Shown piece by piece: positions 1 through 41,348 of a stretch of 41,348 nucleotides of DNA (positions within the stretch are counted from its first letter, which is position 1; the number at the start of each line of letters is the position of its first letter). Source of the DNA: Parcubacteria group bacterium (lineage in GTDB: Bacteria > Patescibacteriota > Minisyncoccia > Portnoybacterales > UBA2143); NCBI GenBank assembly GCA_013203625.1, contig JABMPX010000007.1, positions 1-41,348 of the forward strand, written 5' to 3'. The notes under the pieces were generated by a model. It was not told where the DNA came from. It worked only from the letters and a program-made list of their open reading frames with translations, and searched no databases. The translations under genes and the position numbers were made by a program.

Positions 1-647
1 GAGCAGATATTATTTTTGCTTTTGATGAATGCACTTCTCCTTTATCTGATTATAATTATACTAAAGAATCAATGCAAAGAACTCATAATTGGGCAGAAAT
101 TTGCTTGAAAACGAAAAAAATAAAAGACCAGGCGCTTTTTGGCATTATTCAAGGAAGCCAATGGAAAGATTTAAGAATAAAAAGCGCTCAATTTATCAGC
201 CAGATGCCTTTTGATGGTTTGGCTATTGGCGGTTCTTTGGGTAAAACCAAAAAAGACATGTATAAAATTTTAGATTGGGTTATTCCAGAAATGCCCGAAC
301 AAAAACCGCGTCATCTTTTGGGAATTGGCCATCCCAATGATTTAATTAAAGCGATTAAAAAAGGAATTGATCTTTTTGATTGCGTCCATCCAACTCGTTT
401 AGCGCGTCATGGTGTTTTCTTCACTCCCAAAAAAGAATTGAATATTTTAAATGCCTGTTATCAAGCAGACAAAAAGCCAATAATGAGAAATTGTTCCTGT
501 TATGTTTGCCAGAATTTCAGCAGAGCTTATTTGCGCCATCTTTTTAGAACAAAGGAAATACTTGGATTGCGTTTAGCTACTTTTCACAATCTTTGGTTTA
601 TGTCTCAATTAATGGAGAAAATCAGACAGGATATTAAAAAGGGTTGA
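1..647 (+). CDS. tgt: queuine tRNA-ribosyltransferase, C-terminal part (5' end outside window)
   Basis: The frame is open from nt 3 (ADIIFAFDECTSPL...) upstream of the listed Met. Zn-site CSCYVCQNFSRAYLRHL and the LGIGHPNDL / DCVHPTRLARHG motifs are typical of Tgt. Confidence 0.9.
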   Translation, partial: ADIIFAFDECTSPLSDYNYTKESMQRTHNWAEICLKTKKIKDQALFGIIQGSQWKDLRIKSAQFISQMPFDGLAIGGSLGKTKKDMYKILDWVIPEMPEQKPRHLLGIGHPNDLIKAIKKGIDLFDCVHPTRLARHGVFFTPKKELNILNACYQADKKPIMRNCSCYVCQNFSRAYLRHLFRTKEILGLRLATFHNLWFMSQLMEKIRQDIKKG

Positions 648-680
648 CAAGCAATAGCTTAATATGCTATTTTTAAAATA

Positions 681-803
681 ATGAATTTGGAAAATTTCAA
701 TAAAATTGGTTTAATCCTAATCAGCCTATATTTATTGGTTGGTTTTATCTTTGTTTATATTAAACAACAAAGCTGGTTAGGTTTTGAGATAGTAAAAAAA
801 TAA
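681..803 (+). CDS. small hydrophobic ORF (40 aa, one predicted TM), hypothetical
   Basis: Hand translation: MNLENFNKIGLILISLYLLVGFIFVYIKQQSWLGFEIVKK. A perfect hairpin terminator follows. The ORF is below the size cutoff of the ORF track. Confidence 0.3.
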   Translation: MNLENFNKIGLILISLYLLVGFIFVYIKQQSWLGFEIVKK

Positions 804-826
804 AGAGAATAAGATCGTTTTAAGAG

Positions 827-853
827 AAACCTAGCCAGCTGGCTAGGTTTTTT
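827..853 (+). terminator. intrinsic terminator
   Basis: Perfect 11-bp dyad AACCTAGCCAG/CTGGCTAGGTT followed by a T-run. Confidence 0.7.
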
Positions 854-901
854 AGTTCTTTAACAATTAGCGAAATCTAAAGGAAGGAGGTTAATTCTAT
901 T

Positions 902-1012
902 ATGGAAGATAAAGAGATTGAGCAAGTAGTTTCAGAGCAGGAAAAGGACGAAGATAGTGAAAAAAACCAGATGCCGATACTAATCATAGACGGCAAGATG
1001 GTTATTCTTTAG
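902..1012 (+). CDS. small acidic ORF (36 aa), hypothetical
   Basis: AGGAGG lies 11 nt upstream. Hand translation: MEDKEIEQVVSEQEKDEDSEKNQMPILIIDGKMVIL. A hairpin plus T-run follows. Confidence 0.3.
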   Translation: MEDKEIEQVVSEQEKDEDSEKNQMPILIIDGKMVIL

Positions 1013-1033
1013 TTCTTTATTTTCTCAAAAAAC

Positions 1034-1066
1034 AAAGCGGCCTTAATAGACCGCTTTTGATTTTGT
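1034..1066 (+). terminator. intrinsic terminator
   Basis: Stem AAGCGG/CCGCTT with a 10-nt loop, followed by TTTGATTTT. Confidence 0.5.
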
Positions 1067-1075
1067 CATACAAGA

Positions 1076-1104
1076 TTGAAAAATCACTGGAAATCTGATA
1101 TAAT
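1076..1104 (+). promoter_or_regulatory. sigma70-type promoter of cysS (leaderless geometry)
   Basis: TTGAAA-N17-TATAAT. The -10 box ends 6 nt before the ATG at 1111 and there is no Shine-Dalgarno. Confidence 0.5.
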
Positions 1105-1110
1105 AGAGAT

Positions 1111-2547
1111 ATGCTTAAACTATTTAATACTTTAACCAGGAAAATTGAGATATTTAGGCCCATTAAGCAGGGAAAAGTTGGAATATATTCCTGTGGCCCA
1201 ACAGTTTATGATTTTGCTCATATAGGAAATTTAAGAGCCTATATCTTTGTTGATTTGCTTAAACGCTATTTAATATATAGCGGTTTTAAAGTTAAGCATG
1301 TGATGAATATTACTGATGTTGATGATAAAACGATTAAAAACAGCCAGCAAAATAATAAAAGTTTGCAGGAGTTTACGGATTTTTATTCAAAAGCATTTAT
1401 TAAAGATATTAAGTCATTGAATATTAAAATGCCTGACATTATGCCCAGAGCCACAAAACATATTCCTGAAATGGTTGATTTAATAAAAAAAATAGGCAAA
1501 CATGGATATTCATATAAATCAGAAAAATCTATTTATTTTAAGATTTCTAAGTTTTCTGATTATGGAAAATTAGCTCAATTAGACAAGCAAACATTAAAGC
1601 AGAATGCTGCTGGGCGTTTGAATATATCTGATGAATACGAAAAAGAACAAGTTAATGATTTTGTTTTATGGAAGGCATGGCAGCCAGAAGATGGTGAGGT
1701 TTTCTGGGATACAGAAATTGGCAAGGGCCGTCCTGGCTGGCACATAGAATGTTCGGCCATGTCAACAAAATATCTTGGAGAGATCTTTGATATTCATACT
1801 GGAGGAGTTGATTTAATTTTTCCACATCATACTAATGAAATCGCTCAGTCAGAAGCAGCTTTTAAAAAGAAGTTTGTCAATTACTGGCTTCATAATGAGC
1901 ACTTATTGGTTGAGGGAAAGAAAATGAGCAAGTCCTTGGGCAATTTCTATGCTTTAAAAGATATTAAAGATAAAAAATATAATCTTTTATTAATGAGATT
2001 AATTTTATTAAAAACTCATTATCGCAAAGTTCTGAATTTTACTTTAAAAGATTTAGACGAAGCGAAATCGATCGCGGAAAAATTTTTAAGTTTTTTAGCC
2101 GGTCTTGATTTCGTTGTCTGTGGTGGGAGTAATAATTTGGATATTAAAAATATGATATCGCAAAGCAGAAAAGAATTCAAAAAAGCAATGGACAATGATT
2201 TGAATATAAGTTCAGGTCTAGCATCTCTTTTTGATTTTATAGAAGAGGTTTATAAAAGAAAATCGTTAATATCTACTAATCAGGCGCAAGAAATTAAAAA
2301 TTATATTTTTGAGATTGACGAAGTTTTAGGTTTTATCAGGCCTCTTTATGAGCAGTATCAGATGCGGCTTAATAAAAAACTGGCGACTAAAAAGATTTTG
2401 AATATGATTAGCAAAAGGGAAAAGGCAAGGAAGAATAAAGATTATAAGGAAGCGGATAAAATAAGAATAGATTTATTAGAAAAGGGGATTGTTATAGAAG
2501 ACACAGAAAAAGGGGATAAGGCTAGATTACTAAAAATAATAGATTAA
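1111..2547 (+). CDS. cysS: cysteine--tRNA ligase
   Basis: Class I signatures FAHIGNLRAY (HIGH) and KMSKSLGN (KMSKS). The WHIECSAM Zn/Cys-binding region is present. Confidence 0.95.
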   Translation: MLKLFNTLTRKIEIFRPIKQGKVGIYSCGPTVYDFAHIGNLRAYIFVDLLKRYLIYSGFKVKHVMNITDVDDKTIKNSQQNNKSLQEFTDFYSKAFIKDIKSLNIKMPDIMPRATKHIPEMVDLIKKIGKHGYSYKSEKSIYFKISKFSDYGKLAQLDKQTLKQNAAGRLNISDEYEKEQVNDFVLWKAWQPEDGEVFWDTEIGKGRPGWHIECSAMSTKYLGEIFDIHTGGVDLIFPHHTNEIAQSEAAFKKKFVNYWLHNEHLLVEGKKMSKSLGNFYALKDIKDKKYNLLLMRLILLKTHYRKVLNFTLKDLDEAKSIAEKFLSFLAGLDFVVCGGSNNLDIKNMISQSRKEFKKAMDNDLNISSGLASLFDFIEEVYKRKSLISTNQAQEIKNYIFEIDEVLGFIRPLYEQYQMRLNKKLATKKILNMISKREKARKNKDYKEADKIRIDLLEKGIVIEDTEKGDKARLLKIID

Positions 2548-2560
2548 ATTTAAGAAATAT

Positions 2561-4300
2561 ATGAAAATTTTTCAGGGATCAAAAATTATCTGGCAATATT
2601 TGAAGGAATATAAAAGAAAAGTTTATTGGATTGCTCTAGTCGCATCAGCGGGTTCTATTATTAGCGCTGTTATCCCATATATTTACGGTCGTTTAGTTGA
2701 TTTAGCCATTACTGAATTTTCTAGGCTTGATCTTATTGGCGGCATACTTTTGATTTGGTTGATTTTGTCTTTATTTGGCGATTGGCTCAATCGGACATCT
2801 GGTTTTCGCGGCAACTATATTGGAGTGGATGTAGCTAATGATTTAATAGTAAAAATTAGCAGCCACATTGTAGATTTGCCTATAAGCTTCCATAAAGATA
2901 AAAAAATGGGAGAAATAAATCGCAGGATGAGTCGCGGGGCAAGTTATTTAGAAAATATTATTGGCGATATTTTATTCTATTTATTGCCAAGTTTTTTAAC
3001 GATTGTTATTGCGCTAGGGATAATGTTTCGGGTTGAGTGGCGTTTAGCCGGATCTTTAGCTATTGTTCTGTTAATTTATTCTTTAGCAACTATCTGAAAA
3101 ACGAACCCAATTGTTAGCGAGAATAAAAAACTTAACAAGATTTTTGAAAAGTCGTATGGATATCTTTTTGACGTTATTTCAAATGTCCAATTAGTAAAAT
3201 CGTTTACTCAGGAGAAAATCGAGAAAAAGAGAATCTATAGGAATTTTAGAGTTAAAATTAGCGAGTCAACTAAAGATTTCTACGGTTTCTGGAAAGATTT
3301 AAACGCTTGGCAAGATATAATTTTTAGCATCGGATTTGTTAGTGTTTTTGCTGTGGCTATTTTAATGTTAAGATCTGACGCGATTACCGCTGGCCAATTA
3401 GTTATGTTTATCGGTTATGTCAGTTTGGCTTACCGTCCTTTTGCTATGTTAGGCAGGCAGTATAAGCAATTGAGGTCTGGTTTGACTGCGATTGAGCGGG
3501 CTGAAGGACTTATGGAAGAAAAACCCGAAGCCAGTCCAAAAAGAAAAACCGAATTAAAAAACATTCAAGGCAAGGTTGAGTTCCAATCAGTTTATTTTGA
3601 TTATAACGCAAAACAGAAAGTTCTAAACGGCGTTAGTTTAAAAGTAAAGCCGGGTCAAATGGTGGCTTTGGTTGGCGAAAGCGGAGTTGGCAAGACAACT
3701 TTAGTTGATTTGATTTCCGGATACTATTTGCCTAATAAAGGAAAAATATTAATTGATGGACAAAATATTTCCAAAATAACCCTTAATTCATTAAGAGGCA
3801 ATATTGCATTAGTCCCTCAAGAGATCACGCTATTTAATGATACTATTAAGAATAATATTGGCTACGGAAAATTAAAAGCGACTGACGAAGAAATTATTGA
3901 AGCGTCTAAGGCGGCTCATGTTCATAAGTTTGTTCAGAAATTTCCTAAAAAATATGACCAATTGGTTGGCGAACGAGGAATTAAACTTTCTACTGGACAA
4001 AAACAAAGAGTGGCTATTGCTAGAGCCGTATTAAGAGATCCTAAAATTCTTATTTTAGACGAAGCTACTTCCAGCTTAGATACAGCTACTGAAAAATTAG
4101 TTCAAGAAGCTCTTGCTCGTCTTATTAAAGGCAGAACTACTTTTGTAATTGCTCATCGTTTAAGCACTATTCAAAAGGCCGATTTGATTTTGGTCCTTGA
4201 AAAAGGCATAATTATTGAAGAAGGCGATCACCAAGAACTTGTTTCCAAAGGCGGCGTATATAAGAAACTCTGTGAACTTCAGTCAACAGTAATTGGGTAA
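2561..4300 (+). pseudogene. MsbA-like ABC exporter (fused TMD-NBD) interrupted by a single in-frame TGA at 3095-3097
   Basis: ORFs 2561..3097 and 3353..4300 share one frame (offset 792 nt). The stretch 3098-3352 has no stop and encodes TMD sequence (SNVQLVKSFTQEKIEKKR...). Walker A is GESGVGKTT, the signature is LSTGQKQR, and Walker B is ILILDEATS. The joined length of about 579 aa fits a half-transporter. Confidence 0.75.
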
Positions 4301-4398
4301 ATTTTAAGAGACAGTTAAAAATAATTAAAATAATAATATTAATTGGTTGCTGGGGTAATAATTAAGAAGATTAAATAATGACTTAAAATAAAAAACTT

Positions 4399-5271
4399 AT
4401 GCATCTATCATTCATAATTTCACGTTTTTCTAATTTATTATTTTTTGTCCAGAAAACAAATCAGAATTGTTTAGTTAATTTTGATTTGAAAAAATATTTA
4501 GTCAATAATATTGATATCTCTTTTTATGGGAAAAACGAGGATGAAATTTGGAGACAGATTAGAAAATCAATTGGAAAACAAAACGCAGAACAATTTAAAA
4601 AAGCGGTTTTTCCAATAAGATCTATTTTTGATTCGCATTGGCAAGAAGCGTCAAATAATTTGCTTTTATGGAAACAGTATTTTCAAGACAATAGTACATT
4701 ATTTGAACAAGCTATTCTTGATATAAAAAAATTAAGCGGTGTAAGACATTTTGAACTTTCTAAAATTCCAATATATCTTATTTCTGATTCTCAAAGTAAT
4801 GATAAAGACATTAACGCCTGGTTTTCGTGGACGACAAAACAAAGTTTTGTAGTTGTTGAAATTCCAATATATCTTAAAGTATCTAATAATCTTTTCCCAT
4901 TAGGTGTTTTGGCTCATGAATTTTTTCATCTTATGTTAAAAAATAATAAAAATCTTGTTTTAGAAATTAATCAAATAGTTGAAAAAGATCAAATTCTACT
5001 TGCAAAATTACCAAAAGAACGTATTTCTAACAGAATGTTTTTTGAAGAATTGTTGGTTAGTTCTTTTATTCCAGAAGGTTATCTGGGCGAAAAATATTTT
5101 AGCGTTAAATCTATAGTTAATATTCCTAATCTAAAAAGTCTGTTAATCTGGCGGAAATTGATTGCTTTTAAAATGCGTCAAATAGCAAAAAAATATATTA
5201 ACAATAATCGACAAATTGATAAAGAATATTTAAACCAATTAATAAAAATTATTAGGCAAAATATAAAATAA
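4399..5271 (+). CDS. hypothetical protein with HExxH motif (possible zinc metallopeptidase)
   Basis: 290-aa ORF containing LAHEFFHLM (HExxH). I recognise no other family signature. Confidence 0.55.
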   Translation: MHLSFIISRFSNLLFFVQKTNQNCLVNFDLKKYLVNNIDISFYGKNEDEIWRQIRKSIGKQNAEQFKKAVFPIRSIFDSHWQEASNNLLLWKQYFQDNSTLFEQAILDIKKLSGVRHFELSKIPIYLISDSQSNDKDINAWFSWTTKQSFVVVEIPIYLKVSNNLFPLGVLAHEFFHLMLKNNKNLVLEINQIVEKDQILLAKLPKERISNRMFFEELLVSSFIPEGYLGEKYFSVKSIVNIPNLKSLLIWRKLIAFKMRQIAKKYINNNRQIDKEYLNQLIKIIRQNIK

Positions 5272-5304
5272 AATCCCTCTTAGAAGTTTATTCTAAGAGG
5301 GATT
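5272..5304 (-). terminator. intrinsic terminator of the rSAM-peptide operon, shared with the convergent gene
   Basis: Perfect 14-bp dyad AATCCCTCTTAGAA/TTCTAAGAGGGATT. On the minus strand it is followed by the T-rich TTATTTTAT. Confidence 0.7.
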
Positions 5305-5310
5305 AAATGG

Positions 5311-5451
5311 TTATTGCCTGTTTGCCCAGTGGCCTTTGTCCCATGGACTCATGTTTAAATCCTTGTCTCTTTTTTCAGTGGCTTCTTTTTTAGCCTGAAG
5401 AAGAACTTTTGGAATAGGGTTGGGATTTGTTTTTGAAACATAGTTCGACAT
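5311..5451 (-). CDS. 46-aa peptide, candidate RiPP precursor
   Basis: Hand translation: MSNYVSKTNPNPIPKVLLQAKKEATEKRDKDLNMSPWDKGHWANRQ. A GGAGGTG Shine-Dalgarno lies 7 nt upstream. The start is 39 nt downstream of the rSAM stop on the same strand, and a terminator follows. The ORF is below the ORF-track cutoff. Confidence 0.55.
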   Translation of the reverse strand: MSNYVSKTNPNPIPKVLLQAKKEATEKRDKDLNMSPWDKGHWANRQ

Positions 5452-5490
5452 AATTCTCACCTCCTTTCTGTGTGAATGCGTTATTTCCAG

Positions 5491-6588
5491 TCATATAAAA
5501 CCATACGATTTTATTTTTACTGAAATATATTCAAAATACCTTTTTAGATTTTCGCAAACCTCATTTATCGGCTTGATAGAATTGAGTTGTGCGTAGCAAT
5601 CCTTAGCGCATCCTCCTTTGCATATAAAATACCAGTCGCATACCCGGCAATTTTCTTTTCTTTTTCTTAATATTTCTTGAAATTTTTCTAGGCGCGGATT
5701 AGATTTAGCTAAGGTTGATTTGTCCATCACGTTGCCAAAATTCAGGACGTTTGTTTTCGGAAAGGAATCACAACCATAAATTGATCCGTCGTGGTAAACA
5801 GTAACAAACTGGTCACATCTTCCCATGTATATGCATTCACGTTTATTTCCGCCAAGAATCAAACTAACAACACTTTGAATGTCTCGAATTTCAACTTCAG
5901 GATTGTCTAGTTCTAACCAAAGATCAAATATAGTAATCATGAAATCGATGTATTGTTTCGGTAAAATAGTAAGTGAAGACACGTCATTGCAATGACCGAT
6001 ATCTTTCACTCTGGCAAATTTCAGCTTTTTTATGTCTTCTTTGATAAAAAAACTGAAAATCTCTTTTGGAGATTGATAATCGACAGTACTAATACTGCAG
6101 ATGATTCCATTAAATACCTTGGCCCGTCGCAATAATTCAATGCCTCTCATAACATTGTCATATGATCCTGTTTTATTAGGATAGTAGCGAACTCGATCGT
6201 GAAAATGTTTTGGGCCATCAAGGCTTACGCCGACAAAAAAATCGTGTTCAGTGAAGAAATTTACCCATTCGAAAGTAATCAGAGTAGCATTAGTTTGAAT
6301 TGAATTTGTTATTTTTCTTCCTTTTTGCTCCCATACGCGTTGATATTCTACTGCTTTGCGATAGAAATCTATTCCAGCGAGTAAAGGTTCTCCTCCATGC
6401 CAGATAAATTCAATATCATTTTGATTATGACAGAAAAAATCAATCGTTGCTTTCAGTACTTCTGGATGCATGCGATTTTTTCCAGTTCTTTTTTTAAGTC
6501 CAGAAGCATAACAGTAAGAACACGACAAGTTGCATAATCCGTTAATAGGTTTAATAATCGGGGTAGAAATTGCTTGATAGGTTGTCAT
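5491..6588 (-). CDS. radical SAM enzyme with C-terminal SPASM-type auxiliary cluster domain (anSME/peptide maturase family)
   Basis: CNLSCSYCY (CxxxCxxC), GGEPLL, and C-terminal CRVCDWYFICKGGCAKDC (CxxCx5CxxxC). The Shine-Dalgarno is AGGAGGTG. Confidence 0.9.
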   Translation of the reverse strand: MTTYQAISTPIIKPINGLCNLSCSYCYASGLKKRTGKNRMHPEVLKATIDFFCHNQNDIEFIWHGGEPLLAGIDFYRKAVEYQRVWEQKGRKITNSIQTNATLITFEWVNFFTEHDFFVGVSLDGPKHFHDRVRYYPNKTGSYDNVMRGIELLRRAKVFNGIICSISTVDYQSPKEIFSFFIKEDIKKLKFARVKDIGHCNDVSSLTILPKQYIDFMITIFDLWLELDNPEVEIRDIQSVVSLILGGNKRECIYMGRCDQFVTVYHDGSIYGCDSFPKTNVLNFGNVMDKSTLAKSNPRLEKFQEILRKRKENCRVCDWYFICKGGCAKDCYAQLNSIKPINEVCENLKRYFEYISVKIKSYGFI

Positions 6589-6831
6589 CGCACACCTCCT
6601 TTTCTTTAAAATTGTAAAAGTGCATCAGATTTTTTTAATCTTCTTAATAGGATATCTATTATTATCTATTTTGTCAAATTCATTTATCTCTATTTGAGAT
6701 ATAATAGTTTTAGATATCGCCAAATTGGCGATTTTTTGGTAAAATAAAGTTAAAAATAATTAAAGTTATTTTGAGTTAAAACGAGAAATTATAAAATTCT
6801 TCGTTAGAACTTAGAATAGCACAATCATATC

Positions 6832-7791
6832 ATGCCAAAAGTATTTATTACTCGTCAGATTCCTGACAAAGGAATTAATTTATTAAAAGACAAGGGCTGG
6901 GATGTTTCAGTTGGCCCAGAAGATAAAATATCAAGAGAGGATTTATTAGAAGGTGTTAAAGGCGTTGACGCTATTTTGTCGGTCTTAACAGAGAAAATTG
7001 ACAAAGAAGTTATGGAAGCGGCTGGCAAACAATTAAAAATCATTGCCAATTATGCGGTTGGATATAATAACATTGATGTGGATGAAGCCAAGAGAAGAGA
7101 GATTGTAGTTACTAATACGCCAGGCGTTTTAACAGAATCAGTAGCTGAACATACTATTGCTTTTCTTTTTGCAATTGCTGAGAGAATAGTTGAAGCAGAT
7201 AAATTTATTCGAGCTGGCAAGTATAAAGCATGGGGACCAAAGATGCTTTTAGGAGCAGATATCCAAGGAAAGACATTGGGTATTGTTGGATTAGGTCGGA
7301 TTGGTTCAGCTGTAGCTCAAAGAATGCAAGATGGTTTTGATGTTAAAATTATTTATTATGACCTTAAACGCAATGAAGAATTAGAAGAAAAATTTGGCAT
7401 GGAATATAGAGAATTAGACGACTTATTAAAAGAAGCTGATTTTGTTAGTTTGCATACTGCTTTAACTGACGAAACACGTCATTTAATCAATGCAGAAAAA
7501 TTAGCATTAATGAAGCCAAGCGCTTATTTAATTAATACTGCTCGTGGTCCAATTATTGATGAAGCAGCTTTAGTTGAAGTGTTAAAGGAAAAGAAAATTG
7601 CCGGAGCTGCGTTAGATGTATTTGAAAAAGAACCGGAATTAATGCCTGGTTTAACTGAATTGGAAAATGTTGTTTTGACTCCTCATATTGCTTCAGCAAC
7701 TTTAGGAACTCGGGATAAAATGGCTGAAATGGCTGCTAATAATATAATTGCTGTTTTAGAAGGAAATGAGCCATTAAATCCAGTTAAGTAA
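6832..7791 (+). CDS. D-isomer-specific 2-hydroxyacid dehydrogenase (glyoxylate/hydroxypyruvate reductase-like)
   Basis: NAD-binding GIVGLGRIGSAVA. The catalytic region NTARG...D...LTPHIAS is typical of the GyaR/GhrB family. Confidence 0.85.
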   Translation: MPKVFITRQIPDKGINLLKDKGWDVSVGPEDKISREDLLEGVKGVDAILSVLTEKIDKEVMEAAGKQLKIIANYAVGYNNIDVDEAKRREIVVTNTPGVLTESVAEHTIAFLFAIAERIVEADKFIRAGKYKAWGPKMLLGADIQGKTLGIVGLGRIGSAVAQRMQDGFDVKIIYYDLKRNEELEEKFGMEYRELDDLLKEADFVSLHTALTDETRHLINAEKLALMKPSAYLINTARGPIIDEAALVEVLKEKKIAGAALDVFEKEPELMPGLTELENVVLTPHIASATLGTRDKMAEMAANNIIAVLEGNEPLNPVK

Positions 7792-7794
7792 TTT

Positions 7795-9510
7795 ATGGCT
7801 TTTTCTTATTTAGAAAAAAAAGCTTTTAAGAATGGATTTAAGATTATAGCTGGAGTTGATGAGGCTGGCCGAGGATGTGAAAGAATAGATGCTGAAGTAT
7901 TAACCAATAATGGTTGGAAGTTTTATTATGATATTACATTTAAAGACAAGGTGTTGTCTTATACTAATGATAATTATATAAAATGGCAGAAAATAGAAAG
8001 AATTATAGGGAAAGATTTTAAGGGTCATCTTATAGAGTTAAAAAATCGAGGCATAAATATAGTTGTGACTCCTGATCATTATTTTACTGTCATTAGAAGA
8101 GTTTTTAAAAGAGATAAAAAAGATAGCAATAAGCTAAAATTAATTAATTACAAGGTGAGAAAAAAAAGAAAAAGAGTAATTGATTTGTCTGATAATGATT
8201 TTATACCTCGGGGAGGAAAATGGAAAGGAATAAGTAAAAAATATTTTAAATTACTTAAAATAGATAAAAATGTAGATCAATTTATAGATATTAAGCTCTG
8301 GATTTCTTTTATGGGATTATTTTTATCAGAGGGCTCTGTTTCTTATTATAAGAAAAAAGGAATGTACAGAATTCATATTGCTCAAAGCAGGGATTCATCA
8401 ACAGATAATTATAGAAAAATTTATCAACTATTAAAAAAACTTCCTTTCAAATTTAGTCAATCTAAAATAGGTTTTTCCTGTTACAACAAACAATTGTATA
8501 TATATTTGAAAAAATTTGGGAAGTGCTACGATAAATTTATACCAAAAAATATTAAAGAATTATCTCCAGATTTATTAAATATTTTTATAAAATGGATGAT
8601 ATTGGGTGATGGAACTTGTTATACTGGGGAAAACAGAAAAGAGGTTTGTGTTTATTATACTGTATCTAATAAATTAAAAGATGACTTCGAAGAAATTTTA
8701 TTAAAAGCAGGATGGACTTATCATACAAATATAAGATTACCTAGGGACAGTTTTATTAAAGGAAAATTAATAAAAAAAGAGAATCAAGTTCCTTGTTTCG
8801 AAATTCGTTTAAGAAGAAATAACAAAGCTCATGTAAAATCTTTACATAAAAAAATGCTTTTTTATAAAGGAAAGGTTTTTTGTTTACAACTTCCCCAACA
8901 CCATAATTTTTATGTAAGACGAAATGGGACAGGATATTTTACAGGGAATAGCTTGGCTGGTCCTGTTGCTGCAGCTGTTGTTTGTTGTCATTCTGAGGCT
9001 AAAAGCCGAAGAATCTTAAGATCCTTCGCTTCGCTCAGGATGACGAGCATTAAAGATTCGAAACAGCTTTCTTTAAAACAAAGAGAAGAGATTTTTGAAA
9101 GAATAATACAAGAGCCAGAAATTAAATGGAAAGTTAGCTTTGTTTGGCCTAAAGTAATTGACAGAATTAATATTCTGCAGGCAACAAAACTGGCTTGGAA
9201 GCGCTGTTTAAAAAAGCTTGATTCTCAGCCGGATTTTTTATTTATAGACGGCAATCAAGAAATTGAACGGCTGAAAATAGAGCAACAGGCAGTTATTAAA
9301 GGTGACCAAAAGATTTTTCTTGTATCCCTTGCTTCTATTATTGCTAAAGTAAGCAGAGATAGATTAATGCAGCGGCTTGATAAAAAACACCCAGGATATG
9401 AATTTGCTCAGCATAAAGGATATGGGACTAAATTACATATAAAAAATTTAAAAAAATTTGGTCCTTGCGAAATTCATCGCAAAAGCTTTAGACCAATTTG
9501 TAAAATATGA
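7795..9510 (+). CDS. rnhB: ribonuclease HII, interrupted by an intein and an in-frame palindromic insertion
   Basis: The N-extein ends GVDEAGRG and the C-extein resumes SLAGPVAAAVV...DSKQLS...IDGN...ASIIAKVSRD...GYG. The host part is about 213 aa once the 358-aa insert is removed. Confidence 0.9.
   Translation: MAFSYLEKKAFKNGFKIIAGVDEAGRGCERIDAEVLTNNGWKFYYDITFKDKVLSYTNDNYIKWQKIERIIGKDFKGHLIELKNRGINIVVTPDHYFTVIRRVFKRDKKDSNKLKLINYKVRKKRKRVIDLSDNDFIPRGGKWKGISKKYFKLLKIDKNVDQFIDIKLWISFMGLFLSEGSVSYYKKKGMYRIHIAQSRDSSTDNYRKIYQLLKKLPFKFSQSKIGFSCYNKQLYIYLKKFGKCYDKFIPKNIKELSPDLLNIFIKWMILGDGTCYTGENRKEVCVYYTVSNKLKDDFEEILLKAGWTYHTNIRLPRDSFIKGKLIKKENQVPCFEIRLRRNNKAHVKSLHKKMLFYKGKVFCLQLPQHHNFYVRRNGTGYFTGNSLAGPVAAAVVCCHSEAKSRRILRSFASLRMTSIKDSKQLSLKQREEIFERIIQEPEIKWKVSFVWPKVIDRINILQATKLAWKRCLKKLDSQPDFLFIDGNQEIERLKIEQQAVIKGDQKIFLVSLASIIAKVSRDRLMQRLDKKHPGYEFAQHKGYGTKLHIKNLKKFGPCEIHRKSFRPICKI
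7876..8949 (+). mobile_element. intein with LAGLIDADG homing-endonuclease domain (358 aa)
   Basis: It starts with Cys (CERIDAEVL, block A). Block B is VVTPDH. The two LAGLIDADG motifs are GLFLSEGSV and WMILGDGTC. Block F/G is QHHNFYV...YFTGN, followed by +1 Ser. Confidence 0.8.
8988..9043. repeat. GC-enriched imperfect palindrome inserted in frame in rnhB
   Basis: The outer arms TCATTCTGAG/CTCAGGATGA and the inner arms centre on CTTAAG. The element encodes HSEAKSRRILRSFASLRMTS in the loop between GPVAAAVV and DSKQLS. Confidence 0.65.
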
Positions 9511-10802
9511 TTTTAATTAAAAATACTACTATTATCACTCAAAATCGGAAAAGGCAGATTGTGAAAAATGCTGCATTAGTTATTGAGAAAGATATTATTA
9601 AAGATATCGGTTTAAGTAAAAAAATAGAAAAGCAGTATAGTAAAAAAACCAAGAAAATAATTGACGGGCAAGGCAAAGTAATTATGCCTGGAATGATTAA
9701 TGCTCATACTCATTTAGCTATGAGTCTTTTGCGCGGTTATGCTGATGATGTGAATTTAGAAGAATGGTGGCTAAAGCATATTTATCCAATAGAATCAAAA
9801 TTTGGCCGTAAAGAAGTATATTGGGGTTCTTTATTATCTATGTTAGAAATGATTAAATCAGGCACAACTTGTTTTGCTGATTTTTATTATTATGAAGATG
9901 AAGTTGGCGCAATAGCCAAAGAAATAGGCATGAGAGGAATCTTAGGATGCGCAGTTTTAGATATGCCAACTTTTTATTTCAAAGATACTGATTCAGCTTT
10001 AAAAAAAGCTCAAGCAATAATCAAGAAATTTTCAAATGACTTATTAATTAAAACAGCTTTAGCGCCTCATATGTTTCAAACAACTTCTTTGGCAACTTAT
10101 AAAAAGTGCAAAGAATTAGCTAATCAATATGATTCACTTTTATTAACCCATACAGCTGAAACCAAACAAGAAGTTGATTATTGTTTAAATGAATATAAGC
10201 AGCGGCCAGTAGAAATTTTAGCTCAAGCTGGAATTTTAGATAAAAAAACTTTATTAGCTCATTGCTGCTGGCTTAATAAAAAAGAAATTAAGATTTTAGC
10301 TAAGTCTGGCGCTTCAGTGGCTCATTGTCCAATTTCCAATATGAAATTAGGTTCAGGCATAATGCCCTTGTCCGAAATGTTAAAAGCAGGCATTAATATC
10401 AGCTTAGGCACAGATAGCGCTTGTTCTAATAATAGCTTAGATATGTTTGGAGAAATGAAAACATCTGCTCTGTTGCATAAAATTAATAATTTAGATCCAG
10501 TTGTGGCTGGCGTCCAAACAGTTTTGGACATGGCTACTATTAATGGAGCCAAGGCATTAGGATTAGAAAAAGAAATTGGCTCTTTGGAAATAGGCAAAAA
10601 AGCAGATTTAATTATACTTGACTTTGAGCAGCCTCATTTAATGCCTATGCACAATCCTGTTTCTCATTTGGTTTATTCAGCTAAAGGCAGTGATGTAGAA
10701 ACAACAATCATTAATGGAAAAATTATTATGGAGAAAAAAAGAATTAAAAAAGTTGATGAGTATAAGATTTTAGATAAAGTTAAAAAAATTGCTTGTTTTT
10801 AA
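9507..10802 (+). CDS. mtaD: amidohydrolase, 5-methylthioadenosine/S-adenosylhomocysteine deaminase-like
   Basis: INAHTHLAMSLLRGYADD (HxH metal site), HTAET, and the GTDS...N motifs of the MtaD/SsnA family. The start overlaps the rnhB stop as ATGA. Confidence 0.8.
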   Translation: MILIKNTTIITQNRKRQIVKNAALVIEKDIIKDIGLSKKIEKQYSKKTKKIIDGQGKVIMPGMINAHTHLAMSLLRGYADDVNLEEWWLKHIYPIESKFGRKEVYWGSLLSMLEMIKSGTTCFADFYYYEDEVGAIAKEIGMRGILGCAVLDMPTFYFKDTDSALKKAQAIIKKFSNDLLIKTALAPHMFQTTSLATYKKCKELANQYDSLLLTHTAETKQEVDYCLNEYKQRPVEILAQAGILDKKTLLAHCCWLNKKEIKILAKSGASVAHCPISNMKLGSGIMPLSEMLKAGINISLGTDSACSNNSLDMFGEMKTSALLHKINNLDPVVAGVQTVLDMATINGAKALGLEKEIGSLEIGKKADLIILDFEQPHLMPMHNPVSHLVYSAKGSDVETTIINGKIIMEKKRIKKVDEYKILDKVKKIACF

Positions 10803-10823
10803 AATGAGTGATATGCTTAAATT

Positions 10824-11540
10824 ATGATTGATAAAAAAACAATTATTTTAGGGCTTGTTATTATAGCAGTTTTAGTTGGCGTTGTTTGGTATAATAATCA
10901 GAATGGTCCGATAATAGATAATCAAACAGCTTCTATTGTAGAAATTGATAGTGAAAGTGAAGAAGTTACAGAATTAGATGGAGATTTTATTATTGGAGAT
11001 CCAAATGCTCCAGTAACTATGATAGAATATTCAAGTTATCAATGTGGAGCTTGTTCTAATTTTCATGAACTAACTTTTCCTTTAATTATTGAAAATTATG
11101 TTAAGACTGGGAAAGTTAAAGTTATTACTCGTCTTGTTTCTCATCCTGCTTTAAGCGTTGCTGTGCTTTGTGGACAAGAACAAGGAGCTTTTTGGGAAGT
11201 TAATGAATATATTTTTGGAAATATTGCAACAATTCAAACAATTGATGATATTCAAGCTGTTGCGGGTATATTAGGATTAAATCAAGAATCTTTTAATCAG
11301 TGTTTTAATCCAGTTGATGAATATGTAGGCCATGTTTTAAAGTGGTTTGAACAGGGAGAAAAACCGAAGGATTGCGACAGGGACTGGCTTCCCTCTTGCC
11401 AAATTATAGAATGGTTTCATAAATTTGAAGAAGATGGTCTTCAAGACACACCAAGCTTTCTTATTAACAACCAGCAAATTATTGGCAACCGACTATATAG
11501 CCAATTCGAAAGAATAATTGAGGAGGAATTAGCTAAGTAA
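10824..11540 (+). CDS. membrane-anchored DsbA-family thiol:disulfide oxidoreductase
   Basis: N-terminal TM segment, thioredoxin-fold CGAC active site (YQCGACSNF), and C-terminal TPSFLINNQ. Confidence 0.7.
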   Translation: MIDKKTIILGLVIIAVLVGVVWYNNQNGPIIDNQTASIVEIDSESEEVTELDGDFIIGDPNAPVTMIEYSSYQCGACSNFHELTFPLIIENYVKTGKVKVITRLVSHPALSVAVLCGQEQGAFWEVNEYIFGNIATIQTIDDIQAVAGILGLNQESFNQCFNPVDEYVGHVLKWFEQGEKPKDCDRDWLPSCQIIEWFHKFEEDGLQDTPSFLINNQQIIGNRLYSQFERIIEEELAK

Positions 11541-11586
11541 GGAGTATTTAAAACAGCTTTTTTAACAATTTAATAAGGAGTTTGTC

Positions 11587-12039
11587 ATGAGAGAAATGAC
11601 TAAAGAAATTGAGAAGTTTGAACATATAATTGGTAAAGAAATTTTAAACGAGATTCGCAATACAATAAAAAGACTTGCTCAAGCAGATATTTCTGTAAGA
11701 GATGGAAGGAGTAGTAATGAAGAAAGAGTAAGAAAGATTTTAGATGTGCAATGCAATAAGAATGGAATAGTTAGTTATTGTTATTTTCAGAATTATAAGA
11801 AATATGGCGATTTTTTACTTATTGTGGTAAAAAAAGGCAAACATATTCCTCTTGGATTAAGAATTAGAGAATCAGAAAAAAAGGCAGATGAACAGAGAAA
11901 GCGACGCTCTGAAATAGAGAAAGGATTCAGTCATCCTGGATTTATAAAATCATTTGTTATTGTAGTTAATTCTCAAATGACTGATTTAAAAATTAGAGAT
12001 GTAATAAAGAAAAACATAAAACAGTTTCAGGAATCCTGA
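11587..12039 (+). CDS. hypothetical protein (150 aa)
   Basis: AGGAG Shine-Dalgarno upstream, a clean ORF, and a strong terminator downstream. No recognisable motif. Confidence 0.5.
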   Translation: MREMTKEIEKFEHIIGKEILNEIRNTIKRLAQADISVRDGRSSNEERVRKILDVQCNKNGIVSYCYFQNYKKYGDFLLIVVKKGKHIPLGLRIRESEKKADEQRKRRSEIEKGFSHPGFIKSFVIVVNSQMTDLKIRDVIKKNIKQFQES

Positions 12040-12084
12040 TTAAGATTAGTTAAACTAATCAACAATCAGGATTTTTTATTTTTT
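12032..12084 (+). terminator. intrinsic terminator
   Basis: Long hairpin: AATCCTGATT/AATCAGGATT enclosing GATTAG/CTAATC, followed by TTTTTTATTTTTT. Confidence 0.75.
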
Positions 12085-12107
12085 GATTTTATGTTATCAT
12101 TATTTTA

Positions 12108-13031
12108 ATGGACTTAATTATAGAAAAAAAACAAATAAAAGATTGGTTAGCTGAATTAAAGAAGGAAAATGTTGTAATTGACAGCAAAAAGGATGCTTTG
12201 CCAATCAAGCAATATTTTTTCCCGCCTAAACAGGAAATTTTTATTTTCAACAAAGAAACAAAAGAATTAGAAAGTCCTGATTATAAGAAGGAAATTATTA
12301 TTATCTGTCATCATTTAGGCCAGCTTGAAGCAATGACTCAATTAGATGAAATAATGGGAAAGCCGAATCCGGATTTTTTTTACTGGCAAAGAAGGGAAAA
12401 ATCTATTTTAATCGGTTTAATTGATGAATCTGTTGAAGTAGCGCCTGGAGGAGATCTTGTTCTTGAAAAAATAAATTCTAAGCAATATAGAGTTTTAATA
12501 TTAACCGAAAAAGGAAAAAAGATTATTAAAAATAAGTTTTTTAAAGAAATAGATAAACCAGAAATAAAGAATTATCTATCTGAAGAAAATCCCTTTAAAG
12601 AAATGCTTTTGGATTCAGAGCTTTTAGCTGATGCTGTTAAATGGTCAAAAAATCATAAGATTTGGGATAAGTTGGCTAAGAAATGTTTGGGTTGCGGAAT
12701 TTGTACTTATGTTTGTCCTCTTTGTCATTGTTTTTCAATTGATGATAGAGTTGTTTTAGACGATAAAGAATGTATCCGTTGCAGACAATGGGATGCTTGC
12801 ACCCTGCCTAATTTTGCTAAAATTGCAGGCGGGCATAATTTTCATAAAACAATAAAAGAACGATATTATAATTGGTTTTATCATAAATTTGTTAGGGCGT
12901 ATAAGGAATATGGAAAAGCTCAGTGCGTGGCTTGCGGAAATTGCAAAAGAAATTGCCCTGCTGGAATTAATATTGGAGATGTTTTAAAAGAAATAGTTGA
13001 GGATTATAAAAAGCATGGAAAATCTATATAA
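12108..13031 (+). CDS. hydB: group-3b-type hydrogenase beta subunit (4Fe-4S protein)
   Basis: Cys clusters CLGCGICTYVCPLCHC and CVACGNCKRNCP. It is first in the four-gene hydrogenase operon. Confidence 0.75.
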   Translation: MDLIIEKKQIKDWLAELKKENVVIDSKKDALPIKQYFFPPKQEIFIFNKETKELESPDYKKEIIIICHHLGQLEAMTQLDEIMGKPNPDFFYWQRREKSILIGLIDESVEVAPGGDLVLEKINSKQYRVLILTEKGKKIIKNKFFKEIDKPEIKNYLSEENPFKEMLLDSELLADAVKWSKNHKIWDKLAKKCLGCGICTYVCPLCHCFSIDDRVVLDDKECIRCRQWDACTLPNFAKIAGGHNFHKTIKERYYNWFYHKFVRAYKEYGKAQCVACGNCKRNCPAGINIGDVLKEIVEDYKKHGKSI

Positions 13032-13809
13032 GCCATTTAAAGTTAAAATAGCTAAAGTAGAAAAACATTCTAATGATGTTAAACTTTTTCGCCTTGAGAA
13101 GAATTTATCTTTTAATCCAGGACAGTTTATCTTAGTCAGTCATTTTGGTTATGGTGAAGCGCCTTTTGGAATTGCTTCTTCGCCTTATCAAGATTCATAT
13201 ATTGATATAGTAGTTAGGCGAGTTGGAACATTAACCAAGGCCTTGCATAAATTAGAGCCAGGCGATGAAATTTTTATGCGCGGTCCTTATGGGAATGGAT
13301 TTCCTTTAGATTTTATTTCAGGAAAAGATATTGTTATGGTTACTGGAGGATGTGGAATTCCTCCTATCGCAGCTTTAATAGAATATATTATTGCTAATAA
13401 AGATAAGTTTGGAAGGGTGTATTTAATTTATGGAGCCAAAACTCCAAATGATTTATTAATGAAAGACAATTTTAAAAGATGGGGGAAAGACATAAAGATT
13501 TTATTAACAGTTGATGAGCCAGATAAAAATTGGAAGGGATACAAAGGAATGGTTTCAGAATTAGTTGATGAAATAAAGATTGACGCAAAAGATGCAGTAT
13601 CTGTTATGTGCGGACCAGGCCCAATGATGGATGTTTTGGAGAAAATTTTAAGGCCATTAGGTATTCCAGACCGCAGGATTTTTGTTAATATGGAAAGGAA
13701 AATGCAATGTGGAATAGGCAAGTGCCAGCATTGTGTTACTGGAGATAAGTATGTTTGTGAAGATGGTCCAGTATTTAATTTTGACGAAGTAGATAAAAAC
13801 TGGGATTAA
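12997..13809 (+). CDS. hydG: hydrogenase gamma subunit (FAD/NAD(P)-binding oxidoreductase with 2Fe-2S site)
   Basis: Ferredoxin-reductase fold (GPYGNGF, MVTGGCGIPP) and C-terminal CGIGKCQHC. The true start may be the MENLYKPF Met at 13015. Confidence 0.8.
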   Translation: MRIIKSMENLYKPFKVKIAKVEKHSNDVKLFRLEKNLSFNPGQFILVSHFGYGEAPFGIASSPYQDSYIDIVVRRVGTLTKALHKLEPGDEIFMRGPYGNGFPLDFISGKDIVMVTGGCGIPPIAALIEYIIANKDKFGRVYLIYGAKTPNDLLMKDNFKRWGKDIKILLTVDEPDKNWKGYKGMVSELVDEIKIDAKDAVSVMCGPGPMMDVLEKILRPLGIPDRRIFVNMERKMQCGIGKCQHCVTGDKYVCEDGPVFNFDEVDKNWD

Positions 13810-13836
13810 GGTATATTTCATAAATAAAATAATATT

Positions 13837-14568
13837 ATGCAAAAGCCAAAAATATCAATTTATGATTTTACTGATTGTGAAGGATGTCAGATTAAACTCA
13901 TTGCATTAAAAGAGAAGTTTTTGATTTTGGGAAAAAGAGTTGATATTGTTAATTGGCGTTTAGGACAGGAAAATAATGAATCAGGTCCTTTTGATATTTC
14001 TATTATTGAGGGAGCTCCTATCACTCAATATGAAATAGATTTACTTAAGAAATTAAGAAAAGAATCAAAGGTTTTAATTGGATTAGGCAGTTGCGCTACA
14101 TTAGGCGGAATTCCAGGTATTATAGATAAAGCGCAAAGGAAAAAATGGTATAAAAAGATTTATGGGGATAATTACAGGCCAAGAGGTGTTGATGCCTTGC
14201 CTTTGTCCGCCTATGTTAAAGTTGATTTTTTAATTCATGGATGTCCTATTAATGAGAATGAAGTAATTCAAGCTATGGAAGATTTATTAGCAGGGAAAGA
14301 GCCGAAGTATTGCGATTATTCTGTCTGTTTTGAATGCAAGCAAGCTAATAATCCTTGCCGTTTATTGGATAATTTTCCATGTCTTGGTCCAATTATCCAA
14401 GGAGGATGTAATGCAATCTGTATTAGTGGTGGTTCACCATGTTATGGATGTTTTGGTTTGCGCGAGGATGCAGAAAAAAAGAATTTAATTAAAATACTTG
14501 AAAAAATAACAGATCAGAAAGAAATAGATAGATATTTCTCAATGTTTTTAAATAAAGTTAATAAATAA
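13837..14568 (+). CDS. hydD: [NiFe] hydrogenase small (delta) subunit
   Basis: FTDCEGCQ, GSCATLGGIP, and the distal Cys-rich region of small subunits. Confidence 0.8.
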   Translation: MQKPKISIYDFTDCEGCQIKLIALKEKFLILGKRVDIVNWRLGQENNESGPFDISIIEGAPITQYEIDLLKKLRKESKVLIGLGSCATLGGIPGIIDKAQRKKWYKKIYGDNYRPRGVDALPLSAYVKVDFLIHGCPINENEVIQAMEDLLAGKEPKYCDYSVCFECKQANNPCRLLDNFPCLGPIIQGGCNAICISGGSPCYGCFGLREDAEKKNLIKILEKITDQKEIDRYFSMFLNKVNK

Positions 14569-14570
14569 TT

Positions 14571-15776
14571 ATGAATGAATTTATAGCAAAAATTGAAGGG
14601 CATGGAAATTTAACTATTGATTGGGAAAAGAATCAGGTTAAACTTAATATTCATGAAGGAGAGCGTCTTTTTGAGGGCTTGTTAGTTGGCAGAACTGCTG
14701 AGGAGATGTATTGGATTACACCTCGTATTTGCGGAATTTGTCCAATCGCGCATAATTTAGCTTCCTTGGCTGCCGTAGAAGATGCATTGGGGATTAAAGT
14801 AAATTCAACAACTATTCTATTGCGTGATTTAATGCAGTGCGGACAAATGATTCAAAGCCATGCTTTGCATCTTTTCTTTTTATCTTTACCTGATTATTTA
14901 GGGATTGATAGAGGTACTGAATTAGCTCAGAAAAATCCAGAAGCGTTTAAAAGCGCTTTGGCTTTAAAAGGGATTTCTGATGAAATTGCTGAAATAATAG
15001 CTGGGCGATCTGTTCATCCAACCAGAACAACAATAGGCGGATTTCATAAAATTCCATTTAAAAGCGTTTTAGAAAAATTGTTAAATAAATTGAAGAAAAC
15101 AGAAAAAGATGCTAAAAATGCTCTTGAATTGGTTTCTAAAATTGATTTCCCTGAATTAAAAGTTGAATTGCAATTAGCAGCACAGGACAACGGCTTGATT
15201 ATAGCTGTTTCTTCAAATAATATTAAAGGGAGAAAAGAGTCGTCTATTAGGAATTATAAGGAGGTAATTGAAGAGGAAGTTAGAGATTATTCTACAGCCA
15301 AGTTTGGCAAATATAGAGGAGAGGAAATGTTAGTTGGTTCCTTGGCGCGATTAGCAGTTTATGGAGATTATGATAAAAAGTATGAAATAGATTTTGGAAA
15401 TCCTTTTCATAATAATCTCGCGCAAGCAATTGAAATCTTAACTTATCATCAGAAAGCTCAGAAAATAATCGAGCAGTTATTAGATACGGGGATGGATAAG
15501 AAAGTCATTAAATCAAGCAAGAATTCTTCTTTTAAGGGCATTGGTGCAACAGAAGCTCCGCGCGGAGGGCTTTATCATGAGGTTCATCTGGATAAAGATA
15601 ATATTATAACTCATGCCAATATTATTACACCAACAGTTCAGAATTTAACTTCAATTGAAAAAAGCGCTAATGCTTTATTAAAGCAAACAAAAAATCGTTC
15701 TAAAAAAGAAATAGAACGATTGTTAGTTATGTTAGTGCGCGCGTATGATCCTTGTATTACTTGCTCAGTCCATTGA
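14571..15776 (+). CDS. hydA: [NiFe] hydrogenase large (alpha) subunit
   Basis: N-terminal RICGICPIAH and C-terminal DPCITCSVH Ni-Fe ligand motifs. The ORF stops directly after the His. Confidence 0.9.
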   Translation: MNEFIAKIEGHGNLTIDWEKNQVKLNIHEGERLFEGLLVGRTAEEMYWITPRICGICPIAHNLASLAAVEDALGIKVNSTTILLRDLMQCGQMIQSHALHLFFLSLPDYLGIDRGTELAQKNPEAFKSALALKGISDEIAEIIAGRSVHPTRTTIGGFHKIPFKSVLEKLLNKLKKTEKDAKNALELVSKIDFPELKVELQLAAQDNGLIIAVSSNNIKGRKESSIRNYKEVIEEEVRDYSTAKFGKYRGEEMLVGSLARLAVYGDYDKKYEIDFGNPFHNNLAQAIEILTYHQKAQKIIEQLLDTGMDKKVIKSSKNSSFKGIGATEAPRGGLYHEVHLDKDNIITHANIITPTVQNLTSIEKSANALLKQTKNRSKKEIERLLVMLVRAYDPCITCSVH

Positions 15777-15969
15777 CGATTTTTAAAATTCTCTTAGCTT
15801 CAGTTTTTGGCACTTTGTTAATTGCAAGATTATCATGAATTAAAAGATAATCACCAATTTTAACATTTTTAACTAAACTTAAATTAGCCTTATGTTGATG
15901 ATTGTTTGATTGAACAGTTGCCCAATCTTTCTCTATCTTAATAACTTTACTTGGGGTTGCTAAACACAT
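15757..15969 (-). CDS. hypC: hydrogenase assembly chaperone HypC/HupF
   Basis: MCLATPSKVIKI N-terminus and a length of 70 aa. It is convergent with, and overlaps by 20 nt, the large-subunit gene. Confidence 0.85.
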   Translation of the reverse strand: MCLATPSKVIKIEKDWATVQSNNHQHKANLSLVKNVKIGDYLLIHDNLAINKVPKTEAKRILKIVNGLSK

Positions 15970-15991
15970 ATAAAATGATTATATTACAATT

Positions 15992-16888
15992 ATGAATAAA
16001 AACAAAGGAATATTATTAATTTTAGGTACTGCTTTTATTTCTGGCACAGTTGTTTTTATTAGTAAATTTGGCGTTAGTATTATTAATCCATATATTTTTG
16101 CTGGTTTGAAAAATATTATTGTTGCTATATTAGTTATTAGTTGGCTTTTAATGTTTAAAGATTGGAAGATTTTGAAGAATCTGAAAAAGATTCAATGGAT
16201 GTTTCTTTTAGGGATTGGTTTGATTGGCGGTTCAATTCCTTTCCTTTTATACTTTAAAGGCCTTTCTATGACCGCGCCAATACAAGCTGCTTTTATTCAT
16301 AAAACAATGTTTATCTATATAGCTGTTTTAGCAGTTATATTTCTAAAAGAGAAAATAAGTAAAGGATTTTTAATTGGCGGGCTATTGCTTGTTATAGGCA
16401 ATATTTTATTATTAAGAGTAATCCCTCATCAGTTTGGCTGGGGAGATTTTCTTATTCTTTCAGCCACATTATTTTGGGCTGGTGAAAACATTTTAAGCAA
16501 ACACTTACTTAAGGAATTACCTTCAAGGATAGTTATTTGGGGGAGGATGTTTTTTGGTTCAATCTTTATTTTCATTTTCTGGTTGATTACAGGCCAGGCT
16601 CATTTAGCTTTATTTTTGAATTTAGAACAAATAGGTTGGGTAATGATAACTTCAGTTTTCCTTTTTGGTTATGTTGTAACTTGGTATACTGGTTTAAAAT
16701 ATGTTAAAGTTTCAGTGGCTGCCACTATATTATTATTAGCCAGTCCTATTACAATTTTACTTTCTTTGATTGTTTTGAATGGAGGAATATTATTAACTCA
16801 GTCAATTGGTATGGTTTTAATTGCTTTGTCTATATTCTTAATATATAAATCAAGCATTCAAAGAACAATTATTAAAAATAATGTTTAA
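15992..16888 (+). CDS. EamA/DMT-family transporter
   Basis: About 10 hydrophobic segments in a two-fold EamA-like arrangement. Confidence 0.7.
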   Translation: MNKNKGILLILGTAFISGTVVFISKFGVSIINPYIFAGLKNIIVAILVISWLLMFKDWKILKNLKKIQWMFLLGIGLIGGSIPFLLYFKGLSMTAPIQAAFIHKTMFIYIAVLAVIFLKEKISKGFLIGGLLLVIGNILLLRVIPHQFGWGDFLILSATLFWAGENILSKHLLKELPSRIVIWGRMFFGSIFIFIFWLITGQAHLALFLNLEQIGWVMITSVFLFGYVVTWYTGLKYVKVSVAATILLLASPITILLSLIVLNGGILLTQSIGMVLIALSIFLIYKSSIQRTIIKNNV

Positions 16889-17618
16889 TTCCAAGGGGAT
16901 TTTAAGATGCGCTCGCTATGCTTTTATGCCGAATAAGCTTGATCTTTGCGGTCCAGATAAGAATAGAGATATTTTATATTATTGTGAGACACAAGAAGTT
17001 GATAAAGGATTAAGTTTAATTTTAAAGGAATTTCAAGTTTTGTATCCATATTTAAAATTTATTGCTTATTCCAATCAAATTAAAGATCCTTTTGACGAAA
17101 GAGTTATTGAAGCTTATTGGATTGGCAATCAGCTTTTGGAAAATATTGATAAATCTAGATTATATAATCATTTGGCTAATGAACAGCAGTTAAAAAAGAA
17201 ATTAAATAAAAAGCTTTTTAAAAAAGTTACTGATAAAATTTCTTTAGGCGCCAAACCGCATCATAGTTTTCATGTTTTAAGCGTTTTAAAACGGACCGGC
17301 AATGTTGATATTATGCATACTTTAAATAGCATGGATCTTTGTAAGATTAGCTGGGGAAGAATAAAAAAAGTTAGTAAAACAAATTTAGAAGTAGAATATA
17401 ATCCATTAGCGTTTGAAAATAATAAATTAAAACTAGATTCATTAATTAATTATAAGGTTTTGTATCAAATAAATAATTCAGGATCTATAAAAAAACCGCA
17501 AGTTAATCAATGGATTTCATTTCATTGGGGTTTTGCCTGTGAGATTTTAAATAATCTTCAGGTAAATAATTTAAAAAAATACACTCTAGAGAGCATCCAG
17601 TTATTTAATTCAACTTAA
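16881..17618 (+). CDS. hypothetical protein (245 aa)
   Basis: Clean ORF that overlaps the upstream gene by 8 nt. No motif recognised. Confidence 0.5.
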   Translation: MFNSKGILRCARYAFMPNKLDLCGPDKNRDILYYCETQEVDKGLSLILKEFQVLYPYLKFIAYSNQIKDPFDERVIEAYWIGNQLLENIDKSRLYNHLANEQQLKKKLNKKLFKKVTDKISLGAKPHHSFHVLSVLKRTGNVDIMHTLNSMDLCKISWGRIKKVSKTNLEVEYNPLAFENNKLKLDSLINYKVLYQINNSGSIKKPQVNQWISFHWGFACEILNNLQVNNLKKYTLESIQLFNST

Positions 17619-17623
17619 TTATT

Positions 17624-17734
17624 ATGTACGATTTGATTATTATTGGCGGTGGGCCAGCTGCAGTAAGCGCTGGTATTTACGCAGCCAGAAAAAAGATAAA
17701 AACAATAGAGAGTATCCAGTTGGCTAATTATTAG
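17624..17734 (+). pseudogene. duplicated 5' fragment of trxB fused to a copy of the upstream gene's 3' end
   Basis: 17624-17706 matches 18754-18836 at 79/83 positions. The fragment continues into ESIQLANY*, which resembles the ESIQLFNST* end of ORF 16881..17618. Confidence 0.7.
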
Positions 17735-17737
17735 CAT

Positions 17738-18544
17738 ATGTTTTCGTTCACACATACGTATATTTTGATGGAAGTTTATAAAATGGATTCTAAGGATCCA
17801 AATAGTATACCTAGCGAGATTCTATTGGGGAATATTCTTCCAGATGTTATAGCTGATTTTAAATCAAGAAAAGGAATAGATTCAAGCGGTTTGCATCTGC
17901 AGATACATGATAGAATAAGAAGTTCTGAACAGATTGAATACGATTTAGAGTCAGGATTAGAACTTGGATTTGCGATCCATGTTATGTCAGATAATTATTC
18001 TAGAGTTGGTTCTTATTGGCGTTCAAATAAAAATAATGGTGTTGGTTTTTTAAAGAAGTTAGAATCTTTAGTTGAGTTAGGTGAGTTGAGCGAGAGATTA
18101 GGAGATAGGATAAATGTATTTAGAAGACGTGTTTTGCAAAGTGCGTTAGATATATTAGTTTTGCGTAATTCTTATGATGATATATTGTACTCTATATCTA
18201 AAGCTACCGGTTTTTTAGAGGCTAATAAAAAGGAAATAGTTGAAAAAATAAATTTGATGACAGGAATTTCCAAAGACGATATTAAAGACAAAATCCAGAA
18301 GTTTTTATTTAAATATAGTTCTAACATTAAATTTCAGTCCTTAGAGCCAATAAGGGCATATGCTGCAATTAGAATAATTGAGGATATGGGCGACATTAAT
18401 GGTACACAAAAGTTTTTGGATCAGGTCAAAAATCATTATGCTTTTGGAATTGTGATTGAAAATCTAAAGTTATTAAAGTTATGGAATAGTTATTTAAAAA
18501 AAACAGCCGTGAATATTTTGACTTCACCAGTTAAAGTTTATTAG
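17738..18544 (+). CDS. hypothetical protein (268 aa), possibly a metal-dependent hydrolase
   Basis: Clean ORF between the two trxB 5' copies. The scattered His/Asp motifs (FTHTYI, LPDV, HVMSDN) are only suggestive. Confidence 0.45.
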   Translation: MFSFTHTYILMEVYKMDSKDPNSIPSEILLGNILPDVIADFKSRKGIDSSGLHLQIHDRIRSSEQIEYDLESGLELGFAIHVMSDNYSRVGSYWRSNKNNGVGFLKKLESLVELGELSERLGDRINVFRRRVLQSALDILVLRNSYDDILYSISKATGFLEANKKEIVEKINLMTGISKDDIKDKIQKFLFKYSSNIKFQSLEPIRAYAAIRIIEDMGDINGTQKFLDQVKNHYAFGIVIENLKLLKLWNSYLKKTAVNILTSPVKVY

Positions 18545-18663
18545 AAAGGTTTATCACTGGGAGCATGTAATGGATGCTCATTATTATCTAGAAACAAATA
18601 GGAATATCGGCAAAGTTATATTAGGAATACGTTCTTAGTTAAAGTTATTTCTTAAAACAAAGT

Positions 18664-18707
18664 AAAAGGGGAGTTGATAATTTCACGATTCCCCTTTTGT
18701 ATTTTTT
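18664..18707 (+). terminator. intrinsic terminator
   Basis: AAAAGGGGA/TCCCCTTTT stem followed by GTATTTTTT. Confidence 0.65.
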
Positions 18708-18753
18708 ATGTTAGAATATTAAGGAATATAATTGACTTAGGATAGTAAAATTT

Positions 18754-19656
18754 ATGTACGATTTGATTATTATTGGCGGCGGACCAGCCGCAATAAGCGC
18801 TGGTATTTACGCAGCCAGAAAAAAGATAAAAACAATTTTAATTACTGAAAGCTGGGGAGGCCAAATGGCTTTAGCTTCTTCAGTTAAAAATTATCCTGGC
18901 ATTGAATCAATTTCAGGAATGGATTTAGTCACTAAATTTACAAATCATTTAAAAAAGAATGATATTGAGATAAAAGAGGGCGTTAAAGTAAAAGAAATTA
19001 GGAATAACGATTCAATAATTGAAGTAAAGACAAATAGTAATTCCTACGAAAGTAAAGCAATTATTATAACAACTGGGAGAATTCCTAAGAAATTAGGTTT
19101 GCCTAGGGAAGAAGAATTTATTGGCAAGGGGATTAGTTATTGTGCTGTTTGCGATGCGCCTCTTTATAAGAATAAAACAGTAGCAGTTATTGGCGGGGCT
19201 AATGCTGGATTAGGCACAGCATTAAGTTTAACTGCTTATGCGTCAAAAATATATGTTTTGGAGTTTCTTCCAAAATTGAATGCAGATGAATTTCTTCAGG
19301 AAAAAATTAAAAAAAGCGCTCAAATTACTGTACTTACCAATGTTGAAATAAAAGAATTTAAGGGTGAGCAATTTATTGATGGATTGATTTATCAAGAACG
19401 AGATTCTAGACAAAGCAAAGAAATATCAGTTGAAGGAATTTTTGTTAGCATTGGTTCAACGTCTAATTCTTTTTTAGTTAAGAATATGGTAAAATTAAAT
19501 AAGCAAGGGGAAATAAAAATAGATTCTGAAAATAGAACTTCTCAGCCCAATATTTTTGCGGCTGGAGATGTAACTAATATTTCTCATAAGCAGATTGTTA
19601 TTGCTGCTGGCGAAGGAGCTAAAGCAGCTTTAAATGTCTATGAGTATTTACAATAA
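18754..19656 (+). CDS. trxB: thioredoxin-disulfide reductase
   Basis: GGGPAA FAD site, redox-active CAVCDA, a second dinucleotide fold GGANAG, and C-terminal GDV. Confidence 0.9.
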   Translation: MYDLIIIGGGPAAISAGIYAARKKIKTILITESWGGQMALASSVKNYPGIESISGMDLVTKFTNHLKKNDIEIKEGVKVKEIRNNDSIIEVKTNSNSYESKAIIITTGRIPKKLGLPREEEFIGKGISYCAVCDAPLYKNKTVAVIGGANAGLGTALSLTAYASKIYVLEFLPKLNADEFLQEKIKKSAQITVLTNVEIKEFKGEQFIDGLIYQERDSRQSKEISVEGIFVSIGSTSNSFLVKNMVKLNKQGEIKIDSENRTSQPNIFAAGDVTNISHKQIVIAAGEGAKAALNVYEYLQ

Positions 19657-19662
19657 AAAAAT

Positions 19663-19920
19663 ATGACAGAAGAAAAAAAAGAGTTAAATATTCGCGTTTT
19701 TTCTACGTCAGCTTGTCCTTATTGTGTAACCCTTAAGGCGTTTCTAGATGAGCATGGCATTAAATATGAATACATTGATGTGTCTGAAAATCAAGAAGCA
19801 ACTGATGAAATGGTCAAAAAATCAGGCCAAAGAGGTGTGCCAGTAGTTGAAATAGATGGAGAGATTATTGTTGGCTTTGATAGAGAAAGGATTTGTGAAT
19901 TATTAAATATTAAAGAATAA
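19663..19920 (+). CDS. glutaredoxin-like protein
   Basis: 85 aa with a CPYC active site and the GVPVV motif. Confidence 0.85.
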   Translation: MTEEKKELNIRVFSTSACPYCVTLKAFLDEHGIKYEYIDVSENQEATDEMVKKSGQRGVPVVEIDGEIIVGFDRERICELLNIKE

Positions 19921-19926
19921 AAAAAT

Positions 19927-20934
19927 ATGACAAAAATAGCTATTAATGGATTTGGTCGTATTGGCCGGTCTACGTTTAGAAGAATTTTAGAAAAACATCC
20001 AGATTTAGAAATGGTAGCTATTAATGATTTGGCTGTTCCTAAAACATTAGCCCATCTTTTAAAATATGATTCAGTTTATGGCATTTATGACAAACCAGTT
20101 AAAAGCGATAAAGACGTTTTAGTGGTTGATAACAAAGAGTTCAAGTGTTTGGCTGAAAAAGATCCAAGCAGACTTCCTTGGAAAGAATTAGGCGTGGATG
20201 TGGTTCTTGAATGTACTGGATTTTTTACTGATTTTGAAGGAGCTCAAAAGCATATTCAGGCGGGAGCTAAAAAAGTTATTCTTTCAGCGCCTTCTAAAAG
20301 TCCGGAAGTTCCTCATTTTATTTTAGGAGTTAATCAAGATAAATATGATAGCGAAAAAGATAATATTGTTTCAATGGCTTCATGTACTACCAATTGCTTA
20401 GCGCCAATAGCAAGTATCATTCATAAAGAATTTGAGATAGAATCGGGTTTAATGACAACAATTCACAGCTACACTAATGACCAGAGATTGCTTGATTCTC
20501 CACATAAAGATTTGCGCCGAGCCCGTTCAGCCGCTTTGTCAATGGTTCCAACTACTACTGGAGCGGCTATTGCTGTAATTAAAACTATTCCAGAATTGAA
20601 AGGCAAGATTCACGGGTTGGCAATCAGGGTGCCCACGCCAGATGTTTCATTAGTTGATTTTGTGGTAAAAGTTAAAAAAGAAACAACAGTTGAAGAAGTT
20701 AATTCTGTTTTTAAAAAAGCATCAGCCGAAGATAATTTTAAAGGAATTTTAGACACAGAAGACGCTTTATTGGTTTCAGCTGATTATCAAGGCAATTCTT
20801 TTTCTTCAATTATTGATACTGCTTCTACAATGGTTCAGGGAAAAAATTTAATCAAAGTTTTAGCTTGGTATGACAATGAATATGGTTATGCGTGCCGTTT
20901 AGCAGATTTTGCAGAGTTTATTGGGAAAAAATAA
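19927..20934 (+). CDS. gap: glyceraldehyde-3-phosphate dehydrogenase
   Basis: INGFGRIGR, the catalytic SCTTNCLAP, and WYDNEYGY. Confidence 0.95.
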   Translation: MTKIAINGFGRIGRSTFRRILEKHPDLEMVAINDLAVPKTLAHLLKYDSVYGIYDKPVKSDKDVLVVDNKEFKCLAEKDPSRLPWKELGVDVVLECTGFFTDFEGAQKHIQAGAKKVILSAPSKSPEVPHFILGVNQDKYDSEKDNIVSMASCTTNCLAPIASIIHKEFEIESGLMTTIHSYTNDQRLLDSPHKDLRRARSAALSMVPTTTGAAIAVIKTIPELKGKIHGLAIRVPTPDVSLVDFVVKVKKETTVEEVNSVFKKASAEDNFKGILDTEDALLVSADYQGNSFSSIIDTASTMVQGKNLIKVLAWYDNEYGYACRLADFAEFIGKK

Positions 20935-20946
20935 TTTCTAATTATT

Positions 20947-21381
20947 ATGATTTACATAGCCGCTGATCACGCTGGTTTTAATTTAAAAGAGGAACTCAAG
21001 AAATATCTTGAGGAATTAGAATATGAATATGAAGATTTGGGTAATAAAGTTTTAAAATTAGAAGATGATTATCCTGATTTTGCCTTAAAACTGGCTAAAA
21101 AAGTAATTGAGACCAATGAAAAAGGAATTTTAATTTGCGCTACTGGATTTGGCATGGCTATGGCAGCTAATAAAATAAAGGGGATTAGGGCTGCTGTTTG
21201 CTGGGATGATTTTACTGCTTTGCAGTCGCGGGAGCACAATAATGCAAATGTGCTTTGTTTGGGAAGTAAAATAATAGATTTAGAAACTGCCAAAAAAATT
21301 GTCCGAACATGGCTAGAAACAGATTTTAGCAACGACGAAAGGCATGTTAGAAGATTAGAAAAGATTGAGGAGATAGAATAA
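20947..21381 (+). CDS. rpiB: ribose-5-phosphate isomerase B
   Basis: RpiB/LacAB family: IAADHAG, CATGFGMAMAANK, and NANVLCLG. Confidence 0.9.
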   Translation: MIYIAADHAGFNLKEELKKYLEELEYEYEDLGNKVLKLEDDYPDFALKLAKKVIETNEKGILICATGFGMAMAANKIKGIRAAVCWDDFTALQSREHNNANVLCLGSKIIDLETAKKIVRTWLETDFSNDERHVRRLEKIEEIE

Positions 21382-21498
21382 AAACAATAACTATTTTATA
21401 AAATGTTTATTATAGAAAAAGAGCCAATCATTCCAAAAAGTGAAAATAAAATAGGTTGTAGAAAATTTGTGGAGAACCGATTATAAGAATTTTTAATT

Positions 21499-22149
21499 AT
21501 GACTAAGTATACTAAAGATAGTTTTCATAGGACAAGCTGGGAAGAATACGGAAAGATAATGGAAAGGATTTTTAAGGATGTCAACGCATATATTAAGAAA
21601 AATAAGATAAAGATTGATGCGGTTGTCCCTATTTTAAGGGGTGGAGCTACTTTAGGCACTTTTCTTGCTTACAAATTAAATCTATTAAGCATTCTTCCTG
21701 TACAGTACAAATATTTTTTTATTGGCAAGAAAAAAGCTGAATTAAGACAAATATTGTTTACTCCTAAAAAAGATATGTTTGATAATGACCCTATTTTTTT
21801 ACTTGCGGAAGGAGATCAATGCTACGGCAATACTGTCATTAACGCGGCTAAAGATTTAAAAAAAGTATTTCCAAAATGCAGAATTTTGCATGTTGCTGAC
21901 TGTCTTGATTACACATATCGTAATTCAGCTAAGGATTACGTTGAAAAAATATTTTATGGGGAATATACGAATCATTGTGAAGAATTATCCAAAGAAGAAT
22001 GTAAAAAATTAGGCATTGGTAAAGACAAGATTGCTCCATGGGAAAATTATGAGGAGGAAATAACCACTTTAAAATGTAAGCAGTTTCAATATGTTGATGG
22101 GAAAGCGATTGAAAAAAGATCTGTAAAAAAACAAGAATTTGATTTTTAA
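21499..22149 (+). CDS. phosphoribosyltransferase-like protein
   Basis: VVPILRGGATLGTFLA and a degenerate PRPP loop (IFLLAEGDQCYGNTV). The assignment is tentative. Confidence 0.45.
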   Translation: MTKYTKDSFHRTSWEEYGKIMERIFKDVNAYIKKNKIKIDAVVPILRGGATLGTFLAYKLNLLSILPVQYKYFFIGKKKAELRQILFTPKKDMFDNDPIFLLAEGDQCYGNTVINAAKDLKKVFPKCRILHVADCLDYTYRNSAKDYVEKIFYGEYTNHCEELSKEECKKLGIGKDKIAPWENYEEEITTLKCKQFQYVDGKAIEKRSVKKQEFDF

Positions 22150-22161
22150 AATAGATAAAAA

Positions 22162-22794
22162 ATGATTCAAATTATTCCTACTATTATAGCTAAAGATTTT
22201 GAAGAATTGCAGGAGAAAATTAGAAAAGTAGAGCCGTATGTTGATTGGATCCAATTGGACGTGATGGATAATAAGTTTGTTGATAATATAACTTGGAATC
22301 AGCCAAGCGATTTAAAAGATTTAAAAACTGATTCAAATCTAGAAGTTCATTTAATGATTCAAAATCCAGAAGATTATATTAATAATTGGATTGAATCAGG
22401 AGTCAAAAGAATTATTTTCCACTACGAATCAACAGACAAGCATAAAGAGATTATAGAGAAGATTAAACAGGCTGATTTGGGGGTTGGTATAGCCATTAAT
22501 CCTGAAACATCTATAGAAGTAATTGATAATTTTATTGAAGAGCTTGATTTGGTTTTAATAATGACAGTTCATCCTGGTTTTGGCAATCAGGATTTTTTAA
22601 AACAAACATTGGGGAAAATTAAAGAATTGCGGGGAAAAGATGAAAATGTTAATATAGAGGTTGATGGCGGAATTGATTTAGAAATCGCGCCAAAAGTTAT
22701 TCAGGCCGGAGCTAATCTTTTAGCCATCGGCAGCGCAATTTTCAAAAGCGAGAATATTAAAAAAACAATTGAAGATTTAAAAAATGGACACTAA
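22162..22794 (+). CDS. rpe: ribulose-phosphate 3-epimerase
   Basis: LDVMDNKFV, HLMI, VHPGFGNQDF, and VDGGI. Confidence 0.9.
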   Translation: MIQIIPTIIAKDFEELQEKIRKVEPYVDWIQLDVMDNKFVDNITWNQPSDLKDLKTDSNLEVHLMIQNPEDYINNWIESGVKRIIFHYESTDKHKEIIEKIKQADLGVGIAINPETSIEVIDNFIEELDLVLIMTVHPGFGNQDFLKQTLGKIKELRGKDENVNIEVDGGIDLEIAPKVIQAGANLLAIGSAIFKSENIKKTIEDLKNGH

Positions 22795-23632
22795 AGAATT
22801 AGAAAAACAAGCTAATAATATTAGAAAAGATTTAGTTGAAATGTTAACAGAAGCCAAATCAGGTCATTCAGCCGGGTCTTTAGGCATGGTTGATGTTTTT
22901 ACTGCTTTATATTTCGGCGACATAGTTAAATATGATCCTAAAAAACCAGGATGGAAGGAAAGAGATAGAGTTGTTTTGTCTAATGCTCATATTTGTCCAG
23001 CCTGGTATGCAACCATGGCTAATGCTGGATATTTTCCAGTTAAAGAGTTGAAAACCTTGCGCAAACTGGGCAGTCGGTTGCAGGGGCATCCTGATCGTTT
23101 AAAATTGCCATACATTGAAACATCAGGCGGTTCTTTGGGTCAGGGATTGTCAATCGCCTGCGGCATGGCTTATAGTTTTTTCAAATTAGATTGTAAAAAG
23201 AATTGGGTCTGGTGTTTGACTAGCGATGGCGAGCACGATGAAGGACAAATGTGGGAAGCAGCTATGTTTGCTGGGAAAAATAAGCTTTTTAATTTAACTC
23301 AGATAATGGACAGGAATAATATTCAGATTGATGGCTATACAGAAGACGTTATGCCTCTGGAGCCGTTAAAAGACAAATATGAGGCATTTGGGTGGCACGT
23401 AATGGATGTTGATGGGCATAATATGGAAGAAATTATTGATGCTTGTAATAAATCAAAAGCAATTTTTGAAAAACCAAGTTTAATTATTGCTCATACTATT
23501 CCTGGCAAAGGTGTTGATTTTATTGAATGGAAATATTCTTGGCATGGCAAAGCGCCTTGTGCTGAAGAGTGCAAAAAAGCATTAGATGAGCTAAGGACTT
23601 TAGGCGGGAAAATAAAAAGCGAGAGTGAATAA
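22784..23632 (+). CDS. transketolase, N-terminal subunit
   Basis: GHSAGSLG, the GSLGQGLS ThDP site, and SDGEHDEGQMWEA. This is a split-gene arrangement. Confidence 0.9.
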   Translation: MDTKELEKQANNIRKDLVEMLTEAKSGHSAGSLGMVDVFTALYFGDIVKYDPKKPGWKERDRVVLSNAHICPAWYATMANAGYFPVKELKTLRKLGSRLQGHPDRLKLPYIETSGGSLGQGLSIACGMAYSFFKLDCKKNWVWCLTSDGEHDEGQMWEAAMFAGKNKLFNLTQIMDRNNIQIDGYTEDVMPLEPLKDKYEAFGWHVMDVDGHNMEEIIDACNKSKAIFEKPSLIIAHTIPGKGVDFIEWKYSWHGKAPCAEECKKALDELRTLGGKIKSESE

Positions 23633-23637
23633 ATTTT

Positions 23638-24609
23638 ATGATTTTAGCAAAAAACCTATATCAAAAAGAAAAATTAGAGCAAAAGCCAACCCGTGATGGT
23701 TATGGACTGGCTTTAGTTGAGCTAGGCAAGGAGAATAAAGACATAGTTGTTTTAGGAGCTGATTTGACTGGGTCAACGCGATGCGATTGGTTTAGAGATA
23801 AATTCCCAGATAGATTTATCCAGGTTGGGATTGCTGAACAAAATATGATGTGTATTGCTGCTGGCTTATCTTTAGTGGGGAAAATTCCTTTTGCTTCTAC
23901 TTATTCAGTTTTTTGTCCTGGCCGCAACTGGGATCAATTGCGTGTTAGCGTTGCCTATAACAAAGCCAATGTTAAGCTTACTGGAGCTCATGCTGGAGTT
24001 TCTGTTGGCGCAGATGGAGCAACGCATCAAGGATTAGAAGATATTGCTATTGCTCGCTGTTTGCCCAATATGACAGTTCTGGCGCCTTGTGATGCGATTG
24101 AGACACAGAAAGCAACTCTTGCTGCCGGGAGAATGAAAGGACCTGTTTATTTAAGATTTGCTCGGGAACCTACCCCAGTTTTTACTACAAAAAGAACGCC
24201 TTTTAGAATTGGTCAGGCAGAGGTTCTTCGCAAAGGCAAAGATGTTAGTATAATTGCTTGCGGGCCGATTGTTTATGAAGCATTGTTAGCAGCTGAAGAA
24301 TTATCTAAAGATGGAATTAGCGTTCGCGTAATTAATAATCATACAATTAAGCCAATTGATGAAGAAGAAATTATTAAAGCAGCAGAACAAACAGGAGCTA
24401 TTGTTACTGGTGAAGACCATCAAGTAATGGGCGGATTAGGAAGCGTTGTAGCAGAGGTTTTATCTAAAAATGAGCCAGTGCCTATGGAAATGGTAGGAGT
24501 TCAAAACCGCTTTGGCGAATCCGGCGAGCCAGAAGAATTAATGAAAGAATTCAAATTAACTGCTGAAGATATCAAAAAGGCGGTTATAAAAGTTATTGAG
24601 AGAAAATAA
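23638..24609 (+). CDS. transketolase, C-terminal subunit
   Basis: GIAEQNM and GADGATHQGLEDIA motifs. Confidence 0.9.
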   Translation: MILAKNLYQKEKLEQKPTRDGYGLALVELGKENKDIVVLGADLTGSTRCDWFRDKFPDRFIQVGIAEQNMMCIAAGLSLVGKIPFASTYSVFCPGRNWDQLRVSVAYNKANVKLTGAHAGVSVGADGATHQGLEDIAIARCLPNMTVLAPCDAIETQKATLAAGRMKGPVYLRFAREPTPVFTTKRTPFRIGQAEVLRKGKDVSIIACGPIVYEALLAAEELSKDGISVRVINNHTIKPIDEEEIIKAAEQTGAIVTGEDHQVMGGLGSVVAEVLSKNEPVPMEMVGVQNRFGESGEPEELMKEFKLTAEDIKKAVIKVIERK

Positions 24610-24610
24610 T

Positions 24611-25600
24611 ATGCAATACGATATTATTACTTTTGGTTCAGCTACCCAGGATGTTTTTATGAGTAGCCGTAAATTAGAGGTAGTTGAAGATGAAAAATTT
24701 GCCACTAAAAAAGGACTTTGTATTTCTTTAGGTTCAAAAATGCACATGGATGATGTGCTTTTTGCTATGGGCGGATGCGGCGCAAATAGCGCTGCTACTT
24801 TTGCTAAACAAGGTTTAAAAACTGCTTATTATGGCATGATTGGCAAAGACGGTTTTGGCGAAGAAGTTAAAAAAGAATTAAAAAAACATAATGTTTCTTT
24901 GGATTTAATGCAGGAATCAGATAAATTTCCAACTGCTTTTTCAGTAATTCTTTCTTTGCCTGAAGTTGGCAGAAGCATTTTAGAAAAATATGGAGCTTGT
25001 CATGAACTGACTAATAAAGATATTCCCTTTGATGAACTTAAGGCAGATTGGTTCTATATCGCTTCTTTATCAAGCAAAAGCCATGAAATGTTTGTTCCTT
25101 TAATTGATTTTGCTAAAGAAAATAATATTAAAGTAGCTTCTAATCCAGCTGGCAGTATTAAAACGCCAGAACATACAGAGATTCTTAAATCAGTGCTTAA
25201 TAAGATTGATATTTTAATACTTAATCAAGAGGAATCATCTAAATTAACTGGAATAGATTTTAATAAAGAAAAAGAAATTTTTCAGAAATTAGATGAATGG
25301 GTTGATGGTATTGTTGTGATGAATAAAGGTGCGCGCGGTGTAACAGTTTCTGATGGCAAAAATTTATACTCTGCTGGTATTCCAGAATCTGGTTTAGTTG
25401 ATAGAACTGGAGCAGGTGATTCTTTTGGCTCTGCCTTTGTATCCGGATATATTGAAAAAAATGACATTGCCTATGCAATTCAATTAGGAACAGCTAATGC
25501 CACGTCTTGTTTGCAGAAAATGGGCGCTACTAATGGCTTGCTCAAAAAAGGCGAATGGGGTCCTTGGGAAAAAGTAGAAGTTTCAAAAAAGAGATTATGA
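24611..25600 (+). CDS. PfkB-family carbohydrate kinase
   Basis: N-terminal ITFGSATQD and C-terminal DRTGAGDSFGSAF (GAGD anion hole). I chose the start at MQYDII, just after the upstream stop. Confidence 0.8.
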   Translation: MQYDIITFGSATQDVFMSSRKLEVVEDEKFATKKGLCISLGSKMHMDDVLFAMGGCGANSAATFAKQGLKTAYYGMIGKDGFGEEVKKELKKHNVSLDLMQESDKFPTAFSVILSLPEVGRSILEKYGACHELTNKDIPFDELKADWFYIASLSSKSHEMFVPLIDFAKENNIKVASNPAGSIKTPEHTEILKSVLNKIDILILNQEESSKLTGIDFNKEKEIFQKLDEWVDGIVVMNKGARGVTVSDGKNLYSAGIPESGLVDRTGAGDSFGSAFVSGYIEKNDIAYAIQLGTANATSCLQKMGATNGLLKKGEWGPWEKVEVSKKRL

Positions 25601-26847
25601 ATCCAACTGCAAAATTAGCTAAATTATTAAGAACTTCTGAAGAGGTGATTTTGGATTTGGAAAAGAAAATGAATAGAATTACTGGGAAACAAGGCATTAT
25701 TGAAAAAATTGTTCAAGAGAATGATGAAAAAGTCAGCCACAGATTAAAGGAATTAGAATTAAGCACAGATTCTAAGGCAGAGGATGTTTATCAGGCATTA
25801 ATTAATAAAGCAAAACAAAGCGATGAACATCTTTCTCAACATTTTCATCAATTAAATTTTTCTACTGCTACTGGCTGTCAGGATTTAATTAATACAATAA
25901 AAGAATTAACAGGTAATTTATCAGGGTTTTTTCTCAAAGAAGACAAAATTAAAGAGTTATTTAGATTAAATCCACCAAAAAAGATTATGGAGAGTTTGGG
26001 CTATGATGACATTAATAAGATGCTGGAAAAAGAAAATGTTTTTGAACTTTTTTGCGCTTTGCGGTTTGTTGAAGACGGGGATTGGCTTAATAATATTTTT
26101 TTCCAATCATATGGTGATTTAAAGAAAGAAGACTTTGAAAAAAGAGAAATTAAAATCATGGTTTTGCCAGAAACATGGTCAGGAATTGGCCAGAAATTCT
26201 TAGAGAAAAAACTTCATCATATGAGCCATTTAAAAGAAGTAGGTGTTGTTTTTATCATCCCTGTTATCAAATGCTATCCTGATGAGGCGCTTTATTGCTT
26301 TTTTATGACTCTTCATTATCTTTATGAAGTTGATTGGCATTCACGCCTTTTTGAAGGATACAGTCATCAAGAAGATTTTACTCAAAAGATGACAGAGGCG
26401 TTAAAAGTTCAAGTAAGCAGTATGCCTTTGCCTAATCAAGAAAAAATGAGCTGGCGCATAATGCCTGCATATTTAGCCAAAAAAGATTGTAATGATCCTC
26501 GTTTAGCTGAACCGCATATTAGTCCAGAGGCCTGGCATTTCACTAAGGCAGCCGCTTGCATTGACAAATTCAGTCAGCAGTTTCCTGATTCAGGATTTGA
26601 TTTTTGGCAAGGATTAGACGTGGTTGGTGATTATTTTCCAGTCAATAATTCAAAAGAGGAAAATTTGGTCAGTTTTGACTTATTTGACAATGGCATTTCT
26701 CTGCTTCGACAAATTGGTTTTGAATCTAAGTATCTTTACCACCAGCAAGAAGCGCTTTGGAATAAGATTTTTATTGAATATATGGGAGAGGAAAAAATGG
26801 ATAGATTAATGATGGAGAATTTAGATCAAGGATATGTAGTATTATAA
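25597..26847 (+). CDS. conserved-looking hypothetical protein (416 aa) embedded in the sugar-phosphate operon
   Basis: ATGA start/stop overlap with pfkB, and a 3-nt gap to fba. No motif recognised. Confidence 0.6.
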   Translation: MNPTAKLAKLLRTSEEVILDLEKKMNRITGKQGIIEKIVQENDEKVSHRLKELELSTDSKAEDVYQALINKAKQSDEHLSQHFHQLNFSTATGCQDLINTIKELTGNLSGFFLKEDKIKELFRLNPPKKIMESLGYDDINKMLEKENVFELFCALRFVEDGDWLNNIFFQSYGDLKKEDFEKREIKIMVLPETWSGIGQKFLEKKLHHMSHLKEVGVVFIIPVIKCYPDEALYCFFMTLHYLYEVDWHSRLFEGYSHQEDFTQKMTEALKVQVSSMPLPNQEKMSWRIMPAYLAKKDCNDPRLAEPHISPEAWHFTKAAACIDKFSQQFPDSGFDFWQGLDVVGDYFPVNNSKEENLVSFDLFDNGISLLRQIGFESKYLYHQQEALWNKIFIEYMGEEKMDRLMMENLDQGYVVL

Positions 26848-26850
26848 CCC

Positions 26851-27708
26851 ATGTTAAACGCTTTTAAACAAGCACAAGAGAATAAATATGCTATAGGCGC
26901 TTTTAATGTTTCTAATTTAGAACAGCTTAAGGCGATTATTCAGGCAATTCAAAAATTAAAAAGCCCGGTTATTATTGCCACTTCCCAAGGCGAAAGCAAG
27001 TTTATTGGCAAAAAACAAATTAGAGCGTTAGTTGATGTATATAAGAAGGAAACTGGTTTGCCTATATTCCTTCATTTAGATCATGGAAAGTCGTTAGAAG
27101 TAATTCAAGAAGCAATTGATGCTGGATATGATTCTATCCAATTTGATGGTTCAGAATTAAGCTTTGAAGAAAACATAGAAATGACAAAAAAAGTAGTTGA
27201 TTTGGCTAAAAATAAGGGGATTGAAAATATCGAAGGTGAGCTGGGCTATTTGCAAGGCAAATCATCTTTACAAGAAGCAGTGGAAATTGAAGAAGAAGAT
27301 TTAACTGACCCAAATCAGGCAGAGGAATTTATTGAAAAAACAGGTGTAACAAGCTTAGCTGTTGCTATTGGCAATATTCATGGTATTTTTAAATCAGGCC
27401 AAAATCCTCATCTTTTCTTGGATAGGTTGAAAGAAATAAACAACAAGGCAGGCGATAAAGTATTTTTAGTTCTTCATGGAGCTTCAGGCATACCAGAAGA
27501 AGACATTAAGAAAGCAGTTGAGTTAGGCATTGATAAAATTAACGTTAATACGAGACTAAGACTTGCTTATACTGAAACGCTTAAAAAGTTTTTACAGGAT
27601 AATCCAGAACAAACTACTCCTTATAAAATTATGCCCTTAGTTGTTGAAGCAGTTCAAAGAGTCGTTGAAGAAAAGATTAAATTATTTAATAGCGATAATA
27701 AATTATGA
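26851..27708 (+). CDS. fba: class II fructose-bisphosphate aldolase
   Basis: GAFNV, LHLDHG, and VLHGASG motifs. Confidence 0.9.
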   Translation: MLNAFKQAQENKYAIGAFNVSNLEQLKAIIQAIQKLKSPVIIATSQGESKFIGKKQIRALVDVYKKETGLPIFLHLDHGKSLEVIQEAIDAGYDSIQFDGSELSFEENIEMTKKVVDLAKNKGIENIEGELGYLQGKSSLQEAVEIEEEDLTDPNQAEEFIEKTGVTSLAVAIGNIHGIFKSGQNPHLFLDRLKEINNKAGDKVFLVLHGASGIPEEDIKKAVELGIDKINVNTRLRLAYTETLKKFLQDNPEQTTPYKIMPLVVEAVQRVVEEKIKLFNSDNKL

Positions 27709-27893
27709 AAATTAAAATAGATCAAGAAGGATGCATTGGTTGTGGTAGTTGTCAGGCAATTTGTCCTGATGTTTTTGAAATGAAAGGCGATGATAATAAA
27801 GTATATGTTAAAGAAAATGAAGTAGATAAAGCTGAATGTGTTCAAGAAGCAATTGATATTTGTCCAGTTCAGGTTATTAAAGTTGAGAAATAA
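27705..27893 (+). CDS. small 4Fe-4S ferredoxin
   Basis: CIGCGSCQAICP plus a distal C...CP, in 62 aa. ATGA overlap with fba. Confidence 0.85.
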   Translation: MKIKIDQEGCIGCGSCQAICPDVFEMKGDDNKVYVKENEVDKAECVQEAIDICPVQVIKVEK

Positions 27894-27898
27894 TCTAC

Positions 27899-27927
27899 TT
27901 GACCCGGTAGGTTTTTTTAGTTAGAAT
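27899..27927 (+). promoter_or_regulatory. sigma70-type promoter of rplY (leaderless geometry)
   Basis: TTGACC-N17-TAGAAT. The -10 box ends 7 nt before the ATG at 27935 and there is no Shine-Dalgarno. Confidence 0.5.
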
Positions 27928-27934
27928 AGTTAAT

Positions 27935-28645
27935 ATGTTAGAATTATCAGTTAAATTGCGGAAAGAAACTGGTCGTAAAAATAAGCAAATCCGGGAACAA
28001 GATTTGATTCCGGCTGTTTTATATGGCCACAAAATAAAAAACATACTTCTTTCAGTTAAGAAGCATAGTTTTGAAAAAATCTATGAAGAAGCTGGCGAAA
28101 GCACATTAATTGAGCTTAATATAGCGTCTGATGAAGAAAAATCAAAAAAAGAAAGAGTAGTTTTAATTCATGATATTGCCAAGGATCCAGTTAGCAGTGA
28201 AGTTATTCATATTGATTTTTATCAGGTTAAAATGGATGAGCCAATTACAACTGAAATTCCTTTAATTTTTAATGGCAAGTCATTAGCAGTAGAAAGAGAA
28301 GGAGGAGTTTTAATTAAAAGTATTCAAGCAATTGAAATAAAAGCCCTGCCTCAAGATTTGCCTCGTGAGATTGAAGTGGATATCTCTTCTTTAAAAACCT
28401 TTAATGACAATATTTATATCAAAGACTTGAAAATACCAGACAAAGTAGAAACAACTGTTGATTTAGAAGAAGTAGTTGCTTCAGTAATCCCACCTAGGAC
28501 TGTAACAGAATTAGAAGAATTAGAACAAGCGCCAGTTGAAGAAGTAGAAAAAGTAGAAGAGGAGAAGAAAGGAGCAGAAGAGGAAGAAGAAACAATAGAC
28601 GAAGAGGAACAAAAATCAGGCCAGGAACAAAAAGAAAATGAGTAA
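27935..28645 (+). CDS. rplY: 50S ribosomal protein L25/Ctc with acidic C-terminal tail
   Basis: RKETGRKNKQIREQDLIPAVLYG N-terminus and the two-domain Ctc length. Confidence 0.85.
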   Translation: MLELSVKLRKETGRKNKQIREQDLIPAVLYGHKIKNILLSVKKHSFEKIYEEAGESTLIELNIASDEEKSKKERVVLIHDIAKDPVSSEVIHIDFYQVKMDEPITTEIPLIFNGKSLAVEREGGVLIKSIQAIEIKALPQDLPREIEVDISSLKTFNDNIYIKDLKIPDKVETTVDLEEVVASVIPPRTVTELEELEQAPVEEVEKVEEEKKGAEEEEETIDEEEQKSGQEQKENE

Positions 28646-29945
28646 AAAATTAAAAATATTTCTTATTGTTTGCGCGGTGGCTATTTGTCTATTAGTTCTT
28701 TTAATCATACCTCTTATTGTCCAAGCTTCTGATGCCGATGTGATAAAACAGGATTTAGAAAATCAAATTAAGCAGAAACAGCAGGAAATTAATCAATATC
28801 AGCAGAATATTAAAACAAATCAGCAGAAATCAAAAACACTTGAGAACGAGATTTCTATATTAGAAGATCAAATTGACAAGATTCAAGTTGAAATAAAACA
28901 AGTGGATTTGATTATTCAAGGAAGCACTTTAAATATTCAAGAAATAGATATTGAAATTAATAAATTAAACGATAGGATAAATCAAGAAAAGAATCTTTTA
29001 GCTGAGTATATCCGAAGAGTTGCCATGCATGATCAAGATACTCTTTTAGAAATGATTTTAAGAAACGAAAAATTTTCTGATTTTTTTAATCAAATTAGCG
29101 CCTTAGAAAATGTTCAGGAACAAACACAAGGTGTCCTCGCGTCTATTCAAGGATTAAAAGAGGAGTCAGAAGAACAAAAAGCCGAATTAGAAGATGAAAG
29201 AGAAGAACAAAGTCGTTTACAATCTCTTCAGCTTATCCAAAGGCGGACAGTTGAACAAAGACAATGGCAAAAAGAAGATTTATTGGATCAAACCAAAGGA
29301 GAAGAATATCGTTATCAGCAATTAATTAAAAATGCTGAAAGCGCGATTACCTATATTACAGAACAGATTTCTTTTTTAGCTGATAAAGATGAAGCAATTC
29401 AATATGCTATTTTTGCTTCTTCCAAGACCGGCATTAGGCCGGCTTTTCTATTGGGAGTTTTGCAGGCAGAGTCCGATTTAGGTGGGAATGTTGGTACTGG
29501 CAATTGGCAGAAAGATATGTATCAGTGTTATAGGAGCATAGGTTATTTAACCAGAGCTGAAAATGAGAAAAACGCTTTTATGCAGATTTGTGAGGAATTG
29601 GGCCTGAATCCGGATTTGCAGCCAGTTTCAGCTGAACCGTGGTATGGATGCGGCGGAGCATTAGGAGTAGCTCAATTTATGCCAGCTACCTGGATGGCTT
29701 ATAAGGACAGAGTAGCTGCTTTAACTGGCCATAATCCGCCTAATCCATGGAATCATCAAGATGCTTTTATGGCTGCTGCTATAAAATTATCTAATGGCGG
29801 AGCTAATCAACGGAATGAAATAGGAGAACGCACAGCTTATGCCAAATACTTAGGCGGCAGCCGTTATGAACGTTGGATATATAGCAAAGTGACTGATTAT
29901 GTAATTCAATTAACTGCTAATTTCCAGCGACAGTATTTTGAGTAA
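28638..29945 (+). CDS. membrane-anchored coiled-coil protein with lytic-transglycosylase-like C-terminal domain
   Basis: N-terminal TM segment, a long Q/E/K-rich heptad region, then LLGVLQAESDLG and GALGVAQFMPATW. Confidence 0.7.
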   Translation: MSKKLKIFLIVCAVAICLLVLLIIPLIVQASDADVIKQDLENQIKQKQQEINQYQQNIKTNQQKSKTLENEISILEDQIDKIQVEIKQVDLIIQGSTLNIQEIDIEINKLNDRINQEKNLLAEYIRRVAMHDQDTLLEMILRNEKFSDFFNQISALENVQEQTQGVLASIQGLKEESEEQKAELEDEREEQSRLQSLQLIQRRTVEQRQWQKEDLLDQTKGEEYRYQQLIKNAESAITYITEQISFLADKDEAIQYAIFASSKTGIRPAFLLGVLQAESDLGGNVGTGNWQKDMYQCYRSIGYLTRAENEKNAFMQICEELGLNPDLQPVSAEPWYGCGGALGVAQFMPATWMAYKDRVAALTGHNPPNPWNHQDAFMAAAIKLSNGGANQRNEIGERTAYAKYLGGSRYERWIYSKVTDYVIQLTANFQRQYFE

Positions 29946-29968
29946 AATTCTTGCGTTTGAATCATCAT

Positions 29969-29997
29969 AAAAGCCCCGACGTAAAGTCGGGGCTTTT
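29969..29997. terminator. bidirectional intrinsic terminator
   Basis: GCCCCGAC/GTCGGGGC stem flanked by AAAA and TTTT, between convergent genes. Confidence 0.8.
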
Positions 29998-30035
29998 ATG
30001 ATTAATAAAGAACTATATTATTTATCTATTATTTT

Positions 30036-30659
30036 TTACCAAGAAACAACTAAAGCGCTGTATTTCTCAAGATTTTTTAGTTGTTCCGGAGTTAATTGCA
30101 TAGAAGCGTCAATTGCTTCTTTTATTAAATCTTCGGAAAAGGCGATTTCATCTCCAACATTTAGCGGTTTAGAACCAATGTTGTCCTTGAGGTAATCCTC
30201 AATATAAATTTTATGTTCATTAGTCAATTCTTCAGGATGGTCTTTAGTGTAATCTTTAAGCGCTCGGCGAGCCAAATGGGTAACACCATTCCCCTTGGCT
30301 GCTTTTTCTATAATCGAGTTATTTTCCTTCCTGCCAGCTGGAATAATCTCTGTAATTTCAGTTTCCCCTGTAGATGATTCTGTAATTTCTTCAACAGCTA
30401 AGCCAGATATTTTCCCTTGGAGATCAGCAGTAAATTCTTCTCCTGATAATGAACCTATTTCATCTTGATTTTTTTGATTGGCGTATAAATAAATTCCGCC
30501 AGCTAAAATCAAAAGAGCGATAACTGGTAAAATAACTGAACTGCCATGCTTATTAATCCATCCCTTAGATTTTTCTCTCCAACTGTTTTTGTTCTTAAAA
30601 CCAAACTGAGGACCGCTAGTTAAAGGAGATTCTCCACCTTTTTGTTTTTGTTCTAACAT
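30036..30659 (-). CDS. hypothetical single-pass membrane protein
   Basis: One TM segment (VILPVIALLILAGGIYLY). I chose the start at MLEQKQ, which has an AGGAA Shine-Dalgarno; the listed upstream Met at 30707 is also possible. Confidence 0.5.
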   Translation of the reverse strand: MLEQKQKGGESPLTSGPQFGFKNKNSWREKSKGWINKHGSSVILPVIALLILAGGIYLYANQKNQDEIGSLSGEEFTADLQGKISGLAVEEITESSTGETEITEIIPAGRKENNSIIEKAAKGNGVTHLARRALKDYTKDHPEELTNEHKIYIEDYLKDNIGSKPLNVGDEIAFSEDLIKEAIDASMQLTPEQLKNLEKYSALVVSW

Positions 30660-30726
30660 AAATATTTCCTTTCTTAGAATTTCTTTATTCGACCTTTCCC
30701 TCCACATATTTAATTTTTAAAAAGAA

Positions 30727-32403
30727 CTAAATTTCAATTACCACTGGTAGAACCATTGGTCTTCTCTGTGTTTTAGTATAAAGGAATTGGCCGATTTTGT
30801 CACGTATATTATCTTTAACATAACTCCAATTGACTGTATGTTCGTCTGAAGATGTTTGTTCAACAATCTTTTTAACCTTTTCCCTTGTCTGATTTAAGAG
30901 CTCTTTTGATTCTCGCAGATAAACAAAACCGCGTGAAATAATATCTGGTTCTCCGCGCACTTTTCCAGTTTTGCTGTCAATTACGGTGATAATAACAAAC
31001 ATACCTTCTTCAGCCATAGATTGCCTGTCGCGCAGGACAACTTGGCCAACATCTCCGACTCCCAATCCATCAACCATAACATAATTAGCTGGCACTTTTT
31101 CCTTGCTTAATTCAATTGAATTTTGGTTAACAGAAATAATATTTCCATTTCCAGCTACCATAATGTTTTTTGTATCAATACCTATACTTTCAGCAATTTC
31201 GCCGTGTAATTTTAGCATATAATAATTACCATGAATAGGGATGAAGAATTTGGGTTTAATTAAATTAATCATCATTTTGAGGTCTTCTACTTGAGCATGT
31301 CCGCCAGCATGTATATCCATCATTTGATAATGATAAACTCTTGCGCCTTGTCTCCAAAGAATGTCTTTTAGGCCTTGAACAGTTCTTTCATTCCCTGGCA
31401 CAACTGAAGAAGAAAAAGCAACAGCATCACTTTTTTGAATTTGGATATTGCGGTGTTCTTTATTGGCTATTCGCATTAAAACAGCGTTTCCTTCACCTTG
31501 AGCTCCAGTGCAGACAACCACTACTTTTCCGTTTGGATAATCTTTTATTTGATTAATTTTAATTAAAGTGCCTTTTTGCGCTTTAATATATCCCAGCTTT
31601 TTAGCTATTTGCGTATTCATTTTCATGCTATAACCGTCAACTGCTACTTTTCTGTCATACTTTTCAGCTAAATTGACTACTTCTTGAATACGGCTGATTA
31701 AAGAGGCAAAAGTAGCAATAATGATTCTGCCAGACGATTCTTTAAAAATTATTTCCAAATTATCCTGGATATCTTTTTCTGAAATAGAATGGCCTGGTTT
31801 TTCCGCATTAGTACTGTCTGACATTAAAGCTAAGATGCCTCCATTAGCAATTTCAGAGATTCTGGAAATATCAGCTGGTTCATCGCCAATCGGGCTATGG
31901 TCAAATTTAAAATCTCCAGTATGGACAATTTTGCCAACTGGCGTTTCAATAACCAATCCAACTCCATCAGGAATATTATGGTTAACATGAAAGAATTCAA
32001 TATTAAAACAGCCAAGTTTAATTTTAGAATCTTTATTGATTTGACGAATATCTAATTTAGGCGCTTCTGGAAAATCATCCTGTCTTTTAAGGATAATTCC
32101 TCTGGTTAAAGCAGTAGTGTAAATAGGCGGATTGCCCAAACGTTTCATTGAATGGGGGATTGCTCCAATGTGGTCATAATGGCCGTGGGTGATAATAATG
32201 CCGTGGATTTTATCTCTTTTGTCTTTAAGATAGGCTGTATTAGGTATGATATAGTCAATTCCAGGCATATCTTCTTCTGGAAATTGTAAGCCCATATCAA
32301 CAATAATAATGTCGTCGCCATACTCAAAAATTGTCATATTGCGACCGACTTCTTCTAATCCCCCTAAAGGGATAATTTTTAGATTTTGTGTTGTTGTTGT
32401 CAT
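30727..32403 (-). CDS. rnj: ribonuclease J
   Basis: Metallo-beta-lactamase HGHYDHIG, beta-CASP region, and a 558-aa length typical of RNase J. Confidence 0.9.
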   Translation of the reverse strand: MTTTTQNLKIIPLGGLEEVGRNMTIFEYGDDIIIVDMGLQFPEEDMPGIDYIIPNTAYLKDKRDKIHGIIITHGHYDHIGAIPHSMKRLGNPPIYTTALTRGIILKRQDDFPEAPKLDIRQINKDSKIKLGCFNIEFFHVNHNIPDGVGLVIETPVGKIVHTGDFKFDHSPIGDEPADISRISEIANGGILALMSDSTNAEKPGHSISEKDIQDNLEIIFKESSGRIIIATFASLISRIQEVVNLAEKYDRKVAVDGYSMKMNTQIAKKLGYIKAQKGTLIKINQIKDYPNGKVVVVCTGAQGEGNAVLMRIANKEHRNIQIQKSDAVAFSSSVVPGNERTVQGLKDILWRQGARVYHYQMMDIHAGGHAQVEDLKMMINLIKPKFFIPIHGNYYMLKLHGEIAESIGIDTKNIMVAGNGNIISVNQNSIELSKEKVPANYVMVDGLGVGDVGQVVLRDRQSMAEEGMFVIITVIDSKTGKVRGEPDIISRGFVYLRESKELLNQTREKVKKIVEQTSSDEHTVNWSYVKDNIRDKIGQFLYTKTQRRPMVLPVVIEI

Positions 32404-32422
32404 AGTTTTTAATTTGTTAGTG

Positions 32423-32505
32423 TGCCGAAGAAGGGATTCGAACCCTTAAGCCATAAAGGCACACGGTTCTGAACCGTGCATGTTTACCAATTTCATCACT
32501 TCGGC
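32423..32505 (-). tRNA. tRNA-Leu (anticodon CAG), type II with long variable arm
   Basis: Hand fold. Acceptor GCCGAAG/CTTCGGC. A 3-bp D stem. Anticodon stem CACGG/CCGTG with loop TTCAGAA. Variable arm GCC-TTTAT-GGC. T arm AAGGG-TTCGAAT-CCCTT. Discriminator A, with no encoded CCA. Confidence 0.9.
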
Positions 32506-32506
32506 A

Positions 32507-32535
32507 TTGACCAAATCAGTTTTTTAAGTTATGAT
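32507..32535 (+). promoter_or_regulatory. sigma70-type promoter
   Basis: ATTGACCAAAT-type -35 (TTGACC)-N17-TATGAT, upstream of ORF 32603. Confidence 0.5.
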
Positions 32536-32602
32536 TTAAATAAATTCAGATCTTTAACTTTTAAAATTTAGAAAAATAATCTTTTCTGGAGGGGAGGGAA
32601 TT

Positions 32603-32797
32603 ATGGATCCTATAAATTCTATAAATTCTGTAATAAGTTTTGTGATATTTCTTTTCCTAACCGCCGTTATATTAGCAGGAGGAGAAATGGCTAGGGTTGG
32701 AAGTAAGCATTCAACGAGAATTGTTGGAAGCTGTTCCTTCTTATTCAGTGTAGTAGGATTTATGCTTCTGTTTTATTATTCCTTTGTAAACCAGTGA
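32603..32797 (+). CDS. small membrane protein (64 aa, two TM), hypothetical
   Basis: Strong Shine-Dalgarno GGAGGGGAGGG and two hydrophobic segments. Confidence 0.5.
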   Translation: MDPINSINSVISFVIFLFLTAVILAGGEMARVGSKHSTRIVGSCSFLFSVVGFMLLFYYSFVNQ

Positions 32798-32854
32798 ATC
32801 TTTTTAAAAGCCTGATTTAGATTAATCCAATAGATTAATCTAATGAGGGCTTTT

Positions 32855-33571
32855 TTATTTTAAATCTTTAAATAATTTCGGATTTTTGAGAAAATCCAGT
32901 TTTTTTAGGTTTTTAACCAAAGAATACAAACTTTTTTCTTTATCTATTTCGAATTTTTCCAGCCACTTATTTGGCTCCATAAACTCTAAATTAGGAATTG
33001 AATTGTAATTTCCGTTCTTGACCCAGTTTATCTCTTGAGAATCGTTTTTAAGGGCAAAATAACAGAATCCGCACTTTTTTCTGAATGGTTTGTAAATATT
33101 GGAAGAAAAATCTCGGCAAACCCAATTAGCTGTTTTTAATATTTCTCCAGAGGCATTAATTATTAAATGTTCATAATTAGGCAATACAATTACTTTGTCA
33201 TTCTTTTTAGCTTTTACTGCGTAAACATTTTTAATATCAGATCCATGGGAGTCCTGAAAAAGGAAAATAGCTTTTCCTTCTAAAACTTCGTAAATTTCAG
33301 AGTAAGTTAAATTGGTTTTAGGAACTAAAGGATGGTCATGTCCAGCTGTCTTATTGTATTCCTGTCCTAGCATTATAAAGGGAATGACTGTTATGTCGTA
33401 TCTTAATTCCTGTTTAATAATTGTTTGTTTGTCTTTTTTGCTATCAGCCAAATCGCGGTACATGTAATAGAGTTCTAAATCAGAGACTGTTTTAGCCCAT
33501 TCCTTATCAAAAAGAAGTTCTTTCATTTCTACTAAATAGCGAATATTTGGTTTAAGTTTCTTTATGTCCAT
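32855..33571 (-). CDS. cupin-type glucose-6-phosphate isomerase (archaeal-type cPGI)-like
   Basis: TAGHDHP...SEIYEVLEGKAIFL resembles the TxGHxH...E.Y.vl.G cupin PGI metal site. The assignment is from motif memory only. Confidence 0.55.
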   Translation of the reverse strand: MDIKKLKPNIRYLVEMKELLFDKEWAKTVSDLELYYMYRDLADSKKDKQTIIKQELRYDITVIPFIMLGQEYNKTAGHDHPLVPKTNLTYSEIYEVLEGKAIFLFQDSHGSDIKNVYAVKAKKNDKVIVLPNYEHLIINASGEILKTANWVCRDFSSNIYKPFRKKCGFCYFALKNDSQEINWVKNGNYNSIPNLEFMEPNKWLEKFEIDKEKSLYSLVKNLKKLDFLKNPKLFKDLK

Positions 33572-33574
33572 ATA

Positions 33575-35257
33575 TTACTTCCAAATTCTATTTATTTTAA
33601 TATACCAATTTTCTACTTGAGAAAATCTTTGTGATGGTTGAGCTAATTTTTCTATGGAAATTCCTCTTACTTTTTTATTAACCGGGTAAATATAGCTTGG
33701 GCTGTAAAGAAAAACACCTGGTACATCTTCCATAAGCAGTTTTTGGAATTCAGCATATTTTCCTTCGCGGGTCTCTTGGTCTAAAGTCTGTCTGGCATCT
33801 TGCAGTAATTCATCCACATCTTTGTTTTGATAAAGCGCTAAATTCAAGCCAGGGTCTTTTTTTTGTGAAGAGTGCCAGAAAGCAAAAGGGTCTGGGTCAG
33901 CGCTGAGCACTTCTCCAAAAAGTATAGCTTGGTATTCGCGGGGACGGATATAGTCTTTTTGAATGTTTGCCGCGTCAACTGTTTCCAAATTAACTTTAAC
34001 GCCGATTTTTTCCCATTGTTCTTTAATTAATTCAGCAGTTTGTTTTATTTCAGACCAATTAGTAGCTAATAAGCTTATTTCCAATCTTATTTCTTCCTCT
34101 CCTTCGCCTTTTTCTCTAATTCCATCATCATCTGAATCTATCCATGAATCTGCTTCTAAAATGTTTTTGGCATGTTCTATGGCAAAATCGTAAATATTTG
34201 TTTCTGCAGTATAATTTGGCCAATTAGGCAAAAGAGGCGAGTCAACTCTGGTGCCTTTTCCATTCAGAACTTTATTAATAATTTCTTCTTTATCAGTTGC
34301 ATAAGCCAAAGCTAATCGAACAGTTTTATTGGCTAAGGCCTTGCTTTCAGTTTGATTAAAGAAAATAGCGTAATAAATCGGCAGTTTAATTTCATATATA
34401 TTAAGATTATTTTTGATTTCTGACTGGTTGGCTGTTGAAAGAGAACTTAACCCGTCTATTTGTCTTTTTTGATAAGCATTAGTTAAATTTGTTTGATTGC
34501 TGTAAAATTTAAGGATAATATTTTTAATAAAAGGACTCTGGATTCTATTTTCAAACAACAAGTAAAAATTTTCATTGCGGACTAATTTAATTGATTCAAT
34601 CTTGCCATCTTTGTTTTTAACATATTCCTTGAACTTGTAAGGACCAGAGCCAACTGGCTTAAGATTGTATTCAGCCAAAGGAAAATTTTGTCCTGAAATG
34701 CCAGCCCAAAGATGTTTTGGCAAAATACCCACAGTTAAATTATGTAAAAAAGGAGCATAAATATTATTTAATCTAAATAAAACAGTAAATTCATCAACTT
34801 TTTCTATTTCCACGCCCTGCCAAATATTTCTTAAAGGACTGTTGTATTCAGGGTCCTGAATAGTTCTTATAGTAAAAATAACATCATCAGCTGAGAATTG
34901 TTCTCCATTATGCCAATGAACATTTCTTTTAAGAGAAACATTGTAAGTTAATCCGTCTTCTCCAAGGGAATACTCTTTGGCTAAATCAGGAATAAGATTG
35001 CCTTGATTGTCATATTTAAACAAACTGGAATAAACAAGCTGGACTAAATCTCTGTCAACATCATTTGTCTGAGCTAAAACTGGGTTAATATAGCGCGGCT
35101 GTCCAAGTATGCCTTCTTTGTATTCTCCTCCTATTTTAGGTTCAATAATAGTTTGATTGATATAAAAATTAAAAAGCAGGGTTACGCAAGAACCAGCAAT
35201 AATCAAAATTAGGCCTCTAGCTAACCAACGTTCTCGAAAAGGCAAGACCTTAAGCAA
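33575..35257 (-). CDS. ABC transporter substrate-binding protein, family 5 (peptide/nickel type), orphan
   Basis: N-terminal anchor and a 560-aa length. It has OppA/DppA/NikA-like sequence features. There is no adjacent permease or ATPase. Confidence 0.75.
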   Translation of the reverse strand: MLKVLPFRERWLARGLILIIAGSCVTLLFNFYINQTIIEPKIGGEYKEGILGQPRYINPVLAQTNDVDRDLVQLVYSSLFKYDNQGNLIPDLAKEYSLGEDGLTYNVSLKRNVHWHNGEQFSADDVIFTIRTIQDPEYNSPLRNIWQGVEIEKVDEFTVLFRLNNIYAPFLHNLTVGILPKHLWAGISGQNFPLAEYNLKPVGSGPYKFKEYVKNKDGKIESIKLVRNENFYLLFENRIQSPFIKNIILKFYSNQTNLTNAYQKRQIDGLSSLSTANQSEIKNNLNIYEIKLPIYYAIFFNQTESKALANKTVRLALAYATDKEEIINKVLNGKGTRVDSPLLPNWPNYTAETNIYDFAIEHAKNILEADSWIDSDDDGIREKGEGEEEIRLEISLLATNWSEIKQTAELIKEQWEKIGVKVNLETVDAANIQKDYIRPREYQAILFGEVLSADPDPFAFWHSSQKKDPGLNLALYQNKDVDELLQDARQTLDQETREGKYAEFQKLLMEDVPGVFLYSPSYIYPVNKKVRGISIEKLAQPSQRFSQVENWYIKINRIWK

Positions 35258-35384
35258 ACGAGTCCATTGTTTATAAGTAGGCCATTTTTCTACTTTGAAA
35301 TAAGATATTAATTTGTTTGATTGAGTACTGATGGAAATAAAAATTAAGACCTAAGTAAATGTAAGTTTTAATTAAGGATTAGAT

Positions 35385-35603
35385 TTAGATTATAAGATTC
35401 AAAAAAGCAGTAATAATAAATAAACTAGCCAAAACAATGCTAGTTGTAAAAAGTATTTTTTCAAAACCTCTTTTAGTGTAATAACTAGTTCCTCCGCCAG
35501 AACCAAAAATACCTGAACCGCCAGCGCCGCGTCGTTGAAACAGGATAGTGATAATCAGGCCTATAGAAATAATAACTTGAGAAATAGTTAAAATATATTG
35601 CAT
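35385..35603 (-). CDS. secG: preprotein translocase subunit SecG
   Basis: 72 aa. Two TM segments flank the Gly-rich RRGAGGSGIFGSGGG loop. Confidence 0.8.
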   Translation of the reverse strand: MQYILTISQVIISIGLIITILFQRRGAGGSGIFGSGGGTSYYTKRGFEKILFTTSIVLASLFIITAFLNLII

Positions 35604-35956
35604 TAATCTTTTTTCTTTTTTCGGCCAGTTCCAAAGACCATATTAACAAAACTAATAATTACGACTCCCCAGACATATGCCCAGATTCCAACAATAGTTA
35701 GCTCATCCACTAAGTATTCCAATAGCCATAAAAGGCCTATGTTGATGACAATGAAAAACAATCCTAAGCTAAGAATAATAAAAGGAGTTGAAATAAAACG
35801 CAGAATAGGCCTAAGAATAACATTCATTAAACCTAAAAGCAATCCAGCGATAAGTAATGTTAAAATATCGCCTTCAAAAATAAAGCCGGGCACTAAATAA
35901 TCAGCTAAAAAAATAGCCACGGCATTAACAAAAATTTGCGCAATGAATTTTATCAT
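35603..35956 (-). CDS. DUF360/phage-holin-IV-family membrane protein
   Basis: Four TM segments with an MIKFIAQIFVNAVAIFLADYLVPG N-terminus. The longer start at 35992 is possible. Confidence 0.6.
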   Translation of the reverse strand: MIKFIAQIFVNAVAIFLADYLVPGFIFEGDILTLLIAGLLLGLMNVILRPILRFISTPFIILSLGLFFIVINIGLLWLLEYLVDELTIVGIWAYVWGVVIISFVNMVFGTGRKKKKD

Positions 35957-36008
35957 TTGTTTAATATTATCATATAATAAAAACCCAGTCAAGATTTTGT
36001 AAATAATA

Positions 36009-36176
36009 AGGACAGTCCTTCAAAATGATGTTCTTTGAAAAGTTTTAAGAGGCTTGTCCTTCAAAATGATGTCTCTCTGAGAAAGTTAAAGAGGCTTGTC
36101 CTTCAAAATGATGTCCCTTGAGTACAAGGGCGTCATTTTAAGGACGACGCCTCTGGATCAGGACGACGCCTCTGGA
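36009..36176. repeat. intergenic repeat cluster: three 41-42-bp tandem units, a long imperfect hairpin, and a 16-bp direct repeat
   Basis: GTCCTTCAAAATGATGT occurs at 36015, 36056 and 36098. The hairpin is 36098-36120/36125-36145 with loop AGTA. GGACGACGCCTCTGGA occurs at 36142 and 36161. Confidence 0.85.
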
Positions 36177-36178
36177 TT

Positions 36179-36313
36179 TTACTTCCTCTTAATAATCCTT
36201 TGTAATCTAAAAACACTCTTGCCAGAAACCTTCATTTTTGGCTTTTTCTTTTTTTCTCTTTGCTTTGCCTTGTTTTTAACTTTTTCCTCAATTTCTTCCA
36301 AATTATTTTTCAT
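36179..36313 (-). CDS. small lysine-rich ORF (44 aa), hypothetical
   Basis: Hand translation: MKNNLEEIEEKVKNKAKQREKKKKPKMKVSGKSVFRLQRIIKRK. A TATAAT box lies 6 nt upstream of the ATG (leaderless geometry). The ORF is below the ORF-track cutoff. Confidence 0.35.
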   Translation of the reverse strand: MKNNLEEIEEKVKNKAKQREKKKKPKMKVSGKSVFRLQRIIKRK

Positions 36314-36392
36314 ATTCTGATTATAGCATTAACTATTATTATACACAAATTCACTCTTGACAAACCCAACCATCTTATGCTAATATATAACC

Positions 36393-36510
36393 AAGTCCTT
36401 GTTCGTATTTTGCCTATTTCTGGCTTCGACCTCCGTGGCCATAAAGTAATCCCAGTGCCAAAATGATTCGAAGGGGAAAGAGTAAAAACAACAAGGACTC
36501 TTTCTTTTGT
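36393..36510 (+). ncRNA. candidate structured small RNA closed by a 10-bp terminal helix
   Basis: TTGACA(36357)-N18-TAATAT(36381) places the transcription start at the 5' arm AGTCCTTGTT (36394-36403). This arm pairs perfectly with AACAAGGACT (36490-36499) and is followed by CTTTCTTTTGT. Inner helices: ATTTTG/CAAAAT and CTGG/CCAG. Confidence 0.45.
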
Positions 36511-36517
36511 CTAAAAA

Positions 36518-36546
36518 TTGACAATTAAACTTTAATGTTTTAAAAT
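36518..36546 (+). promoter_or_regulatory. sigma70-type promoter of the ncRNA-RT unit
   Basis: TTGACA-N17-TAAAAT. The predicted start at about 36551-36553 coincides with the 5' arm of the closing helix of the GC-rich element. Confidence 0.55.
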
Positions 36547-36550
36547 CAAA

Positions 36551-36719
36551 GTAGATCAAGGAGCAGGCTTGCCAACTGCGGTGATACTAACCGCGAGGCA
36601 GTCAGTATCTGACTGCTGGAGAATTATCTATTACTCTCGGCGGCTTCCTGCTGAAGCAGCCCCGCCCTGAAGAAGAAGCTTACTCTATGAGGGTCGCCTA
36701 AGACGACCCTCAGATCTGT
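36551..36719 (+). ncRNA. GC-rich structured RNA immediately upstream of the RT (candidate retron msr-msd-type ncRNA)
   Basis: About 53% GC by hand count, in AT-rich surroundings. Four hairpins: 36578-36594, 36598-36616, 36639-36666 and 36688-36712. Closing helix GTAGATC/GATCTGT. No ORF. Confidence 0.55.
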
Positions 36720-36757
36720 TCTTTAATAAAAATCCATAAGAAAAGGAGGATTTAGTA

Positions 36758-37927
36758 ATGATTAGTAAAGATCTATTGACTAGTGTTTTAGATTGGCCAG
36801 AAGAGAAAATCAATAAAGCTGTTCTTTTTAAAGATAGCTATAGACTGATAAACAGAAAGAAGAAAGATGGTTCTTTAAGAAAGATATATGCTCCTCATCC
36901 AGACTTGAAAAGATTCCAGAGAAGATTTCTTAAATATTTTCTCTACCGAATACCACTTATTTCATCTCTTCCCATTAATGGTTTTAGACCTAAATTTTCT
37001 TATATTGATAATACTAAGGAGCATGCTCAAAAAAATGTCAGGTTTGTTTTACGGTTAGATTTCAGAGATGCTTTTCCTTCGGTTAAAATAGAATACCTTA
37101 GAATTATTCTTAAAAAAGTTTTATTTTTAGAAGTGAAGGGGTATATGGAAAAGAATTACAGACAAAGGCCTTTATTTCCAAATAAGAGAGTTCAATGGTT
37201 TCGAAAATTGCTTAGAGATTTACCCCAGCTCAATCTATTTTCTGTTGACCCTTTAAAAATATTAGATGAGTTTGTTGAGCTGATTCTCCCACTGATTACT
37301 TATCAAGGGAAACTTCCTCAAGGAGCTTCCACCTCGCCTTGTCTTCTTAATATTGTTCTTTGTTATTCAGGTCTTTTAGAAAAAATCTATCAATTTCTCT
37401 GGGATAATAGAATTTTGTTTTCTGAAAATGATGTATCTATGGTTAATTCTACCATCTATGCTGATGATTTAACGATTTCTTCTTCAGAGCCGATTTCTCG
37501 AAGCTCGATTAATCAGTTGATTGATTTAATTGAACAAGAATCGCCTTTTAAAATTAATCGGCAAAAGATTTCTTATTTTAATCGAGCACGGATTGCCCCT
37601 TTAGTCACTGGTCTTCGTATAGTTAGATTAGTTAAGGAAGAAATAGAATTAGAAAATTTCTTATCAAATAAAGACTTGACTTACAAGCAGAAGAAAAACA
37701 TTCTCCGGAGAACGCTCAATAAAAAAGGGAAATGGATTATTACTTCAGTTAGCTTGCCTAAGAAGCAAATCAGAAGAATTCGCGGATTAATTTACAGGGC
37801 TATATCTGAAAAGGCGCTTGCTCCAATTATAGACGGCCATATGGCTAATCTCAAAGCTATCTATGGCCAGAACCTTCCTAATCAAATAATGGTTCCTTAT
37901 AAAAAATATCTAATAACAGAGGGCTAG
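36758..37927 (+). CDS. reverse transcriptase, retron-type
   Basis: RT domains 1-7 are present: KKDGSLRKIYAP, NGFRPKFSYIDNTKEH, LDFRDAFPSV, LPQGASTSPCLLN, YADDLTIS, and INRQKISYF. PLVTGLRIV shows VTG in place of the group II FLG. AGGAGG lies 8 nt upstream. Confidence 0.85.
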   Translation: MISKDLLTSVLDWPEEKINKAVLFKDSYRLINRKKKDGSLRKIYAPHPDLKRFQRRFLKYFLYRIPLISSLPINGFRPKFSYIDNTKEHAQKNVRFVLRLDFRDAFPSVKIEYLRIILKKVLFLEVKGYMEKNYRQRPLFPNKRVQWFRKLLRDLPQLNLFSVDPLKILDEFVELILPLITYQGKLPQGASTSPCLLNIVLCYSGLLEKIYQFLWDNRILFSENDVSMVNSTIYADDLTISSSEPISRSSINQLIDLIEQESPFKINRQKISYFNRARIAPLVTGLRIVRLVKEEIELENFLSNKDLTYKQKKNILRRTLNKKGKWIITSVSLPKKQIRRIRGLIYRAISEKALAPIIDGHMANLKAIYGQNLPNQIMVPYKKYLITEG

Positions 37928-37948
37928 GAGATAATCTCCCAGCCCTTT
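37921..37948 (+). terminator. hairpin overlapping the RT stop codon (probable terminator)
   Basis: GGGCTAGGAGA/TCTCCCAGCCC, 10 of 11 bp paired, followed by TTT. Confidence 0.45.
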
Positions 37949-37952
37949 AAAA

Positions 37953-37981
37953 TTGACCAAATCTAGCTAGTAAAGTATTAT
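37953..37981 (+). promoter_or_regulatory. sigma70-type promoter of the yjbQ operon
   Basis: AATTGACCAAAT...-N17-TATTAT. It is near-identical to the 36-bp module at 40345-40380. Confidence 0.55.
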
Positions 37982-37999
37982 TAAAGCAGAGGGCTTAAA

Positions 38000-38404
38000 A
38001 TGAAAATAACAATCTCCACCAAAGGACATAATGATATTATTGACATTACTGATAAAGTAGCTGAAAAAGTCAAAGAATCCAAAGTTGAACAGGGGATTGT
38101 TTTAGTATTTGTGCCACATCAAACCTGCGCTATTAGTGTTTTAGAATATGAACCCGGCCTAATACAAGACCTTAAAGATTTGCTTAATAAAATAGCCCCG
38201 CTCAAAGGGGATTATGAGCATAATAAGGCATGGGGTGATGGCAATGGAGCAGCGCATTTATTAGCTTCTTTAATCAAGCCTGATTTAACAGTTCCTTTGG
38301 AAAATAATCATCTTATTCTTGGAACCTGGCAAAAAATCATTCTGCTTGATTTTGACAACCGTGCCTGCGAAAGAGAAGTAAATATTACAATTATTGCGAA
38401 TTAA
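38000..38404 (+). CDS. yjbQ: YjbQ/UPF0047-family protein (secondary thiamine-phosphate synthase-like)
   Basis: HQTCAISVLEYEPGL..., YEHN...NGAAHLLASL, and LGTWQKIILLDFD match the family pattern. Confidence 0.8.
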   Translation: MKITISTKGHNDIIDITDKVAEKVKESKVEQGIVLVFVPHQTCAISVLEYEPGLIQDLKDLLNKIAPLKGDYEHNKAWGDGNGAAHLLASLIKPDLTVPLENNHLILGTWQKIILLDFDNRACEREVNITIIAN

Positions 38405-38407
38405 AAA

Positions 38408-38974
38408 ATGAACTACAAAAACTATATTTATTCTTTTCGGTATTTTATTCTAGTATCTTTGCTTATTTTTTCTTTTTCCATAATCTACGGCTGTATAACG
38501 GCCCAAGTCTCGCCTGAGCAAACAAAGGCAATTATAGAGGAATTTAAGGATGTTTATAAGCCAATTTTACAAGCTTCTCCTTTTGTCCAATTCTTGCTTG
38601 TTTTTTTGAATAATGCCTTTGCTGCATTTTTAGTTATTGTTTTATCCATTATCTTCGGCATTGTTCCTGTTTTGGCCTTGGTTTCTAATGGTTTTCTTTT
38701 AGGAATCTTTGCTTTTCTCTGGACACAGGAATTTTCTCTATTTACGTTTTTTAAAGGAATTCTGCCTCATGGGATTATAGAAATTCCTGTTTTAATTGTT
38801 GCTTCAGCTATTGGATTAAAAATTGGATATATTGTTTTTATAAGAGTTTTTAGAAAACAAGGTGAAATAAAGCTGGAAATTATTAATGGTCTTAATTTTT
38901 TCATTAGAATTCTTCTGCCTTTAATTCTGATTGCCGCTGCCATTGAAATCTTTATCACTCCATTATTTTTTTAA
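38408..38974 (+). CDS. SpoIIM-like integral membrane protein
   Basis: Five to six TM segments with the GILPHGIIEIPVLIVASAIGL motif of the stage II sporulation protein M family. Confidence 0.65.
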   Translation: MNYKNYIYSFRYFILVSLLIFSFSIIYGCITAQVSPEQTKAIIEEFKDVYKPILQASPFVQFLLVFLNNAFAAFLVIVLSIIFGIVPVLALVSNGFLLGIFAFLWTQEFSLFTFFKGILPHGIIEIPVLIVASAIGLKIGYIVFIRVFRKQGEIKLEIINGLNFFIRILLPLILIAAAIEIFITPLFF

Positions 38975-38980
38975 TAAAAT

Positions 38981-39598
38981 ATGACTATTCAAATAATAAA
39001 AAATAAAAGCAATTTGCCAGACAATGAGATGGGAAGAATAATGGCAGAATATGAATTAAAGCTTGAAATTCCAAAAGAAAAGTTGGAAAGACAGATTATG
39101 ATTTGTCCAGTTGGAATTATTGGGGCAGGCAAGACAACAGTAATTAAGTCATTAAGCAAGAAATTGAATTTATTATGCATTTCTACTGATGGAATCAGAG
39201 AATTATTAAAAGAAAATAATTACGATTATGAGAGAGCCAAAGAAATAGCAGTTAGGTTGGCTGAAAAGTATATTAAGAAAAATTTTAGCATTGGATTAAA
39301 TACAGATTGCGTATCAGAAGAATCGCAAAGATATATCAGACAATTTAAGGATAAATACAATGTTAAAGTTTTTTGGATTCATATTAATCCTCCAGAGGAA
39401 TTTATTATTAATAAGTTACGGAATTATAAACATACTTGGCTGTTTAAAAATGCTGAACATGCAGTAGGGGCTTATAAAAGAAGAAAAGCGGCTCATAAAA
39501 ATCTGAATTTTCCTTTTATTTATACTTTTGACCCATCTCGCGATGATTTAGAAAATCAGATTGACGAAGTTATTTCTATTATTAAAAAAAATAAATAA
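38981..39598 (+). CDS. P-loop NTPase/kinase-like protein (AAA_33/zeta-toxin-like size class)
   Basis: Walker A GIIGAGKTT in a 205-aa protein. It is tightly packed behind the SpoIIM-like gene. Confidence 0.6.
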   Translation: MTIQIIKNKSNLPDNEMGRIMAEYELKLEIPKEKLERQIMICPVGIIGAGKTTVIKSLSKKLNLLCISTDGIRELLKENNYDYERAKEIAVRLAEKYIKKNFSIGLNTDCVSEESQRYIRQFKDKYNVKVFWIHINPPEEFIINKLRNYKHTWLFKNAEHAVGAYKRRKAAHKNLNFPFIYTFDPSRDDLENQIDEVISIIKKNK

Positions 39599-39720
39599 AA
39601 AAGAGGACGATGCCTTTGGATAAAATCTCACGTAGTTTTTTATTGTATTGACAATAAGCATGCTTTTATGGCATACTTGTTTTAGTTCTTAAATAAAAAC
39701 ATTTTAAAAGGAGGATGAAA

Positions 39721-40290
39721 ATGGAAGAACAAAAAGTTATTTTTTTGAAAGGAAGGAAATCAGTTCTCCGTCCACTTAACAAAGAAACAGATTTGCAATC
39801 TTGTTTGCGCTGGATTAATGATCAGGATGTTATCCAATATGTAAGCGCGTATCTGCCAAGTTCAACACAGGACGAAGAAGAATGGTTTAATAATCTGCAG
39901 AAAAGAAAAGAAGACATTGTGCTGGGGATTGAGACATTAGTCGGAGAGTTTATTGGGGTAACTGGGTTGCATAATATCAATTGGAAAGACAGAACTGCTT
40001 CTCATGGAGTTATTGTCGGAGAAAAAAAGTATTGGGGCAGAGGTTATGGCACAGACGCTAATATGGTTTTACTCGATTATGCTTTTAATACTCTTAATCT
40101 TCGTAGAATCTATTCTAGTGTAATTGCCTTTAACGAAAGAAGTTTGCAGTACCATCTTACCTGCGGATATCAAATTGAGGGAGTACAGCGCAAGCAAGCA
40201 TATAAAAAAGGGAAATATTGGGATGTAATCTTCCTTGGTGTTTTTGAAGAAGAATGGTTACTTGCTTCTGGGGAATACCAAAAAAAGTAA
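39721..40290 (+). CDS. GNAT-family N-acetyltransferase (RimJ/RimL-like)
   Basis: LRPL...D, GYWGRGYGT and the N-terminal pattern fit RimJ/L-type GNATs. I chose the second ATG for its 6-nt spacing to AAAGGAGG. Confidence 0.75.
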   Translation: MEEQKVIFLKGRKSVLRPLNKETDLQSCLRWINDQDVIQYVSAYLPSSTQDEEEWFNNLQKRKEDIVLGIETLVGEFIGVTGLHNINWKDRTASHGVIVGEKKYWGRGYGTDANMVLLDYAFNTLNLRRIYSSVIAFNERSLQYHLTCGYQIEGVQRKQAYKKGKYWDVIFLGVFEEEWLLASGEYQKK

Positions 40291-40306
40291 ATAATTTTCA
40301 GCAATT

Positions 40307-40345
40307 AAGCTGGCGCAACGAAAAGAAACACGCGCCAGCTTTTTA
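40307..40345 (+). terminator. intrinsic terminator
   Basis: AAGCTGGCGC/GCGCCAGCTT stem followed by TTTT. Confidence 0.75.
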
Positions 40346-40346
40346 A

Positions 40347-40375
40347 TTGACCAAATACAGCTAAAAAGGTATTAT
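40347..40375 (+). promoter_or_regulatory. sigma70-type promoter with no ORF behind it
   Basis: TTGACC-N17-TATTAT, a duplicate of the yjbQ promoter module. It is followed by about 150 nt of non-coding, GC-enriched sequence. Confidence 0.5.
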
Positions 40376-40537
40376 TAAAGTAAGAATTTATGACTCAAGA
40401 GGCTTGTCCTTGAAAAAAGATAAGAGGTTTGACATTGAGAGTAGCGACATTACGCCAGAGGCGGAAGGTCACGCTCGAAAGGTCGAACCTTGATTATTAA
40501 ATCTATGCCTAAAAAACTCAAAATCAGCGATATTCAC

Positions 40538-40587
40538 TTGACACAGGTATAATATAGGTATAATATAGGTATAATTATACCTATAAT
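40538..40587 (+). promoter_or_regulatory. promoter/operator region of the Fic gene
   Basis: TTGACA-N17-TAATAT. AGGTATAATAT occurs as an 11-bp tandem repeat in about three copies. The perfect palindrome GGTATAATTATACC lies at 40568-40581. A further TATAAT lies 8 nt before the ATG. Confidence 0.5.
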
Positions 40588-40595
40588 GATTAAAT

Positions 40596-41348
40596 ATGAT
40601 TTATAAACTAGAAAAACCAGATTTGTCAAAAATTAATAGAAATAGGGCAATTAGGCTCGTTTTAAATAGAGAAAAACAAAGCATTTCAACTCTATTTAAT
40701 AAATCCTTTAGTCCTATTTATTTGTATTGGGATAAAATAAAATACAAAACACTACCTAAGAATATTTCTAAGGAAGAATTTTGGTATGCGATTAAATTTA
40801 TAAGACGCGCTCAACACTTAAAAACAGTTATTAAAAATGAAAATGGAGATTATTTTAAATGGTTGAGATTGCCTGATTTAGAACAGTTTCTTCATGAAGC
40901 AGATCTAAATACAGGAGGAGCTCTTTTTGGCTTTACAAAATCAATAGATGAGAAAACAAAGTATAAATTTATTTCAAGAGGAATAATAGAAGAAGCCATA
41001 GCTTCATCTCAATTAGAAGGAGCTAATACTACTCGTAGAGTTGCTAAACAGATGTTGAGAGAAAGAAGAAAACCAAGAACAGATGATGAACAAATGATTC
41101 TTAATAATTATATAGCTATGCAGGCCATTGAAGAAGAGTATAAAAACCAGAAAATTAGTTTAGATTTGCTTTTTGAATTACATAGATTAATTGCTAAAGA
41201 TACTATTAAAGAAGATGAGGTTGGGAGATTTAGAAAAGATAGTGAAGATATAGTAGTTGCAAATTCAGACAAAAGCGGAAAAATTTATCATATTCCTCCA
41301 AAAGCTGCTTTTATTAAAAAAGAAATTCAGGATTTTATTCAATTTGCA
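40596..41348 (+). CDS. Fic-family protein, N-terminal part (runs off the window end)
   Basis: Hand translation is open to the window end: MIYKLEKPDL...IASSQLEGANTTRRVAKQML...LHRLIAKDT...VGRFRKD. This is the typical N-terminal region of long Fic/DOC proteins. The HxFx(D/E)GNGR motif would lie beyond the window. Confidence 0.7.
   Translation, partial: MIYKLEKPDLSKINRNRAIRLVLNREKQSISTLFNKSFSPIYLYWDKIKYKTLPKNISKEEFWYAIKFIRRAQHLKTVIKNENGDYFKWLRLPDLEQFLHEADLNTGGALFGFTKSIDEKTKYKFISRGIIEEAIASSQLEGANTTRRVAKQMLRERRKPRTDDEQMILNNYIAMQAIEEEYKNQKISLDLLFELHRLIAKDTIKEDEVGRFRKDSEDIVVANSDKSGKIYHIPPKAAFIKKEIQDFIQFA

Follow-up and report, generated by a model that had tools for sequence, protein, structure and literature searches.

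Organization of the locus

The window analysed here is a stretch of 41,348 nucleotides of contig JABMPX010000007.1, from a Parcubacteria group bacterium. It contains three neighbouring genes, which encode a radical SAM (rSAM)/SPASM enzyme, a 46-aa peptide and a protein with an HExxH motif. These genes, together with their conserved motifs and expression signals, are located as follows:

6611..6677, minus strand: candidate promoter region of the rSAM-peptide operon (consensus scan, weak)
6593..6600, minus strand: Shine-Dalgarno AGGAGGTG of the rSAM gene, 4 nt 5' of the ATG
5491..6588, minus strand: rSAM/SPASM gene, 365 aa, with a Pfam Radical_SAM match
6511-6534, minus strand: CxxxCxxC motif (C19, C23, C26) of the rSAM gene
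5554-5835, minus strand: eight auxiliary-cluster cysteines (C252 to C345) of the rSAM gene
5458..5465, minus strand: Shine-Dalgarno AGGAGGTG of the precursor peptide, 6 nt 5' of the ATG
5311..5451, minus strand: precursor peptide gene, 46 aa, recognized by its homologues and its adjacency to the rSAM gene
5383..5412, minus strand: conserved leader motif P14-K-V-L-L-Q-A-K-K-E23
5314..5343, minus strand: conserved core W37-D-K-G-H-W-A-N-R-Q46
5272..5304, no strand assigned: predicted terminator hairpin, with a perfect 14-bp stem and a 5-nt loop
4399..5271, plus strand: HExxH protein gene, 290 aa, convergent, with 155 homologues
4915-4929, plus strand: HEFFH motif of the HExxH gene
5044-5049, plus strand: invariant E216/E217 of the HExxH gene

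The rSAM ORF contains the motifs LCNLSCSYCY, HGGEPLLAG and CRVCDWYFICKGGCAKDC, and its TGA stop codon (5491-5493) is separated by exactly 39 nt from the ATG of the peptide ORF, which encodes MSNYVSKTNPNPIPKVLLQAKKEATEKRDKDLNMSPWDKGHWANRQ, a 46-aa sequence without Cys. The enzyme motifs, the spacer, both Shine-Dalgarno sites, the Cys-free ORF and the 14-bp stem had all been listed in a first-pass annotation, and each of them is present in the sequence. The HExxH gene lies outside the interval covered at that time, and had been missed.

Ahead of the rSAM gene, the candidate promoter region holds two sigma-70-like sites in the consensus scan, TTGACA-17-TATCCT and TTAAAA-16-TACAAT. The palindrome ATCGCCAAATTGGCGAT is found at 6716-6732, as a single copy in the window. 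At the opposite end, the hairpin sits between the convergent genes, directly 3' of the HExxH stop codon, and is followed by the minus-strand T-run TTATTTTATA. From its sequence, it is the intrinsic terminator of the rSAM-peptide operon and, as it starts right after the HExxH stop codon, it is positioned to stop transcription from both sides. The composition profile of the window does not reveal any anomaly, and hence no sign of recent transfer. An ABC exporter gene adjoins the three genes in the window; it carries an in-frame TGA and is not conserved with them.

A conserved family of precursor peptides

The 46-aa ORF is a real, strongly conserved precursor peptide gene. A word-indexed search retrieved 52 homologues and a profile search 70 clusters at 50% identity, named “hypothetical protein” wherever they had been called. 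The family comprises at least 113 distinct peptides, 109 of which carry the sequence W-D-x-G-H-W-x-N-R, and its consensus has two parts: P-x-V-L-L-x-A-K in the leader and, at the C-terminus, a core that hardly varies, (G)P-W-D-x-G-H-W-A-N-R-K. Within the leader, residues P14, V16, L17, L18, A20 and K21 are invariant in the peptide alignment A1, whereas the shorter pattern P.VL..A is found in 101 of the 109 core-bearing peptides; the stretch from P14 to E23 is presumably the recognition sequence for the maturase. Within the core, the W, D, G, H, W, N and R residues are invariant or nearly so among the 109 peptides. The stretch from W37 to Q46 is presumed to be the cross-linking site, with W-D-K and either H-W-A or W-A-N as the candidate units; these last two overlap, which makes the ring pattern ambiguous.

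Eleven residues of the peptide are fixed while their codons differ synonymously. Moreover, in a set of 61 distinct DNA sequences for the core, every synonymous codon available for D, G, H, N and R occurs, with the amino acid unchanged. Such free variation at synonymous sites indicates selection at the protein level. A scan of viral contigs for the peptide found no phage-borne copies.

The third residue of the W-D-x unit varies: it is K (83 of the 109 peptides), Q (18), E (4), D (3) or N (1). Judging from these sequences, this variation would be tolerable for a C-beta chemistry, but it does not appear to define a specific acceptor. A K-G-H-W crosslink site had been suggested at first; its G-H-W part is indeed conserved, but the Lys is not invariant, which makes a Lys-dependent link of the streptide type less likely than links from an aromatic residue i to the C-beta of residue i+2. 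In 71 of the 109 peptides, the core is accompanied by one to four extra tandem [WFY][DEN][KN] units. Most relatives have one or two added W-[D/E]-K units, and the peptide of the window is a minimal variant. The core contains neither Ser nor Cys.

A three-gene cassette in Patescibacteria

The rSAM, peptide and HExxH genes travel together as a three-gene cassette in many Patescibacteria. With the rSAM as a query, seven close genome loci were retrieved, and in all of them the peptide gene follows immediately downstream and the HExxH gene lies convergent. With the peptide as a query, 60 of 63 informative metagenome loci have the rSAM gene immediately upstream, and 64 of 65 have the convergent HExxH gene. 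Where the homologues are named, they come from bins labelled Ryan-, Wolfe-, Portnoy-, Pacebacteria and Minisyncoccia. Co-occurrence of rSAM orthologues with a small ORF of conserved C-terminus had been proposed as a check, and orthologues down to about 43% identity always adjoin a small ORF ending in W-D-x-G-H-W-A-N-R. At 43-48% rSAM identity the linkage is kept and the core is identical, even with the gene order reversed. The position of the precursor after the enzyme, initially regarded as an unusual order, is in fact the norm in this peptide family, with one sub-clade reversed.

An all-against-all clustering of ORFs from 37 long loci revealed no conserved transporter, exporter, RRE, regulator or immunity gene; beyond the cassette genes, the sole cluster consisted of an ORF that runs antisense within the rSAM gene. 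For a secreted antimicrobial RiPP, it is atypical to have no exporter, immunity gene or regulator conserved alongside.

The radical SAM/SPASM enzyme

The enzyme combines an rSAM core, with GGEP at residues 65-68, and a SPASM domain whose cysteines could hold two auxiliary Fe-S clusters: C252, C258, C273, C314, C317, C323, C327 and C345 are invariant or nearly so among 36 family members. The CxxxCxxC motif begins at residue 19, leaving no room for an N-terminal domain. A check for either an N-terminal RRE or an anSME pattern had been recommended: the RRE is absent and the architecture is anSME-like, co-linear with anSME, and the same architecture is found in cyclophane synthases. The curated cyclophane synthases, also without RRE, match the enzyme in size and layout, with 356 profile positions for DynA, 363 for GrrM/OscB, 369 for YhhB and 362 for AmcB.

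Scanning against NCBIfam gave 282.5 bits for anSME (TIGR03942; cut-off 349.45), 260.3 for DynA (NF041298; cut-off 450) and 187.8 for GrrM/OscB (TIGR04261; cut-off 310), followed by YhhB (153.3, cut-off 445), FxsB (138.3, cut-off 370), AmcB (134.8, cut-off 425) and XyeB (96.9, cut-off 450). The enzyme thus falls below the curated cut-off of every cyclophane-synthase family scanned (GrrM/OscB, XyeB, YhhB, FxsB and AmcB). Full-length alignments were obtained with anSMEcpe (4K37, E=2e-54) and ChlB (9GM3, E=5e-28). The 36 relatives scanned match the anSME model as well, all under its cut-off; the best E-value, 8e-92, corresponds to about 310 bits by our estimate, also under 349.45. From these comparisons, the enzyme would represent a new clade, placed between anSME and DynA and with a defined substrate of 46 aa.

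The HExxH partner

Residues H173, E174, H177, E216, E217, P225, E226 and G227 are invariant in the HExxH protein, with the E-E pair located 39-40 residues past the H-E-x-x-H motif. In the AlphaFold2 model (pLDDT 90.7), a beta-sheet with strands at 124-156 precedes the helix of the motif (166-181). No significant match was found in Pfam (this protein and 30 members), in a PDB profile search or with Foldseek against PDB and BFVD. The best matches stay sub-threshold (M48, 15.5 bits for a cut-off of 20.3; Foldseek, E=0.46 or worse), and the weak similarities are to zinc peptidases only. One homologue is labelled DUF2268 in UniRef, a label that our own scan did not reproduce. From its sequence and predicted fold, the protein is a putative zincin-type leader peptidase.

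A proposed maturation pathway

The first reading of this DNA, in which an rSAM/SPASM maturase is co-transcribed with a Cys-free RiPP precursor that has a Trp/Lys/His core, is supported by the conserved linkage, and so is the RiPP interpretation of the locus as a whole. Going further, we consider it fairly probable that the locus is a self-contained three-gene cassette for a triceptide-type RiPP, with Trp/His-to-C-beta cross-links and release by the HExxH protein. From the comparison of sequences we infer the type and position of the cross-links, the recognition of the leader, the role of the peptidase, its cut site and the biological role.

In this pathway, the rSAM and peptide genes would be co-transcribed, each one with its strong Shine-Dalgarno, and the enzyme would bind the leader P-K-V-L-L-x-A-K-K-E without a separate RRE domain. 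The 5'-deoxyadenosyl radical would then take a side-chain hydrogen, most likely from C-beta, in the core P-W-D-K-G-H-W-A-N-R-Q, and the resulting side-chain carbon would be joined to the aromatic ring two residues upstream, giving three-residue cyclophanes with a loss of 2 Da each, while the SPASM auxiliary clusters would accept the electron. The ring sites would be W37-D-K39 plus H41-W-A43 and/or W42-A-N44, and the extra W/F-[D/E]-K units of the relatives would be likewise modified. Finally, the HExxH protein would cut off the leader, probably near the conserved Gly-Pro ahead of the first Trp, which would leave a cationic product about 10-11 residues long and containing one to three rings.

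Comparison with known systems

Triceptides are RiPPs with three-residue cyclophanes. Their substrates are defined by omega1-X2-X3 units (PMC11499958), and the characterised motifs include YSK, HAS, FTK, WVN and WSK (PMC12912966); the core in the window has the aromatic-X-X motifs WDK, HWA and WAN. As in the systems of the 3-CyFE rSAM/SPASM enzymes, among them XncB/XyeB, OscB/GrrM, MscB, YhhB, HaaB, HtkB, ChlB and MicB, an rSAM/SPASM enzyme of about 360 aa without RRE is adjacent to a short precursor, whose C-terminal core is built of aromatic-X-X units, frequently in tandem. Trp-x-Asn and aromatic-x-Lys are among the known substrate motifs, and, like MicA, the precursor has a Pro ahead of the first motif. 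There are also differences: the enzyme is under all the curated 3-CyFE cut-offs and resembles anSME and DynA more closely, the core hardly varies, unlike triceptide cores, the precursor gene mostly follows the enzyme gene, an uncharacterised HExxH protein is the conserved partner and the hosts are Patescibacteria.

A further link to triceptides comes from two other loci (L091 and L095, GC about 50%), where the same core, behind a different leader, is found directly upstream of another rSAM. These enzymes are bona fide members of the GrrM/OscB family, with 354.5 and 360.7 bits for TIGR04261 (cut-off 310), in a pairing seen on two short contigs only. OscB forms links from Trp-C7 to the C-beta of Asn or Asp, between residues i and i+2 (PMC11002830). 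Together with the tandem W-[D/E]-K repeats, the pairing points to C-C cyclophanes of the i/i+2 type.

Among the RiPP maturases, DynA is the best-scoring model, over its full length, and this dynobactin maturase also acts, like the daropeptide maturases DarE and DarW, on short cores containing Trp, His, Asn and Arg, with small rings, either unfused or fused. However, the score is far below the DynA cut-off, and the core is unrelated to that of dynobactin: it lacks Tyr and Phe and ends in Lys or Gln instead of an aromatic residue. Nor are transporter genes part of the conserved cassette, and its host is not a Gammaproteobacterium. With anSMEcpe, the enzyme shares its length, domain order, eight auxiliary-cluster cysteines and the conserved Asp after the third SPASM Cys; unlike anSMEcpe, it scores under the anSME cut-off, has no sulfatase substrate nearby and is strictly linked to a peptide with a core free of Cys and Ser. 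StrB, which makes the Lys-Trp links of streptide-type peptides, and WgkB and WprB, of the WGK and WPR families, likewise process Trp plus Lys/Arg motifs in a short C-terminal core, in WprA as repeated three-residue W-x-K/R units, but they belong to another rSAM clade and require an RRE or a partner of the WprC/WgkC type. The system in the window has neither the N-terminal RRE/PqqD-like domain or RRE partner nor the fixed Lys donor that would place it with StrB, and Q, E, D or N can stand in place of its Lys.

Alternative explanations

One alternative reading would see the enzyme as an anSME, or another anSME-like protein modifier, with the small ORF unrelated to it. The top HMM and PDB matches (TIGR03942, 282.5 bits; 4K37, end to end, E=2e-54) speak for it, but the anSME scores are sub-cut-off in 36 of 36 family members, the core offers no Ser or Cys, and the 41-kb window does not contain any sulfatase signature of the type C/S-x-P/A-x-R...TG, of which 346 kb of related loci yielded one isolated match. 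Two distant homologues of the Planctomycetota type do have a sulfatase motif beside them, and there the peptide and the HExxH gene are absent. As the small ORF is moreover conserved, evolves under selection on its protein and stays linked in over 95% of the loci, this explanation, already raised in the first-pass annotation as an anSME followed by a chance ORF, is extremely improbable; the chance ORF itself is rejected by the homologue counts and the synonymous-codon analysis. Alternatively, the enzyme could install another rSAM modification, such as a streptide-like link of longer range from residue 39 to Trp42 (x-G-H-W), the His N-C link of dynobactin, the darobactin ether or an epimerisation. 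The rSAM/SPASM enzymes of this clade are chemically versatile, DynA is the best RiPP-maturase match (260 bits), and the Trp, the invariant His four residues on and the Arg near the C-terminus loosely resemble the layout of dynobactin. DynA itself closes two rings, a four-residue one through a Trp-Asn C-C bond and another through a His-Tyr C-N bond (PMC11002830), but the core has no Tyr, the score is far under 450, position 39 is not fixed as Lys, and the tandem repeats with the GrrM/OscB pairing favour i/i+2 C-C cyclophanes, so that we regard a different chemistry as quite unlikely.

Two more alternatives accept an rSAM-matured peptide and differ in its fate or in the role of the HExxH protein. 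The peptide might be the source of an intracellular cofactor or small metabolite, as in PQQ or mycofactocin, instead of a secreted cyclophane RiPP. A precursor, an rSAM/SPASM enzyme and a peptidase are the minimal elements common to these two pathways, and the cassette is limited to these three, the peptidase being putative, without a conserved transporter, immunity gene or regulator. The core, moreover, is near-invariant down to 43% rSAM identity and across two maturase lineages and leader types, and would be kept so constant because a single defined molecule is made from it. However, a PqqD/MftB-like RRE partner and downstream tailoring enzymes are absent, no candidate client enzyme is linked, and the variable count (0-4) of extra W-[D/E]-K units resembles a repeat-type RiPP substrate. 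The hosts are, besides, Patescibacteria, in which respiratory chains are generally missing according to PMC7507113, and a cofactor is, on balance, decidedly unlikely. As for the HExxH protein, it could instead be a leader-binding or scaffold partner replacing the RRE, or a protease for immunity or self-protection. The rSAM lacks an RRE, the HExxH gene is linked no less tightly than the enzyme, no characterised peptidase matches it significantly, and there is a precedent in WprC, an unrelated small protein on which WprB activity depends (PMC11851443). The invariant H-E-x-x-H and E-E residues and the zincin-like sheet-helix arrangement argue for catalysis, and the gene is convergent and outside the operon, which leaves these other roles unlikely, and the assignment as a leader peptidase as the preferred one.

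Significance

No description of the peptide family was found in the literature searched or NCBIfam; a prior listing in a supplementary table is possible. Literature on Patescibacteria, CPR or Parcubacteria together with RiPP, radical SAM, cyclophane or triceptide gave nothing relevant. The HExxH family, uncharacterised so far, adds a candidate leader peptidase to RiPP enzymology.

A nearly invariant core is unusual for RiPPs. In this rare case, the core, and not the leader alone, is almost frozen, which points to a specific conserved target. A broader and rather doubtful extension is that P-W-D-x-G-H-W-A-N-R-K may be the precursor of one widely shared molecule, either a cofactor or a metal-binding or signalling factor, made by two rSAM lineages, the anSME-like clade of Patescibacteria and, in other bacteria, enzymes of the GrrM/OscB type. 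If so, it would be kept in genome-reduced episymbionts as something central to their physiology or host interaction, and not as a variable antimicrobial.

In the tiny genomes of the ultra-small Patescibacteria, very few biosynthetic pathways can be recognised. A cassette kept across many of their lineages, whose product would most likely be a small cyclic peptide cross-linked through Trp and His, offers a tangible and easily cloned handle on something that these organisms evidently need.

Layout of the locus

The cassette occupies a short segment of the window and comprises the following features:

5491–6588, minus strand: radical SAM (rSAM)/SPASM enzyme ORF, 365 aa, containing LCNLSCSYCY, HGGEPLLAG and CRVCDWYFICKGGCAKDC
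5311–5451, minus strand: precursor peptide ORF, 46 aa, encoding MSNYVSKTNPNPIPKVLLQAKKEATEKRDKDLNMSPWDKGHWANRQ
6593–6600 and 5458–5465, minus strand: AGGAGGTG ahead of the start codons of the enzyme and the peptide, respectively
5272–5304: hairpin whose 14-bp stem is perfectly paired, with a T-rich minus-strand tail, 3′ of the peptide ORF
4399–5271, plus strand: convergent HExxH gene, whose stop codon abuts the hairpin

The enzyme motifs, the 39-nt spacer between the two ORFs, the small ORF itself, the pair of Shine-Dalgarno sequences and the 14-bp terminator had all been described in the first-pass annotation, and each is present where it was placed. The convergent HExxH gene was absent from that description. 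Unlike the other two genes with their strong AGGAGGTG, it has no recognisable Shine-Dalgarno sequence before its conserved ATG (4370–4401, AAAATAAAAAACTTATG). A near-perfect 17-bp palindrome, ATCGCCAAATTGGCGAT (centre base unpaired), followed by TTTTTGG, occurs once in the window (6716–6732). It lies in the spacer that separates the divergent rSAM and 2-hydroxyacid dehydrogenase genes, and may serve as an operator or be terminator-like. The composition profile of the window reveals no anomaly at the cassette.

A three-gene unit

Scanning a single genome from each GTDB species with the enzyme recovered seven close loci (rSAM identity 68–73%), from Patescibacteria MAGs, a Ryanbacteria genome among them, and a few bins with other taxonomic labels. 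All seven carry the peptide ORF immediately 3′ of the enzyme on the same strand, as well as a convergent homologue of the 290-aa HExxH gene. Both are absent from the 11 distant rSAM matches (26–37% identity; Planctomycetota, Prevotella, Alphaproteobacteria); in two of these, a sulfatase signature lies next to the enzyme. A peptide-based metagenome scan yielded 68 loci, with a related rSAM directly upstream of the peptide in 60; five have no room upstream for it, and three are exceptions (L048, L070 and L090). The HExxH gene was found in 64 of the 65 loci with room for it. The linkage is kept at 43–48% rSAM identity with an identical core, GPWDKGHWANRK, and two loci show the reversed order, with the peptide upstream of the enzyme (L019 and L020). 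When the ORFs of 37 long loci were clustered, only the rSAM and HExxH families recurred around the peptide, so that the cassette is a three-gene unit in varied contexts; no conserved transporter, RiPP recognition element (RRE) protein, regulator or immunity gene emerged from these loci, and the cassette was not found in the viral collection.

The precursor peptide

A word-indexed search returned 52 relatives of the peptide (42–73 aa), and 70 clusters came from a profile search across 1.84 billion representative proteins; no NCBIfam or Pfam model matches it. In the alignment, leader columns P14, V16, L17, L18, A20 and K21 are invariant, as are W37, D38, G40, H41, W42, A43, N44 and R45 at the C-terminus. 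The motif W-D-x-G-H-W-x-N-R, usually plus one residue, forms the C-terminal end of 109 of 113 distinct peptides. Among these 109, the third position is occupied by K (83 peptides), Q (18), E (4), D (3) or N (1), the seventh is A in 104, the last residue is K in 90, and Gly-Pro directly precedes the core in 93. The 61 distinct core DNA sequences use GAC/GAT, all four GGN, CAC/CAT, AAC/AAT and AGA/AGG/CGN almost evenly. Since the amino acids are fixed while synonymous codons vary, purifying selection acts on the translated product rather than on an RNA or DNA element, and this codon pattern marks the small ORF as a real protein-coding gene. Most relatives contain one or two additional W-[D/E]-K units upstream (e.g., KPWDKAWEKGPWDKGHWANRK), and the peptide of the window, with none, is the minimal version.

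The radical SAM enzyme

Pfam recognises only Radical_SAM and Fer4_12 in the enzyme. Against NCBIfam, its best scores are those of anSME (282.5 bits; cut-off 349.45), DynA (260.3; 450) and GrrM/OscB (187.8; 310), followed by DarW, PapB, YhhB, DarE, FxsB and AmcB, all below cut-off, which leaves it outside every curated family (anSME, DynA, GrrM/OscB, YhhB, FxsB, AmcB, XyeB). Eight conserved cysteines are able to ligate two auxiliary clusters, and D274, after the third SPASM cysteine, is conserved.

The first-pass annotation had considered an anSME-type enzyme followed by a chance small ORF, and had proposed looking for an RRE at the N-terminus. With CxxxCxxC starting at residue 19, the protein lacks an N-terminal RRE, and its layout is compact and anSME-like. 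The anSME model matches all 36 relatives scanned (best E-value 8e-92; best score an estimated ~310 bits, below cut-off), and a comparison with solved structures gave a full-length alignment to anSMEcpe (4K37, E=2e-54) and a weaker one to the triceptide synthase ChlB (9GM3, E=5e-28). The compact layout is common to anSME and curated cyclophane-forming maturases (profiles of 356–385 positions). An anSME function is unsupported, as the core has neither Ser nor Cys and the window has no sulfatase motif; 346 kb of related loci gave one isolated pattern match and nothing else. The chance-ORF alternative is rejected, given the number of homologues and the selection on the protein.

Predicted cross-linking chemistry

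Triceptides are defined by aromatic-to-Cβ cross-links on Ω1-X2-X3 motifs, made by rSAM/SPASM “3-CyFE” enzymes (PMC11499958). Known motifs include Trp-x-Asn or Trp-x-Arg for XncB (through Trp C6), His-Ala-Ala for HaaB, His-Thr-Lys for HtkB, and WVN, FAR and WSK in xenorceptides (PMC11499958, PMC12912966, PMC11002830), Trp-x-Asn or Trp-x-Asp for OscB (Trp C7; PMC11002830), and YSK, HAS and FTK for MicB (PMC12912966). The core studied here holds the aromatic-x-x units W-D-K, H-W-A and W-A-N, and relatives have further W/F-[D/E]-K units in tandem. As in MicA, a Pro stands immediately ahead of the first motif, and the Tyr1-Lys3 plus His5-Ser7 spacing of minviopeptin equals W37-K39 plus H41-A43 (PMC12912966).

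The most informative result, and an independent one, comes from two contigs of ~50% GC (L091 and L095), where the same core follows a different and longer leader (...DWDKEFEKGPWDQGHWANRK; ...SFDKAWDKGPWDEGHWANRK). These peptides lie directly upstream of rSAMs scoring 354.5 and 360.7 bits, above the GrrM/OscB cut-off of 310, the threshold of a curated “cyclophane-forming” family. Some of their upstream units have Phe for Trp, swaps that retain the aromatic-x-Lys logic. From the motif likeness and this pairing we infer that the enzyme of the window would install i/i+2 cyclophane links in the core, and we hold cyclophane-type cross-linking to be reasonably likely. The earlier proposal of a RiPP locus, made of the rSAM and a co-transcribed Cys-free precursor, is supported by the selected ORF, its linkage and its motif-bearing core; the expected small ORF with a conserved core does accompany orthologous rSAM genes down to ~43% identity.

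The HExxH protein

The 155 homologues of this protein are alike in length, and wherever a source name is given it reads “hypothetical protein”; one is named “DUF2268 domain-containing” in UniRef, a label that the domain scan did not reproduce. H173-E174-x-x-H177, E216-E217 and P225-E226-G227 are invariant. A confident AlphaFold2 model (pLDDT 90.7, pTM 0.90) predicts a three-stranded sheet (124–156), the HExxH helix (166–181) and then more helices, a sheet-then-helix arrangement as would be expected of a zincin core. Pfam gave only M48 (15.5 bits, sub-threshold) and DUF5700 (E ~0.1), and a PDB profile search found nothing. Other searches yielded sub-threshold matches only, several of them to zinc peptidases: leishmanolysin, BACCAC_01431, ZMPSTE24, and viral proteins resembling SprT or MMPs. 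Motif, predicted fold and linkage suggest that it is probably a metallopeptidase removing the leader.

Variant copies and neighbouring genes

Decay is evident in some cassette copies: L048 has lost the rSAM and its HExxH gene is frameshifted, the leader of L074 is out of frame, and in L090 (3836–4090, plus strand) an internal deletion fuses the rSAM N-terminus (…HWHGGKHLLAGLEFYRKAVE…) in frame to the peptide core. L070 (5190–6515, plus) and L090 (5547–6782, plus) lack the usual rSAM and carry a different rSAM/SPASM gene just past the HExxH gene; its product (411–441 aa, with an N-terminal extension) best matches TIGR04463/Clo7bot/CefB-like and PapB-like models, all below cut-off. The gene may encode an alternative maturase, or it may simply be unrelated to the cassette beside it. 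In an evidently non-Patescibacteria contig family of ~60% GC (L088, L092–L094), the same peptide (…APWDKAPWDKGPWDKGHWANRK) lies at the contig end, with the maturase not on the contig and a convergent 385-aa Cys-rich repeat protein downstream.

In a genome of 30% GC with the same cassette (L021; GCA_964618955.1, CAZUBO010000005.1), three Trp columns that are invariant in the HExxH protein are each taken exactly by an in-frame TGA (5291–6100, minus), and lepA and thrS (634–2439, 6476–8386) contain 3–7 in-frame stops and almost no TGG. These features suggest that UGA encodes Trp here (code 4-like) and not Gly (code 25).

In the window, an ABC exporter gene (ABC_membrane and ABC_tran; 2561–4300, plus) adjoins the cassette and is not conserved with it. 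A single in-frame TGA (3095–3097) splits its otherwise single reading frame; as TGA ends 8 of 37 long ORFs in the window and is a normal stop there, the interruption is due to readthrough, a nonsense mutation or an error in sequencing. The RNase HII gene (7795–9510, plus) encodes 571 aa instead of ~200, with the RNase_HII domain at residues 386–566; an intein splicing domain that carries a LAGLIDADG homing-endonuclease domain breaks up the N-terminal part, and the gene is an intein-containing rnhB.

Nature of the product

Our literature searches turned up neither the core motif, whose prior listing in a supplementary table of triceptide-landscape work is possible, nor any Patescibacteria RiPP of the cyclophane or rSAM kind. 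The cassette would work like a triceptide or daropeptide-type RiPP, and three of its traits are unusual: the core is nearly frozen, a single core is served by two rSAM lineages, and the conserved partner belongs to an unplaced HExxH family, with no exporter. These traits leave room for a product acting as a cofactor or a signal, a reading that we judge unlikely.

Follow-up and report, generated by a model that had tools for sequence, protein, structure and literature searches.

Retrons are tripartite systems, composed of a noncoding RNA (ncRNA), a reverse transcriptase (RT), and an effector, and are understood as immune systems that resemble toxin-antitoxin modules. Their RTs are defined by an NAxxH motif in region X and a VTG motif in region Y, together with domains RT1 to RT7 including YADD (Mestre et al. 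2020, PMC7736814). In canonical retrons (Ec86/Eco1, Ec78, and Ec83), the ncRNA lies directly upstream of the RT gene on the same strand, is co-transcribed with it, and is closed by terminal inverted repeats with short hairpins within. The type VI retron (Retron-Vpa2) is noncanonical: its inverted-repeat-closed RNA is a multi-arm hybrid, and msDNA is not made constitutively (bioRxiv 10.1101/2025.10.22.683967). The type XIII retrons of myxobacteria (Mx162/Mx65-like) are taxonomically restricted and show signs of vertical inheritance (PMC7736814). In the literature on retrons and RTs in connection with CPR/Patescibacteria, we found no description of the RT-RNA family reported here.

The window analyzed is a stretch of 41,348 nt from a Parcubacteria group bacterium. 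On its plus strand, positions 36518-37948 form one unit of promoter, structured RNA, RT gene, and terminator, each of which is found within a few bases of, if not exactly at, the place given to it in a preliminary description made from the letters of the DNA. The arrangement of RNA and RT gene is that of a canonical retron. The features of the unit are as follows.

36518..36546 (+), sigma-70-type promoter, TTGACA (36518-23), N17, TAAAAT (36541-46), with 11 of 12 consensus matches
36551..36730 (+), structured noncoding RNA of ~170 to 180 nt, ~53% GC, made up of helices P1 to P4, a variable region, helix P6, and a conserved tail
36551..36557 (+), 5' strand of helix P1 (core AGATC, 36553-57), partner of 36713-36719
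36558..36560 (+), P1-P2 junction, AAG, of which AA is kept in most of the clade (exceptions, L003 and L092)
36560..36570 (+), 5' strand of helix P2, GGAGCAGGCTT, partner of 36676-36686, with a conserved GGCUU(G) core
36577..36595 (+), hairpin P3, 6 bp
36597..36617 (+), hairpin P4, GGCAGTCAGTATCTGACTGCT, the family signature, with a conserved apical CAG-NAN-CUG and a covarying lower stem
36618..36675 (+), variable region, with UGGAGA (conserved) at its 5' end and GAAG (purine-rich) at its 3' end
36676..36686 (+), 3' strand of P2, AAGCTTACTCT
36688..36712 (+), hairpin P6, TGAGGGTCGCC TAA GACGACCCTCA, directly abutting the 3' strand of P1
36713..36719 (+), 3' strand of P1, GATCTGT (core GATCT, 36713-17)
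36719..36729 (+), conserved single-stranded tail, TTCTTTAATAA
36744..36749 (+), Shine-Dalgarno (SD) sequence of the RT gene, AGGAGG, kept in close relatives
36758..37927 (+), gene for a retron-type RT of 389 aa, ATG at 36758, catalytic triad intact
37920..37946 (+), terminator hairpin of 12 bp, overlapping the RT stop codon (TAG, 37925-27) and ending the unit
37953-81, next promoter, TTGACC-N17-TATTAT, beyond the RT terminator

These features stand above chance level, as established by a shuffle test and by conservation and covariation in ~40 related loci. The preliminary description had read the segment as a self-contained unit without a co-transcribed effector, bounded by a canonical promoter and by a hairpin over the RT stop codon, with an AGGAGG ahead of the RT gene and a fresh promoter for the next operon, and the comparison with relatives bears this out: the promoter, terminator, and RNA are conserved and the RT is of the retron type. 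Fourteen of 19 related loci carry an equivalent promoter, TTGACA-N16-18-TAnnnT, ending 2 to 9 nt before P1. In the window, the predicted transcription start (~36551-54) falls at the 5' strand of P1, as had been proposed with a start at ~36551, and the -35 box marks the point at which similarity to two relatives (L081 and L001) begins. At the other end of the unit, homologous loci have unmistakable hairpin-plus-T-run terminators of different sequence in the same place as the window hairpin. A structured element at 36394-36500, upstream of the promoter, was considered as part of the module and rejected, as it is not conserved in L001.

The RNA was expected to be a GC-rich stretch (~53%) free of ORFs and folded into four local hairpins within one closing helix. 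The GC content of 36550-36699 is indeed 53.3%, compared to ~33% for the window, and no conserved ORF was found inside the RNA. The minimum-energy fold of 36545-36730 has a free energy of -69.1 kcal/mol (z = -5.0), and none of 200 shuffled sequences folded as well. This fold holds P1 and all four of the hairpins, which had been placed at 36578-94, 36598-616, 36639-66, and 36688-712 and whose edges shift by a few bases at most. The earlier fold was incomplete in one respect, in that it had overlooked an 11-bp helix (P2, 36560-70 with 36676-86) that closes the first three hairpins. The RNA is conserved in alignments A2 and A3, and a covariance model found it at 41 places; it sits upstream of ~40 related RTs, and the linkage between RT and RNA is strict throughout the clade. 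The upstream structure at homologous loci had been singled out for a check on covariation, which was seen in every helix. Compensatory changes were present in 10 of 42 pairs when only a MAFFT alignment was used and in 39 of 42 pairs when 41 RNAs were aligned with the covariance model; this second alignment, the source of most of these statistics, is itself fitted to the model. Within it, 92.5% of cells were paired, compared to 70% in shuffles and 28 to 47% in slid controls. We also tried a control based on cross-locus complementarity (own-locus averages of 7.25 bp for P1 and 6.95 for P2, versus cross-locus values of 5.5 ± 1.8 for P1 and 5.7 ± 1.6 for P2); because it allowed G-U pairs, used an 80-nt search window, and included the conserved tail, it was too permissive, and the alignment-based counts were used instead. 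Rfam returned no match to the RNA for the window or for any of 12 relatives.

The closing helix had been drawn as GTAGATC (36551-57) with GATCTGT (36713-19), and it appears in the fold as a 5-bp core, AGATC/GATCT, that two G-U pairs extend to these limits. Its position is kept while its sequence turns over between loci, with changes on both sides in 5 of 5 pairs; relatives have wholly different complementary sequences, including AGCGTG/CACGCT, TTGGGC/GCCCAA, AATTAAGTC/GACTTAATT, AACCTAAG/CTTAGGTT, and ATAAGTGGC/GCCACTTAT. By analogy, P1 is the counterpart of the a1/a2 terminal inverted repeat found in retrons. Both-side changes were likewise found in 11 of 11 pairs of P2, in 6 of 6 pairs of P3, and in 9 of 9 pairs of P6, which varies in length from 9 to 13 bp and is missing from a distant subgroup (L012, L097, L098, L101, L106, L111, and L123). 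Of 66 loci scanned in an independent pattern search, 42 had P4 upstream of the RT, with at least 10 different stem sequences among them, and 41 of these kept all eight scored stem pairs; in the covariance-model alignment, 99.1% of P4 cells were paired. The P4-positive RTs form one clade of a neighbor-joining tree, which was not bootstrapped and holds no reference retron set. By homology with retrons, P4 is likely to be the element recognized by the RT.

The RNA departs from the canonical plan in several ways. It has the extra inner closing helix P2, and the P4 signature and 3' tail are specific to the family. Canonical retrons have one to three short msr hairpins followed by a long stable msd stem, whereas here P3 and P4 covary and no long stable msd stem was found: the variable region, which encloses a GC hairpin (36639-66) that is itself variable, folded no better than shuffles (z mostly -0.2 to -2.2). 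In relatives, the omitted part of this region spans 37 to 180 nt and the folded stretch 49 to 192 nt. We regard this region as a candidate template. No positionally conserved branching G was found, again in contrast to canonical retrons. The close family keeps G36560, the last base of the junction AAG, but elsewhere in the clade this position is A or C, and different subsets of loci keep G36567 and G36571; G36560 is one candidate priming G, with G36567 and G36571 as alternative candidates. Across the clade, we found no branching G at a fixed position by the inverted repeat, the junction AA alone being widespread, with exceptions. With neither a positionally conserved branching G nor a stable msd stem found, the RNA is not proven to be an msr-msd.

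After P1, most loci have the sequence TTCTTTAA(C)AA or one very similar to it. This conserved tail can pair alternatively with 36558-67, and both the purine-rich 5' segment and the SD region are possible partners for its UUCUUU. Together with P6, which along with the T-rich tail downstream of it was scored as terminator-like, and with the failure to find an msd-like stem, these properties are what would be expected if the RNA were a mere cis-acting leader or attenuator of RT expression, with the RT acting on other substrates and no cDNA made from the RNA. We consider this improbable. The helices and the P4 sequence are kept across RTs that are just 25 to 30% identical, which is typical of the cognate RNA of an RT; characterized RTs of the retron branch use the adjacent ncRNA (PMC7736814); and the tail is kept even in loci that have no SD sequence. 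The last observation also led us to reject pairing between tail and SD as the cause of tail conservation.

The RT motifs listed in the preliminary description (YADD, QGxxxSP, PLVTGL, and N..EH) are all present, in the forms YADD, QGASTSP, PLVTGL, and an NAxxH-type NTKEH, so that the window RT carries the three motifs (NAxxH, VTG, and YADD) of the retron RT definition. Residues N85, H89, D101, Q188, G189, S193, P194, D236, D237, T284, and G285 do not vary among 40 relatives. The match to RVT_1 had an E value of 8e-14. The best 25 of 36 PADLOC matches were all retron RT models, and the best NCBIfam match was retron_St85_RT, at 89 bits against a cutoff of 235. In a profile search of the PDB, the RTs of retrons Ec86, Ec67, Kva2, Ec78, and Ec83 matched at 1e-22 to 1e-13, compared to 1e-6 for group II RTs. 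An AlphaFold model (pLDDT, 92) gave retron RTs as all of the top 17 Foldseek matches, with target-normalized TM scores of 0.36 to 0.71 (0.64 to 0.71 for most retron RTs of ~310 aa). Canonical retron RTs are thus the best matches in both sequence and structure, in agreement with the retron-type identity first proposed, and by its motifs, profile matches, and predicted fold the RT belongs to the retron branch of RTs, with its catalytic residues intact. Its extra length is accounted for by two family-specific insertions, one of ~50 aa between RT3 and RT4 and one of ~37 aa in the C-terminal domain; neither the PDB profile search nor the AlphaFold model revealed a fused effector domain.

Other classes of retroelement were examined and set aside. 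For a group II intron, there was no Rfam intron match at gathering or E-value thresholds, VTG replaces the group II motif, and the group_II_RT_mat model scored 24 bits against a cutoff of 300. A diversity-generating retroelement (DGR) was rejected as well: the RT has QGASTSP where DGR RTs have [I/L]GxxxSQ, a DGR RT ranked 30 in the fold search, and repeats of the RNA region elsewhere in 30000-41348 occurred at chance level only. DRT2 and DRT9 are closer in plan, as known effector-less, two-component defense systems that pair an RT with a structured ncRNA next to it and have no further protein as effector. If the unit worked as they do, repetitive or rolling-circle copying of a short template would yield concatemeric or homopolymeric DNA as the effector; the conserved pyrimidine tract at 36719-24 could be such a template, and DRT9 and DRT2 RTs were among the fold matches (ranks 24, 34, and 42). 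We nevertheless think this very improbable, as retron RTs were far better matches in sequence and fold, UG/Abi RTs, which belong to another RT class, matched much more poorly, and no UG/Abi model was among the best 25 of the 36 PADLOC matches. Nor was a concatemer-encoded ORF seen. A never-ending ORF is unlikely because stop codons occur in nearly all frames of the RNA on both strands in 18 loci, a count that is approximate in that the template boundaries are not defined.

Within the retron branch, the best type model for the window RT was RT_VI, at 102.7 bits (PADLOC), and across the clade the best type score was 100 to 145 bits. Control retron RTs scored 377 to 535 bits on their own type and 150 to 350 bits on other types. 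A score of ~100 bits, below even the cross-type range, makes the RT an outgroup to all 13 retron types so far described, and the clade, as judged from these scores, is deep-branching and lies outside all 13 type models, unlike the canonical retrons. RT_VI was the top PADLOC model for several relatives as well, the scores being weak throughout (103 to 117 bits). Type VI RNA encloses the gene for a small toxic protein, and the type VI operon also encodes an HTH protein; here, by contrast, we found no conserved small ORF in the RNA, and an HTH gene is absent. A hidden toxin ORF of the type VI kind was rejected for want of conservation across loci: an ORF of 31 to 33 codons, starting with TTG behind an AAGGAG motif, occurs only in the window, L001, and L081, and is stopped at codon 2 in L002 and L083. 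The family resembles type XIII retrons in its taxonomic restriction and signs of vertical inheritance, but type XIII retrons have effector genes and canonical long msd stems, and the RT_XIII model scored 77 bits here. The RT family is almost exclusive to the ultrasmall bacteria of the CPR/Patescibacteria and is small and patchy, with 281 clusters at 50% identity (E ≤ 1e-30) and ~15 to 25 matches among the GTDB species genomes scanned.

In further contrast to canonical retrons, the family has neither a conserved effector gene nor a fused effector domain. Across ~40 loci, no gene recurred as a neighbor of the RT, and in these neighborhoods no effector was specifically tied to it. The neighbors are housekeeping genes (for aminoacyl-tRNA synthetases, ribosomal proteins, Mur ligase, PBP, RmlD, EF-P, RecO, SmpB, RNase Y, and similar products), and the downstream gene is convergent to the RT gene in 19 of 29 loci. 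Such a housekeeping context, with local synteny, is unusual for defense genes.

The preliminary description had left three readings open, one of which was a canonical tripartite retron with a nearby, separately transcribed effector, either the yjbQ/SpoIIM-like/P-loop kinase operon, the GNAT, or the Fic gene. These genes lie on the same strand within 3.5 kb downstream, the P-loop protein weakly matches Zeta_toxin and defense ATPase models, and a Doc-type gene directly follows the RT gene in L081. The comparative data do not sustain these candidates, however. Only yjbQ recurs, and solely in the syntenic nearest relative, L001; RT and yjbQ are parted by a terminator and a new promoter; and no family recurs among the ~40 loci, where downstream genes are mostly convergent. 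The flanks of L081, whose RT is 77 to 79% identical to that of the window, share no protein with the 41-kb window, and its Doc is unrelated to the window Fic, so that Fic was rejected as a conserved neighbor. We regard a nearby effector as very improbable. Because most loci are metagenome fragments, an effector may lie elsewhere in the genome. The other two readings, a two-component RT-plus-ncRNA system and a new retron-like type in a reduced-genome lineage, both fit a family that is found almost only in CPR/Patescibacteria and falls outside all 13 retron-type models.

The explanation that we consider somewhat probable, on balance, is that the unit is a new, effector-less retron-like retroelement of two parts, RT and cognate RNA. 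Its own promoter would give rise to one transcript, with the structured ncRNA first and the RT mRNA next, closed by the intrinsic terminator. By analogy with retrons, the RT would bind its cognate RNA, most likely via P4 and the P1/P2 junction, which the terminal inverted repeats hold together, and would make a short cDNA by copying part of it. Synthesis may be primed from a 2'-OH at the P1/P2 junction, and the template would probably be the variable segment, from the end of P4 to the 3' strand of P2, or else P6. More tentatively, we hypothesize that the RT-RNA(-cDNA) particle is the functional unit and acts either with the help of a partner whose gene lies elsewhere or by way of the cDNA or RNP itself, rather than by guarding a cis-encoded toxin. 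That the clade is a CPR-specific, effector-less branch of retrons whose functional output is nothing other than the RT-RNA particle or the cDNA, serving toxin-free immunity or a domesticated cellular function in ultrasmall episymbionts, is a proposal that we regard as rather doubtful. Under this proposal, priming might proceed at a junction lacking a canonical branching G, perhaps from the 2'-OH of an adenosine or without a branch.

With respect to purpose, we somewhat favor a role in conflict or defense, which is credible if slightly short of probable, over a domesticated cellular one. In the latter case, the RT-RNA pair would be kept vertically in CPR for a nondefense function in regulation, repair, or nucleic acid metabolism. 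The two proposals may share their molecular workings and differ in purpose alone. A domesticated role would agree with the setting of the unit, which at every locus lies among CPR core genes and not, as canonical retrons do, in defense islands or prophages, although this context carries little weight because CPR genomes consist mostly of core genes. It would also agree with the position of the unit, which is kept within sublineages (between the window and L001, the RTs are 77% identical and the flanks 64 to 70%), with a GC content that matches that of the host, and with the precedent for vertical inheritance set by type XIII myxobacterial retrons (PMC7736814). Viral contigs contained no close family member; the best matches in IMG/VR were 22 to 28% identical, apart from one 71-residue fragment at 38%, and a viral origin was rejected. 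On the other hand, the patchiness of this small family tells against domestication, the L081 unit lies in another context and adjoins a toxin-antitoxin pair, and at one fixed locus RT identity falls to 33 to 41% while the flanks remain 56 to 84% identical, a pattern more typical of conflict genes. We consider a domesticated role unlikely.

A clade with an RT and a coevolving RNA and no effector raises the question of what the RT-RNA pair can do alone. Because it falls outside all typed retrons, the clade bears on retron origins; if it is basal to them all, it may show retrons as they were before effectors were recruited. The RNA family is absent from Rfam and could be entered there, and the compact RT of 389 aa might serve as a scaffold for DNA production in vivo, given that its cognate RNA is short and well defined and includes a variable segment.

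The preliminary description had drawn a module of promoter, GC-rich structured RNA, reverse transcriptase (RT) gene and terminator, and we located every one of its elements, helices included, in the window sequence, as follows.

Elements of the RNA-RT unit
36518-36546, + strand: promoter TTGACA-N17-TAAAAT, matching the consensus at 11 of 12 positions
36553-57 / 36713-17, + strand: P1, closing helix with core AGATC/GATCT, which two G-U pairs extend to the 7 bp originally described
36560-70 / 36676-86, + strand: P2 helix, overlooked in the preliminary description
36577-95, + strand: P3 hairpin (minimum-energy fold)
36597-617, + strand: P4 hairpin (minimum-energy fold)
36639-66, + strand: variable-region hairpin (minimum-energy fold)
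36688-712, + strand: P6 hairpin (minimum-energy fold)
36719-26, + strand: conserved tail UUCUUUAA, 3' of P1
36744-49, + strand: Shine-Dalgarno sequence AGGAGG, upstream of the RT ORF
36758-37927, + strand: RT ORF, 389 aa
37920-46, + strand: 12-bp terminator hairpin overlapping the RT stop codon

A promoter of the form TTGACA-N16-18-TAnnnT ended 2 to 9 nt 5' of P1 in 14 of 19 homologous loci. As had been noted for the window, a 12-bp hairpin (37920-46) covers the RT stop codon and a fresh promoter begins at 37953. A hairpin was present 3' of the stop codon in each close locus and was followed by at least five T residues in L081, L083 and L001, the last being the syntenic nearest relative; in L083 and L002 the hairpin sequence was quite different. 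A downstream ORF was called in 29 loci and ran convergently to the RT gene in 19 of them. Promoter, terminators and convergent genes therefore delimit a conserved unit of promoter, RNA, RT and terminator. The RNA and the RT form one transcription unit.

The window protein is an RT (RVT_1, 8e-14), and its earlier assignment to the retron type held up, both in its hallmark residues and in four kinds of search. Retron RTs are defined by two features, NAxxH and VTG (Mestre et al., PMC7736814); N85 and H89 of the former and T284 and G285 of the latter were invariant in an alignment of 40 relatives, as were Q188, G189, S193 and P194. The enzyme is catalytically intact, with D101, D236 and D237 invariant in the same alignment. 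In PADLOC, the best 25 of 36 matches were all retron RT models, led by RT_VI (5e-30), III-A (1e-28) and II-A (5e-28), and in NCBIfam retron_St85_RT came first, the group II maturase model scoring far lower (24 bits). When PDB sequences were searched with a profile, the Ec86, Ec67, Kva2, Ec78 and Ec83 retron RTs matched at 1e-22 to 1e-13 and group II RTs at about 1e-6. The AlphaFold model (pLDDT 92.1), compared with the PDB by Foldseek, gave a top 17 consisting entirely of retron RTs (target-normalized TM 0.36-0.71; 0.64-0.71 for most ~310-aa retron RTs), ahead of group II, DRT9, DGR, G2L4 and DRT2 enzymes. Relative to retron RTs of ~310-330 aa, the extra length lies in two insertions, a helical one of ~50 aa between RT3 and RT4 and one of ~37 aa in the C-terminal domain; neither the PDB profile alignment nor the model revealed an added domain.

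For calibration, retron RTs of Bacillus, Streptococcus and Paraburkholderia loci were scored on the type models; they reached 377-535 bits on their own model and 150-350 bits on those of other types. The best retron-type model gave only 100-145 bits for the window RT and four relatives, and the PADLOC models RT_outgroup and RT_other gave them 54-95 bits. Typed retron RTs are therefore closer to one another than any is to the window-RT clade, which by these profile scores lies outside every described retron type. The family is real and modest in size: a profile run against 1.84 billion representative proteins gave 281 clusters (50% identity) at E <= 1e-30, and 9,661 at the looser cutoff of E <= 1e-10, which admits retron-like RTs in general. 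Named sources were Saccharibacteria, Brennerbacteria, Kerfeldbacteria, Jorgensenbacteria, Peribacteria, Paceibacterota and other Patescibacteria; outside these, members came from a single Omnitrophota MAG and from a small number of co-assembly bins labeled Gammaproteobacteria. No close member was found on IMG/VR viral contigs.

The ~170 nt after the promoter are 53% GC in a window of 33% GC, in agreement with the contrast first described. The segment 36545-36730 folded at -69.1 kcal/mol (z = -5.0), a stability reached by none of 200 dinucleotide shuffles, and the closing helix and four hairpins reported previously were all present in the minimum-energy fold. With P3, P4 and the variable hairpin all enclosed by P2, the layout is a P1 stem bearing a P2 domain and P6. 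Neither the window RNA nor its counterparts at 12 homologous loci matched any Rfam family.

This layout of hairpins within a closing helix is conserved at homologous loci, with covariation in P1, P2, P3, P4 and P6, the variable hairpin apart. Among the five closest distinct loci, similarity ran from the -35 box through the RNA, with a hypervariable middle; RNAalifold on the MAFFT alignment recovered P1, P2, P3, P4 and P6, with changes on both sides in 10 of 42 pairs. The layout was the same, judged by eye, in more distant loci, where P4 stands out as G-NNNN-CAG-NAN-CUG-NNNN-C. A search for this pattern found it upstream of the RT in 42 of 66 scanned loci, all eight scored stem pairs being intact in 41 of the 42, with many kinds of lower stem (e.g., GCAGUCAG, GCGGUCAG, GUCGGCAG, GGUAUCAG and GCUGUCAG). 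The five close sequences were used to train a covariance model, which matched 41 RNAs in 69 sources. In the resulting alignment, which is fitted to the model so that pairing is inflated, standard pairs made up 92.5% of cells (70.3% in shuffles, 28-47% with partners slid by 1-3 columns), and both sides changed in 39 of 42 pairs, with P1, P2, P3, P4 and P6 each covarying. The slid controls, the MAFFT-only result and the P4 pattern search are independent of model fitting. Covariation was clearest in P1, whose sequence differs wholly between subgroups and is always complementary and always immediately 3' of P6. A midpoint-rooted, unbootstrapped neighbor-joining tree of the 149 RTs at the retrieved loci placed each of the 37 P4-positive RTs in a single 62-member clade, where many of the remaining RTs lie on contigs cut off upstream or have a variant P4. 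The comparisons show the RNA to be a constant, co-evolving partner of the RT. One subgroup (L012, L097, L098, L101, L106, L111 and L123) has shorter RTs (about 300-330 aa) and a simpler upstream RNA, in which P1 is GGGACC/GGTCCC, AA stands on both sides of the P1/P2 junction, UGGUAG follows P4 and P6 is absent.

The absence of a recognizable co-transcribed effector, also claimed earlier, was supported: the terminator ends the unit, and across about 40 loci no neighbor family recurs beyond local synteny. When ORFs within about 5 kb of the RT were clustered, for 21 loci and then for 40, no cluster other than the RT occurred in more than 7 loci. Recurrent clusters reflect synteny of related genomes; they comprised Mur ligase and PBP; RmlD, nucleotidyl transferase, glycosyltransferase and sigma factor; PheRS alpha and beta; IleRS and RecO; EF-P; and MnmA. 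Other immediate neighbors were L32, L21, ArgRS, AspRS/LysRS, OMP decarboxylase, P-type ATPase, a DNA alkylation repair protein, SmpB/IF3/L35/L20, RNase Y and HU. The effectors that had been proposed, the yjbQ operon, the GNAT and Fic, found no support in this census; yjbQ alone recurred, in L001 only, a locus syntenic on both sides. L081, whose RT is 77-79% identical, has no other protein in common with the 41-kb window. Right after its RT terminator and promoter come a ~48-codon ORF and a 138-aa Fic/Doc protein (2025-2586), which together resemble a Phd-Doc toxin-antitoxin pair; this Doc is unrelated to the window Fic, and Fic was rejected as a common neighbor. Because the RNA of type VI retrons conceals a gene for a small toxin (bioRxiv 10.1101/2025.10.22.683967), we looked for one here. 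A TTG ORF of 31-33 codons 3' of an AAGGAG motif was present in the window, L001 and L081. It was rejected: L002 and L083 have a stop as their second codon, and no similar ORF recurs in other loci. Stop codons in nearly all frames of both RNA strands (18 loci) argue against a DRT2-style concatemer ORF. In L106, the IleRS gene adjoining the RT module (1140-4730, - strand) carries an inserted His_Phos_1 (histidine-phosphatase) domain at residues 501-686.

The unit resembles retrons in its RT hallmarks, adjacent co-oriented noncoding RNA, terminal inverted repeats and short internal hairpins but differs from described retrons in lacking type membership and an associated effector. By analogy with the retron branch, the RT would bind the upstream RNA, in which constraint is strongest at P4 and the P1/P2 junction, and would copy part of it into DNA. 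If P1 served as the terminal inverted repeats (a1/a2), copying would start in P6, a candidate msd (template) of 9-13 bp that is missing in the subgroup with shorter RTs. Alternatively, P2 would be a1/a2, G36571 the primer and the variable region the template, a mapping that, judged from the sequence, would better match the canonical retron order of short hairpins followed by a variable template. The variable region folded no better than shuffles (z mostly -0.2 to -2.2). The junction 3' of P1 is AA in most subgroups; among candidate branching G residues, the close family retains G36560 (in AAG), which is A or C elsewhere, and other subsets retain G36567 and G36571 (in GGCUU-G). The tail UUCUUUAA could be an RT contact, a weak terminator tract or an arm of an alternative pairing with 36558-67. 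Some retron RT clades are without a recognizable msr-msd and may use unusually structured RNAs (Mestre et al., PMC7736814). The window-RT clade appears to be one such case, with its RNA now defined. A DGR reading was rejected because the RNA region has no repeat above chance level elsewhere in 30000-41348.

As to output, we favor a conflict or defense role, exerted via a trans partner or by the RNP or cDNA itself; the main alternative is a domesticated cellular RT-RNA pair. The unit is syntenic within sublineages, and in L009, L090 and L092 the RT occupies one slot between RmlD and Mur ligase/PBP, with RT identity down to 33-41% and flanks at 56-84%. RT identity exceeded that of the flanks between the window and L001 (77% versus 64-70%) and was slightly below most flanks between L006 and L085 (76% versus 82-89%); in L081 the unit sits in a different genomic context. 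Fixed positions, patchy presence and sometimes fast divergence, taken together, do not clearly separate a cellular from a conflict role. Full-text searches combining retron/RT with CPR/Patescibacteria names, in literature of incomplete coverage, returned no published description of the RT family, and the main reviews mention CPR for DGRs only. We rate the window pair as an effector-less member of the retron branch, its RT being matched with a new cognate RNA family.

Several other elements were observed in the flanks. A second promoter-like site (36357-86, + strand; TTGACA-N18-TAATAT with a TG extension) precedes a closed stem structure of ~107 nt (36394-36500, z = -2.5), itself followed by a T-rich run; 36357-36510 looks like a separate small RNA gene just 5' of the RT-module promoter. 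The structure had no Rfam match and no conserved copy in L001. Three tandem ~42-nt units with GTCCTTCAAAATGATGT occupy 36004-36147, the last pairing with 36131-47 into a hairpin, and a related unit lies at 40398-40448 in the ~200-nt Fic-gene leader. The 18-nt motif AGGACGACGCCTCTGGAT occurs in tandem (36141-36158 and 36160-36177) and again between the kinase-like and GNAT genes (39604-39621), with a partial inverted copy near 40450. A 42-nt repeat bearing the promoter TTGACC-N17-TATTAT stands before yjbQ (37945-37986) and, 83% identical, before the Fic leader (40339-40380); the same promoter also follows the RT terminator in L001 (about 7215-7250) and in L081 (1916-1950), where the downstream genes differ. 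Finally, a 44-aa, very basic ORF (36179-36313, - strand; MKNNLEEIEEKVKNKAKQREKKKKPKMKVSGKSVFRLQRIIKRK) is probably a real small gene, because within the 770-nt spacer separating the holin-like gene from the RT module this ORF alone shows conservation with L001.
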